Under the pieces are notes generated by a model. The model worked only from the letters and a program-made list of their open reading frames with translations, had not been told where the DNA came from and searched no databases. DNA of 64,000 bases from positions 62,310,001 to 62,374,000 of the forward strand of contig OZ287751.1 in NCBI GenBank assembly GCA_965649765.1, read 5' to 3'. The position numbers and the translations under genes are program-made. The stretch is from Bispira polyomma. Lineage: Eukaryota. Numbering within the stretch: the stretch's first letter is position 1; every line of letters starts with the position of its first letter. Below are positions 1 through 64,000 of the stretch, in pieces.

Positions 1-1058
1 ATATAATTTTCAGTGTCAGAAGGTCTAAGCCATGTCTCGACGACAGCGACAACATCCAGCTTGTTGGTTTTGACGAAATCACAAAAAGCGGCACCCTTGT
101 TTCTGATTCATCTGACATTTATGAGACATACATTTAAATTTAATGTGTTGAGTCCAGGATTGATACAGACATCTCCTGACAATATTAAAAGCATAGAGAC
201 CCATGGGTTGATTTTTTGGTAGGTGTAGGTCACTCTGCGACAATGACTTTGAAATGTAAGAAAAGCAGAGTTAAGTTGGTTTAAACTGGGGTGAATGCTG
301 GAATCAATGTAAAAAGTTGTGTGTTTTGAGGAGTTATTGTGGGGTACTAGGTTTGGTTTACCCATAAGGTTAATAAAAAGAAACAAGAAAATGCATTCCA
401 GAAGAAAACAACAGCAGTCAACAGTAGTGAAACTGGAAAAAAAAACAGATGGAAAAATTTGTGTTATTTACAAATAAAATAATAATATGCGAGGGGTGAT
501 TACAAAAGAGAAGCTAACAACAGCTGTCAATTTGACAGAAAAACCACCAGGTAACAGTAAGATGAACAAGACAAAAATAAACAAAGATAGATCTGATTAA
601 TTTGTGTCGTATATAACTACTAAATAGCAGAGTCTGTAGGCCTGTAATTACTGGCAACAAAAACAATAAAAAGTGTGTAAAGAATGTATGGTACGCATCG
701 ATTGCTGACGATAGTACAAGGTAATAAACAGTCCAGGAGAAAAAGCTACAGGGCGCAGTAAAAATTGAGATGAAGCAAGAAAATTACGTTTTATAAGAGA
801 GTATTTTAGTCTAATAACTTGCAAAGGTAATAGGTTGTAATGTGACAAGTGTGGGTGATAATATAGTGTATTAAACCATTCAGGAGTAAAGGCCACAGGG
901 GCAGTAAAAAATCGAGATAAAACAAGAAAATAACGATTTATAAGATGGTATTTATGTGTTATAACTTTTAGAGCCAGTATGTTGTAATAATTGAAATAAC
1001 TAGTAAAACGAGACAGAATTGATAAAAACGGCAACTTTCTTGGTTGAACCCTATTAGT
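1..1058 (-). mobile_element. 5' remnant of an L2/CR1-group LINE (start of ORF2 AP-endonuclease plus upstream sequence)
   Basis: Minus strand reads LLILSGDVCINPGLNTLNLNVCLINVR*IRNKGAAFCDFVKTNKLDVVAVVETWL (APE motifs NxRS and ETWL, one stop). Homology to the second gene copy only begins at about 1059, so this block is specific to copy 1. The upper boundary is inferred from that. Confidence 0.7.
712..990. repeat. Diverged tandem duplication, period about 146 bp
   Basis: gcagtaaaaa..gagat..a.caagaaaa..acg.tttataaga occurs at 755 and 901 with collinear flanks. Confidence 0.7.
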
Positions 1059-1490
1059 CATTAGAAGTAAAAATGGTAAAATACTAAATTACTTAAAATT
1101 TCCAAAAGTAAAATAGTACAATACTAACTTTCCAAAATCAATTCGATTCATTCAGCTAGTTGTCAGCTTGATTGTCAAGGTTTAGGAGTTTAAACTTGAA
1201 TAAGCATATTATTGCTAGAACAAAAGTGGCATTACTGTGAATAGTATTGTATGGTTTACGACAGCAGCAAGCTGGAAGGGAACAACTGTATCGGAAAGGT
1301 ACTCCTATTTAGAAACCTGCAGAGGAATGTGTTATAGCATTCCAAGGTAACATGTGTTTAATTTAGAACATTCAAATGTCCATGTCATTCATCAACATCG
1401 TAGTCCAAGAACACAAACCATAAATGTTGTTGATATCAATCAACAATATTGCTACTATAATTTTGCCTATATGTACGCTGTGTACACCAG

Positions 1491-1629
1491 TAAGCTGGAT
1501 GTAAAACAAGTCCAGGTAGGACCTTACCAGATCATGTATGCTGAGCGTGGCCTCCCTGGTGTCAAGTCCTCTCTCCTCTTGGTCCATGGGTTCAGCGTTG
1601 ATAAAAATGTATGGATGAGAGTGGTGAAG
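1491..1629 (+). CDS. ABHD6: ABHD6-like copy 1 exon (oxyanion-hole HGF motif)
   Basis: KLDVKQVQVGPYQIMYAERGLPGVKSSLLLVHGFSVDKNVWMRVVK; donor AAG|gtgaga at 1630. The 5' boundary is either acceptor ccag| at 1490 or the ATG at 1471. Confidence 0.85.
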
Positions 1630-1922
1630 GTGAGAACAGTATGCCTAAATAAATATTTTAGTCATACAAATTTACAAAATATGAAAAAAAATAATATAAA
1701 GTATGTTTTACCCAAATTGTATTTGTAAACAATTAATGTTTTTCATACATTATATGTAACAGTCATAGCTTTACACAGAGATATATGTTATGACGTCTGT
1801 GTCTATAGTGAGATGTTAAAGATTTCATGTTCCCTGTTCATCTTATTGTATTGTGTATAGTGCAAGGACAATATCAACCCCCTTACCACTGGGCCATGCA
1901 ATGTCACCAGTAAATTAAAAGG

Positions 1923-2178
1923 GAGTGTTAGACACTGGCTCAGGTTAGCATTGCAGTGGAATATGCTTGAATTTCTCAGCCAATTTGATATTTACCCGTA
2001 AATTCTGAAGTTTGACAAAAAATTCTGCTTTGATGATGCAAAATCTCTAGTAAAATAAGTGAGAGTGTTAGATACTTGCTCAAGTTAGCACTGCAGTGGA
2101 GTATGCTTGAACTTCTCAGCCAATTTTGATATTTACCCGTAAATTCCAAAGTTAGCCAAAAAATTCTACTTTGACGAG
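1923..2178. repeat. Tandem duplication, period about 140 bp, in the intron
   Basis: gagtgttaga.act.gctca.gttagca.tgcagtgga.tatgcttgaa at 1923 and 2063; single copy in the paralog near 60503. Confidence 0.85.
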
Positions 2179-3221
2179 CTTTTGTTTATGATCAATATTA
2201 ATATTAATCAAAGAGACATTTGTGGACCAATTTACTGCTGATGAAACCTTGAAATAACGCTGGACATTAAATTTTTTTCTATGTAATGATGAATGAATCA
2301 AATTGAGCTGATTGTCTGAGAACAGGAAAGGCACTATGGTGGGAATGCATTTTTTAACAGATAGAACCTTTTACCTGTATACTTTAGAACAAGGAGGAAT
2401 CTTTTCAAACACAGCACACCTGGCATTACATTACAATTGTAGTAGCACAAGTGTTCGCACAACTCTCGCTTTTAATTTATAACTAGGTGTCTGTGGCTCA
2501 ATAATACAATTATCAAGCAATATTTCACTGAATTTATAAACTATATTTATTTTCTTATAATTTCTGCATTTTGATATGTTGTCACATTCAAACCATTAAA
2601 CAATGTCCATTTTTGTTTTATAAATGTTTGCCATCTACAAAAATATACGCAAACAAACATAGTTCCTTCACTATCACGTTTTTGATCCTTTACTCACAGA
2701 GATTGGATTACATTGTCTCTTCTGGTCTTGTGGTAATAGAGTTGATTAGAAGTTGCCCAGTTTGATTCATGTGAGAGTTGGTCAGGTGATAAGATAATCC
2801 CTGGGTTCATTGGGGATAACATTGTTTGGAAAGATGTGAACACAACATTGCCCACAGATGAGGACCAAGGTTATGTTGTAGGACAATCCCTTTGGCAAAA
2901 TGAACAGCATACCAGATGATATATCAATAAGGCTTTAAAAAATATTTTAAAAAAATTAATAAAAATAAAGCTCTAAATAAATAAATCAAAAATAATATTG
3001 TAAAACATTTATGTAAATATTAAGACAGAGTGGGTTGCTCTTATTAAAAAAAAGATCATCATAACTCGAATATGGTGAAAAAAAAATATTTATTCATCTG
3101 ACAGTTGTACTTTTTTGAATAAATGCTTCATTTGGTATGTCTCCCACAGCCATATGGCCCAAACCACAACATTCACAAATGTGTATTGTTATCAATTAAA
3201 GTTCTGCTGTGTGGGTTTCAG

Positions 3222-3338
3222 AGGTTACCCAGGGACCTACACATTATTGTGATAGATTTGCCAGGCCACGGAGGTAGTAGTACTCCTGGTGATGAGGATG
3301 ACATCACGCTACCCAACATAGCACGTCACTTACGACAG
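3222..3338 (+). CDS. ABHD6: ABHD6-like copy 1 exon (DLPGHG motif)
   Basis: tttcag|RLPRDLHIIVIDLPGHGGSSTPGDEDDITLPNIARHLRQ|gtaggt; 117 nt, phase 0-0. Confidence 0.92.
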
Positions 3339-3955
3339 GTAGGTGGTATATATTTATATATTTTATTTATTATGCTGAGAGGTGTTTTTTTGGTTGACAT
3401 TCACATTTATATATATAGATACATTTTGTTAATAACACCCAGTCGTTAAGGCTTATTAGTCACTTTAAATTTACAATAGAATTATACACTACTGGTATAT
3501 GTAATAGACAACAAACATGTATTTCACTAAACTACACATACAAATATTCACACTTTACTTCAAACAAGACTAATATACAAATATGTTTGTATACATATAT
3601 GACCTTTCATTAGTTAAATATTAAGTTTTGTCTTACTTTATAAGCATCTTTGATGTATTTCCCTTGGAAAAGAGGAGTAATGAATAGAAATTGAATTTTT
3701 TCAATACTATCTAAATTCTCGAATTCCGAGTTTATATTATTAATTATTTTGTGTAATGATTTCCAAGGTTCATAGTACTTAGGACAGTTAAACAAAAAGT
3801 GTAATTCGTCCTCTGTTTAATTCAGCTTACATATCTTACATTTTCTATCTTGTTTTGTAATATTACAGTATCAACCTATTTCAATGTTAATTGGCAAAAT
3901 ATTAAGTCTAACCTGAACTATAAAATATCTTAGATTGATACTTATACTATCAGCA

Positions 3956-4203
3956 GGGGCCATGGTGGCCTAGTGGTTAGCAAGCATTGAGCTTCACAAT
4001 CACTGGTCTCTCACCTCTGGGCAGTGTGAGTTCGGCTCCCGTCAATGCCTATGTGGGAAAGGTGGTAGTTTCTTACTTTGGGCCGTTGGTTTCAGTGCAG
4101 AACCTTGATCAACTGTATGCAGTGTTCCTCTAGCATTTCCAACTACCCGTCCAAATATAACCTAAGCAGGTACTAGAGTGGACGTTAAATATCCCAATTC
4201 AAA
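3956..4203 (+). mobile_element. tRNA-derived SINE, family A
   Basis: A box tggcctagtgg, B-box-like gagttcggctccc; perfect 13-bp TSD tatactatcagca (3943-3955 and 4204-4216); empty site in the paralog near 62305. Confidence 0.93.
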
Positions 4204-5139
4204 TATACTATCAGCAATATATTTCTTCACTCCATAGTTGTGATTAACTTTATTATAAAAGTTCAATTTAGGTTTTTTTTACCAAATTTCTTTGCTAGAC
4301 CTTTCCTTTTTTGTGATTAAAGACTTTTTATTTACCCTAACTCACATATTTGTATATTCTTAAAGTTGTTCCTGATGCCACAGTCTATCATGACACTTTG
4401 AATATTAGTAACCCAATTATTTATTTTCTGATAAAAATATTTTTGGTTAGGCTATCTCAGTTATGTCAATTAATCTATTCCATAATCTAATCATTTGAAT
4501 TTTTTATCTATCAATATTATTTAGCCAGTCCATGTCATCATGTATTGCTGAATTTATAGCATATTTGTAAAATCCCATGAAATATCGTATTGCCCTATTT
4601 TGTACAGTATCAAATTTTGGAATATTGTTAAACCCCTAAATCCTGACAATATAGTCGGATACAGGGACAATATGTTTCTGATATTTCTGTTTGAATATGT
4701 TTTATATTTCATCTTTTTACACCCTTGGATTTAGCAATAAGTTTACCTAGAGCCTGACTAATACCAATTCATGCTTGGAATATGTCAAAAATTTATTGAA
4801 CCCTCTAAATATTTGTAGGAGTCCACATAGTCTAATATGTCTTCATTTTTTTTGAAATTCAAAAGTACTTCTTTTAAGTGTATAATTTTAGATTTATTTT
4901 TATTTGTTTGCATTTTCCAGTTAGAACAACATTCACTAAGTTTATTTAGTAACTGCTGTAGACTTTGTGCATTAATAGCAAGTATCACAAAGTCATCCGC
5001 CTATAATAATGTGCAAATATTATTACCATCGATGTCAATACCAATATTTAAACTGTTAAGTTCTTTTAAAATGTCATTGCTTTTGTTATATATAAAATTG
5101 TATCATCAGCAATAGCCAATACAATAAAACCTATTTTAG

Positions 5140-6900
5140 ACAATTTAATCAATAAGACTCAAACCGGTTTTATTCCGGGTAGATATATCGGTCTTTGTGT
5201 TTGGCTTGTGTTCGATCTTATGCATTATACAGAAAAATATCAGAGAGATGCATTGATTAGGCTGATTGACTGTGAAAAGGCATTTGACTCTACATCGTGG
5301 AAACTTCTCTATAACGTAATGGAATATTTGTGGTTTCAAAGACTTATACAATTGATTAAGCTATTTAACAGTGATATTTAAGCCCATGTAATTCAATGTA
5401 GTATTTTGTCTAAAACATTTAGCATAAAAAATTAACAATGCCATGCTACAATCTAAATCTTTATTAAACAATTGGAAGAAGCCATATCTCACACCATTTG
5501 GGAAAATAACTATCATAAAGACATTTATTTGTGCCAAATTCAACATCTGTTTATATCACTGCCAAATCCAACAATGATTTTTGTTCAGTTATTACTAATT
5601 TGATTCATGACCTTCTATAATGGCAGACAAGTTAAAAAAAAAAAAAACATTGTAGAGATTATTCTGATGGTGGGTTCAAAATGATAGATATTGACAAATT
5701 CATTGCATCCTTAAAGTCATCTTGGATTATATATTAGACTACAAATTTAACATGGGTCACAAATTAGGCCTTTTTGGATCAATACGATCTAAAGAATTAT
5801 ACCTGAAGATAATCCATTTTGGAAGGACCTATTGCATTCATCACATTCAGTAACAGAATCATGCAGAGTTAAGACCGGAGAAGATGTTTTGTACAATCCA
5901 CTGTGGTACAATGACAGCACTAGTTTACATACTCTTTTTTATCCTAAATGGCTTGTGAAAGGTATCCCATATGTAGGGGATTTATTAAAACATAGAAACA
6001 TGATCCTGTCTATGGAAGAACTGAAAAACACTATATTCTCCAAATAATAATACTTTTGAATACTACAGATTCAAATTGCTTCATAAAGTCTTCATAAATA
6101 AATATCAACAATTGATGGGTAACAATTTAATCAGCAATGTATGACCTTTCATTCCATTTTATATGGTGGTCTTATTAAATAGTGAAAAACTGCAGAAGAT
6201 ATGTACAAAATCCTGAACAAATGATTATTCGAGTCTAAGATGAAGTACAAGTAAAACAGTAACTTAGACAATGTAATATAATTTGTCAATTGAAATATTT
6301 GTTAAGTATGTTTTCATTTTACATGTGATGCCTCACTTACACGGCTCTAATACAGAATTTTAAATAGAATCATCAGGTGTTCATAAATAGTTAACTATCA
6401 TCAATAAAGATAACTCAGATGGTGTAGTGAGGAAGTAAAATCAATGAAGCATTTATTTTTCTATTGTAATAAATCAAACCAATTATGGAATAAAATTTAG
6501 AATTGGATTAAATTAGGATTGCTGCTACATTTGATTTTAATGTAAAATATATCATCTTTTATTATATTAAAATAGACTGCCATTTTTGAACTATTAAATT
6601 TATTAGTCTTATCAGCCAAGAAATATATTTCTTATTGTGCAATAATTATAAAAATCCAAATTTCTATGCCTTTCAACAAAGATTTAAGGGTATTTACTTA
6701 GAGCAAATAGCTGCTTCTGGAGTACGGGGTAGGGGAGATCTTTTAAAAAATAGCGGAGAGTATGGAAACAACTATTCTAGAATATTTAAATTAAAACTAT
6801 AGATAACAATTATAGAGGGAAGTGACAGCAAGAAGAACTAAGGGGTTTTCACCCTGTGTTTTAAAGGGTTTTGTTTTTTTTTCTTGTTAACTTTAATGCA
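5140..6900 (+). mobile_element. L1/Tx1-like LINE ORF2 remnant with internal deletions
   Basis: IDCEKAFDS, LTPFGKITIIKTFI and YNPLWYN...GIPYVGDLL; nested in the minus-strand LINE. Confidence 0.75.
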
Positions 6901-7073
6901 TATTATGTAAAACTTTGTACATTGTGATTTTTTTTTCTTTTAAAATATCATTAATAAATATAGGTGATAAAGTATCCCCCTGCTTCATCCCCACCTTTGG
7001 ATTCAAACCACTGTGACATGTAATTATTCACTAAAATACTAGATAAGGTATTATAGGACATCATTTTGATACT

Positions 7074-8017
7074 TTTGAGTATTTTCCACCTAATTCCTGC
7101 TGTTAAACACTTAAAGAACAACATATCTCTATTTTCGTAGTCCAAGGCTATTTTTTGAGTCTATAACTGATGCAAATGGGTCCTCATATTTAAGTTTTTT
7201 TTACAATTGCGTTTAAAGAAAAAATGTGATTAATATATGAACACTTTTTCTAAATCCATTCTGTTCATCTACCAGCAGATTGTTACAGTCCAAGTATTTT
7301 GAGATTTTTTGATTCAATAGACAGCATATCTTTAAAGAAGCTAATGCCTCTATAGTTCAAGGGAACTCCTGGATCATCTTCCATTGATTTGAGTATTTTC
7401 CACATAATTCCTGCTGTTAAACACTTAAAGAACAACATATCTCTATTTTCGTAGTCCAAGGCTATTTTTTGAGTCTATAACTGATGCAAATGGGTCCTCA
7501 TATTTAAGTTTTTTTTACAATTGCGTTTAAAGAAAAAATGTGATTAATATATGAACACTTTTTCTAAATCCATTCTGTTCATCTACCAGCAGATTGTTAC
7601 AGTCCAAGTATTTTGAGATTTTTTGATTCAATAGACAGCATATCTTTAAAGAAGCTAATGCCTCTATAGTTCAAGGGAACTCCTGGGTCATCTTCCATTG
7701 ATTTGAGTATTTTCCACATAATTCCTGCTTTTAAACACTTAAAGAACAACATATCTCTATTTTCGTAGTCCAAGGCTATTTTTGAATCTATAACTGATGC
7801 AAATGGGTCCTCATATTTAAGTTTTTTTTACAATTGCGTTTAAAGAATATATGTGATTAATATATGAACGCTTTTTCCAAATCCATTCTGTTCATCTACC
7901 AGCAGATTGTTACAGTCCAAGTATTTTGAGATTTTTTGATTCAATAGACAGCATATCTTTAAAGAAGCTAATGCCTCTATAGTTCAAGGGAACTCCTGGA
8001 TCATTTTCCATTGATTT
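7074..8017. repeat. Near-identical tandem triplication, 314-bp unit
   Basis: gagtattttccac starts at 7077, 7391 and 7705; units differ by only a few substitutions. Confidence 0.95.
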
Positions 8018-8580
8018 AGGTATAGGTTTTATTAGTGATTTTAACCATGTTTAGCATATTACACTGTGGTCAAAACATGTTTGAAATACCATTATCAAGG
8101 TTTCAATCACCAAGTCATATTTTAAAACCTTATAAGTAATTTATGAATTCCACATGCCTTATTATTTTTGGTATTTATTGCCACTTTCTTAATTTCATAA
8201 AAAGAAAAATTACATCATATTTATTGCTTTCACGCAAACCATTTTCATACAATGATAGCGTGTCTTGTACTTTATTAGTTAATGATAAATCATAATATTG
8301 TAAGACCTTACAGCTTTTCGATATTCTTTAATTTTATGCCTTGTATTGATGTATTCTTGTTTAAACTCTTTTTAAGTTGTCTGTGTTTACATCAAGTTTC
8401 CAGTTTCTAAATTAGGTGATAATCACACCTAATATAATATTATGCTTCTGGTGTTTGTTGACATGGCAACAATTTGGGACAACAGAATCTCAGAACTTAC
8501 AAGGATTTCAGCTTTCATATTTGGCATACATATTAGGTCTGTTTAAAAAACAAACCATTTGTACTTTGATATTAATACAA

Positions 8581-8728
8581 TGAAACTACCCGAGTGGTGT
8601 GTATATTAAACAAATATATGACGAAAGAAGATAATCAATACAATACAAGCCTGGTAGGGCGAGTTTGGTGTGTTTTATCATCTTGAGTCATTTTTTTGTT
8701 TAATACACACCACAAGGGTTGTTTTACA
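8581..8728. repeat. Imperfect palindrome, MITE-like hairpin
   Basis: Left arm tgaaactacccgagtggtgtgtatattaaacaaatatatgac matches the reverse complement of right arm gtcatttttttgtttaatacacaccacaagggttgttttaca. Confidence 0.75.
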
Positions 8729-8899
8729 TATATTATCCACTTATAAAATATCATTATATATATTTATATAGTTCAAAATGTAACAAAAACAGTCCAAAAA
8801 AGGTTTAAAATTCACGGCAATATAAACAAAAAGTACTGACTTGTTACCTTAAAGAATTAGACTTAAAGAATTCTATGATCAATTATTATTACAAAAAAT

Positions 8900-9930
8900 A
8901 AGATATTGTTACAATTGAAAACATTTAATGGTAAGTATCAACTTAATTTTGAAATTCATGTTTGAAACCAATTTTAATGTATAAACACATACTTTGTAGA
9001 AAAAAACAAAACAAACAAAAACACAACAATAGATTTTTAATCTTTTAGCTAATACATTATAGGCTGCCATTTATTTTTTTAAGATTATTGAGCTACTCCT
9101 TTTTTAAAAACAGTTATTTCTTTAAATTTTATAATAAAATCTTATAGTATTTAACACAGCATTAACAGTGAGATTTTGTGTATTACATTTGGTAACATAA
9201 ATATATCTTTTTATAATATTGAAAATATGATTTATTAACATTTGGCTGTATAAATTTCAGTCATATTCTTAGTATTCAAGGTTTCACTTAGCACATTTGC
9301 CCATTTTGAGATATGGATCTTTGATCAGTTCTTTTTATCAAGAATTGTCCAGGTAACTTCTCTGTAAAATTTGAGAACTTTTAAAAAATCTTCTAATGGT
9401 TCTTGTTTAATTAAATTTCTCTCCAACTTCTCATTGTATGGTATTTTCCACTGCCTAGGTTCCGAATGCATGAGACTATAAAAGTCCTCAAAATTTATAT
9501 TGATGTTATATCGTTTACAAAACTGACTGAACCCCAAAAATTGACCTATTTCGTCCAAAAATCAGTAATTTAACAAATACCTTTGGTTTGAAAGCAATTT
9601 TGCATATGTATTAAATTTTAATTTGTCATAAAATTGGTATCCCATAATGGATAACATCTATGGTCAATAGGTAGTTTACAATTTTGTAAATATTATATCC
9701 AGAATGTGACAATTTCTTTCCAAAATGAATTGCTAATTTTTTCTGTGTTGCAATATATAATTCCCATAATGTCTTTATTTTTACATATGTTTTCACTTTC
9801 AAAGAGTGGTTGCCATGTGTCATCATATGTAATTAACCTTTTTATCCAGCTTAACTTCAATGCATAATGGAAAACCCTAATGTTGGGCAGTTTCAGTCCA
9901 TCATCAGTTATTCTTTTCTCTAGCTGTGAA
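8900..9930 (-). mobile_element. L1/Tx1-like LINE 3' remnant
   Basis: DGLKLPNIRVFHYALKLSWIKRL, NSFWKEIV and LMHSEPRQWK are typical of the post-RT region of Tx1-like ORF2. Confidence 0.75.
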
Positions 9931-10089
9931 AAAGATATACAAAACAAAAGATATATAAACACTTGGTGAAAAGTGCATTTACTACAGTTTGTGACAATAA
10001 GAGTCTCACAAATAAATAATACAAAAATAACATATATACAGTACCTAGTATAATTATATTTTAACAGCTCTAATTCGTATATAACATGC

Positions 10090-12250
10090 ACAAAACAAAA
10101 TATACACTGACTTCAGTCTACTTCAATATTGTGAAAAATATCTTTCCACAATGCTCACCTTCGAGATAATTGGTTGTCTTGACAAAGCTTCCTAAGACGT
10201 TTATAGTATTGTTTAGATTTATAACAAATGATATTTTAGACTGAAACCATGCTTTAACATTATTTCACAATTGATTTACTTCAATACATTCTGCAAACAT
10301 ATGTATGTAAAATAGTATCACTTTCTTGTCCACAAAAACACACAAATTTAAATCTAAATTTTTTAGCTTATACAGATAATCCTTGATACAAATAATACTG
10401 TGAAACATTCTATATTGCAGCCAAATAGACAAGTTATCTTGGATGGTTTTGAAACAAGATTTATAAATTACCTTCCACTCATCATTACTTTAGGGAGGTT
10501 TTATTTCGGCATTCCACTTTACTTCACACAAAGGCTGCTTGCATTCAGCTTGATACAATCTTGAATAAAATGCTTAACTATTACTTTTTGAGATATAAAG
10601 AATAGCTGCATGGAAAGGAATATGTGGCCTTGTTACTGCAAACATATTACTATTTTTGTTTTGGTTAATAAATTTGGTTACCAATCTTTTAACTGTGAAA
10701 TAATTTAAAATGTTGATATGTAAGTTGTGTCTAAATTTTAGTGTTTCTAGATAAAAAAAAGTTCTATCTGAATTTACTATATCTGCAACTGTAATTATCC
10801 CCTTCTTAAACCAGCTTAGAGAGAATAATTTACTTTTAAATATATCGTTGTCTTCTGCATATACTACTATGCAGAATGATATGGTTGCAAGTTGCCTTTT
10901 TACTTGACCAAATTTTTTCAAGTTAAGAAACACTGCTTTACCATTTTAAAGGAATGTCATATACCATTCCCTTCAAAGAGCACATATGTTGTCAAGGGTT
11001 TGTACTGATTCCTGAACACAATTTGTACAAAGCTGTTTTCTTGTGAGTAGCAATATGTTCAATCCAACTAAGTTTAAATTTTCTCAAAGTTTTAAAGATC
11101 TACAATTTGCAGACCACCATTTAAGTATGTTTCAGAAAAAGATTTCCATGAAATTTTGTACAGTTTTCCTGCCCATAAATAATCGAATAAGAGCTTGTTA
11201 ATCTTCTTTAAAATGTCATCTGAGATAGGCACAGAGATAAACAGATGGTTAAATTTCACTAATTTTTTTCACAGTTATTTTTCCTATTTGTGTTAGATAT
11301 CTATACTTCCATAATTTTAATAACTTAGTAGTATTAGGCAGGGCTTTACTGTAATTTATAATTGGTATTTCGTTTAAATTTGTAGCAAATTCTAAGCCAA
11401 GAAGTGTAAACTTAGATTTACCCCACTCAAGTTTGGTTGTAAACTTTAATTTATCTTTAGAATGTTTCTTTACTACTTTTGCTTTGTCAGTGTTCATTTG
11501 TAACCCAGAAAAAAAATCTCTAAAACATTCAAGGCTGCCTGCAGAGAACATTTTTTGGCATCTAATAAAAGTTTGGTGTCGTCTGTAATCTGTGTAATCT
11601 TAAATGTATGATTGCCAATGTTTATACGAAAACTTCTGAATCCTTTACAATTAGCATACTTAAAATCTCAGCCGCTAGTATGAAAAGATAAGGCGAGATC
11701 GAATCACCTTGTCTGCACCCTCGTTTTATGAAAACTGGTTCTTGCAGTACAAAAGTAAAAATGTTTATTATTGAAAAGTTTTATCCAACTAATAAAATTT
11801 TCATCAAACCCAAAAAGGTTCAAAACTTTATATAAAAATCTCCATGACACAGAGTCAAATGCCTTTGCAAAGTCAATCAGCATTAAGAGACCAGGTTTTT
11901 TCCTATATTCTGTTAAATGCATCGAATCATAGACAAGTCTTGTGCTTTCTCTAATGTATCTACCACTCTAAAACCCAGTTTGATTTTTAGAAAAGATGCT
12001 GTCAAGATATGATTTAATTCTTTCCGCAATAGCTGGAGAGGCCATCTTATATACAACACAGAGTAACGAGAATGGGCCCCAGTTTTTGATAAATTTTCTG
12101 TCTTTATTACCCTTTGGTAGGCATATAATGATATGTTGTATCAGAGAATTGCTAAGTTAACCCTTGACCAAACAGCAATTAATTGCATTAGTAACATAGA
12201 CCTTCAGTTTTCCCCAAAATACTTTTAAAAAAATCTGCCATTATGCCATA
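10090..12250 (-). mobile_element. L1/Tx1-like LINE RT remnant
   Basis: PGLLMLIDFAKAFDSVSW, RGCRQGDSISPYLFI, LWKYRYLTQIGKITVKK; frameshifts and stops. Confidence 0.88.
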
Positions 12251-12407
12251 CAAAAACTTTTACCCCAAACAAAATTTTTCAATATTTGATTTAACCTTTT
12301 AAATATGCTCAGAGGTGGCTCAGGGAGTACTGTTTAAGGATATACTAATTTTGGTAGAAGAATTGTTTTAACTGCTACTAGATTACCTATTATAGATAAG
12401 TTGTACC

Positions 12408-12613
12408 TAAATTAAATACATGTAGTGCTATTTGTATACATTTACATGAACAATTAATTGTACCTGTGACTGACTTGACTAGATTAGACCAGAATAGTAA
12501 ACTTAAACTATTCGGTACAACGGTACCATTTTTATGTACAATATCCAAAATTAAATACATGTAGTTGCTATTTGTATACATTTACATGAAAATTAATTGT
12601 ACCTGTTACTGAC
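12408..12613. repeat. Direct repeat of about 66 bp, spacing about 140 bp
   Basis: aaattaaatacatgtagt(t)gctatttgtatacatttacatgaa..attaattgtacctgt.actgac occurs twice. Confidence 0.85.
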
Positions 12614-13291
12614 AAGCACGTGAGAGATGTATTTTTCAGCTTTTTTTTGCTGTACCAAGGTCACAACTTATATCAGAGTGAATTATGAGTTTTTATTGTG
12701 TTCTAGTGGGTGGTGTATGTACATAATGGGAACTTGTTTTTTGTGTTTTGTTCACTACATTCTGTTAAAATGTAAAGTCAGAATGCTATTAAATAATGGC
12801 AAATAACTCTACTACACAGTATTTAGTGTCTCAAAAAGGTATTGATGATATTGTAACAATCAACTGATCTAAGTACTTTGATAAATTACAATAAATATGC
12901 TTGCATTTGGTCCCAATGAGGGTTGATTAATACTTTAACAAAATATGTTTTAACTGCATTTTTCCTGGCATATATTGAAATATTTATGAAACATAGGTTA
13001 TTTATATCCTTAATGAATTTAGTAATAGATGTATTAACATAGGAAAAAATAAGAATTGGTCCTTCGCAGTTGGTATATTATCAATTATATTAATACACTA
13101 TGTTTTTGTTATATTGTTTATCATATGTCTTTTGCTTCAATTTTTTTGCAAAAGTTAAACCTTTACATTGCAAGTACAGTCAGAAGTGTGAGGTATACCT
13201 CAAAACAATACCCACAAGTTTTAATCTTTGCTTTTGGAAAAAAGGCATATAAATGATATAGTTTTATCAGCCTGCAGGAACATTGTAGAAA

Positions 13292-16200
13292 ATGTCAGAA
13301 TTAAATAACAGTATTAAGGTGTTTTTCTGCGAATTGTCAAGGTTTGGGAACACTTAAAAAGCGAATTTATGTTTTGACCCATTGGAAAGAAACTGGTGCC
13401 TCTATTGTATGTGTACAGGACACACACCTAACTGAAAAAGATGTTCAATCCGTTAAAAAAATTTGGTATGATTGCTACTTACATGGACAAAAGACTAATT
13501 CGAGTAGAGTTGCCATACTTCTAAATAATAACTTTGCATATAAAGTAACTGAATTTAACAAAGATGGTGAAGGTAACTACATAAAACTCCTTATATCCTG
13601 TAATGACATCTATATAAATTTAATTACCCTGTGTATGGGCAAAATCAGGACAACCCTACCTTTTCAGTAAAATAAATGAATTGACCAACACTGATAACAG
13701 TGATTATGTCATCATATGTGGTAATTTCAATCTAGTCTTAGATCCATCAGAAGACTGTCATAACTATTTAAATATTAACAACCCTAAAGCTAGGTTAAAA
13801 GTATTTGACATCATGATTGAATTATGTTTAACAGATATATATCGTTACTGTAATCCAGATAGGAAACAGTTCTCTTGGAAGAGAAAAAAACCCTTTAAAA
13901 CAAGCTAGGTTAGATTTTTTTTGATAACCGTTTCAATAACAGATATTGTTAAGAGTTGTAGTATAAAACCTAGCTATAGATCAGATCATTCAATAATAGA
14001 GTTGCAAATTTGCCTGAATAAATTTAAATGTGGTAAGGGTACTTGGAAATTTTACAATAGCTAACTTCAAAATATAGACTATGTTAACCTCATTTATGCA
14101 ATAATTAATGAAGAAAAAGTAAAATATGCTTTACCAATCTACTCTCCTGAATTTGTAAAGATTAATGATGATTTTCAATTTACAGCGGATATCGATCTTT
14201 TCTTAGAACTCCTGTTTTTAAGGATAAGAGGTGAAACTATTAAGTTTGCAACACATTTAAAGAAAAAACAGTGTGATAATGAAGCCAGATATATTCAAGA
14301 TATAAATGATTTGGAAAAAATAGATTACCACTTAAGTGATACAAAAATTTTAGAAGATAAGAAAATTGAATTAGAACATATACGTAAACGTAAACTAAAA
14401 GGTCATATGACGAGGGCAAGAATTCAGTGGTTAAGTGAGAAAAACCTAGTTCCTTTTTTTGCAAGTTAGAAAATAGATAATTTGTTGATAAAACAATAAA
14501 GAGGCTAGAACTCTCTGATGGTACAATTGTGAATGAGCAGGATAAAATTTTAGAGAAAGTCAGAAAGTATTAGAGACAACCTTTTTGAAAGCAAGGATAA
14601 CATAATAAATGACATTAATATTCTAAATCATATAGACATCCTAAAAATTAGAAAATTTCCAAATCTCCAATTTGGAAGTGATATTACTATTTAGAACTTG
14701 GCGAAGCACTCAAAAACATGAAAAATAATAAGACCCCTGGCTTGATGGTATACCAGCCAATTTTTTGAAAGTCTTTTGGGGAAAGGTCAAATTTTTTATC
14801 AGGAACGCTATTCATTTTTGCTATCATAAAGGTCAACTTCAATTAGACAAACTGTTATGACATGTTTGCCTGAGAAAAATAAGGATAGAAAATTTATCAA
14901 TAACTCCCATCCTATTTTGCTACTTTCTGTTGTATCTATGTTGGCATCAGCTGCAATAGCCAACAGGCTGAAGCCATATTTGGAAACAGTCATCTCTAAA
15001 ACTCAATCTGGATTCATTAGTGGTAGAAATATTTGGAAAAACACTTGAATTATATATGATCTGATGAGTTATACAGAGAAATACAAAATTCCTGATCTTA
15101 TAATGCTTATTGATTTTGAAAAAGCTTTTGATTCTGTTTCATGGAAATTTCTGTAACAAGTACTAAATATCTTTGGATTAGATGAATCTTTTATCAATTG
15201 AATAAAGCTTTTCAACAATAATATAAATAAGAGTTTCAAGTGACTTTCAATGTGGAGGCCATGAGTTTAAGTTATCAGGTCTGGACTTTTCCACAAATCT
15301 CTACAGTATTCAATCCATAAATTTTGACAAAGCTATGAAGAAGGCTAAACTGACACTCCAATCGTGGAAATATAGGACATTGACACCCATTGGAAAAATA
15401 ACAGTGATAAAAACCTTAGTTCTACCAATTTTCAACCATTTATTTTTATCAATCCTACACCAAGTAATATCCTTCAAGATATAAGCACTATGTTTTTTAA
15501 CTATTTTTTGGATGGAAAACCTGACAAAATAAGTAGGAAAACTGTTTGTAAAAATCACTAATTACTAATAATAAATGTACAGAACTTTAAGAAATTGTTT
15601 CTCTTACTGGATAAAAATAAGTAGATTTAAGAAGGTTACCTCAAACATAGACATTTTAACCAGTAGTATTTGGTTTAACAAACAATTGTCAAGCAGTACA
15701 TTATTTTACAAAAGTTGGCCAAAAAATGGTATTAATACAGTTGGTGATGTTGTGGATTCAGAAGGACTATTTGTTAGTTTAGAAGATCTGAAAAAATATC
15801 ATTTTAACAGTAATTTCCTACATTATTTTACAGTTAGAAAGTTGGTTACATCCTTTATTAATATTTATAAAAAAGAAAATGATTTTCTAATACTGAGACC
15901 ATGTATACCATTCCAGATAAAATTACTAGTAGGCAGTAATAAAAGTACAAAAGATCACAATCACTTAGTAAATTCAATGATACTCCTTTAAAGAATGAAA
16001 CAAATTGGAATTTGGAAATGAAAGACAAATTAGATACAGTCAAATGAAAAAGATTGTACATTCCATGCTTTTTTTGCAGTTAGGGACAATAGTTTTATAT
16101 GGTCTTAATATAGGATTCTTCACAGAATAATGGGTGTAAACCATAACTTGTTTATAACTAAAATATCAAAATATGATTTTATGTAGATTATGTCAACAAT

Positions 16201-16765
16201 ATAGTGAAACCTTCCTTCATATATTTTCTGAATGTTCTAAAGTAATAGATCTATGGCATAATGTTAAATGCTGGATAAAATAAAAATGACATCTGAATTG
16301 AACCAAACATCACTTGCTCTGGGATATACATGTCAAATGAAATGAAATTTTATCTTGATAATAACTAAACATTACATATTTACATGTGCCTGTAGAAATA
16401 AGGAGCTGAATATTTATTGGCTACAAAAATTAATTAAACAAAAATATCTTGAGGAAGAAATGTTATCAAAATTACACTTCAACGGAAAATTTGATAAAAT
16501 ATGGGTTTAATGGAAGGTCATCTTTTCGGATATTGAATGCGTTTGAATTTGAAAATTTTTGTATTTCATAGTATAACTATATGACAGAATCACCGGGTAT
16601 ATATAGTAATTAATAGTAGTAGGGTATGGGTATATCAGATATATGTAAAAGAGTGACGTTATACAATGCTGTACATGTTAATGTGAATTTATAAAATACA
16701 ATTATGTACTTGTCAATGTGAAATTGTAAATAAAGATAACTTGCAAACAACAACAAAAAAAAAGT
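13292..16765 (+). mobile_element. L1/Tx1-like LINE, decayed ORF2 (APE and RT with an internal deletion) and 3' UTR
   Basis: MSELNNSIKVF..NCQGLG, CVQDTH, ICGNFNLVLD, ARLDFFL, YRSDHS, TQSGFISGRNI, IDFEKAFDSVSW; A-rich tail near 16750. Confidence 0.9.
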
Positions 16766-18054
16766 TGTACCTTTTATAATGAACAATAAGTTTTTCAATT
16801 TTATTTATTATTTCATTAAAGTTTTCGTTTATCATTTCCCTGACATTCCAGTTTATTCTTATTCCCAACAATTTAAAATTTCTTGTTCATGTTAAATTTA
16901 GATCACTACATATGGCAGTTTTATTTTGACCACTACCCAGCCAGGTACATTGTGTTTTTTTTCAGTCCAGAAGAGTAAAACAATTCTTCAAAGATAACTT
17001 TAGCTTCACGAAAGAAACCTCACACCCATCAAGCAATAAAAAAATATTGTCAATAAAATAGCAAATAGCAACAAATAGCTTCAATAGATAAAATAAAAAA
17101 ATACAGGCTTAGAGGATCCCCTTGTCGACAACCCACAAATTGAGTTTATCTACCAAAACAAAGTTTAAGCTTCACATTTTATGTTAACCATATCTTTCCT
17201 CAACTTTCTGCCTCAATACTACATTAAAATGTGATTAAAAACCTTGTTATACTGCTAAATAGTACAGTTTTCATATATATTTCTACGGGAGCCATGTAAT
17301 AAGGCTCATTGTATTACCCAGCCCACATCAACCACGTCATATTTACGTCACAGTGGATAGTAAAGCTAGAAATAAGGGAGACATTTTTCTGTTTTGGGGA
17401 TCGTCCGATTTGATTAAAGGGTTCATTACCACCCATTTCTGCTTCTTCAGTTTGTGTTTTTGTGAATGAAATTAGTGTACAGAGTAAGGACATGTGATAT
17501 TGCGTAACATCCGCTCAATATCCTCTGGCTAATTTATTCTCACAAAGACGCAAAATAAGTCAAGACATCAATTTTATAGCAAAGGCAGATCTCTTCCGTT
17601 TCTGTTTCCGAAAGTCAACAAAGTTACCAGTAAAGTTACAATTTTAAGATTTAAGACTATTAAGAGTAATTAATACACTTTCTGAAACTTTTTATTTTTT
17701 AAAATTAAATTCCGTCTTATACTCACTGAGATGTATACATTTTAAAATATTGTTTCATAATATACAAAATGGTGTCTCTTAAAGCTTTTTCTACCTGGTT
17801 TACTTTGAACACACTGCGCATGATTGGAAGATCACGTGTCCTTACTCCATACTCCAATTTCATTCACAAACATTTATTGAATGAATCAGCTGTTATAGAA
17901 ACACTACTGCGCACCCTTGCTGCGCATTGCTTTTTCTGGCCTGTTTTTGATAGTATAAAAACTATTCATCAGTTTAAGGTGAAGGTCATAAGAGTAGATA
18001 TGTATACGTGGCTGTGTGTACAGTGTGCTCAGGTTTTATGTGCAAAAAATATGT

Positions 18055-18383
18055 AATATTTTCATGAAAATCAAATATTAAACATATAAAGCATTCTTTA
18101 TTAAATTTTCATCATTTTAGTTTCTATCTTCTATTTCCAATACTCCCATATTTATTCATATTTTATAATGTGATCTATCATTTTGAACGGAAAAGCAAAA
18201 ACATTTAATTTAAAACATTAAATTTAAAACATTCAAATATTTTCATGAAAATTAAATATTAAACATATAAAGCATTCTTTATTAAATTCTCAGCATTTTT
18301 GTTTCTATTTTCTATTTCCAATACTCCCATATTTATCCATATTTTATAATGTGATCTATCATTTTGAATGGAAAAGCAAAAAC
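18055..18383. repeat. Tandem duplication of about 148 bp, period 181 bp
   Basis: aatattttcatgaaaat.aaatattaaacatataaagcattc...ggaaaagcaaaaac at 18055 and 18236. Confidence 0.92.
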
Positions 18384-19344
18384 GCAGGCCTACAAAGGTA
18401 GACAATAGAATTACGTTACTGCACAAATGCAGGAATTAGTGTCGCGAAAATATCCTGGTATATGGTGGTAGGATAATACTTTACTGCAATAAATAGTTCT
18501 ATGCTCATCAATATTAAACCTTAAATTTTCATTTTTATATCCCAGAAAGCTATTATTTTAGGCTTTTTGACAGCCCAGTTTCCAATCAAATGGATATTAG
18601 TTGAACTTAGTGAAGAAATTGTTGTAAAAATCTTTAAAGTTTAGAGATGAATAGGCATCAATCAAATTATGATGTTGCTCTTATTACTTTAGCTAAAATT
18701 TGTATTTTTAAAACTAAGATTTATATATCATGAAAGAGCAATTAATACACTTTCTGACCCTTTTCTACAGAATAAAATTTTATTCAATATTGACTGAGAT
18801 AGTAGTCTTTATATTAAAAAAAATCCATATCCACCCTTCAGCCTGGACTTTCACCATGAAATGTATTTGTCAAGGCCCACGTCCATTTAAAGTATATTAT
18901 TCCATAGTTTGGTCTAATGGTGGTGACAAATAATCCAACCAATGGACACCTGTCATAAGTTATTGATAATATAACTATTTACCAGAGGACAAAGTGTTTG
19001 TAGATGTGGATTTTAATAATCTGTTTCCTGGCATGTACTGTTTGTATATTGAATTCAGTTTTGGCAAGATTTAAAATTTGGGTGAACTTGTGTTTTATGG
19101 AATCCCCAGGAAACCCAAGAACCATTGTTGAAACGATGCTATGTTGTCATAGACTTAAACATGTTGAAATATATATATAGACATAAATATGTTGATATAT
19201 ATATATATATATATAGACTTAAATATGTAAATATACATATTTTTTTTATGTATATATATTGCTTCCATCAGTAAGCATGCTTTACTTTATTTTTGCTTCC
19301 AAATGCGAAATACTGAGTATGTAATGACTTTTATGTAAATCTAG

Positions 19345-19477
19345 TTTGCTGAGGCTATTGGGCTGACAAGAAAACCATTTCACCTGGCTGGTTTTTCAAT
19401 GGGTGGAGTTATCGCAATCTTATATGCAGCTTACTACCCAGATGACCTTGACAAGGTGACCCTGATGTGTCCAACAA
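19345..19477 (+). CDS. ABHD6: ABHD6-like copy 1 exon with catalytic Ser (GFSMGG)
   Basis: atctag|FAEAIGLTRKPFHLAGFSMGGVIAILYAAYYPDDLDKVTLMCPT+a|gtaagt; 133 nt, phase 0-1; absent from the ORF track. Confidence 0.93.
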
Positions 19478-19479
19478 GT

Positions 19480-19755
19480 AAGTGTGTTTGTAGTCTTGAC
19501 CTACAACAGTATTAAGTAACCTTAGCCTTAAAGTGCACAACTAAGTATTTGTAACCTTGACCCTTTTGTAACCTATGTCAACAGTTAGTACGTATTTAAA
19601 ACCTTGACTTCAATAGTTAAGTTGGTATTTGTAACATTAACCTTCATGTGTGCAGCTAGTAAGTGTTTGTAACCTTAACCATAATGTGTGCAGCCAGTAT
19701 TTGCAAAATGACCTTTACACACATATTTGGTGAGTGGTTTTACCTTGATGTATAT
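19480..19755. repeat. Degenerate short repeats of gtatttgtaaccttgac type
   Basis: About 8 variants of (a)agt.tttgtaacctt(g/a)ac at irregular spacing. Confidence 0.6.
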
Positions 19756-20124
19756 GTGGAGTATTATTATTAAACAACTGAAACTATAGTTGTAAGTAGA
19801 GGAATCAATAAATGGTTGGGTGTTTGTTACTGTAACCAGCCATTTTATCCCAAAAAATATTACACACAAAGGTTAACAGATCACCACTTGGCAAATACTA
19901 AAAAGTAAACAGCTTAAATGTATGACACATAATTTGCAGACCTAAAGATTAGGGGAAAAATTAGTTCCTAGTTGATGAAATTCTCAAAATAATTTAATCA
20001 TGTATATAATAGAAGTAAATCCATTAGTTAGTGTCATGAACTTGGTGTATTCTTGCAATGGTTTTACAGTTCACTATCTCCATACTTATTAATTAACTGG
20101 TAAGCTCTCATTTTGTGGTTATAG

Positions 20125-20258
20125 TGCACACACCAAAAGAAACCAACTACCAAAAGGAACATATTCAAAGTGACCGTTATTTTCTGCCTGAAACCATTGA
20201 GGATTACCAGACACTGACGAACAGGATGTTTTACACGAACCTCAACCTGCACAGGACT
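20125..20258 (+). CDS. ABHD6: ABHD6-like copy 1 exon (cap domain)
   Basis: ttatag|(M)HTPKETNYQKEHIQSDRYFLPETIEDYQTLTNRMFYTNLNLHRT|gtaagt; 134 nt, phase 1-0, compatible with both neighbours. Confidence 0.85.
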
Positions 20259-23200
20259 GTAAGTGGTTTAAAAATCTGTGCCTCTTGAAAAGTAATCTTA
20301 ACAGTAATCATAAACAGAATATATTAGCAGTTTTATTCATTACCCCTGGGAATGGGATGCATAAATTTGACCTTAATCAAGGTAACATGATCAAAAAATA
20401 TTTTTTTTACCATGTCGGTTCTTGGTAAATATATATTTAGATAAGGGTTAAAACAAGAATATTTGACTGTAAATTTTAAACACGCAAGACTTCATACCCA
20501 TAAAATACATAATATACAAGGACTAGCGGTACAGAAATAAGATTGAAGCACACAAATTCAAATAACAGAGTAATTTGTATACATTACACCATGGTCTAGC
20601 CGTATTACTTTAATCATGCATATACAGTGCTTTATAACATGATATATTTCAACAATACCCATCACGTTGAAGTGAATGTGAAATAGTCAAGTTAATATTT
20701 TCATTTAAGAAAAAAAAAAAATAAAACAAAACTACTAAATGCTCATATCGGCTATTTTGTAACCGTAATCAGTCAATGGAAATGAAACTCACATTTGCAA
20801 GGTAATTAACATGACAAACACAATCAAAAACATTGTACTCAGTTCTCATTTAAAAATATAGTAACTAACATCTTATCAAGTTAAATTTGTAGAACTATAG
20901 CATCCTTCTAAATGCTCATGTCAGGCATCTTGTAGCCCTAATCAGTCAATAAATCTTGTCAATTATAAACTGACAGAAAAACCTTGCTAAAAATTTCTGT
21001 GTCAGCCATCTTCTAACCATAAAGAAAATAACAAGGGAATGCTTTTTATTCAGTAAAGCTAAATTTTTTACAAGAAATCGAAATTTACAATGTGCTTAAA
21101 TTTATCAGCTGAATTGATTATGCCGATGTCTTATTTAAAAGCAACACCTGACACACTAGCAGTCAATATTTGAACTTAATATATATAGCTGTGGTCAAGG
21201 GGAGGTGGTGGGCAAATTTCCGTTGTGTTGACTGGTCTACTGCCAATTTCAATGCAAAAAATTATAATACAGGTCAATGAATCCAGTGTGTGGGATGGAT
21301 GGATAGACAGCATGAAGTGTTAGTCAATACTGCCACTGGGGATTAAGGTGTATTACAATGTTTAGGGGAACTGAAGCATCAGACCTCTTTTGGGGTCATG
21401 ATGTACACAGTTCTCCCAGAAATAAAATTGATAAAGGTCAAAGTGAATGTCAAATGAATTTTGGCGATAATTGTAAATATACTATGTTTAAAGATTTTTT
21501 TTTGTACATGTCATTTCTTGGTAAATATATATATTTTTGGGTTAAAACAAGAATAATAAAATTTTTAGGGTAAATTTTAAACATCCAAGCCAAACTTAAA
21601 GTGAGGAGGGATAGAGGATGTAAAGGTGAGTGGGACAATAGATGCAGCCTTGGATGTTTTATGCTAATATGTCCATACTGCTGATGACCTCCACAACCCA
21701 TAAGCCTTGATATTTTGTGAAGATACATTATTGATAAAAGCATAAGTAGCCTCTGATCTCCTGTATGGAATGTATATGATTTGTGAGGAATGTCTATGTG
21801 TGATAGCACTGCTGTAAGAGCAGAGTGTACATCAGTTTCAATTACTGTGTGGTAAGGTAGCACAGAGGTTACAAATAGAGATGACAGTGGTGATATGTGT
21901 CTAGAATCCAGTAGTTGCTGTATTGCCTTAACAGGGCAAAGATAATTGTTTAGTAGCTTAGGAATTTGAATAATATGCAAATCTGATCTATTCTGTAGGT
22001 TCTTTACCCATTTAGGAATAATGTGAGCTCCTGGTGGGAAAATATGAGGTCTTTTCTAAGGAAATGACAGGAAAGGTCAAATTTAATCTCTTTCGTGTGG
22101 GGCTATGTTGGATATACATAGGAATCCGAAAAATGCTAAGAGGGACATTATGCTAACATTGATCCTGAAGGATAATCTTTAGATATGATGTTAAGATGCT
22201 CGATGTCAAAAATTCTTTTGGGACTTGGCCTAAAAGTGAAAGTATGGTACAAACTTCTGATAAACATAGAAATTGTGTTATTCTCAAATACGCCTATCTT
22301 CCAATAAAGGTTTTTGGCTACAAATTTGATTGCAGCCATGTAATTTTTGATAAACTTAGGTGAAGAGCTATTCTGAACTAGAGATTCTAGAAAAGCTATC
22401 CCCGAATGTGTTACAATTTGCTGTACACTAGCATAACAATTAAAGGCAAAAACTGTCTTGAATTGATTGTTGTAGGTAGCAGTAGTACGAAGACGAAAAG
22501 CTGAGTTGACCCTCTCCCACACTGAATATTTAAATGCATGTGTGATGCTGGTGGTACCTAAAATTAAAAGGCAGTGTCCAAGTTAAAATATTGTATAGGT
22601 ACTTGGTGCCATATGAAATTTTCCTTAACTTTGTTTTAAAGAACATTTGTTGGTGGGTGATTATAGTATAACCGAAAGAGTGTCCGCAATGACATTTTCC
22701 TTACCCCTGACATGAACTATTTTTATGGTTATGTCATATGCTGCTGTTAGCAGCCATATGTTACTTCAACAAAAAGCCTGGAAGTTATCCCTGTTTTTAT
22801 TAGAACCAACTGCCACAGTTTATCACTATTTCCTTATGTGCCCACTGCGCATACCATACTCTAAGTGCTATCAGAATATTTAACTTTTCGATATAAACAA
22901 TCATCAGTTCTTCATATACATTGTATAATGGGGAGGCTTAAACCTGGTTACTGTATACTCCTCCGAAGCGTGTGAGGCATGCATCGATGAAAACTTCATC
23001 TTCCTGTGAAGTATCTTCCGGATTGATGTATGTAATAGATACCATTGTAAAGAGGTAAACATTTTATGAACCAACTGAGGTCTGCTTTGATTTCAATCGT
23101 GATCTTAAATTGCTCAGCCTGAGCTTGTCCTCAAAATTCAGATAATAATCTGTTGATAAATGCTCTGGCTGGTGTTACACTTGTATATAAAGTAGTTTTC

Positions 23201-24388
23201 CTAATATGGATTGAAATTTTCAGCGTGCAATCCATTTATAATATACGTCGATGCAACAATCATATACTTCACTAAATTTTTCTGCTGTAAATCTCATAGT
23301 CCCCTCCTCCACATCGATTTCAATGCCTAGACATGTAACCTTGGTATCCGGTGGGAACAGCTTGTCCGGATTTATGGAAAGTCCAAGGGATAACATAATT
23401 TTAAACAGTTTTTCGAATGCTTCATACACTACGGTAGCTGTGAATATCCTTATATATTCATTGATATAGCAACAACCAGTGTGATCTCTTTTACCCATCA
23501 TGTGTGCTATTACGTCAAATCACCGCTGAAATGCGGCTGAACCATGGACCTTGTCAAATGCGACTGCAGGATCAACATATTTTTTATCCCAAACATATGC
23601 CAAATTTCATGGCGTTGACAGGGTCCACTCTTAAATTCCTAAAAGCTCTAAAAAACGTCAATTTTAAAAACCCTTGCATCAGGAGTGTTTCTGAGTATTT
23701 TTTCTACTATGTCGTCCACTATTGAAAATTTCAATATGAAATCAATTCCATCGAATCGCCATCTGTTTACATTATTATTGACTAAATTACCCTTTTGGGT
23801 GAGTCAAGTTTAATACAACATGGATGATGTGGGGAACAGTGAATTACGTCACTATTGACTTCTTTACCTGTGCCTAACATGGCACTTTGTCATATTTCTT
23901 TCTCAGGATATGGTCCTACAGCGGTCTGCTACTGGAGAGCAGAATGGTGGTTGGTGGTTTTTACCACTGTGAGACTATCAGGGTTGTTTAATAAAAAGCG
24001 GAAACCAAATTTGAGATATTGTAATAATAGTTTGTCAGGATAATCTCTGAGAAATTTCTCCCACTTAATAATTCTTAAACCACAGACTAAAGGTAACTGT
24101 GCCCCTCTTAACGAAGTGATATGTATGGGGTCCACAAAATCCAAAATTTTTGTTTGAAAGAGCAAGAAATCGCTTAACATTGTCAGGTAAATAATTATCC
24201 TTAACCTTAGACATTGCCTTATTTGCAGTCACTGCATCAATTTCAGAGAAGTGATCTGAAAAGTTGACAGATGTGATACTTTATTTTCATAGCATTTTCC
24301 GGTTTGTTTAGTGAATATGGGTACTTTATGACAATATACATTGTCTCCAGAATTCATACCAATTTGGTTACTAGATATGGGTACATTA

Positions 24389-24622
24389 TTAACGTCCACT
24401 CTAGTACCTGTTTAGGTTTTATTGGGACGGGTAGTTGGAAACGCTGGCGGAAACACTGCATACAGTCGGTCAAGGTTCTGCACTAAAACCAGTGGCCCAC
24501 AGTAAAGAACTACCACCTTTCCCATATAGGCATCGACGGGATTCAAACTCACGCCGCCCAGAGGTGAGAGACCAGTGACTGTGAAGCACAATGCTTGCTA
24601 ACCACTAGGCCACTGCCGCCCC
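24389..24622 (-). mobile_element. tRNA-derived SINE, family A
   Basis: Reverse complement matches 3956-4203; the 3' tail is missing and no clear TSD. Confidence 0.92.
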
Positions 24623-24819
24623 GACAGTTATTATTAACGTTATTAACATAATATGTATTATTTCTACTATCAAACTTGGATACATTAGCATGGTTAGTCG
24701 AACACTTACTGTGCACCTTATGATTGGTACTTTTGTTAACTCGCCAGTTATAAAATTCCCTTGTTGAGTGGGATCGGTGACAGTATCCCTGTTTTCATAA
24801 CCATAAAATAAATTATTCA

Positions 24820-27800
24820 TTTTTTTTATTGTTTTATTGGACAATTAACATTACAAATAGAGTTACACAAAACAATAAGACAATGTACAATACATCAATA
24901 TGCAATTACATGTTTCATACAAATAGTCACCATTTCTATATTACTAACTTTCACTAATAGCTACATTAATTTTTTCAAAATTACAAATACAGTACCACAA
25001 AACCATTAGACAATGTACAATACAATAATATAAAATTACAAATTACATACAAAAACTGCCTATCTCTATCTTACTTCACAAATAGATACATCACTATTTT
25101 TTAATATAAAGGTACAATCAAATAATTTTGTTAAGCAGCATTATTAGCATTCATTTCAGTAACAGATTATTTAAAATTTGTTCAAGATATGTCCATAACA
25201 TTTAAATTTATCTAGATCACCCCGTAAATTATAGAGGTCGCAGAAAAGTTCAACCTTACTCTTAATAATTAGCAAATATTCAGAAAAAAAAGATTATTTT
25301 GTTTGTTTTCTTTTTTCTTTGTTTATAATCCCTTTTCCAACTAACAGTAAATAGTTAATTAATAGTAATTTATCATCTTGAGAAAATAAATGATGTTCTA
25401 AAGTATCTACAGTCTCAGTCTCACAGTACTCACAAAAAAGATTTTCCATTTGAACATATTATACCTACAATTTAGAGTTCTATTAAGGATTTTATACTGT
25501 AAAGTTTGAAGATATGGTTCTGATGTAGTAATATAAACTAACTTAAAAATAGATTTCCTATCCAGTGCTTCCATAAATGGATAAAAGTCAATCCAAGTTT
25601 CAAGAGAAGTTGGTGGCTCACATTTACTGTAAACAATATCCCAGTACAAATGGTTGTTTTTTATATTTTCTATTGGTTTTATAAAGTTATTAATACACCA
25701 TGATATTTTAAAGTTACTTTTCATTTGATCTAAAGTATTAAGAAATTTCAGTTTAGACCACCATTTAGTTGGAACTGCCTTAATGATTCCATAATACTGT
25801 AATACAAATATTTTGGCAATAGTTTTAACACAAAATTTTCATATTTTAAGATGTTTCCATTAAGGTTAATTGAGACAATTAACTTAATATAAAAAGATCG
25901 TAATTGTTATTCACCATAGTCAGTTCAATACAAGACTTATTTATGAGAATGTATTTATTATAAATAAGATATCCATTTAAAATATCATGAATAGTATATG
26001 GCTTGTTTGTCTTTATTGAAAACCATGAGTTCAAAAGTTGTTGGTAAAATTTTGTCTTTGCTAGTTGATATTTTCCAGTCGATAACTTAAAGTCAAAGAC
26101 ATCTTTACCTAACCCTATCAGTGACCAAGACAATACTTTCCATCTTTTATTAGTTGCATTAAATAAATGTTTTATCCATGAAATTTTCTGAGTGGTATGA
26201 ATACTATATATATCTGGCATCTTTAAACCACCATTTTTCCAAATTGTACTTCGCATAACTCTTGGAGGTTTCCTTCTCCACAAAAAATGAAAAATTAATC
26301 TGTTTATGTTATCAAGCACATCAGATGGTGTATAGATACTGCTAAATAAATGCAAAAATTTAGGTATAATTAGTGATTTAATTATAGTAATTTACAAGAC
26401 TACAAGACTTATTTATAAGAATGTATTTATTATAAAAAATATATCCATTTAAAATATCATGAATAGTATATGGCTTGTTTGTCTTTATTGAAAACCATGA
26501 GTTCAAAAGTTGTTGGTAAAATTTTGTCTTTGCTAGTTGATATTTTCCAGTCGATAACTTAAAGTCAAAGACATCTTTACCTAACCCTATCAGTGACCAA
26601 GACAATACTTTCCATCTTTTATTAGTTGCATTAAATAAATTTTTTATCCATGAAATTTTCTGAGTGGTATGAATACTATATATATCTGGCATCTTTAAAC
26701 CACCATTTTTCCAAATTGTACTTCGCATAACTCTTGGAGGTTTCCTTCTCCACAACAAATGAAAAATTAATCTGTTTATGTTATCAAGCACATCAAATGG
26801 TGTATAGATACTGCTAAATAAATGCAAAAATTTAGGTATAATTAGTGATTTAATTATAGTAATTTTTCTTTTCCATGAAAGGATCCTTGAATTCTAAATG
26901 TAGAGAGACTTTTCAACTGCTTTTAGTCGTTCTGTAACATTTAAATCTATACTGCAATTTGAATTAAGTGAAAACCTGACACCAAAAGTTTTGAAGTATG
27001 TTGTTTGTATCTTAATAATTTTTAAGATTTTTGGTAAATGGTTTGTTATCAAGTGCAATGTTCCCAGAGGTATAATTTCCGTTTTTCCACGTTCAACTTC
27101 AAGCCGGAGTATTCTCCAAATTCATTAAACAATTGTATTTCTTGTACTAAAGATGTTATGTCCTTAAAAAGGGTTGTGTCATCAGCTAAATGAATAATTT
27201 TGAATTATTCCTCACTAATAGTAATTCCTTTAATTGTATCTTCTGATCTGATACAATGGCTATAGTTTCTGCAACTAAAATGAACAATAAGGCAGATATC
27301 GAGCCCGGTCTTATCCTCCTATTCAATGAAAAGTATTCGGACAGATATCTATTGTTTGAGACACATGAAAAAATATTACTGTACAAAACCAAAAGCTTTT
27401 AAGGTTTAAATAAAAAGAGTCATTCTACAGTGTCAAATGCTTTTTCAAAGTCTATGATAGTTAGGATCCCTGTTTATTTTTTTAGAGATGGAAAATATAT
27501 CATATCATCTATTATTCTGATGTTTTCTCCTATAAACCTTCCCTTACCCGACTTGGTCCGGGTTTACTAAACTAGAGAGAACTTTTTTTAGCTTCATAGC
27601 TAATGCTTTAGCTAATATCTTGTAATCTGTAGCTAACAAGCTTACAGGTCTCCAAGATTTTAAATATTGAGTAAACCACGCCTTTGACTATCTGATAATT
27701 GACCATTCAAGAAAGAATACAAATAACTATCCAAGAGAGGTTTTTGTAGATCTGAACAAAAATATTTGTAAATTAGTTGTGAACCTGTCTGGCCCTAGGG

Positions 27801-29200
27801 ATTTGTCATTAGACATTGTCATTAAAGCTTTATGTAAATCTTCTATGGTTAAATCTGTTCCATATTCATTTTTACCAGTTGAATCTAATCTTGGAATGTA
27901 ATCATTTTTTAAAAATCTGTTATCATTCTCATGAATGATGCTAAGGTCAATCTAACTTTGGTATACGTTTTTGTAAAACAAATTCTGTTCTTCTGAAATT
28001 TGTTTTGGTTGTAGAATTTCTATTCAATTTGGTTGAATGATTTTTTAATGTTTTTTTGTATTGTAATTCCGCTTTTCCAAATTTAAGAAATACTTTAAAT
28101 ACTCATACTCATATTCAACCTACTTAGCTTTTGACCTTAAAATAACCCTGTTAATTTTTGTAGTTTGTATGCTTTCCCATTTATTTTTAATGCCTAGTAT
28201 TGAATAAATTTTTCTTCTGAATCATCTATATTTGTTTCTGGACTATGCAGTTGTTTTTCTAAATTTTGTTCTTTTTTTCTTTATTCTTTTGCCTTTTGGC
28301 CAGCAAACGAAATAGTTTCAGTACGGATTTGACATTTAATATACTCCCATAATAAATTTTTATTTTTAAATGCCACATTCTCTAAAACAGCTGCTATGGT
28401 GTTTTTTATTAACAATACATATGTAATGTCATATAACAAGCTCTTCAAGTTAAACTTCCAGATGCCTCTACCTCTATTTTGCGAACCTAGTAGTTCTAAT
28501 TCAAGGACAACTATACTGTAATCAGAACAATAACCAGGTTTTATCCCTATACTTTTTGTTTGATATTCAAGAGGGTTTGAAATAATCAAATAATCTAAAT
28601 GAGATTGAACAATTCCACAACAACGTCTTTCCCGCCTTGTAAACTGCAACAGAGCTTTATTTCTAAGTCTCCAAATATCAACCAATAAAAATTATTCCAT
28701 TAAGCACTTTAAATTTTTACAGTAGTCAATGATTACGTCTCTTTTGTCTCTTTTTTTATCCAAATTCTGATCTAAACACACATTAAAGTCTCCCCCCATA
28801 ATTTAATCTTTATCACCGTAACAGTTTAATTTTTTCAGATTTTCAAGAAACTGGTTTTGAGCCAACTGTTTATCTTTTGTGGGTGCATAAACATTTATAA
28901 TTATAATATTATTCCCTTCTATGTTGTCTAAGTTGATACACATAAAGTTTCTTTTATAATTTGATGGAATTAGGATGGCGACACCCCTACTATTAGAACA
29001 GCCGTGTGCTAAATATATATCACCATTCCACTCTTTTGCCTAATATTTTTTATCAGAAGTTATAGAATGTGTTTCTTGTAATAAAATAATTCCTTTAAGC
29101 TTTTGTTTCAGCCAATTAAAAACTATTTTTCTTTTCCTTTTATCTTTGAGACCTCTACGATTTAAGGAGTTTATAAATGTAGACAATAAATTTGTTGCCA
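24820..29200 (-). mobile_element. L1/Tx1-like LINE, near full-length decayed ORF2 with polyA end
   Basis: APE (LLQETHS, IINVYAPT, GGDFNVCLD, DIWRLRN, RGRGIWKFN), RT (DFEKAFD, ADDTT), GGLKMPDI; aataaa plus A-run on the minus strand at 24820-24840. Confidence 0.92.
25929..26864. repeat. Near-identical tandem duplication, period 472 bp, inside the LINE
   Basis: ORFs 25879-26355 and 26378-26827 are almost identical; extra tacaagac at the junction (26393-26400). Confidence 0.95.
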
Positions 29201-31199
29201 TTTGTTATATAAAACTGAGATTTTGTTTTGCAATATGACAAATTAATTTTTCCTTCGTGGTTTAATACTGAAACCCATCTTATTACACCTGGTGAAGCCA
29301 ACACTATTAACAGTAAGGACTGGATTGTTTTATGTCCAGACATATGTAATTATTACCGTGACAACATTTTCACAGAGAACATAAAACAAAGAACAAGCAA
29401 AAATATTTACAAAAACAACTAAACTATTTTACATTGACACTATTGTACATTATAATAATAATGTCAGAACCGACCAAGTTAAAGTAAACAGTTTTACTGT
29501 GAAATTCAGCATTTGTTAAAACTTCACATATTGTGATAAGCTGTACATTTAAGTATAACCTCAAAGTCCACAGAAGTGTGATTAACTTACATTGCTGAAC
29601 ATGGTTGTTGACTTTATCTTTGAACTCCTGTAGCTTTTCAATACATATAAAGAGCAAATAGGTATTCTTTTCGATTCTTAAAGAAACATTTTATATGACA
29701 TCTAACCAGTCAATGTGTACAGATATACCAACAAATTTGCATGTTTAAGTGCATGCCTCACTATTTGAAAGCCCATGCATATCAAAATCCAATGTTACCA
29801 GTTACATGTATTTTAAGAATAGATGTGTTAAAAATGGTTTACTTGACTTTTTATAAAATGTAATTGAAGACAGAACTATTACAAATCATTTATATGTTTA
29901 GTTTCTATATTAGAATAGTTTTTAAAAACAGTTGCATTACTGTCACATGCTTTTGCATATAACTTGGTGTTCAAATTGTTCTTTAGTATTACCATAACGT
30001 CCACAATTTATAGTATTTAGAGTGTCTGAATTCTTTACATCCCTTAGTGGGTTATCTAGAATACTATCAATATTGCAAATCTGTGATTTACTATTGTTCA
30101 TTTTAATACTATTATCATTATCAATATCATCATTGACAATTCTATTCTCAGTAACCCTGTTCATAAACTTTCCAGCTGGCAGTCGGTTAATTACCTAACT
30201 ATTGTCAGTAGCTCTGGTGTCAGCTTGCTTGGTTGAATTCGACTTCACCACTTAAACTCTAGATGCAGTGTGTCTTTGTTGAATTTTGTAGCACAGTGCT
30301 AGCATACGTGCTTTTACTAGGCATGGTTTGTTTTGTATGTACATCTACCAGTAATATATAGTTTCAAAATCATTTTAGCAGAGTTGGAAGAGTTTCAAAA
30401 ATTTGAATGAGAACTAGTTGTTGAAGCTGGGTTAGCCATAGCCATCTGTGAAACCCTAATTCGAAGCGACCATTGTGTTGAATCAGCCCAGTTAAGATGT
30501 CTTTCCTCTATCTTGGTCATAGTTAATGCCCAGCCTGTGCAAACCTTATCCCACGACATAGATGCAGCATCACGCAGTGATAGAAATACCTGCTGAATCA
30601 TGTCCTTGGACATAGTGGGGTCTGTAACTTAAAGTGCATTAGAGAGCTGCCCAGCAGCCCATTGTGGCAGGGATAGTTAATCAAATGTGGGGTGTTTGTG
30701 TGATGATCCCCAGGCCCAACCCTCATTCGCCTATCTTAACTTATGACCATTTAATGCAATGTCTGTGTGGTTAAATCAGATTTTTAGCGTGCACTGTTCT
30801 AACCTTGTGTAAAGATGGTTTGAGCTCGCGCCTTATATTCATCAAGACACTGGTTCACCAAAGCCTGGTCTTCAACGCTTTTGGCCTAGGAACTATACCG
30901 TCTGTAGCATAACTGTGACCAGTAATCCCTGTTAACCAATAAAGTAAAGGGGCAGTGTAGGATGCACCCAGTTGAGTAACTGAAACAAGATTGTGTACTA
31001 AGTCCCTGTGCAGTGTGGAGAGCTGGCGAGGCCATCAGCATGAAGCTCTGTGCCTCTAATCTGTCAAGCCGGCGAATGAGGGTCTCATTTGAGTCCTTCA
31101 ATCGTCTCAGGATTGCAAGCATTTCCGAGTCCCTGTTAGCAGGTACTTGGGCTGTAAGTAATAGTTCCGCTGAGGGAATCTGCCAGGTAAACCCTAGGT

Positions 31200-34100
31200 A
31201 GACCCAAAGGGGTTACAACCTCAACCTAAGATTTGCATATACTAAAGAGTCTTGTGACTTTATTTACAGAAATGGCACCCTGTGCTATTTATGACTGTAG
31301 GGCGTGTAAAACGACCCATAGAAAACCTATTTATGACAAATGCCCATTTGTGAATGAGCCTGAAACTAGCAAACAAAGTGACACTTCTAGTGCGTCGATA
31401 AATGCACACATATTAAAAGAACCACAAGTTCTAAGTGGTCGAATGTCGGCCATGGAAAATGAGTGGAGCAGTTGGAGAACAATCAAATTGCTAATAGTAC
31501 TACAGCTAAGCCTGTGGCATCAGCTCCATTGACCTTTCCTGTGGCTGCACCCACGTTGGCACAGCCTCTAGTTCCTGCAATGATTCCGGCGGCAAATGTT
31601 CAACCTACACCCACTTTGGCCACAGATACTGGAGACACACTGGTCCCTTCACTGACAACACTAAAGACATCTAAGTACCTCCAACAAGCAGTGGATTCCA
31701 GACTACCTGACTTGACAGGCCTGAATGAAAAAAGTAATTTTAAATCGCAAAGTGGTGGTGCTGATACAGCCTGGGTGAAACGCCAGGTTTCCTTGCCTCA
31801 AAACCACATTCTTGGGGGTACCACAAAGTCTTGTACTACGTATGACCGCCTTTCTATGGCTTAGTGGGTTTCTGGGTTCTTTTCAATAATGAGGAATAAA
31901 ACTAATGTAGATGTAAAAAATGCCATGTTAGACTATGCCCAAGATCTGACGGAAGACTGTAATGACTTTTTAGACAGCTGCTAAAGGCAGTCGGGCAGTC
32001 CTATTATGTCGGATGGAGGAGGATCTCATAGAATGAGATCGCATTAGAAGGGCCCATGCCCCAAAAGTTATGCAGCATTACAAAATTCAAATAGGATTCA
32101 AAATGGTAGTGACAAGGGAATCCCTTGTAGATATTTCCAAAAAGGTTAGTACCCTCACAAAGTTGACTACAAGACAAAAGGGCAGATGTACTTGCATATC
32201 TGTGTCACTTGCTTTAACGTTGGAAAATCGTTTCCTAATGCCTCAAAAGACTGTCATAGAAACAAAACTGGTAAATTTTCTGAGCAAAATGGTGCAAAAA
32301 ACGAGTAAGTTGATAAATTTGATAATAGAAAGTATAATTGTAATGTTGTTGTACATATCAAAGATCAAAGTCAGTATTGTAAAAGTAGAACTGTACATAA
32401 TGGAAATGTAATTAACCAGAGTGACAACTGGAGGGCTGACTGGATAGGTTTGTCAATAAATGATATGCTCAAGTAGTCAAACAAAACATGGGTACTAAAG
32501 GTCAAAAGTATACTTCTAAAGAGAATATAAAAGGTGGCCACAGAAGCCCCTGCAATTGTCGCTCAGGTAGGAATAGCAAAGTGTATAAAAACTTTTCTGC
32601 AAATAATGTACACAGTTTCAGGACATTTGATGATTGTGTAAAGGTGTCAAAACATCACACCCCAAAATGTGGTGTCAAGATCCATCCCCGTAAGGTAAAC
32701 GTGCCTAAAAATGGCTAAAGTTACACCTCAAACAAAGACAAGAATGGAGGTGGCAAGGTAATCTCTATGAAAACATGGGGCAGTGGGGCGGGTGACAAAG
32801 ACAGCATTAGCTGTCAAAATAGGTTCTCACCCTTACGGGATTTCACTGAAAATGACAATACCCCTGAAGCAAACAAACCAATTGACTCTATGTTTTGAAT
32901 TTGGCTATTTAACGTCCACTCTAGTACCTGTTTAGGTTATATTGGGACGGGTAGTTGGAAACGCTGGAGGAAACACTGCATACAGTTGATCAAGGTTCTG
33001 CACTGAAACCAGCGGCCCACAGTAAGGAACTACCACCTTTTCCACATAGGCATCGACGGGATTCGAACTCACGCTGCCCAGAGGTGAGAGACCAGTGATT
33101 GTGAAGCGCAATGCTGGCTAACCACTAGGCCACCGCGGCCCCCAAATTGACTGTAAACATTGCACCAAATTATAAATTGGAGGAAAAACACGAGTTACAA
33201 CTTCAAGTAAAGAAAAAACATAGGGAAGTTATTGCAAAAGCGGAACACAATCCCCATTTAAAAAAAATGGAACAGCGGAAAAACAAAGTTTGGTTTTATT
33301 TTTCTGGGTAACTTAAAAACACCTGATATAGTTAAGCCCTGTTCACGCTTAAGCGACCCACTTGAATTAGACAAAGTAGTGAAAAAGCAAAATTGTCCAA
33401 ATTTCCTAGGTGCCTAAATACCAGTTGTTTCTGAACTACATGTCAACGAATGGGAAAGGTTATTAAGTGACTCAAAGTAGAAAAAGAATTCGATGCAATT
33501 ATTGGACCTTTAAAACAACCTCCTTTATCCGAATTGCATATCTCCCCCTTTATGACTCGCCCAAAACCGGATGCCAAGCACCGCAGGGTACTACTCGATT
33601 AAAGTTGTCCACAAGGGCAAGCAGTCAATTCGGCTATAGACAGAGTTCAGTACCTAGATACCCCTTTCATTGTTACACTTCCCACAGTCGACTAAATTAC
33701 TCAGAATGTGGTCAGGTTAGGCAAAATAACATTATTATATAAATTAGACCTTAGTCGTGCTTTTAGGCACGCGAAAATCAATCCAGCCAACTATGATTTG
33801 TTAGGTCTACAACTCAATGATTACTATATTGACACGTGCCTCCTGTTTGGCTATCACCACGGAAGTGTCATCTTTCAAAGACTCAGTTACTCCATTTGGT
33901 TCATGATGACGTCACAAGGCCATGACCTTATCAATTATATTGAAGACATCATTGGTTACGGATTTCCCTCTAAAATCTCTGATTTATTTGAAAAACTAAA
34001 AGAACTCTTTCAAAAATTAGGCTTTGCCATTAGCCAGAAAAAGTGGTCCATCCTAGCAATACGGTAGTATATCTAGGGGTGCTTATTAATACAAAGGATT

Positions 34101-36330
34101 TTACAGTCTCCATACCAGACACTAAACTGAATGAGATAAAGCAAATTTGTTCTACATGGACTAACAAAAAAGTATGCACTAAAAGACAGCTGCAATCGTT
34201 ACTCAGTTCATTATTATATATCTCGAAATGTCAAGCTTCCCAAGCTTAACTTAACAGGATGTTAGATACATTAAGGGTTCACAAAACGCTCAGGACATTA
34301 AACTTGACATGACATTCATCAGGATCTGAACTGGTTTAATACTTTTCTTACACGTTTCAAAGGTATAGCCTTTTTTAACCAAAGACCTGTGACAGACCAA
34401 GTAAATTTAGACGTATGTTTGCAAGGATTAGGTGTTTGTTGCAATAATGAAATTTATACCAAAAAAGTTCCACTCGGTTATAGGAACTATACAATAGTCC
34501 ATCTCGAAATGATAAATATTTTAGTGGCAATTAGAGTATGGACAAATGAATGAGCTAGTCAGAAATTACTCATACATTGTGACAATCAAGCTGTGGTCTC
34601 TATTCTAAACTAAGGCAAGACCTATGATCTCACTCTGACAGCAATGAGCAGAAATATTTTTATGGAGGCTGTAAAAGCAGATATAGAGTTAAGAACTATG
34701 CACATCTTAGGTAAAAGAAATGTGACAGCAGACTTACTCTCTAGATGGGCCATTACCCCAAAAATAACACAAAGTTGAATGTCCTAATGCAAAATCCCAC
34801 TTGGTTACAGGTCGATAATGAACTGCTAGAGGTAAATTGGTCTATCTAGCTTTAACATTTTTCAGGCTCTACAACCTGGGTGTCAAAGCTTGCAGACAGA
34901 GCAGCCAGTAGCCCTCATCAGACTTTCCGCCCTTCTACACAAAATCGTACACTGCCATGTTCAGAGTATTTGTAGTTTATTGCTGTTTTGCTAATATCTC
35001 CCTGCATAACATCACACAAAGCATTTCTAGCTTTTCTAGAGTTCTTTGTAGTAAATAATACTTCTCATACCTCTGTGGCAAATTAATTGGTGTCGATTAA
35101 GGCCAATATGTCATTTTATGGTTTACATATTACTGCTTCTGCAGACCAAAGAATCAAATACTTCCAAAAAGCCCTTATTTTACATAAGCCCTTTAAGGCT
35201 AGACTAAATGGAATCAAAGACAGTGAACTCTTGCAAAAAAATAGCCCTCATATGTGACTCCATGGACATGGGTCAAATCTACAAAGCAACTTACCTACTG
35301 ACTTTTTTCTCGTTTCTGAAAATCTCCAATCTAGTCCCTCACTCACAAACCACTTATTCGCCGTTACAGCAGCTAGATAGGGCAGACATCATCTTCGCCC
35401 CCAGGTACTCACATCATTATAAAATGGATAAAAACCTTGCAGTCAAGAAATACTATTAAAGTCATTAAGATTCCTTCTCTGCAAAACATAATCATCTGTC
35501 CAGTTACAGCCCTCAGAAATTTCCTGGCAATTACACCAGGCCACAAAAATACACCATTGTTTCAAATTAAATTTAATTGTCGGTGGATGACTTTAATTGA
35601 CAGTAAAATCCGCAGTAATCTTAAAGATATTCTAAGGAGATTAAGCAAAACCCAGGCTAATATCACTTTCCATACCTTCTGTCGACCTGGGGTGACAATG
35701 GCCTTTAATGCCCATGTTCCCCTCAAAGACATTCAAAGTCAGGGTATTTGGTCCTCTGAGTGTGTGTGGAGATACATCACCCCGGACCACTCAGCCTCTG
35801 ACCAGGTAGCCCTGGCTCTCCAATCCCTTTTCAACTCTATTCCTACTTCCTAGTTGGGCCTTGGTGGTTATTCTCTCTTTTACTAAAATTTATATGCTAA
35901 AATTTTCGTATCTACTTAAGGCCACCTTATACTCAAAAACATTACACAACCTTAACTAGATAGATGTAAGTCTAAGGCCAGTATAAAATCATGTAATTCG
36001 TTAAGGTTACCTTAAATTTTGCTAAACTTAAACTCAAACTTAAAGTTACGTTAACCTTAAACTTAGTTGACGTAAAGTCACTCTTAAGGTAAAGTTAGAC
36101 TAAGTAAAATTTTTGCTAAGGTGGCCTTATTTATCTTAACTGAATTTTAACCAGTTACATATATATATGTAGTATTAGATTAAAGATATATATCCCAACT
36201 GCTCGTCTCATTCAAGGTCAAATCAATAAACTTCAAGGTTAGGACACTGTGGGTGAAACCGTGAATGGCAGTTGGCAGCCTCGAGAAAGTAGCGTCATCG
36301 AGACGTTGACTACAGGAATCTAACAGCAAT
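31200..36330 (+). mobile_element. Tyrosine-recombinase (DIRS/Ngaro-type) retrotransposon 2, decayed but with all domains
   Basis: gag (MAPCAIYDCRACKTTHRKPIYDKC, LPQNHILGG), RT (LYKLDLSRAFRH, LINYIEDIIG), RNaseH (HLEMINILVA, HCDNQAVV, ADLLSRW), YR (FLKISNLVP, CPVTAL, TFHTFCRPG, GIWSSECVWRYI). Confidence 0.93.
32894..33142 (-). mobile_element. tRNA-derived SINE, family A
   Basis: Intact A box and B box gttcgaatccc on the minus strand; degenerate TSD ccaattgactcta / caaattgactgta. Confidence 0.93.
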
Positions 36331-36349
36331 AGTGATTCAGCTGCCTGGT

Positions 36350-37480
36350 TAAATGGAGGGTGTAAGTCGGTGACAAGACTGTGTATCTACTGTTTTAACA
36401 ACTGATTTACTTTTCCCTGTGATTTTCTTTCCAGTTTGTTTCATAGCCTTTGTCCCATCCATAGTGGAAGTTTTCTTAGTTCTTCCCATATCAGTTTAAA
36501 ACACAAACATCACAAAACCCGGCCACTAAAACGTCATGCTCACAGTAAATAACATATTACAATATCCCCTTCTAATTTGATTTTTTTTGACTGTACAGGA
36601 ATATCCATTCTGGATTGGTAACTGTTTTCCCTAACAGAAGACAAATGCTTCATCATATCTTGCAAAATTTTGACCAGCTAAATAAAAGATCACTCATCTG
36701 ATACAGTGTCTGGGAAAACAGAGAAAAGTTAAGAGATAACACTACTTAGATGTGTCCTATGTAAGAAAGCCATAGTTGTGCTGTTTTCCAAGAAGGCACT
36801 TACAAACCTTATTACAGAATTTAAAATATTCTCCTAGATATGCTGTGACTTCCTCATCCTCAAGGGTTACAGCCAATGTTTCAGCACTTCAAAAATATAC
36901 GAGTTGATCAAGTTTTTTGCTCTGACTGTGCAGATATAGTTTTAAAATGTGATCCTTTGTGATCTAGGTATTTCTAAAATAGAAGTTATTCTAAAGCCTC
37001 CAGCAACACTTTGTGGCAGCGGAGATCCCTGCCATAGTGTTTACCATTGATGACACTCTCTTTGGGACCAGAAGTGATCAATCCAGCTTCAAGAAATATG
37101 TATGTTAATCCAGCACCTGACATTTTCTTTTGTATCATCTTTAGATAAGTACATATCAGGTGGAAAGTCCCGTATAGAACAATATTTCTCTAATACTTTT
37201 CCGGATTGTTTCATAATAAAGGGTATGCTTTTGTACAAACACCAAGATCAAAGGTTGTCAAGATATATTGCTGTCTAACCTCCTCTGTTGCATATTTAGC
37301 ATATCTCAAACATTTCTGTATTGTTCTGTATTCTGTTATATAGGTTTGGGAATCACTGGGTAGTATGCAATACTTGTAAGCTTGAATGTAAATGTGTGTA
37401 AGTTTATACTTCACTATCACCTGTATTAAGGTCGCATTCAACTTTACAGTTTTCACCTGCAACCTGGGTTCTTTCACTCG
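36350..37480 (-). mobile_element. DNA-transposase-like remnant, family uncertain
   Basis: Minus strand reads YILTTFDLGVCTKAYPLL...GTFHLICTYLKMIQKKMSGAGLTYIFLEAGLITSG...NGKHYGRDLRCHKVLLEALE with stops; resembles a repeat-encoded protein common in marine invertebrates. Confidence 0.6.
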
Positions 37481-37499
37481 TCAATTACTTTTTCAGTCT

Positions 37500-37710
37500 C
37501 AGCTCCCTTAGGAAGCATACCAACAGCACTGCCACATACAAAGAACAAAGAGTAACACCCATTAGAGGCCAGGTACCCATTTTACACTTGGGTAGAGAGG
37601 GACAACTTTGTGTAAAGGACCTTGTCCAACAGTACAATATCCAGTCCTGCAGCAATAATCCAAGCTGGACCGTCAGATCCAAAGTCTGACATGCTAAACA
37701 CTAGGCCACA
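37500..37710 (-). mobile_element. Older tRNA-derived SINE with a CORE-like central region
   Basis: Minus strand gtggcctagtgtttagc head and ctctctacccaagtgtaaaatgggtacc core. Confidence 0.6.
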
Positions 37711-38830
37711 TAGACCTAACTTATTTGGCTTAGGCCTTACCTGTGCAATAAAGTTGTTGAATCTGAAGTTGAGGACTTCTTCTTAAGGTTACATAACATT
37801 CTGGGAGTTTGATTATAGGGTCAAAATACAGAGAACGAGGATAATAAATTTCAATAATAAATTTGTGAAAGTATATAAACAATCAGGCATATGTATTACA
37901 AAGTATAGCAACACAAGTTACAAATCAATAAGAATTTAGCTAATTTGAAAGTGGCTATTTATGATTGGTCATATATATATATATATGTATATATGTGTAA
38001 TTAGGCTAAAACATTTAACTACAAACAGTGTGTAGCTCAGATTATGGCCAGTTAGAACAAAGCAGTTATCGAAAATACTTCCCGGTTTAAAATGGGGATG
38101 ATCTCTGATCAGAATACATCAATATTTGCGGAGGTATTCTCACAGTGCATCTTTTGGTTATATGTATATTTCCGAACATGTTTATTAGCAATATGGATAT
38201 TATTATAATAAATTGTCTGACATTCCTGTAACTCCCAGAAAACTCAAAGTTAAATTGACCTAAGAAAATTGTATGTGATATTTCAAAAACATTCGTATAA
38301 GGTGCAATATCACACATACTTATTTCATAATACACTGTAGCTATACAACTTTAGACAAGCCTATCAAGTATGCTTTCATATGTCATATAGCATAGTCACT
38401 TTTGGTTTTACTGAATGAGTAAATAACAACAAACATTAAGTATACCCTGATTTTGCATTGTCCAAGAAAGCGGTAGATTTCCCTTAAATGGGTGCTATCA
38501 CATATATGTCTCAAACTATTATTGCATCCCAATATTTTCAATGTTACAATTCCATTTCATATTCTAAAGATTCTTAGTCTTTAGAAAAACCTAACTTTAT
38601 TTAAGATGTGGGGGATGCGCATGCTATCTCGTCTGTGGCCTATTTGTATTCAGAAAGAATTTACACAGTTCAGCTATAATCACTTGCTACACAGTCACTG
38701 ACCTCTCACCAATGTGGGTTCCAAACATGTTTGTCAACTACTGGCCACAGGGCCATAGTTTTAAGTGCTTTCAGCAATCTGTCAATCGATAATGAAATCA
38801 ATGAATTAACTGAAACTTGTATTTTTTTAG

Positions 38831-38885
38831 GATATCCAGGGTGTTTTGCAGCTACGTCAGCCAAACTATCACTTCTATAGAAGGC
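38831..38885 (+). CDS. ABHD6: ABHD6-like copy 1 small exon
   Basis: ttttag|DIQGVLQLRQPNYHFYRR+c|gtaagt; 55 nt, phase 0-1. Confidence 0.88.
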
Positions 38886-39299
38886 GTAAGTACAATAGAA
38901 ACTCTATTATCTAGACACGCTGGGAGAGCCAGGCTTTGTTCAGAATACAGAAAGTTAATGAAATACAAGTAGCATTTGACAGAAAGGTAAATCTAAGACA
39001 GAGAAAATGCATTCACAAAATTGAATATTCTGATAATAGAATAGAAAGTTGTAAGCTCAAGCACTCAGTGAGGTACATTTGGGATGCAGTAGGCAAGTGA
39101 CTAAAAGTATCTGTTTTAATATCAGTTGCATCTTATCTCTGATGACAGTGGCTGGCATTTAATCCCTCTGCTGGTCATTATATGTGGAAAATTTGGGGTT
39201 TAGCACAAATACAATATAGCTTCTGTTAGCTGAACTTTTGGTATTTTCGTTTTTTATATTTAATCAATGACAATTGCTTACGACTGTTGTGCCATGAGG

Positions 39300-41500
39300 G
39301 GCTCTTGTCCAATATTTTACGATAAAGCAAACAAAGCTAATGCAGATTTTTCTTTTTGCCAATCGGGACAATTTAAATGTTGCCCTTTTTAACTGTGATA
39401 AAATTTTTAAAACCTTATCTTGGATCTTATCAGAGTAGTTATTCCAAGTAATTTTTGAATTAAAGGTATTACCCCATCTAGTCGCTATCTAGCAAACAAA
39501 TGATATACTTTGTGTTAATTGGATTAAAGCTCACCAAACAACACTTTCCGACTTGTCAATTCGATCTAAATATCTTCATTTAGTTTTGAGAAGCAAAGAT
39601 CACCATTTAATACTGCTTTACATAAGGATGTATCATCTGCAAAAGGGAAGCTTTCCATTTTAAATTCCAATATTAAGCCCTGTGGAACACCACATATTAT
39701 TGTAATATAGTCAGTAATTTGTTCACCAATTACAACCTTGTGTTTTCTATTATTGAGGTAGTCTGCAAACCATTTTTGAAGTGTACAACTAATAATGATT
39801 GGTTTCAATTTGTAAACCAAGCTAGAATGCAAACACGGTTAAAAGCAGCTGTTGCATTTTAAAGAAACAAAACAATAATCTTCTCCCCTTTCCAATGCTT
39901 CCTCAAACCTATGGGTGATGGTGAGTGACTGATTAATTGTTGAATCCTTGGGTTTTTAGCCATGTCAGAATGTTATGATTGGAGCAGAATTTGAATACCG
40001 ATTTAAAACAATCTTCTATAATGTTCTATAAAGTATTAGACAACAGAGAAATTGGACGGTAATTATTGTTATCTTGTATACTGCCTTTACCTTAAAAACT
40101 AATGAGTGGGTTAGTTATAAATAGAACTGGGTTAGTTATAAATAGAAGTTGGCGCTTCTCTGAGAAGTTTATTACTAACACTATCTAGGCCATTAGCCTA
40201 TTTATTATTCAAAGGCCTCAGGATATTACCAACTTCCTCCTCTGTTACATGTATAGAATTAAGACAGTGTTCAGATAATTCTACATTTTGTAAAAGTTTG
40301 GGTAACTCACTGTCTGGAAGTATCTGTGACTTTTTGAGAAAAAGACTATTGCAAATTTTACTTCTTAATCTAGCAGTAGATATTACATTATCTCTGTCAA
40401 TAATATTTGGTTTACTTGGTTTATTTTTGTTTCCAACAAATTGTTGTACCAGATGCCAGTAATCTTTTGAAGAACATTGTGATTTAAATTGTCTTATCAA
40501 CGACTTCACTTGTCTTCTGTAACTCACTGTAGTGTCCGCTTTCAAGTGTTCCATAACTTTGGCAAGTTTTTAATTTCCAAAGTCATGTAATATTTATCTC
40601 TTGGTCATATTATAAACTGTCTGCATGGAATATTGTCTTTTGTTAATACTCAAAAACTGCTCAGTCCATAATTTAGCCCATTCATTATTTTAAAGTTAGT
40701 CATTATGTGCCATTGCATGGTTGTCAAATCTGACTGAAGGGTGTCAAAATTGCCTTGGATGTAGTGCCAGACATCTCTGAAAAAATGCTTATCTTTAACA
40801 TTTGCACAAGTTACATGACAAAATACTAGGCTATGGTAAGGTTCATAAATTGGTTCACCTGTGCCTTGGTTCATTATCAAACTTGGTGAATCAATGATTA
40901 TCAGGTCTAACAGACATGACAAAGTAGGTGTGATATGTGTCAGTTCATTTATAACCTCAAAAAAGTTATTATGAGAAAACAAAGATTTAAACTTAGATTT
41001 TAATTCACTGCCTGGATGATAATCATCCCAATTTATGCAACAGTCATAGAAATCACATTAACGACTACATAGTGAATCAAGTATAGCTTGAAAATTGTTA
41101 AGAAAGTCCTTAACATGTGCAGCTGTAGATCCAGGTGGCCGATACCAACACAGAATAAAGATATGACTTTTAGATTTACAATTGATCATTAGCTCAAGTA
41201 TTACAGATTCAGTATTATAGGTATCAATATCATTTCTCAAACACACACCTAAATGCTCAGACACGTACATTCGTAGTTGGTTGTATGAATTCATTTGTAT
41301 TGTTCCATATTTATCTTTTCTGACTGTTTTGTACAAAAAAGGGACCTCTATTTTATTAAACATTTATTATATAAATAAACCTTGCTCCCATGAATTACTC
41401 GTTTGTTCTCCTGTAGTACCAATAGATTTAGCTGTTACTGTATGCATGCTCAAAATTTTTGAAAGTGGTGTGAAACTCAAAGAATAAATGCACTAAAAGT
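39300..41500 (-). mobile_element. CR1-like LINE remnant (APE and RT)
   Basis: WYRPPGS, SCLLDLII, VWHYIQGNFD, NYRPISL, GVPQG, FADDTSL. Confidence 0.87.
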
Positions 41501-41684
41501 AGACACCACAATCAGAAAAACAAACAAACCATGTTGCATATTAAGTCGGTCAGAATTTTAGACCCACTGCACTTGTCTTCACCAATAATCTGTCCATTAC
41601 AATATACAGGTACTGTACAGTTGTTGAAAGGAATGCCAAATTCCAGCTTAATCTAAACAAGACTAAATATTTGTCTTTTTGCAG

Positions 41685-41794
41685 TGCATAAGTCTATACT
41701 GCAGTCCTACAATAATGAGGGGAGGAGATGGTTACAGGAACTGATAGGTCAGATAAATGTCCCCACCCAGGTCATGTGGGGAAGCCATGATGAG
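41685..41794 (+). CDS. ABHD6: ABHD6-like copy 1 exon with catalytic Asp (WGSHD)
   Basis: ttgcag|(L)HKSILQSYNNEGRRWLQELIGQINVPTQVMWGSHDE|gtaagc; 110 nt, phase 1-0. Confidence 0.92.
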
Positions 41795-42541
41795 GTAAGC
41801 TAGTAGTTTTGACAAGGGGTTAGTATAAGATAGAGTTTAGGTACAGTCACGTATAGACTATACATTTCTGGCGTTGTTTGGTGGTTTTTTGTAGACACTT
41901 AACAAAGCTTAACTAATCTTAACAATTCTGACAGAGCAAAATTTAGGTTACATACAATGGCAAAAATTAAGAAACTTTTCAAATGCTGATGGTTGTGTAT
42001 TTTTTATAATAAGGAAGTGCTTACAGATGGACCATTATTTGTAATATTGTGTATGACTGTTGGATTATTCACTACCACTACAAACGAAATTAAAAAATGA
42101 TTTGTTTTTAGGTTATATATACTGTGTCAGTTTTACTGATAGTAAGTGTACTGTACAAAATGATACAAAATCAGATAAGGAATAACTTTTCTTGTTGATA
42201 TTTTATTTTACTATATGTATTTACTTCATTCATTTATTATAGTAGCATATGTCTTATTTACAAAAAATGCAACACACATTAAAACAATACACCCAGCCCA
42301 CTATTTGGCCTATATGTCTCCTTCTACCATCAAATTTTACTTCAAAAAAGATATCCTGTAGATAGACCACTTTGACGAATTTGAAAAAACCTGAGTTTAG
42401 GTCTTTGGTGATTTTCCCCCTGAATGGAATAATATTTTCTGAGTAATGCTATTATGGTACTTGAAATTTGAAGACTAAAATTACTACTCGTTTCCATTGT
42501 AAAAAGTCACAAGTATGTACAACATGTTTCATGACTTGTAG

Positions 42542-42718
42542 CTGTTCCATGTCTCTGGTGTGGAGTTACTGCGTGAGCTTCTGCCACGTTGTGAGCGGGT
42601 TGATATTCTAGACGCTTGTGGACACGGTTTAACTATAGAGGGACCTGGACTGGTAGTCAAAAACTTACTGGCCTTCAGGAACAAGTCTAAAAAGACATGG
42701 ATTAGTTCCCAGTTGTAG
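42542..42718 (+). CDS. ABHD6: ABHD6-like copy 1 last exon with catalytic His (CGH) and stop
   Basis: ttgtag|LFHVSGVELLRELLPRCERVDILDACGHGLTIEGPGLVVKNLLAFRNKSKKTWISSQL*. Confidence 0.92.
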   Translation: MFHVSGVELLRELLPRCERVDILDACGHGLTIEGPGLVVKNLLAFRNKSKKTWISSQL

Positions 42719-42830
42719 AGGAAAACATACGGAACCATCAGATGGAATTGCACACAACTCAGAATAATGTTATACTGAAAGTCCAGTATTATTCTAAAAT
42801 ATATTATCAATACATGTATATCTAGTGAAC

Positions 42831-42836
42831 AATAAA
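42831..42836 (+). terminator. Candidate polyadenylation signal of copy 1
   Basis: First aataaa after the stop codon; weak evidence in AT-rich DNA. Confidence 0.35.
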
Positions 42837-43139
42837 TTTTCAAAATTTTTGGATTTCAGGCAGAACAAAATTTACACATGAAAATATTGAAGACATATTA
42901 AAATAACTTTATGAAAATAGTATTAAAACACATAATATTGATCACCTTTAATACACGTGTAGGGTATTTAACACAATGTCACATCAGTCTATGTAACTGC
43001 CAAGATCAGATAAGGTAAATTAAGACAGGCAAACATTTGATACACCTTGGGTTATTCATTGATATGAAATAATTACTAAGAATAAAAGAATCAGAAATTA
43101 TCTGTCAATAGATACTTCTATCACTGTGGACAACGCTCT

Positions 43140-43720
43140 TGTAAGTAGCCGCCTTGAATACTGTAATTCTCTTCTGTTTGAAGCTAATAAGTCCAACATA
43201 AACAAGTTGCAGTCAATTCTATCTATGTAGTCATCTTTCGTTAGGAATCTGTACTGATGTCACCCCATACCTCAAAAGACTCCACTGGCTACCTATTCAC
43301 TATTGAATCCTGTTTAAAATGCACGTAACCACATTTAAAGCTGTTGCCTCTGAACAGCCTTACTACCTTGCTACTGAACTGTCCTTCAACAGCCTTAAAA
43401 GGGGAAAGAGACTCTCGGTTTCCTCTAAAACAACCACCAAGAGGGTTGGATCTAGAGCCTTCTCGGTCGCCGCCCCTTTGTTATGGAACATCTTTCCAGT
43501 TGAGCTTAGACTGCTTGAAACATTTTCTGGATTTAGGAGAAAGCTTAAAACCTATCTCTTCAGGCTCGCCGATCCTCCTTAGTCCGCTCCCTAGGCGCTG
43601 TATCCTTACGACCTGGCTGTGTTTTTTAATTTTTCTATTGGCTAATTGATTCTGATGTTGCACCTTAGGAGGTGCCTAGCATCAATAAGGCGCGTTAGAA
43701 ATGTACAATATACAATACAA
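43140..43720 (+). mobile_element. L2-like LINE 3' end
   Basis: LKRLHWLPI, GSRAFSVAAPLLWNIFPVELR, FRRKLKTYLF, followed by a short-repeat tail (tacaa). Confidence 0.85.
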
Positions 43721-43779
43721 ATATATATATATATATACATACATACATACATCATTAACGCATTATTTAACTACTTTAC

Positions 43780-46700
43780 TATAACAGCTGAGTCTACCGT
43801 GAGATTTAAGGTGGACCTTCCAGCCTTAAGGTAACCGTACCTATGTTACTTTCTATGTCAGTATTATTGATTGTACTCTATCTACGTATACCTACATAAT
43901 TTATAAAAAATGGTGTAATAACTAAAATGCCAAACCTAAAGGTATATGTTGACTGGTTAGTGAAGTAGGCTTGAAATGATTTGGCCACTGTGTCGGCCAC
44001 TTTGGGGATTTTGATAAAGTAACACCAAATGGCATCGAACCTCGAACCCCGTGAACCTTGATGTGGTGTAATTCTACATTATTATCAAATGCCCAAGAGG
44101 CAGCTGAGCACCTAAGACAATAGAAGCCATATTCTGAGGGAGAGAGGCCCATTACTTTTATTGCTAAGTGAGGAACTTTAGACTACATGTACAGTCCCTT
44201 ACACTTACATTGATCTTCCACATTTTGTGACATTGTGTGCCCCAGTCGACCCCCATACCACGTCACCTACAGAGGGAAACCTAGTCTTGTCAAAGGCGTT
44301 TGAGGAATTGGGTACCAATGATGCTGGCCTATAAAACCTGAAAAACTCCAGCGATATTGCTGCCTGATATACTGATGCATCTGGGATAATTTGAACTGCC
44401 CTGATAACTTGTTGGGGTTGTTTAATACTCAAAACACCTTTGATCTTGTGCTTGAATGGGGCATTGTATGAAACAGCCCTATAACGACAAGTTGCATATT
44501 CCTAGTCTATAAAACACTTATGTTTAAATCGAAGATGTAAAAGTAATGCCTTAGCACTGTTAAATACCCCACAAGTGAGCCCTGTCTGTGCTAGGAACTC
44601 CAGGAATAACAGAACAGCCAGGAGTAAATCTGTTTCCGACATTTGGAAAAAGGCTAGAAAGGCTAGATAGTTTGATATGCTGTGGCTGTTCTTGGTCTTA
44701 AAGCCGACTGAATCCTATGTGAGATGTCTTGTGTGAGGCGTACTTGCAAGGGATGTCCTAAAAAGAATTATAATATTCAATATCAATATTTGGGCATAAC
44801 TGCTTGTTTTTAGTTGTAAACAATTTACATTTTTTAAGTTTGATAACTTGTGGCTATTCTGTATTGCAGAAATGGCCTCATGGAGACAGTTTTTTACCCA
44901 GGTATATTAGTTATTTGGATGTTATTGTTATTAATTGCTTGAATGAGCCACTCTGTGCGTGTGCATGCAGTAAGCCAGGTGATCTCTTGATCTACCATGT
45001 TGTATGACATCCACAAACACCAAGACTGACTGATTTATAACTGTTTCACTGTGTATCTCCACTGACCCATTAAATTGTGACAAAAACGTAGAAAACAAAT
45101 TAATGTCTTTATGTAAGTCCCTGTCCAGGGTACCTTGTGGGTTTTTTCTCAGGACATTGAGGATTCTTTTTACAAACAGTCTTGACGGCTTAACACAAAT
45201 CTAAATGTAAATGAATTTACCCAAGAGTTTTGGTAGCTCGTTGTATGACAAATACCTTTGATTCCCTGTAATTTACCATCGGTATAGTAAGGACACCTAT
45301 TTTTGAAAGTTAGGAATGCTGTGTTGGTGACGTCTGACGTCATAACGCTAACGCAGCCATTCAGATAATTGCATACCGAATATTTTTGTTATCTCATAAG
45401 GTGGGTAATACAATCTGTTACCATTTGGCAAGAAGCTCTCCCCAAAGGGAATACTAATGTTGATATCAAATATTCTATGCCATTGACATCACATAGCATA
45501 ATGACAGGAAGTCCCCTAGATCCGTACGTAGGTTTCTATATGCTCTTTCCAATCAATTTTGAATAAAACAGCAGCTTTGCCCAGGCTATTAATACAAGAA
45601 ACTGTATTGTTTATTTTTGGATATTTAAGGGAAAATGGAACGTTATCCAATGCACTGGGAGTAATATAATCGTTAACACTATTACCCCTTGGAAATAATA
45701 AGTCCGCTATAATTTGTCTGGACCTGTCTGGTTTTGATCTTGTCATTAGTGGTGAAAGGTTATAATCACGTAAGGGGGTACATTTAACGGACCCACCATG
45801 GCCTTATGTGACACCTCTACCTAAAAATACTGGCTAAAGCTGAGTGATGATTTGTGACATTTTTATTAAATTGAAAACGGTCATAGTTTATGTTAATGGG
45901 GGCAGCGGTGGCCTAGCGGTTAGCAAGCATTGCGCTTCACAATCACTGGTCTCTCACCTCTGGGCAGCGTGAGTTCGAATCCTGTCGATGGCTATGTGGG
46001 AAAGGTGGTAGTTCCTTACTGTGGGCCACTGGTGTTAGTGCAGAACCTTGACTAACTGTATGCAGTGTTTCCTCTAGCGTTTCCAACTACCCGTCCCAAT
46101 ATGACCTACTAAAAGGTACTAGAGTGGACGTTAAATATCCAAATTCAAATTTAAAGTGTATGTTAAGGGGGAAGCCAGATTATAAATAGTCATAGACTAT
46201 GGACAAACTGTAGTAGACAAATGCTTCCATGATTTAATATTTAGCCCTGAGGGGACTGTGATTCTCGCACCTTTGTAATTAGGAACTCGTGTGTGTGCTA
46301 CTAAAGTATGTGCTTGTTTTACACAGTCTAGTCGGGAGTCACAGTTAATGGCCCATTTTAAGTACAAAGGAAAAAAGCCAAACTCTTGTTTGTTATCGAC
46401 TTTCCCCCACATGACTCATAAATACTTATCGCTACATCAGAGACTCTCTCTTGATCAACCAGACTGACACTTGGTTTGGTTATTTCTGACCCATGCGCAT
46501 TCTGCTGAACAACGTTATACTTCCAATTAGAGGTGTACCCTGAATCGTTTGTAATGTTTTGGCTAAGGGTGGCCGACCACCATGTGTTATCCACCTAGCT
46601 ATTATTCTCACTTGAATTGCCTGTGGTAGAAAGAGTCAGGCCTGCATAATCACAGGAGGGTGTCTTTGTACATGTACTTGTGGCCGTGTTATTCATATCA

Positions 46701-47950
46701 CAACAATAAGGTGTTAAAGCCTGTGAACTAAAATAACTCAATAATTGGGCTGTCACTTAAAGTTAAGTCTGTCATATTTTCGCCACTAAGGAGACTAAAA
46801 CTAGTTTTGTCAACCCCACTATTCAGTGAAAACTTCTTAAACACAGTACAGCAAGTGGTGTCTGCACTAAACAAACTCACTGACTCTTGTATTATGGTCA
46901 CACTGTTGTTAAAATAACTAGCTTAGTCAGCTTAAAATCACTGGCTGTGGTGGGCTTTAACTGTGGAATTTGCACATGCAACAAAACAAGAGCACACATG
47001 TGGGTTAAGGTACAGACTACTATCGTGTATGCACCAGCTACAAGGCCACAGATGTTTGGAAAATACTGTATGCAAAGACGTATCAGCTGTCCAGGGTTGT
47101 GCCACTACACCAACGTTTTTGTCCCTCTTTGCTAGCCTTAGTAGCGAGCAGGAATTCTTATACATGAGCACGCTTGGCTGTTGGCTCGGAAAGTTCAGTC
47201 GTATCCTGCATAAGGTCCGCCTGATATTTTAACATGTTAAGAATGATTTTACTGTCCTTTTCTTCTATGAATACACCTGGAGAAACCTTGTACCCACTGG
47301 TAAATGGATAAGTCGTCAAGATTATCAGTTACTGAAAAGAATTATTGAGGCCAGTTTACTGGTGTTTTAACATGGTGGTCACCTAACCTGCAATGCCCCA
47401 ATTTTGGTAACCTGTCAGTGACTGTACCTTGAGCTGGGTTCCTGGACACTACCCGGTAGTGACAAATCCACCTTTCCACTTCTTTCTGGATACGCGTCTC
47501 CGTCCTGATGTCCTCTAATGAGGGGAGTCTACCTGGTCTTTCCCTGTCGTTTGTTTGTGGTTGTCTCCTGTGAACTGACGTTCTGATGGGTGAGTTATGC
47601 ACCGACGGGGAGACTGAGATTGAAAATTCACTGAACGACATTTTAGCACCCTACTTGTCTTATTGCTTCTGCACTCTTGCTTCTAGCGATTAGACCTTAT
47701 CCAGGAACCAATCAAACTTACCTAGAACGTGATCTGTTTTGGATTTCCTGACACGGGACTTCTGAGCCAATGTCTGAACTTCATCATCAGCTGATAACTC
47801 ACCTTGCTGGGCTTGAGATGTATCTATTGATGCTGTCACGCGACTAGCACATGTAGCAGCACACTTACTTCCCACTGGGGGGATGTGCAACAATTAAAAA
47901 CTGAGCCATAGTCACAATAAACACAGTGATAGTATAGTATGTATATATCC
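43780..47950 (-). mobile_element. Tyrosine-recombinase (DIRS/Ngaro-type) retrotransposon 3, decayed
   Basis: gag (HIPPVGSKC, LPSLEDIR, VNWPQ), RT (VPNYKGARITVPSGLN, MTRSKPD...IIADLLFPRGNSVND, LFKID), YR (FYRPASLVP, YGFYCLRCSAASWAF, IKVHG). Confidence 0.88.
45898..46150 (+). mobile_element. tRNA-derived SINE, family A
   Basis: Matches the other four copies; degenerate TSD agtttatgttaa / agtgtatgttaa. Confidence 0.93.
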
Positions 47951-48120
47951 TCACATGCAAGTAAAGTTATGGAAAAAAATAATAAGACAGTACTGTTAAA
48001 AGAATTTATATGTCTCTTGTGTATATGTATCTGACAATCTAAACAAGTAAAATATCCAGTAAAATGCAACACAAAATTTTGTATACAGTAGGAGCTTTGT
48101 AAAAGTAGTATCAATAAATA

Positions 48121-48392
48121 TTTATCTATGTCAACTTTATCCAATATTTAATGCTTTATGTATTTCATAGTGACATATAAGCCCATAAAAAGGGGCTGGG
48201 TATCTTGTGTCAATTTGTTTATGTATTGTTACATATATTGATGTGATACATGTCATTTGTCTATGTCAACTCTAGCCAATATTTAATGCTTTATGTATTT
48301 CATAGTGACATATAAGCCCATTAAAGGGGCTGGGCATCCTGTGTAAATGTTGTTTATGTATTGTTATATATATATTGATGTGATACATGTCA
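48121..48392. repeat. Tandem duplication, period about 135 bp
   Basis: tctatgtcaact...ccaatatttaatgctttatgtatttcatagtgacatataagcccat...gatgtgatacatgtca twice. Confidence 0.92.
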
Positions 48393-49284
48393 CTCTGATA
48401 AAATAATTAAATGAAAAAAAATGAAAAAAATGGATACAGCTAATTAGCCTTACTAATTAGGACTTGGCAGGTAGCTAGAGCTATGTACAAAGTAATTATT
48501 TTTTTGCCAATAAATTCAATTAATTTTTCAACTTCTAGTACTATATCTATCCATCCAGGAAACTTTATACTACAAGTTATATATCGCAAACTACAGGTAT
48601 TGCTTCAAACCTTTCTTCATTTTACAATTACATTTTCTATCTATCCATTCTTTGTGAATAATAAAACTTAATAAAGACAGAGTAAAATTTTAATAAACAA
48701 AATTAATATTGGAAGAAACCTGGAAGCCTAGATTTTTTTCAGGATTTTCTCTGATTGTAATGGGAATATAATTATGTATATAGTATTATTGTATGTCCTA
48801 TTTGTAAAGAGTTTGTACATTGACATAAAATATATGTTTCACTTCCTTAAACATTGCAATCAATGCACAAATTTCTTTCTAAAATTATTTTGGGAAAGTA
48901 TAAATTCAGCCAATTTGTTTTCTTTTATTTGCTTTACATGTTGTATTTAGGCTCTAGGAGTAATAACATTTTTTGTAAGAAATAAGTTATTCAGGAGATC
49001 TCACATTTTAGTTTTTTGTAATTTTTGTTAAATTAATTCAGTATAAAAAACTAGATCTTATCTAAGAAATATGACGAATTTTACTAAATGTTTGTGAAGT
49101 AGGTAAGTTCAACACACATCTACTTTGCGGATAATTTTCCTTTACTGTTTACATATTGATCCATGTTAAGAATGTGATAAGAATATGATAAATCTCTCGC
49201 CTTTTTATAAAGTGAAGTAAGGAAGCAGTATCTTAGACTTTGCTTTAATGAAGTTTATCAGTTTATCACCTTATTACTAATGAT

Positions 49285-49358
49285 TCTGCTGTTGCGCTTT
49301 AGAAGATGCCTAGCATCAATAAAGCGCCTTAAAAATCTATAATCTAATCTAATCTAAT
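49285..49358 (+). mobile_element. Isolated L2-like 3' terminus with (taatc)n tail
   Basis: tgcctagcatcaataa.gcgc.tta.aaat matches 43673-43701. Confidence 0.6.
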
Positions 49359-50029
49359 CCTAGCTATCTGTCTGATCACTACAGTATATGATGATTTGAG
49401 CAATATGGGTTGTTCGTGGAGTAGATTGGAACCACTACTATCCAAAGAGGTTCGGAGATTTTCAGAACATAATTTGCCTAAATGTATTTTTGCTAATGTA
49501 ATCTGATTATAGGGTGCCATCCATATAAGTTTTGGCTTCCAAAGGGGTAAATATTACTGTAATTGTAAGGTATGGGTGTAAGTGTAAATTATTATATTAA
49601 ATTGATCAATCTGATTTATTAAAGTATAAATCACTGAATTACGAACCATCAGTCTACTTACCTTATTTGCTTATGTGGAGTTACAGCAAATTAACTGTCG
49701 CTCAACTGTAACCTTTGTATTTACTTACTATCAGAGAAATTTGTTTTGTTTACATTTTGTGAAATATTACTACCGTTAAGAGTTCTGGTGCCAGATATAT
49801 ATATAGTGTATTGAAATATTTTTATTGGTATAGTTTACTTTTGTTGTTTTCATGTATTTGGATAAACTTAGTTTAGGAACTACTATACGATATTTAAGTC
49901 AACATTTTAAGCTTTAAAATGTAACATCAGTATTGTAAGTATAAAATGTATAAGTATGCCTCAGGATCATCAAAAGACTGGAATATTGTGTTGTATTATC
50001 TATTATTTTGGTTGTCAGAAACTAGCAAG

Positions 50030-50700
50030 TAGCAAGGATACATCGTCATTCCTGTTCAAAATTTCTCCCAAAGGTGATAAACTGCTACAATCACCTATGC
50101 CTGATAGACTCGGAGGTGGTGTCGGGATGTTTGTCATAAATTCTCTTTCCTGTGAAATTATCAATATTGAACCCTCCCACCCTTATTAACCTCGTCCCTT
50201 CTGAAGCTATCATATTAGGCGACTTTAACATTAAAGTTGACAACGACAACCCTGTCACAAATGAGTTCAATAGCTTATTAGGCATCTTTAAATTTACACA
50301 GTTTATTTCCAGTACCCCCCCCCCCCCCCCCCATTATCAGAATCACATCCTCTACCTCATCATTGCCTGACTTGAGTGTAAACTTTTAACTCATTCGAAC
50401 ACACATCCGTGAAAATTTCCACTGAAATTTGTTAAGACCTAAGTTTTGATGACTTCTACAGACTCCCCTGTGGTTCAAAAAGCCAGTTGATAGAGGAGTT
50501 CACTGTTTTCATGGAGGCTGCTGCTCTATCGAGTCATGAAAATGTCATTTCTGGAGATCTAATTTTCATATGTATTCATCGGATACAAATTTTACAAATG
50601 TTTTATCGCAGCTTGATTACACCCAGCTCACCGTTAAGCTCACCCCTATACATGGACAAATTCCTAGATGTGCTGTGTGTCAGTCCTTCTCTTTCACCAT
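50030..50700 (+). mobile_element. L2/CR1-like AP-endonuclease fragments
   Basis: DRLGGGVGMFV, IILGDFNIKVD, HILYLII, YRLP. Confidence 0.7.
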
Positions 50701-50714
50701 CAGTCCCCATGTCT

Positions 50715-50885
50715 TTAGTATAGTTTGAAAGTCCTCAACTTGTGCAGTCGTAGATACAGGTGGCCAATACCAACACAGAATAAAGATATGTTTAGAATTG
50801 TTTATTAGCTCAAGTATTACAAATTCAGTATTATAGGTATCAATATCATTTTTTAGATGCACACTTATATGCTCAGACATGTACA
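50715..50885 (-). mobile_element. CR1-like fragment similar to 41090-41270
   Basis: NDIDTYNTE.VILEL...HIFILCWY.PP.ST.A.V.DF shared by both ORFs; DNA collinear. Confidence 0.8.
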
Positions 50886-51787
50886 GTGGCGGTTAAAAAG
50901 GGGGATTTCGGATATTATAGTCCGAGTTTACCTGCCAGTTGGGTAGGTATTTTTTTAGCTAGCATATCTCTTATTTAGAGATTAAAAAATGAAAATATAC
51001 ATACTTGCACAGAAAATGGTGTTGCTTCTATAGAAATCTATATTAATAAAATATAGATGTTTTTCAAGTCAGACTCAGAAATGAAAGTGAGACATCTTTC
51101 TGATGGCAGAACATTGTCATCTGTCTTCTCAATCAACAAAATTACTTCATGCTGACAGGACCTTGAACTTCAACAACAATGGTGGAATGACAATGAAAAC
51201 TATTATAAAGTGGTAAAATTAGAAAGATTCTAGCCTAAAACTTAATAACAATATGTTTGCCAGCCCTGCAAGATTTGATCTCTGGAGAGTAGTGCTTGAA
51301 AAAATGACTCTTTAAAGTAATATTTGATAATAGCGAAATAGAAGATGTTTACATGGCGACTGTAGGTGGTACTCTGTTTACGTAATAAACTCTGTCCACA
51401 TATTGTAGGCACATGCGCAGTAACTTGCGTTCTTGTTGGGATGGTGGCACATCAAAGTTCCCCCCTGCCATTTGTGGGTCCTTGGCCCACTCGCTTCTGA
51501 TCTTGTCATGTTTCATTTGTCCATCTTGTTATGTTAATTTAGTACTTCTGAGTTTTGTTCAATAACAAGATGCCATTGTAATTTTAAAGTAGATGTTATT
51601 AGAGTCACCATGTTTGGATATTTAAGAAATAAAATTTGTTAAGAAACAATAGAGGCCACAGAGTACATTTTTTGTTGTCAGTAAACTGTCAGGGATTACA
51701 GGTCAACGTGAAACAATTGACATATTGAATATAGTATCTTAAAGAAATGCAACTCAACATAATGTATCTACAAGATACATGTCTGGC

Positions 51788-52195
51788 ACATAGACAAATG
51801 ACTGATGGCAATGTCTTACATAGACAAATGACTGACGGTAATAATTTGCACATAGACAAATGACTGATGGTGATGTATTACACATGGATTTGAATTTGGA
51901 TATTTAACATCCACTCTAGTACCTTTTAGTAGGTTATATTGGGACAGGTAGTTGGAAATGCTGGAGGAAACACTGCATACAGTCGGTCAAGGTTCTGCAC
52001 TGAAACCAGCAGCCCACAGTAAGGAACTACCACCTTTCCCACATAGGCATCGACAGGATTCAAACTCACGCCGCCCAGAGGTGAGAGACCAGTGATTGTG
52101 AAGCGCAATGCTTGCTAACCACTAGGCCACCGCGGCTCCTGTATTACACATGGACACGTGACTGATGGTAATGTCTTAAATATAGACAAATGGCA
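51788..52195. repeat. 30-32 bp minisatellite, about 5 units, split by a SINE
   Basis: catagacaaatgactgatgg.aatgt.tta(ca) repeated. Confidence 0.85.
51889..52139 (-). mobile_element. tRNA-derived SINE, family A
   Basis: Perfect 15-bp TSD tgtattacacatgga (51874-51888 and 52140-52154). Confidence 0.95.
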
Positions 52196-52299
52196 TATAG
52201 TTCAATCTTATTGTAAGAACTTCATTTCAAATAAAGACCACTCTTCCTTCATTAGATTTAGACGTAGAATCACTCCTTAATATAAATATCTAACTGAGC

Positions 52300-53400
52300 A
52301 GTAGGCATTCAGTTTAAATATGCAACGAAGAACCTCATTCCAGCCCCTACAAAAATAAAAAATAATAAGACATGAGGTATTGATGGTATCCTTGCTGAAT
52401 TTGTAAAAGCATTCTTGCAAGAAATATATGCCTACAGTTTTGAAAAAGGTAAACTAGGCAACGCTTGATGCTTTACTTACTTAAGAGTTATAAACCATGA
52501 AATGTTTTGACGAACTAGAGGCCTATTTAGTTGCTAAGTGTCACATATACACTTGTATGATCATGCATTGCAAAAATGCCACAAACAAACTTTAATACCA
52601 TCTTATGACACAATCAAACAGGTTTTTGTCCAGGACAGATTTATCGGCGAAGACACAAGGTTAGTCTATGAAGGTACATATTATTGTGAAGTAGAGAACA
52701 AGGATGGGTTGTTGTTTATAGACTTTGAAAAGTTATTTGATTCTAGAACTTCTTAAACAAATCTATGCTTAATTAACTTTTCATAAAGTAGATCAATCTA
52801 TTTAGTAAAAGTATAACCATCTGTGTTCTATAGTTGGGATTTTGTTTCAAATTTAACAAGGTTGCCATCAGGGACATTCGATATCTTCTTGTACAATACT
52901 CACATGGTACATGAAAGGAATATTTATTGAAAGGTAGTTGAGGTAATTTAGAAAGAGAAACCTGGACTATTTCATAAAATTATTGAAAATAACCTGGTTT
53001 AAACAGTTTATTTTTGATTGTGAAGGAACTTGGGCTCTTCTGTTTTAAAGAACTATTGCCAAAGTTTCACAAATATGTCAAATGGGTTTTCAGTGGCTTC
53101 AGAAACTTATTATCACCACCAAAATCCTTTGTGGAAATCTGTTTTCCAAGCTTATACCGCTGTAGTTTATTCATTAAAGCCTGAAACTTTTGATGAGGTT
53201 TAAACTGGTCCTCTGTTGCACAATAATAACATATTAATGATATCATTTTCTATACACAATTGGTTTTCTGAACATATTTTTATATTGGAGGTATCATTGA
53301 TCTCAATACAATGATAAAAGTAACATCTTGTCTATGACTTTAAAAAGTATATCAATTAAATGAATCTAGATGAGAGGTTTGACAGATATTTTACTTATAA
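52300..53400 (+). mobile_element. Highly decayed L1/Tx1-like RT fragment
   Basis: GIDGILAEF, FVQDRFIGEDTRLVYE, LLFIDFEKLFDS, GCHQG. Confidence 0.7.
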
Positions 53401-55424
53401 TCTGTTTTCAAAAACAGAAAAAAACTATCAGGACACATATAAAATCAAGGAACAAAATGGTCAGTTATGAAAAATAGAATACAGACTTAAAGGTAACTGT
53501 TGGAATAAGGTAAACTCTGTCGAAATGACTACTTATCTGGTTCTGATTTGACAGGTGTATATGAAGCAGTGTCTAAGGATTAATAATGCCCAGCCCCTTA
53601 CCAATCTGTGAGGCCAGAAAAAACATGAGTTGGATATTACTTAATATTATTGTTTTAGGTATTTTTATTGGAAATAATAACACTGAACTAGTGAGCTAAC
53701 TGATTTCTTCAACAATTATACAAAAATACCGGAAACTTTTGTGCCAGTAATTGTATGACAGGTACGTGTCATAAAATTTGATTTAGGCTATTGGCAGATC
53801 TGGGTTTATATGATGTGTTTTATTATTTGGAGTTTTCCTATATAGAAACTACTTTATAAATTTCAACATAAACATACAACTGTACAACCAAAATCTTTGT
53901 ACATGTGTTATCAATCTTTAAATGTTCAGTATTTATCATTGACAATTTTATCACATATTGTAAGTATAAGGTGAAAAGCAAAATTTGCTAGCTCTTCAGA
54001 AAGTAAGTACACATAGTTGCTTTGCATGAATGAAATCTCAGTGTACTGTAAAACTAAAATAAAATTAAATTGTATGTTGTTGAAACTAAATCAATATCAT
54101 GCATATTAATTAATTTAGCTATGATCCTGTCTGATGTGACAAACAGTATAAAAGTGAGAAATGTAAAAATACCTTTCGAAATTAAGTTGCATAGTTTAAA
54201 ATATTAGGTGTTGTTACTGTTGTTACAATTTTGTAACCTCCATGTGTGTCGGTTTTTAAGTCATTTTCTTTGTTCTTCAGTACATGTGCTTTCATTTTTA
54301 CAGTATATGTTTAAAGTATATCTAACTATATAAAACTTTCAATATAGAATATCAAACGCTCTTTTTTGTGTTAACTATAAGTTAATCAACAGGACACAAA
54401 CAGCAGTGAGAGAGCGAGAGAGAAATAGATTTGCCTCACAAGCCTCATATTCCTTAAATGGCCACCACCCGCTCATGCAAGTCAAAAAATGATGCTCGTG
54501 CATTCATGGCAGTTAGCCGGTGACATAGAGATCCCACAAAGTAACCAGGGAACTCTCCGATAATATTTCTAAACTGTCCAGTATCATAGCCTTTCCAAAG
54601 TCACAACACAAAGGTGGATATATTATTAGTCAGATATAAGTTTAAAATGCATTATTATTACAGCCAATAAGTATGATAAAACTCTACTAAAACACATAAA
54701 AATGTACACAAGAAGGTCACAAAACTTAAAATTGGGCTTTTTCTGTGCTTTAGAAATACTAAATATATTCTGATATGTGCTTAACATGCTGACATGTGAC
54801 TTTTGTTTAACTTGGATTAAATTAAAGGAAACTTTAGATCATTAAAAAGTACAAACTCATCTTCCAGTGTTATTTCTTGCTATAATTTATGATTTAATAT
54901 ACTGAATGCTAGTTTTCTTTGTTAAATTGATCAGAAATTACCTTAAAAAAGCAATCTTTTACATTACCAGTCCTTCACCCCTGCAATAACAATGCAATAC
55001 ACTTTTTAACTCTCGTGAAATCTCAGAGGGATCCTTAAATGTCTCTCTCATTTATAGTGAACATATGGTGTTTGACAAATTTTCCCATGGCTGTAGCCCA
55101 CTTTCATACCTCCACCGATTGGTAAACAAAAAAGTTCTATATGGCTGAAAACTGGCGAAACCAATATCTCGCATGCAAATTAAACACTTAATATTCAATA
55201 CATTGATAATGGTTTCTTCATCTAGCGAATTCTTAGTCAGTGTTTTGACTTGGATAAAAAAGGAATTGGTTTTGTTGTATTTTTATTCCCCAGCAAATGA
55301 ATGAAAGACCATTGAAAGTTACTGTTCAGTTTAATTATGATCCATAAATGCATTAATTAGTCATTCAGGGACAATTCAAAGCATATAAAATCAGGAAAGA
55401 TTAAAATACCAAGTCTAGACCAGA

Positions 55425-56545
55425 CCTGTTGCTGAAATTGTCTACAAGTATAAGCTCAAATATCATTGTTATGCTGATGATACACAGGTATACATGACCA
55501 TAAAACCAGGCGATGACTGGAGTAATGTTGCATCAAAAATGGAAGCATGTGTTATGGATATAAGTTCATGGATGTATGGAAACATGCTGAAACTAAATCA
55601 AGATAAAACCGAAGTGATAGTGTTTGATCTCAAGCATCAAATCAAGAAAAATCCTGATCGGTACCTTGATTTAAGATCAAGCAGGAAATACAGGTTGCTA
55701 CATCAGTGAATAACCTTGGGAGTATTTTTTGACCGGGGCCTAACAATGGGAAAACAGGAGAATGACATACCAAAGTCATGTTACTACCAGATTCGAAATA
55801 TAGGCCAAATCCGGAAATATATTACAGAAGATGCCTATAAAACACTGGTGCAAGCATTGGTGATGTCTCGTCTAGATTATGGGAATGCATTAATCCATAG
55901 TATTCCCAAGTTACTCACCAGACGTCTTCAACTAATACAGAATTGTGCTGTTTGCCTTGTAACACATACACATAAAAGGGATCACATCACACCAGTTCTC
56001 TACAACTTACATTGGCTTCCAGTATAATACAGGCCACGGTACAAGATCTTACTCCACACATATAAGGCACTAAAAGGACTGGCTCCTGCATACCTTAGTG
56101 ATCTTGTGCAAAGATATCAACCATCACGATCCCTACGATCCCAAACAAAAAATCTGCTGGTCGTACCAAAAACACACACTGCAACCTATCGCAACAAATC
56201 TGCAGCTGCATTATGGAATGATTTGCCAGAAAATGTCAAACATGCTAAGACCGTAGGGTCCTTCAAGTCTCAACTTAAAACACAACTTTTCAAAACAGCT
56301 TATGAAATATATTGAAATGTCAAAATAATTTTGGAAAAACAAATTTTAGCTTTTTTCTTGGTGAAACCCCTATCTGTAAGCAGGGTCGTTAAATTTTAAT
56401 TAAGTATTGTTTTATCAAACATTATATATTTTTATTGGACTGTAGAATATAATTATTTTTACTCAACGTTATAGTGTAAAACGCTTTAGAGCATTTCTAT
56501 GAATGGATAGGGCACTAAATAAATCTGGTATAATATTATTATAGA
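55425..56545 (+). mobile_element. L2-like LINE, 5'-truncated (RT C-terminus to 3' tail)
   Basis: YADDTQVY, WMYGNMLKLNQDKTE, LVMSRLDYGNA, HITPVLYNLHWLPV, FKSQLKTQLF; tail tattattat. Confidence 0.92.
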
Positions 56546-57985
56546 TCAGACTGCACAATCATAACTTACTTTTACCTATAGTGTTATACAAATGAGAAAA
56601 TACATTTCTTCTGTATTAATAGTTTTGCGCTTTTAAAGGTATTAAATGTACAAATTATGTAAATGTGTTTCAATATTCACCAGAAAAAAAATAATAAATG
56701 CATATCCGATTTAAAATATTTGCAAGTATAAGTGACATTATTACAATGCAATTTATAATACAGGACATGTACTTATTGTTGCTCTTTTGGTTATATGTGT
56801 AGGGACCTGAAATATGTATTATTTGAATGTCTCTGCCTATTCTTTGTACGAGGTTAGTAATTAGACAAAAGACGCTGAAATTACTTTAGCATACCAGTGT
56901 TCAACACTAGCAGTGGACTCAACTAGAGAAAGTGAAATTGGCACCAGACAGAACATCAAGATTCCATACTCTATCACTCGGAGGACTGCAATGAAATAAG
57001 CATATTAACAGAGAAGTACTTAAAACAATTTACTTATCTGCATGCCTGGATTTTGGTTTGGCATCTGCTGAGAAGCTAGAAAATGCAAGCTATTGTAGAT
57101 AGCTAGAAATATATGTGTTATCTGGATTAAAGTGATTTTTTTCTCTGTTTCTAAGGGGCTGTGATAATAATAATGTCATATTAAGTAAGACAGAGTAGGA
57201 CCAATCAGAGACGTATGGTGAACATCAGATTCTTTTAGCATCTTAGGATCCGATAGGATGTTTAAAATCTGTTTAATAATTATAGGGGAATTTATTTATA
57301 TAATGAACCACAGATGCCAAACCAGGTTGACAATCAGTTCAGTAAACTGGACATTGTTGTTAGTATCAGTATTAAAGGCTGCTAACTAGTCAAGCAGCCA
57401 AAGAGCTGTTGGAATACATTTTGTATGAATATCACTCATGAAAAGGCTGTTTTTGTAGAGTGATACTTTTCTGTAGTCATTCTGGTACATTTTCATTCCA
57501 TTAATGTTCAGTTTTAACAGTTTGGAGAACATAACTGTGTAATTATTTCTCATTATAGTAATCACCAGGATAGTAATGAACCCATTAATATAATTAATAT
57601 AAAGATGATTTATCCAACCAGAATACTTTGTTTGTACTGATGAAACTTCGGGTATTTACTGGCTAAAGAGTAAAATTAGACACAATTATGATTTATTTGC
57701 AATTTGTATTTTCTTTATTTCTATATTTCTCAATTTCAATATTTCAAATAATTTTAATACCTTTATCATTTATTATCCATGTCAAACATATTTATAAGAT
57801 ACTACAATATATGTGCTAATAATATGACAAAGTGACATTAAGAAAAACAATCACATACTCCCTATAAATACGTGCATTATTGGAAATACTAGTTTTTAGC
57901 ATTTCATGAGTACAAACCTACAAGAGGGAGGTGTTTAATTCATTTATATTTCATCTTTACTGAAGTTCAAGCTGACAAAATGTTT

Positions 57986-58214
57986 GGGACCTCATTATTG
58001 TAGTGGTAACACACTCGCCTCCCACCTCTGTTATTATGCCTTCAAGGCTTGACCCTGGCATGTGTGGGAAAATGAGCAGTAACCTTGCTGAATGCAGCTG
58101 GTTTGCAGAGCAGAAATATTTCACCAACAACCCTATTCTTATTACCTCCTCCAGTGATGTTCCCATTGTGATATGCTGCAAATATGTTGAAATCAACATT
58201 AAAAACCAAACTAA
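57986..58214 (+). mobile_element. Older tRNA-derived SINE related to family A
   Basis: tgtagtggtaacacactcgcctcccacctctg head, atgtgtgggaaa core, gttgaaatcaacattaaaaaccaaac tail. Confidence 0.6.
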
Positions 58215-58290
58215 CGTAATGTATGTTATGTATAGCACCTAAAATATTGCCATATCTCATATCTACATCTTCAAAAATGTACTTGAACTT

Positions 58291-58485
58291 GGTGGCCTTG
58301 TGGTTAGAAGTGTCTGCTTTACTATTATTAGCCTCTCACCTCTGAGGACAATGTGATTGAATCCCATTGCTTCCTCAGGAACTTGTTGTTGGTTGGCTGG
58401 TTCCAGTTCAAATAGTATTGGTCTACTACACTAATACATATGGCAATCACAATATCACAAATGATGTTGAAGGTTACTTAATACA
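58291..58485 (+). mobile_element. Older tRNA-derived SINE remnant
   Basis: ggtggccttgtggttag A box, cctctcacctctg, gattgaatccc B-box-like. Confidence 0.55.
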
Positions 58486-58752
58486 CGAATGTTCCCATAT
58501 ATAACTATCTTATCAGACAGTTGGTCCTGTGATCAGATATCCCACCCCAACTCTTGGTAACACCATAATGATGAGTAGGGACAAACTACCCTGACTACTG
58601 ATAATGACCAATTTGATAAATATAAAGTCCATAATTATTGGTTTATTGATTTGGGTGTTGAAATGTACAATATGCCTAGCAATAATAAGACGTGTTGAAA
58701 ATCAACAAAACAATAAAAACATTTAGGCCTTTTGGTTTATATATTAACAAAG

Positions 58753-58880
58753 GTAAGTGTCTTTTTGGGGTTGCTAAATTGTTCAAATATAAATGTCAAA
58801 AAGCTACAAGTACTTCAGTTCCAATGCATGTCTAATTTACTTTTTAATTCCATGCTTTTAGTTTTGATTTTTTTTTACAG
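58753..58880 (+). other. Candidate 128-nt 5' UTR intron of ABHD6-like copy 2
   Basis: Consensus donor AAG|gtaagt and strong acceptor ttttttttacag| 14 nt before the ATG. Confidence 0.6.
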
Positions 58881-58894
58881 AAATTTGCGTCACC

Positions 58895-58995
58895 ATGATG
58901 ATAATATACACATTTGGTATGTTGGCAACAGCGGGAATTGCAGGAGCTTACATCTGGAAGAGAAGAGCTGGACTCCTGGTAAAAACTGCGATAAG
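58895..58995 (+). CDS. ABHD6: ABHD6-like copy 2 first coding exon (N-terminal signal-anchor)
   Basis: caccATG context; MMIIYTFGMLATAGIAGAYIWKRRAGLLVKTAI+ag|gtgatg, a hydrophobic helix followed by KRR; phase 2; absent from the ORF track. Confidence 0.78.
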
Positions 58996-60065
58996 GTGAT
59001 GTTGTTTATCATGAAACTGGAGAGAGGACATTTTCAATAAGATAAAAATGACATAAGGACACTCAACAGAGTACACAAAGGTGCCACAGTGGCTAAAAGG
59101 AGAAAAATATTTTGAATCCATTCTTCTGCCGAGATCCAGACAACTGAACTGGTTTGAAATTTGGTGGAGGGACCCGAGCAGAATCAAATAAATTTAGGAG
59201 TAGATCTGGGATAGATCTAGGACATTTTGTAGTTTTTATTTACTGTGGGGCCTTGGAGGAGTTTGGCGATCTCCTGAGTGTCCTTCTAGTTTAAATATTT
59301 AATTTTGCAGGGCTAACATATACTCAGTGTTTAATACTGGAGGATTTAAAAATAATAATATAGGTGGCTGACATCATATCTGGAAGTAACATGTGTTGTC
59401 GACTGTGCAACGAGGTCCCTCTTTTTCATAAATGTGCCTACATTTGTGATATTTATTAATTTAAGCTTCAATAAGTTACAAATTTGCTCATCCAAGTTTT
59501 GTTAAGAAAATGCAAGCAAAACTGGAGTCACAAGCTGACTACCTAACAACACTTCTACAATTTAATGTCCAAAATCTTTTCTGCTGTTGAGCATAGCCTG
59601 TACTTTCAGTTGCCACTTTCAATTGGTATCTGGAATCATATTGTTAACATCCATTAGAAGTAAAGTGGTAAAATACAAAAATTCCAATCAAGTTGATTCG
59701 TTCAGCCAGTTGTCAGCTTGATTGTAAAGGTTTGGGAGTTTAAACTTGAATAAGGAGATTATTGCTAGAACAGAAGTGGCATTACTGTGAATGGTATTGT
59801 ACGGTTTACGACAACAGCAAGCTGTAACGGTACAACTGTTTGGATTTATAAGTAAACTTAGCTTTAGAAGGGTTGATTGCTATGAGGAAAGGTATTCCTA
59901 TATAGAAACCCGCTGTAAAACTTGTTGTAGTGTTCCAAGGTAAAATATGTTTAATTTAGAACGTTCAAATGTACATCAATATCAAAGTCCAAGAACCCAA
60001 ACCATAAATGTTGTTGATATTAATAAACAATATTGATACTATAATTTTGCCTATATGTACACTAG

Positions 60066-60204
60066 TGAGCTGCGTATAAAAGAAGTACAGGTAGGATCGT
60101 ACCAGATCATGTATGCTGAGTGCGGTCTTCCTGGTGACAAGTCCTCTCTTCTCTTTGTCCATGGGATTACGACTAGTAAACGTACATGGATGAAAGTGGT
60201 GAAG
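60066..60204 (+). CDS. ABHD6: ABHD6-like copy 2 exon (HG oxyanion motif)
   Basis: ELRIKEVQVGSYQIMYAECGLPGDKSSLLFVHGITTSKRTWMKVVK|gtgagt; 139 nt from acceptor ctag|, same length as in copy 1; alternative ATG at 60055. Confidence 0.85.
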
Positions 60205-61705
60205 GTGAGTACAGTATGTCTGAATAAATATTTTAGTGATACAAATTTACGAAATATGAAAGTAATAATATCAAGTACATTTTACCCAAATTGTATATAT
60301 AAACAATTAAAGTTTTTCATACATCATATGTAACAGTCATAGCTTTGGACAGAGATATATGTTATGACTTACTTGTCATCACTATATTGAGATATTAAAG
60401 ATTTCATGTTCACTGTTAATCTTATTGCATAGTGTATTGTGCAAAGACCATATCAACTCCCTTACCACTAGGCCACGCAAAATCACCAGTAAGATAAGGG
60501 AGAGTGTTAGACACCGCCTCAGATTAGTACTGCAGTGGAGTGTGCTTGAACTTCTTAGGCAATTTTGATATTTAACTGTAAATTTCAAAGTTTGGCAAAT
60601 GACTGACTCAGATTAACCTGATTGTCGGAGAATATGAAAGGAACTATTGAGGGAATGCATTATTGAACAGATAGAACCTTTGACCTGTATACTTTGGAAC
60701 AAAGACGATTTATTAACATTACACTTTTACTAGCACAACTATTTCTTTTCCCGACATAACTCTCACTTTTAATTTATAATCAGGTGTCTGTGGCTCAATA
60801 AAACAATTCTCAAGCAATGTTTCATTAAATTTATAAGCTATACTTATTTTGTTATAATTGATGCATTTTGATATGTTGTCACATTTAAACCATTCAAAAA
60901 TGTCCATTTTTGTTCAATAAATTTTTGCCATACAAAAAAATATACACAAACGAATACAATTGGTACAAGTAAAATATACTTGCTCCCTTTAACATGTTTT
61001 GCCCACTAAAATTTTACTTCACTAATGTGCTTTTGATCCTGTATTCAAAGAGATTAGATTACATTGTCGCTTCTGGTCTAGTGGTGATCGAGTTGATCTG
61101 AGGCTGTCCAGTTTGACTCATGTGAGAGTTGATCAGGTGATCAGATAAAAAAACAAAAATAATATTAAGGATCACAATATATGTTAATATTCAGACAGTT
61201 AGACAGAATGGGTTGTTCTTGATAAAAAAAGTTGATTACAACTTGAATATGGAGAAAAAATTACAGATTAGAGAGCATATTTACAAATATTTCTATAATA
61301 CAAATGTTATAAGTTTCTTGTTCTAAGCCAATCCACAAGAGTATTTTCAGCAACTCAAATTGGTTAAGACAAAATTTAAAAAAAAATGTGAATACCAGCT
61401 GTCAGTTACTCCAATATTTAGTTTTAAAGCTGGGTCTTGCGGTTAAACAATCGATTATCAAAGAAATGAAAGACTTGTTTACATGTGTGGGGCTTGCTGC
61501 ATTCACCAACAGAAAGTATTGTAAAATACTCACATATTTCTTTATTTCATTATTTGGTATCAAATTATTCGTCTGACAGTTCTACCTTTTTAGAATAAAT
61601 TCTTTATTTGGTATGTCTCCCACACCCATTTGGCCCTAACCACAAACCGGCAACATTCACAAATGTGTATTGTTATTAATTACAGTTCTACTGTGGGTAT
61701 TTCAG

Positions 61706-61822
61706 AGGTTACCAAGGGACCTACACATTATTATGTTAGATCTGCCAGGCCACGGAGGTAGTAGTACTCCTGGTGATGAAGATGACATCACGCTACCCAA
61801 CATAGCACGTCATTTACGACAG
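61706..61822 (+). CDS. ABHD6: ABHD6-like copy 2 exon (DLPGHG motif); gene continues beyond the window
   Basis: tttcag|RLPRDLHIIMLDLPGHGGSSTPGDEDDITLPNIARHLRQ|gtaggt; 6 nt differences from copy 1 in 117 nt. Confidence 0.92.
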
Positions 61823-62029
61823 GTAGGTGGTATATATTTATATATTTTATTTATTATGGTGACAAGTGTTTTGGTTGACATTCATACATATAGATATATT
61901 TTTGTTAACACCCACCCTACTGGTGCATGTAATAGACAACAAACATGTATTTTACTAAGTTACAAATACAAATTAATTTACACTTTATTTAAAACAAGAC
62001 TAACACACAAATATGTCTGAATACATATG

Positions 62030-64000
62030 TGACCTTAAAAAAGAGGAGTAATGAATAGGATGAAAATTTTCCAATACTGTCTAAATTCTGGAATTCTGAG
62101 TTTATATTATAAATTGTTTTGTATAATGATTGCCTAGGTTCTGGGGAGAGGTAAAATAAATGTGTAATTCATCCTCTATTTCATTCAGCTCACATATTTT
62201 ACATTTTCTATCTTCTTTTTTAATATTACAGTATCTACCTATTTTAATGTTAATTGGCAGAATACTAAGTCTAACCTGCACTATAGAAGATCTTAAATTG
62301 ATACTTATATTATCAGTAATATATTTCTCCACTCCATAGTTGTGCTTAAATTTACTATTAAAGTTCAATTTAGGCTTTTTTACCAAATTTCTTTGCCAGA
62401 TATTTTCATTATTTGTGATTAAAGACTTTTTTACATCCCCCAACTCACATATTTTTATTGTCTTAAAGTTGGTTGTGATGCCGCAATACATCATCACACT
62501 TTGGACATAAGTACCCCAATTATTTATTTTTTTCTTGTATTTTGATAAAAAAAATCTTATTGGTAAACCTATTCTCAATCAATCTATTCCATAATCTAAT
62601 CATTTGAATTTGTCATCTATCAATACTATTAAGGCAGCCCATGTCACCATTTATTTTTGAATCTGTAGAATATTTGTGAATTCCCATGGAATATCGAATT
62701 GCCCTATTTTGTACAGTATCAAATTTTGGAAAATTGTTAAACCCCCAAATCCCGACACCATAGTCGGATACAGGGACCACATATTTGTGAAACAAGTTTA
62801 AATATGTTGCATATCACATGTTTTTAGACCCTTGAATTTAGCAATAAGTTTACCTAAAGTCATTTTGTTCATCTATCAGCAGATTGTTACAGTCCAAGTA
62901 TTTTGAGATTTTTTGATTCAATGCACATGCACATATTTAACGAACATAGCTTAATAAGCTAATGCTTCTATAGTTCAAGGGAACTCTTAGGTCATTTTCC
63001 ATTAATTAAGGTATATGTTTTATTAGTGATTTAAACCATGTTTAGGGTATTACATTGAGGTTGAAACATGTTTGAAATAGCTTTGTCAAGGTTTCAACAA
63101 CTAAGTTATATTTTCAAACCAAGTATTATTATCATTCCACATGCCTTATTATTTTGGTATTCATTACCACTTTCTTAATTTCATTAAAATAAAACTTTCT
63201 GTTCATTACATCATATTCATTGCTTTCAGGCAAACCATCATACAATGATAGAGTTTCTTGTACTTCATTAGTTAATGATGATACCTAATTTTAAAGTAAC
63301 TTTTTCTACTTTTCAAGTGCATCTTCTATATTACAATTAATGGTACTGTTTTCATATATTTAATAGGAATATTTTGTTTTGGTCGGACCTAGCTTTTTTA
63401 AGTATTGCCAAAACGTATTGGGGTTCTTTGTACATATATCATCCACATCTAACCGTAACTCTTTATTGTAAGACTATTAAGCTTTTCGATATTCCTGATT
63501 AATTTTATGCCATACATTGATGTATTCTTGTTTAAACACCCTTTTAAGTTGTCAGTGTTTACACCTAGTTACCATTTTTTTCGTTTTCTTTTAGCTTTTT
63601 CTAAAGTTCACTTAACTTTGAATTCCAAAATGTTTTGTTTTTTTACTTTATGTATTTTGTTTAGTTTATAAGACACATAAATAAACTTAAGATTACTATT
63701 AATTTCTTTGTCAATTATGTCACATAGTCTATCATAGAATTTGGTGACATTTTTGACAAGCACATGTGTTTTCTAGCTGTTCTATTATGTTAAAGAGTGC
63801 AGGTTTTGCACTCTCTCATTGCATGAAACTAGCTGGTTTATAAATACACCTTTTCTTTGATGTACAGTTCTTACTTTGATACCATTCACTACCTAGTTTC
63901 AGCTAAAGTACACACAAACCATAATTTCAGTACTTAACAATGCATGATCAAAAAGCCTTACATTTTTCTTTTAATAAATACTGCAGGTTATACTTGTCAA
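62030..64000 (-). mobile_element. Decayed non-LTR retrotransposon orthologous to 3600-8420
   Basis: RLSILPINIKIGRY...RKCKICELNEIEDELH, DYGVGIWG, VQNRAIRY; same intron position as in copy 1. Confidence 0.85.

Follow-up and report, generated by a model that had tools for sequence, protein, structure and literature searches.

Three decayed Ngaro-type elements

The window, that is, the whole stretch of 64,000 nucleotides analysed here, contains three decayed retrotransposons (E1, E2, and E3). Each carries gag, a reverse transcriptase–RNase H gene (RT/RH, or pol), and a tyrosine recombinase (YR) gene, in this order and in the same orientation. All three are dead, with many stop codons and frameshifts. 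E2 has the following features, all on the plus strand:

31272..32308, plus: gag (tblastn to the intact gag P0168, 41% identity, E 6e-49; zinc-finger piece E 5e-9)
31731..31739, plus: candidate gag donor AAA|GTAATT, intron start 31734 (phase 1, 4.1 bits, rank 5/59)
33330..34849, plus, start approximate: RT-RNase H (RVT_1 and RT_RNaseH matches, below curated cut-offs)
34708..34716, plus: rival donor TAG|GTAAAA in the RNase H G-K motif (34711; phase 1, 5.3 bits, 155-nt intron)
34850..34866, plus: pyrimidine tract and acceptor AG at 34864-34865 (phase 1 into YR, 9.2 bits, rank 1/292)
34866..35853, plus: tyrosine recombinase exon, frameshifted, 5' end without a start codon (P0003 match, E 1e-80)

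The E2 gag encodes an N-terminal CxxC..H..C zinc finger, a coiled coil, a Pro/Ala linker, and a conserved C-terminal half, in a frame broken by frameshifts and stops. E1 lies head to head with E2, its 5' end abutting that element. The genes and splice-site candidates of E1 and E3 are all on the minus strand:

30190..31212, minus, boundaries approximate: E1 gag remnant, 5' end missing (P0168 match, E 2e-6)
30797..30806, minus: E1 candidate gag donor AAG|GTTAGA (30803; phase 1, 6.2 bits, rank 1/40)
22564..24105, minus: E1 RT-RNase H (stop TAA 22566-22564)
22704, minus: E1 rival donor GGG|GTAAGG in RNase H (phase 1, 9.7 bits, 147-nt intron)
22557..22572, minus: E1 acceptor, AG 22559-22558, junction 22558/22557 (phase 1, 7.9 bits, rank 4/286)
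21595..22557, minus: E1 tyrosine recombinase exon
20394..21589: E1 3' direct repeat pair, 21490-21589 and 20394-20488 (~100 nt, 75%; candidates for the B1 and B2 units of split direct repeats)
46900..47909, minus, 3' end approximate: E3 gag, ATG at 47909
47427, minus: E3 candidate gag donor AAG|GTACAG (phase 1, 5.2 bits, rank 11/77)
44758..46280, minus, start approximate: E3 RT-RNase H, frame interrupted by a SINE-like repeat
44897, minus: E3 rival GT in RNase H, coinciding with a frameshift (140-nt intron, 3.7 bits)
44757..44772, minus: E3 acceptor, AG 44759-44758, junction 44758/44757 (phase 1, 8.2 bits, rank 7/283)
43940..44757, minus, 3' end approximate: E3 tyrosine recombinase exon

The original prediction described these elements as DIRS/Ngaro-type, of which the Ngaro assignment stands and the DIRS1 assignment falls. 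DIRS1-like and PAT-like elements share gag, RT/RH, and YR with E1–E3, but carry a methyltransferase (MT) domain after RH (PMC4157794, PMC3266345). E1–E3 leave no space for such a domain, as the distance from the pol stop to the YR acceptor is only 0–16 nt in all three elements, and both assignments were rejected. Ngaro-like elements (order DIRS) are alike in having gag, RT/RH, and YR in order on one strand and no MT. The elements are classed as Ngaro-type on these features of gene order and domain content.

The element ends are decayed, and a search for DIRS1-like inverted repeats found short, weak inverted matches only. Searching for split direct repeats (A1 ... B1 A2 B2) recovered the single direct pair 3' of E1, and none for E2 or E3; the 5' ends of E1 and E2 are apparently lost. 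The E1 pair may be a further likeness to Ngaro-like elements. Among the differences, a complete set of split direct repeats did not emerge, and no ORF for a hydrolase was found in E1–E3. Rfam and ARAGORN scans of the DNA gave no matches.

A predicted phase-1 acceptor at the start of the recombinase

All six GT and AG sites proposed by the original prediction lie at the positions it gave, each in phase 1 to the gag or YR frame. In the DNA of E1, E2, and E3, the end of pol does meet a pyrimidine tract and an AG that enters the YR frame in phase 1. The YR frame also lacks an ATG at its start, as had been claimed: in all three, the stretch from the last upstream stop to the acceptor is free of one. 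The next in-frame ATG of the E2 YR comes after ~30 codons, at 34957 and past a local frameshift; in E1 and E3 it comes after ~73 and ~87 codons, respectively.

The frame relation between pol and YR varies. In E2, the YR is in frame 0 behind two in-frame stops (TAG 34847-34849, TAA 34853-34855), without any pol/YR overlap, and reads S-T-T-W-V-S-K-L past the acceptor. In E1 and E3 the YR lies in the -1 frame relative to pol, and this frame is open for 8 and 3 codons upstream of the acceptor, respectively; the TAG that closes the pol frame of E3 is that of the acceptor itself.

Bit scores and ranks given here rest on approximate splice matrices. By these, the acceptors rank first, fourth, and seventh among all AGs of E2, E1, and E3, respectively. 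In the elements' own DNA, the chance that a 12-codon window of fixed phase holds an acceptor of at least 7.9 bits is 0.016 per element, and that of a donor of at least 4.1 bits in an 8-codon window is 0.058, both for windows set post hoc and with the approximate matrices. Branch-point-like YTRAY motifs at -11 (E2), -26 (E1), and -26 (E3) were discounted, as the motif is too common.

The acceptor coincides with the edge of a protein domain. Relatives of the YR have both a core-binding and a catalytic domain, and the catalytic set R..H-x-x-R..Y (R148, H266, R269, Y300) is present in at least 90% of them; the window copies are mutated. A structural model of one relative's YR (pLDDT 94) opens with a helix at residues 2–13 and superposes on Cre over its full length (TM 0.75, E 4e-10). 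Since the domain starts at this helix and the superposition spans its whole length, the acceptor sits at the domain edge. The relative thus shares the complete N- plus C-domain fold of Cre (PDB 1pvr, 1ma7, and others; TM ~0.75) at 16% identity, and differs in that the N-terminal extension predicted here would derive from Gag. Given the same fold, starting at an internal Met (residue 28) would remove 1.5 helices. This Met was rejected as a general YR start: it is missing in E1 and E3 and sits inside helix 2.

The acceptor footprint in divergent relatives

A set of 167 YR relatives was assembled; the N-terminal region is covered in 93, and at least six residues are called upstream of it in 31. 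Twenty-nine were scored, P0014 and P0017 being left out. The test applies the splice matrices to the peptides upstream of the YR, not to DNA. Identity of the scored relatives is 31% at the median and 52% at most.

The phase-1 acceptor footprint averages 4.6 bits (n=29), reaching at least 5 bits in 16/29 relatives and at least 3 bits in 24/29, and falling below 3 bits in the other five. The junction residue is most often G (13), followed by D (6), V (3), and E (2). Controls score far lower: the mean is 0.30 bits for the YR body (phase-1 footprint z 5.9, 0/2000), 1.75 bits for shuffles of the same peptides (z 4.5, 0/2000), and -0.70 bits for stop-free frames of the window (0/300). Phase 2 was rejected (z 1.1 and 1.8 against the two controls), as was phase 0 (z -2.2 and -0.5), for which the control is one-sided because a phase-0 TAG acceptor is impossible in an open upstream extension.

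Called ORF starts in the relatives lie anywhere between 83 residues upstream and 26 downstream. None of the 29 has a Met at profile column 1, and seven have another Met within 12 residues. Among the 93, a Met exactly at column 1 is the called start in 17, five of them close kin that define the column, and the internal Met is the called start in nine. ATG, GTG, and TTG are indistinguishable in called starts, and E2 has a GTG at column 1.

Three window elements and, independently, 29 divergent relatives thus provide good support for a predicted phase-1 3' splice site leading into the YR. We infer from its constant phase that the upstream exon is coding, and the recombinase is probably made from a spliced message. 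As for the original expectation that the GT/AG pair and its phase would be conserved, the acceptor shows this through the peptide footprint, and for the gag donor a single intact relative, with Q-G-K at the aligned position, is compatible with it.

The candidate donor in gag

The phase-1 GTs were originally placed at a homologous spot in each gag. Their positions and phase hold, whereas homology is only approximate in this indel-rich linker: the sites lie 29–32 codons past the start of the P-x-L helix and 3–8 codons ahead of a K-S/K-L motif, and their ranks among the GTs of each gag are modest. The N-terminal half attributed to them is a visible zinc-finger region in E2 and a degenerate one in E3; no finger is visible in E1. 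P0168, an intact gag from a 19-member cluster, carries Q-G-K where the E2 donor aligns without gaps, and the E2 site retains its GT although the residue there is Ser. Donor support among relatives comes from this one sequence, as the site is not covered by P0169. Pfam gave no match for either gag, and the ESM Atlas returned only unnamed clusters for P0168.

A single ORF joining an N-terminal Gag to the YR was not found for this family in searches that covered mostly genomic ORF calls, and the 330–570 aa band thinly. One YR search gave 13 matches of 281–326 aa with no such fusion; a long-protein search gave four of at least 572 aa, three with RT; the best 150 of 9327 matches in a broader search were all at most 420 aa; and two gag matches both lacked a YR. 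P0017, an NCBI gene model from the fish Triplophysa rosa (LOC130567514, 611 aa), has a Pro/Ala-rich N-half with no RT match, followed by a YR. This N-half did not match P0168 (best E 1.7), and residues 170–380 hit only unnamed ESM Atlas clusters, with no identification.

With three window sites, one gag relative, and one fish gene model, the gag donor is a plausible upstream partner. The spliced Gag–YR fusion first proposed therefore fares unevenly: its acceptor is well supported, and its donor is plausible but not unique, given rival GTs in RNase H. We put the probability of a Gag–YR fusion from the gag-linker donor at about 0.5.

The YR of these Ngaro-type elements lacks its own start codon, and in the proposed mechanism it would be reached through a spliceosomal 3' splice site (a phase-1 AG behind a pyrimidine tract). 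This predicted site is found where RNase H ends, only a few codons ahead of the first Cre-like YR helix. A fraction of the full-length RNA would be spliced to it from a phase-1 donor that is close to the cap and within the gag linker, excising the C-terminal half of Gag and all of pol. The product, of ~460–480 aa, would comprise the Gag zinc finger, coiled coil, and helix followed by the complete YR. Its Gag portion could deliver the recombinase to the particle or to the cDNA, a carrier role suggested because Ngaro-like elements have been described without a protease (PMC3783388), and so without a means of cutting an integrase out of a polyprotein. More tentatively, and with some doubt, the sole integrating enzyme of Ngaro elements across animals (an invertebrate-type family plus fish) may be an obligate spliced product of a zinc-finger/coiled-coil Gag half and a Cre-like YR.

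Alternative explanations

Other explanations are considered in declining order of probability. The same acceptor might be joined to a second homologous GT, in the RNase H G-K motif 140–155 nt upstream, which is in phase 1 in E2 and E1 and beside a frameshift in E3. Such an intron would take out the pol stop together with the final helix of RNase H, and yield an RT-RH(truncated)-YR polyprotein. This is the nearest strong donor, the intron size would be ordinary, and the GT scores 5.3, 9.7, and 3.7 bits against 4.1, 6.2, and 5.2 for the gag GT (E2, E1, and E3, respectively). That it scores as well or better shows that G-K peptide motifs make such donors for protein reasons; this G-K belongs to a conserved RNase H motif directly before the last catalytic Asp. 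Protein constraint would thus explain the GT, whereas the splice would destroy RNase H and need a first exon of >3 kb. P0014 and P0015, in which RT, RH, and YR share one open frame, retain the whole segment, so that no retrotransposed product of such a splice was seen, and the N-half of P0017 lacks an RT match. We regard this donor as unlikely.

It is quite unlikely that the acceptor is joined instead to a short 5' leader exon, with its own ATG or non-coding with a downstream Met, or that many lineages have their own YR ATG, so that the YR is made without Gag. E2 does have a 7.8-bit acceptor (31270) two bases before the gag ATG and in phase 1 to gag, and the called starts at column 1 and at the internal Met would fit such a YR. 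However, no similar acceptor precedes the E3 gag ATG by eye (E1 has lost its 5' end), the phase would be left unfixed by a non-coding leader, and the internal Met fails as a downstream start on the grounds given above.

A review by Poulter and Butler (2015), quoted in PMC13003380, proposed that the YR is expressed by ribosomal frameshifting in a short -1 RH/YR overlap; the AG and T-run would then be incidental. The quoted overlap matches E1 and E3, ribosomes can slip on T-runs, the existence of a Pol-YR frame is shown by P0014 and P0015, and stops in dead copies may be decay. E2, on the other hand, has no overlap, the frame relation is 0, -1, and -1, and a phase-1 acceptor precedes the YR. No XXXYYYZ heptamer occurs within any open pol/YR overlap of these three decayed copies, and a heptamer-type [FKGP][FK] dipeptide is found in 9/29 relatives against 7.7 in shuffles (606/2000), while the AG footprint exceeds shuffles of the same composition. 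Fungal Ngaro groups all show the YR either in frame or shifted (PMC3783388), so the frame relation appears free. A programmed -1 frameshift is accordingly improbable.

Least probable is the absence of splicing, with chance signals in an AT-rich pol-YR spacer and a YR expressed through reinitiation, readthrough, or a non-AUG start behind an internal promoter: the genome is ~32% GC, the windows are post hoc, the matrices are approximate, and five relatives lack the footprint, but that footprint is phase-1-specific, beats same-peptide shuffles, and recurs in 24 of 29 divergent relatives.

Relation to known systems and implications

A Gag–YR protein spliced from the gag linker would have partial counterparts elsewhere. 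Retroviral env and foamy virus pol are expressed from spliced subgenomic RNAs. We know of no case among these, or in Ty1/Copia, in which splicing makes an integrating enzyme fused to half a Gag. Ty1/Copia Gag is also reported to come from a spliced subgenomic RNA (PMC5580714, PMC3735527), and the likeness in all three is that one genomic RNA is alternatively spliced to set protein amounts. In murine leukaemia virus, the SD' RNA joins a gag donor to a pol acceptor and encodes P50, with N-terminal Gag in frame with a segment of the integration enzyme (PMC10496198). That segment comprises only the C-terminal 116 aa of a DDE integrase, in an accessory protein, whereas here the whole YR would be made in this way and would be the element's sole integrase. 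No earlier account of a spliced Gag–YR was found in the literature searched, a set that lies outside the key Ngaro reviews and the Repbase and Dfam notes.

The sole statement found on how the ATG-less Ngaro YR frame is translated is the second-hand frameshift guess in the quoted review. If the present reading is true, a conserved splice, with the junction coordinates given above, would replace that guess. The annotated ‘ORF3’ would be an exon, and the real recombinase would be ~130–150 aa longer than assumed, which would redefine its N-terminus for annotation and assays. The splice would also explain how a protease-less element delivers its integrase to the cDNA, and it predicts that such insertions may trap exons of host genes.

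The elements and their setting

The 64-kb window is full of repeats, has no long open reading frames and is rich in AT (GC mostly 27-40%). It contains three decayed elements with gag, a reverse transcriptase-RNase H frame (RT-RH, or pol) and a tyrosine recombinase (YR) frame, and five copies of a SINE-like repeat:

about 31200-21600, minus strand: E1; gag, RT-RNase H and YR in order, interrupted by a LINE
31272-35853, plus strand: E2; gag, RT-RNase H and YR in order
47909 to about 43940, minus strand: E3; gag, RT-RNase H and YR in order
24389-24641, 32894-33143, 45897-46150, 3954-4204 and 51888-52141: copies of a SINE-like repeat

Divergence among the elements is deep: E1 and E2 share only two short blastn matches, and E3 matches neither by blastn. 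Judged by sequence, they are probably Ngaro-like retrotransposons in both identity and function, with the Ngaro-like domain order and no MT. In the search for split direct repeats, E1 gave a single direct pair on its 3' side (about 100 nt, 75%), and E2 and E3 gave none. The DNA has the look of an animal genome, and the Atlas cluster nearest to one related YR region is, for the most part, from Mollusca.

E1 and E2 stand head to head across a gap of under about 60 nt (31200-31270), and the E1 zinc finger and the 5' repeats of both have seemingly been lost, which suggests a nested insertion or a deletion. The LINE inside E1 is itself decayed (about 24800-29700, minus), with an endonuclease domain (Pfam PF03372) at 28700-29300 and an internal tandem duplication of 472 nt (25929-26700, 99%). 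In all three elements, the end of YR is followed by a short stretch rich in T and G that is similar from one to the next (35851-35870, plus; 21597-21580, minus; about 43935-43920, minus); a terminal repeat may begin there. Directly upstream of the E3 gag lies a 139-nt tandem pair (48120-48392, 91%); an amphioxus Ngaro-like element is likewise depicted with duplicated repeats upstream (supplement of PMC2632668).

On visual inspection, the five SINE-like copies (250 nt, 92-94% identical) carry A and B boxes of the tRNA type; they were negative in Rfam and ARAGORN. One copy lies in the gag-RT spacer of each YR element (3/5 copies); the E1 spacer also carries the LINE. Chance would put at least three of five copies into this 5% of the window with a probability of about 0.001, calculated post hoc; the clustering is a possible sign that the region is accessible or contains an internal promoter. 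Other repeats comprise a 3-3.5 kb pair (1136-4681 and 59686-62790, 83-93%) with a weak, below-cut-off match to the alpha/beta-hydrolase family PF00561, and a tandem array at 7074-8129 (three units of about 314 nt), with one more unit dispersed at 62849-63120.

Candidate splice sites and the edge of the recombinase

The original prediction was that the N-terminal half of Gag is spliced to an ATG-less YR. All six GT/AG sites lie where it placed them, with donors at 31734 (E2), 30803 (E1) and 47427 (E3), and acceptors at 34864-34865, 22559-22558 and 44759-44758, respectively; all six are in phase 1. The pol stop precedes the end of the acceptor AG by 16 nt (E2), 6 nt (E1) or 0 nt (E3). Upstream of the acceptor, the YR frame is open for only three codons (E2, E3) or eight (E1), and this stretch holds no ATG in any element. 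By approximate splice matrices, the acceptors rank 1/292 (E2), 4/286 (E1) and 7/283 (E3) among the AGs of their own element, and the donors 5/59, 1/40 and 11/77 among the GTs in gag. The chance of such a site in one element comes to about 0.016 (acceptor) or 0.058 (donor), in windows chosen post hoc.

An AlphaFold model of a related YR, P0003 (64 sequences, pLDDT 94), matches Cre over its full length (TM 0.75, E 4e-10). Its first helix spans residues 2-13, and the acceptor lies about 1-8 residues ahead of that helix.

An acceptor footprint in related proteins

The acceptor was tested independently on proteins: ORF calls often begin upstream of an ATG-less exon, and thus translate the 3' end of the intron. 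A phase-1 acceptor should read as pyrimidine-coded residues, then an NYA residue, then a GNN residue. Protein searches gave 167 YR relatives, 93 of which reach the N-terminal region, and 31 have at least six residues before column 1, the start of the YR profile. Scores were computed for 29 of them (median identity 31%), leaving out P0017, which is a gene model, and P0014, whose YR is fused straight to RH.

Their usual upstream ends are FFVFS|G, LFFIFT|G, LIFLFT|D and SYLFA|G. The mean phase-1 score is 4.6 bits, with at least 5 bits in 16/29, at least 3 bits in 24/29 and less than 3 bits in 5/29. Controls were lower: 0.30 for the YR body (z 5.9, 0/2000), 1.75 for shuffled versions of the same peptides (z 4.5, 0/2000) and -0.70 for window frames (0/300). 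The same relatives give no significant footprint in phase 0 (z -2.2/-0.5) or phase 2 (z 1.1/1.8).

As counter-evidence, the called start is a Met at column 1 in 17/93 relatives and an internal Met in 9/93. A Met assigned by an ORF caller may stand for ATG, GTG or TTG; the E2 codon at column 1 is GTG, and the extended relatives have Met there in 0/29 and Leu in 12/29. By the P0003 model, an internal-Met start would cost YR its first helix and half of its second. In another relative, P0154, the RT-to-RH tether continues straight into the YR N-terminus and RNase H is missing, potentially through a deletion or another splice form.

The choice of donor

The three proposed gag donors lie 29-32 codons past the start of the P-x-L helix, in the linker that separates the zinc finger and coiled coil at the N-terminus from the conserved C-terminal half. 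An intact gag protein, P0168, aligns gap-free to E2 and reads Q-G-K at the donor; E2 keeps the GT although Ser has replaced the Gly. In one fish RefSeq-type model (P0017, LOC130567514), YR comes after an N-half that is rich in Pro/Ala and lacks RT. This N-half may resemble fish Ngaro Gag, but comparison with P0168 and an Atlas look-up did not confirm its Gag identity.

A leader exon is another candidate partner for the YR acceptor, a model made plausible by an acceptor-like site in E2 (31255-31274, plus, 7.8 bits), two bases ahead of the gag ATG and in phase 1 to gag; no such site was seen before gag in E3.

When all donors were scanned and mapped onto reference proteins, a second homologous GT emerged at the RNase H G-K motif (34711 in E2, 5.3 bits; 22704 in E1, 9.7; 44897 in E3, 3.7); it is in phase 1 in E2 and E1, and at a frameshift in E3. 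Its use would remove an intron of 140-155 nt and yield a truncated RT-RH joined to YR. We rank it below the gag donor because protein constraint accounts for the GT and the splice would lose the last RNase H helix. It shows that G-K donors common to the elements can arise cheaply. P0014 and P0015 carry RT-RH-YR in a single frame, through mutation or perhaps as a genuine alternative arrangement. The predicted Gag-YR fusion is partly supported: strongly at its acceptor, with a phase-1 footprint in relatives, and less certainly at its gag donor, which is not unique.

Frameshifting as an alternative

Poulter and Butler 2015, as quoted in PMC13003380, describe a small -1 overlap of YR with RT/RH and consider programmed frameshifting across it probable. 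E1 and E3 have this geometry, but the open overlaps lack an XXXYYYZ heptamer, relatives show no excess of heptamer-type dipeptides (9/29 versus 7.7 expected), and the E2 YR shares the pol frame with two stops in between, an argument weakened by the decay of the window copies. Among fungal Ngaro elements, YR can be in frame or shifted in every group (PMC3783388). A frame relation that varies freely, combined with an acceptor phase that stays constant, is consistent with splicing.

Separately, the E2 gag frame contains, two codons ahead of its stop, a heptamer that reads in frame as A AAA AAC (32296-32308, plus) and is a candidate gag-pol -1 frameshift site. P0168 and a second gag protein, P0169, read S-K-N there; the -1 frame is closed in the E2 copy, and neither E1 nor E3 has a gag-end heptamer of this type.

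Proposed expression and significance

We put the probability that YR is reached by splicing, whichever donor is used, at about 0.75, from sequence comparison. The fuller scheme, the most likely one, has an even chance: the unspliced RNA would be both the genome and the template from which Gag and Pol are made, and spliced RNA would encode a Gag-N/YR protein, about 480 aa long when counted on E2 (154 + 328 codons). Its Gag half might act in packaging, RNA or cDNA binding, or oligomerisation. The nearest mechanistic analogue is SD'/P50 of MLV, in which Gag-N is fused to part of integrase; unlike the proposed protein, P50 holds only a C-terminal integrase fragment (PMC10496198).

No prior description of a spliced YR was found, either in the passages covered of PMC7192593, PMC4157794, PMC9341512, PMC6681497 and PMC9210276, or in those of PMC2632668 (with supplement text), PMC3266345, PMC3212892 and PMC13465315. 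On the literature covered, novelty is provisional. A spliced YR would run against the stated expectation of frameshifting.
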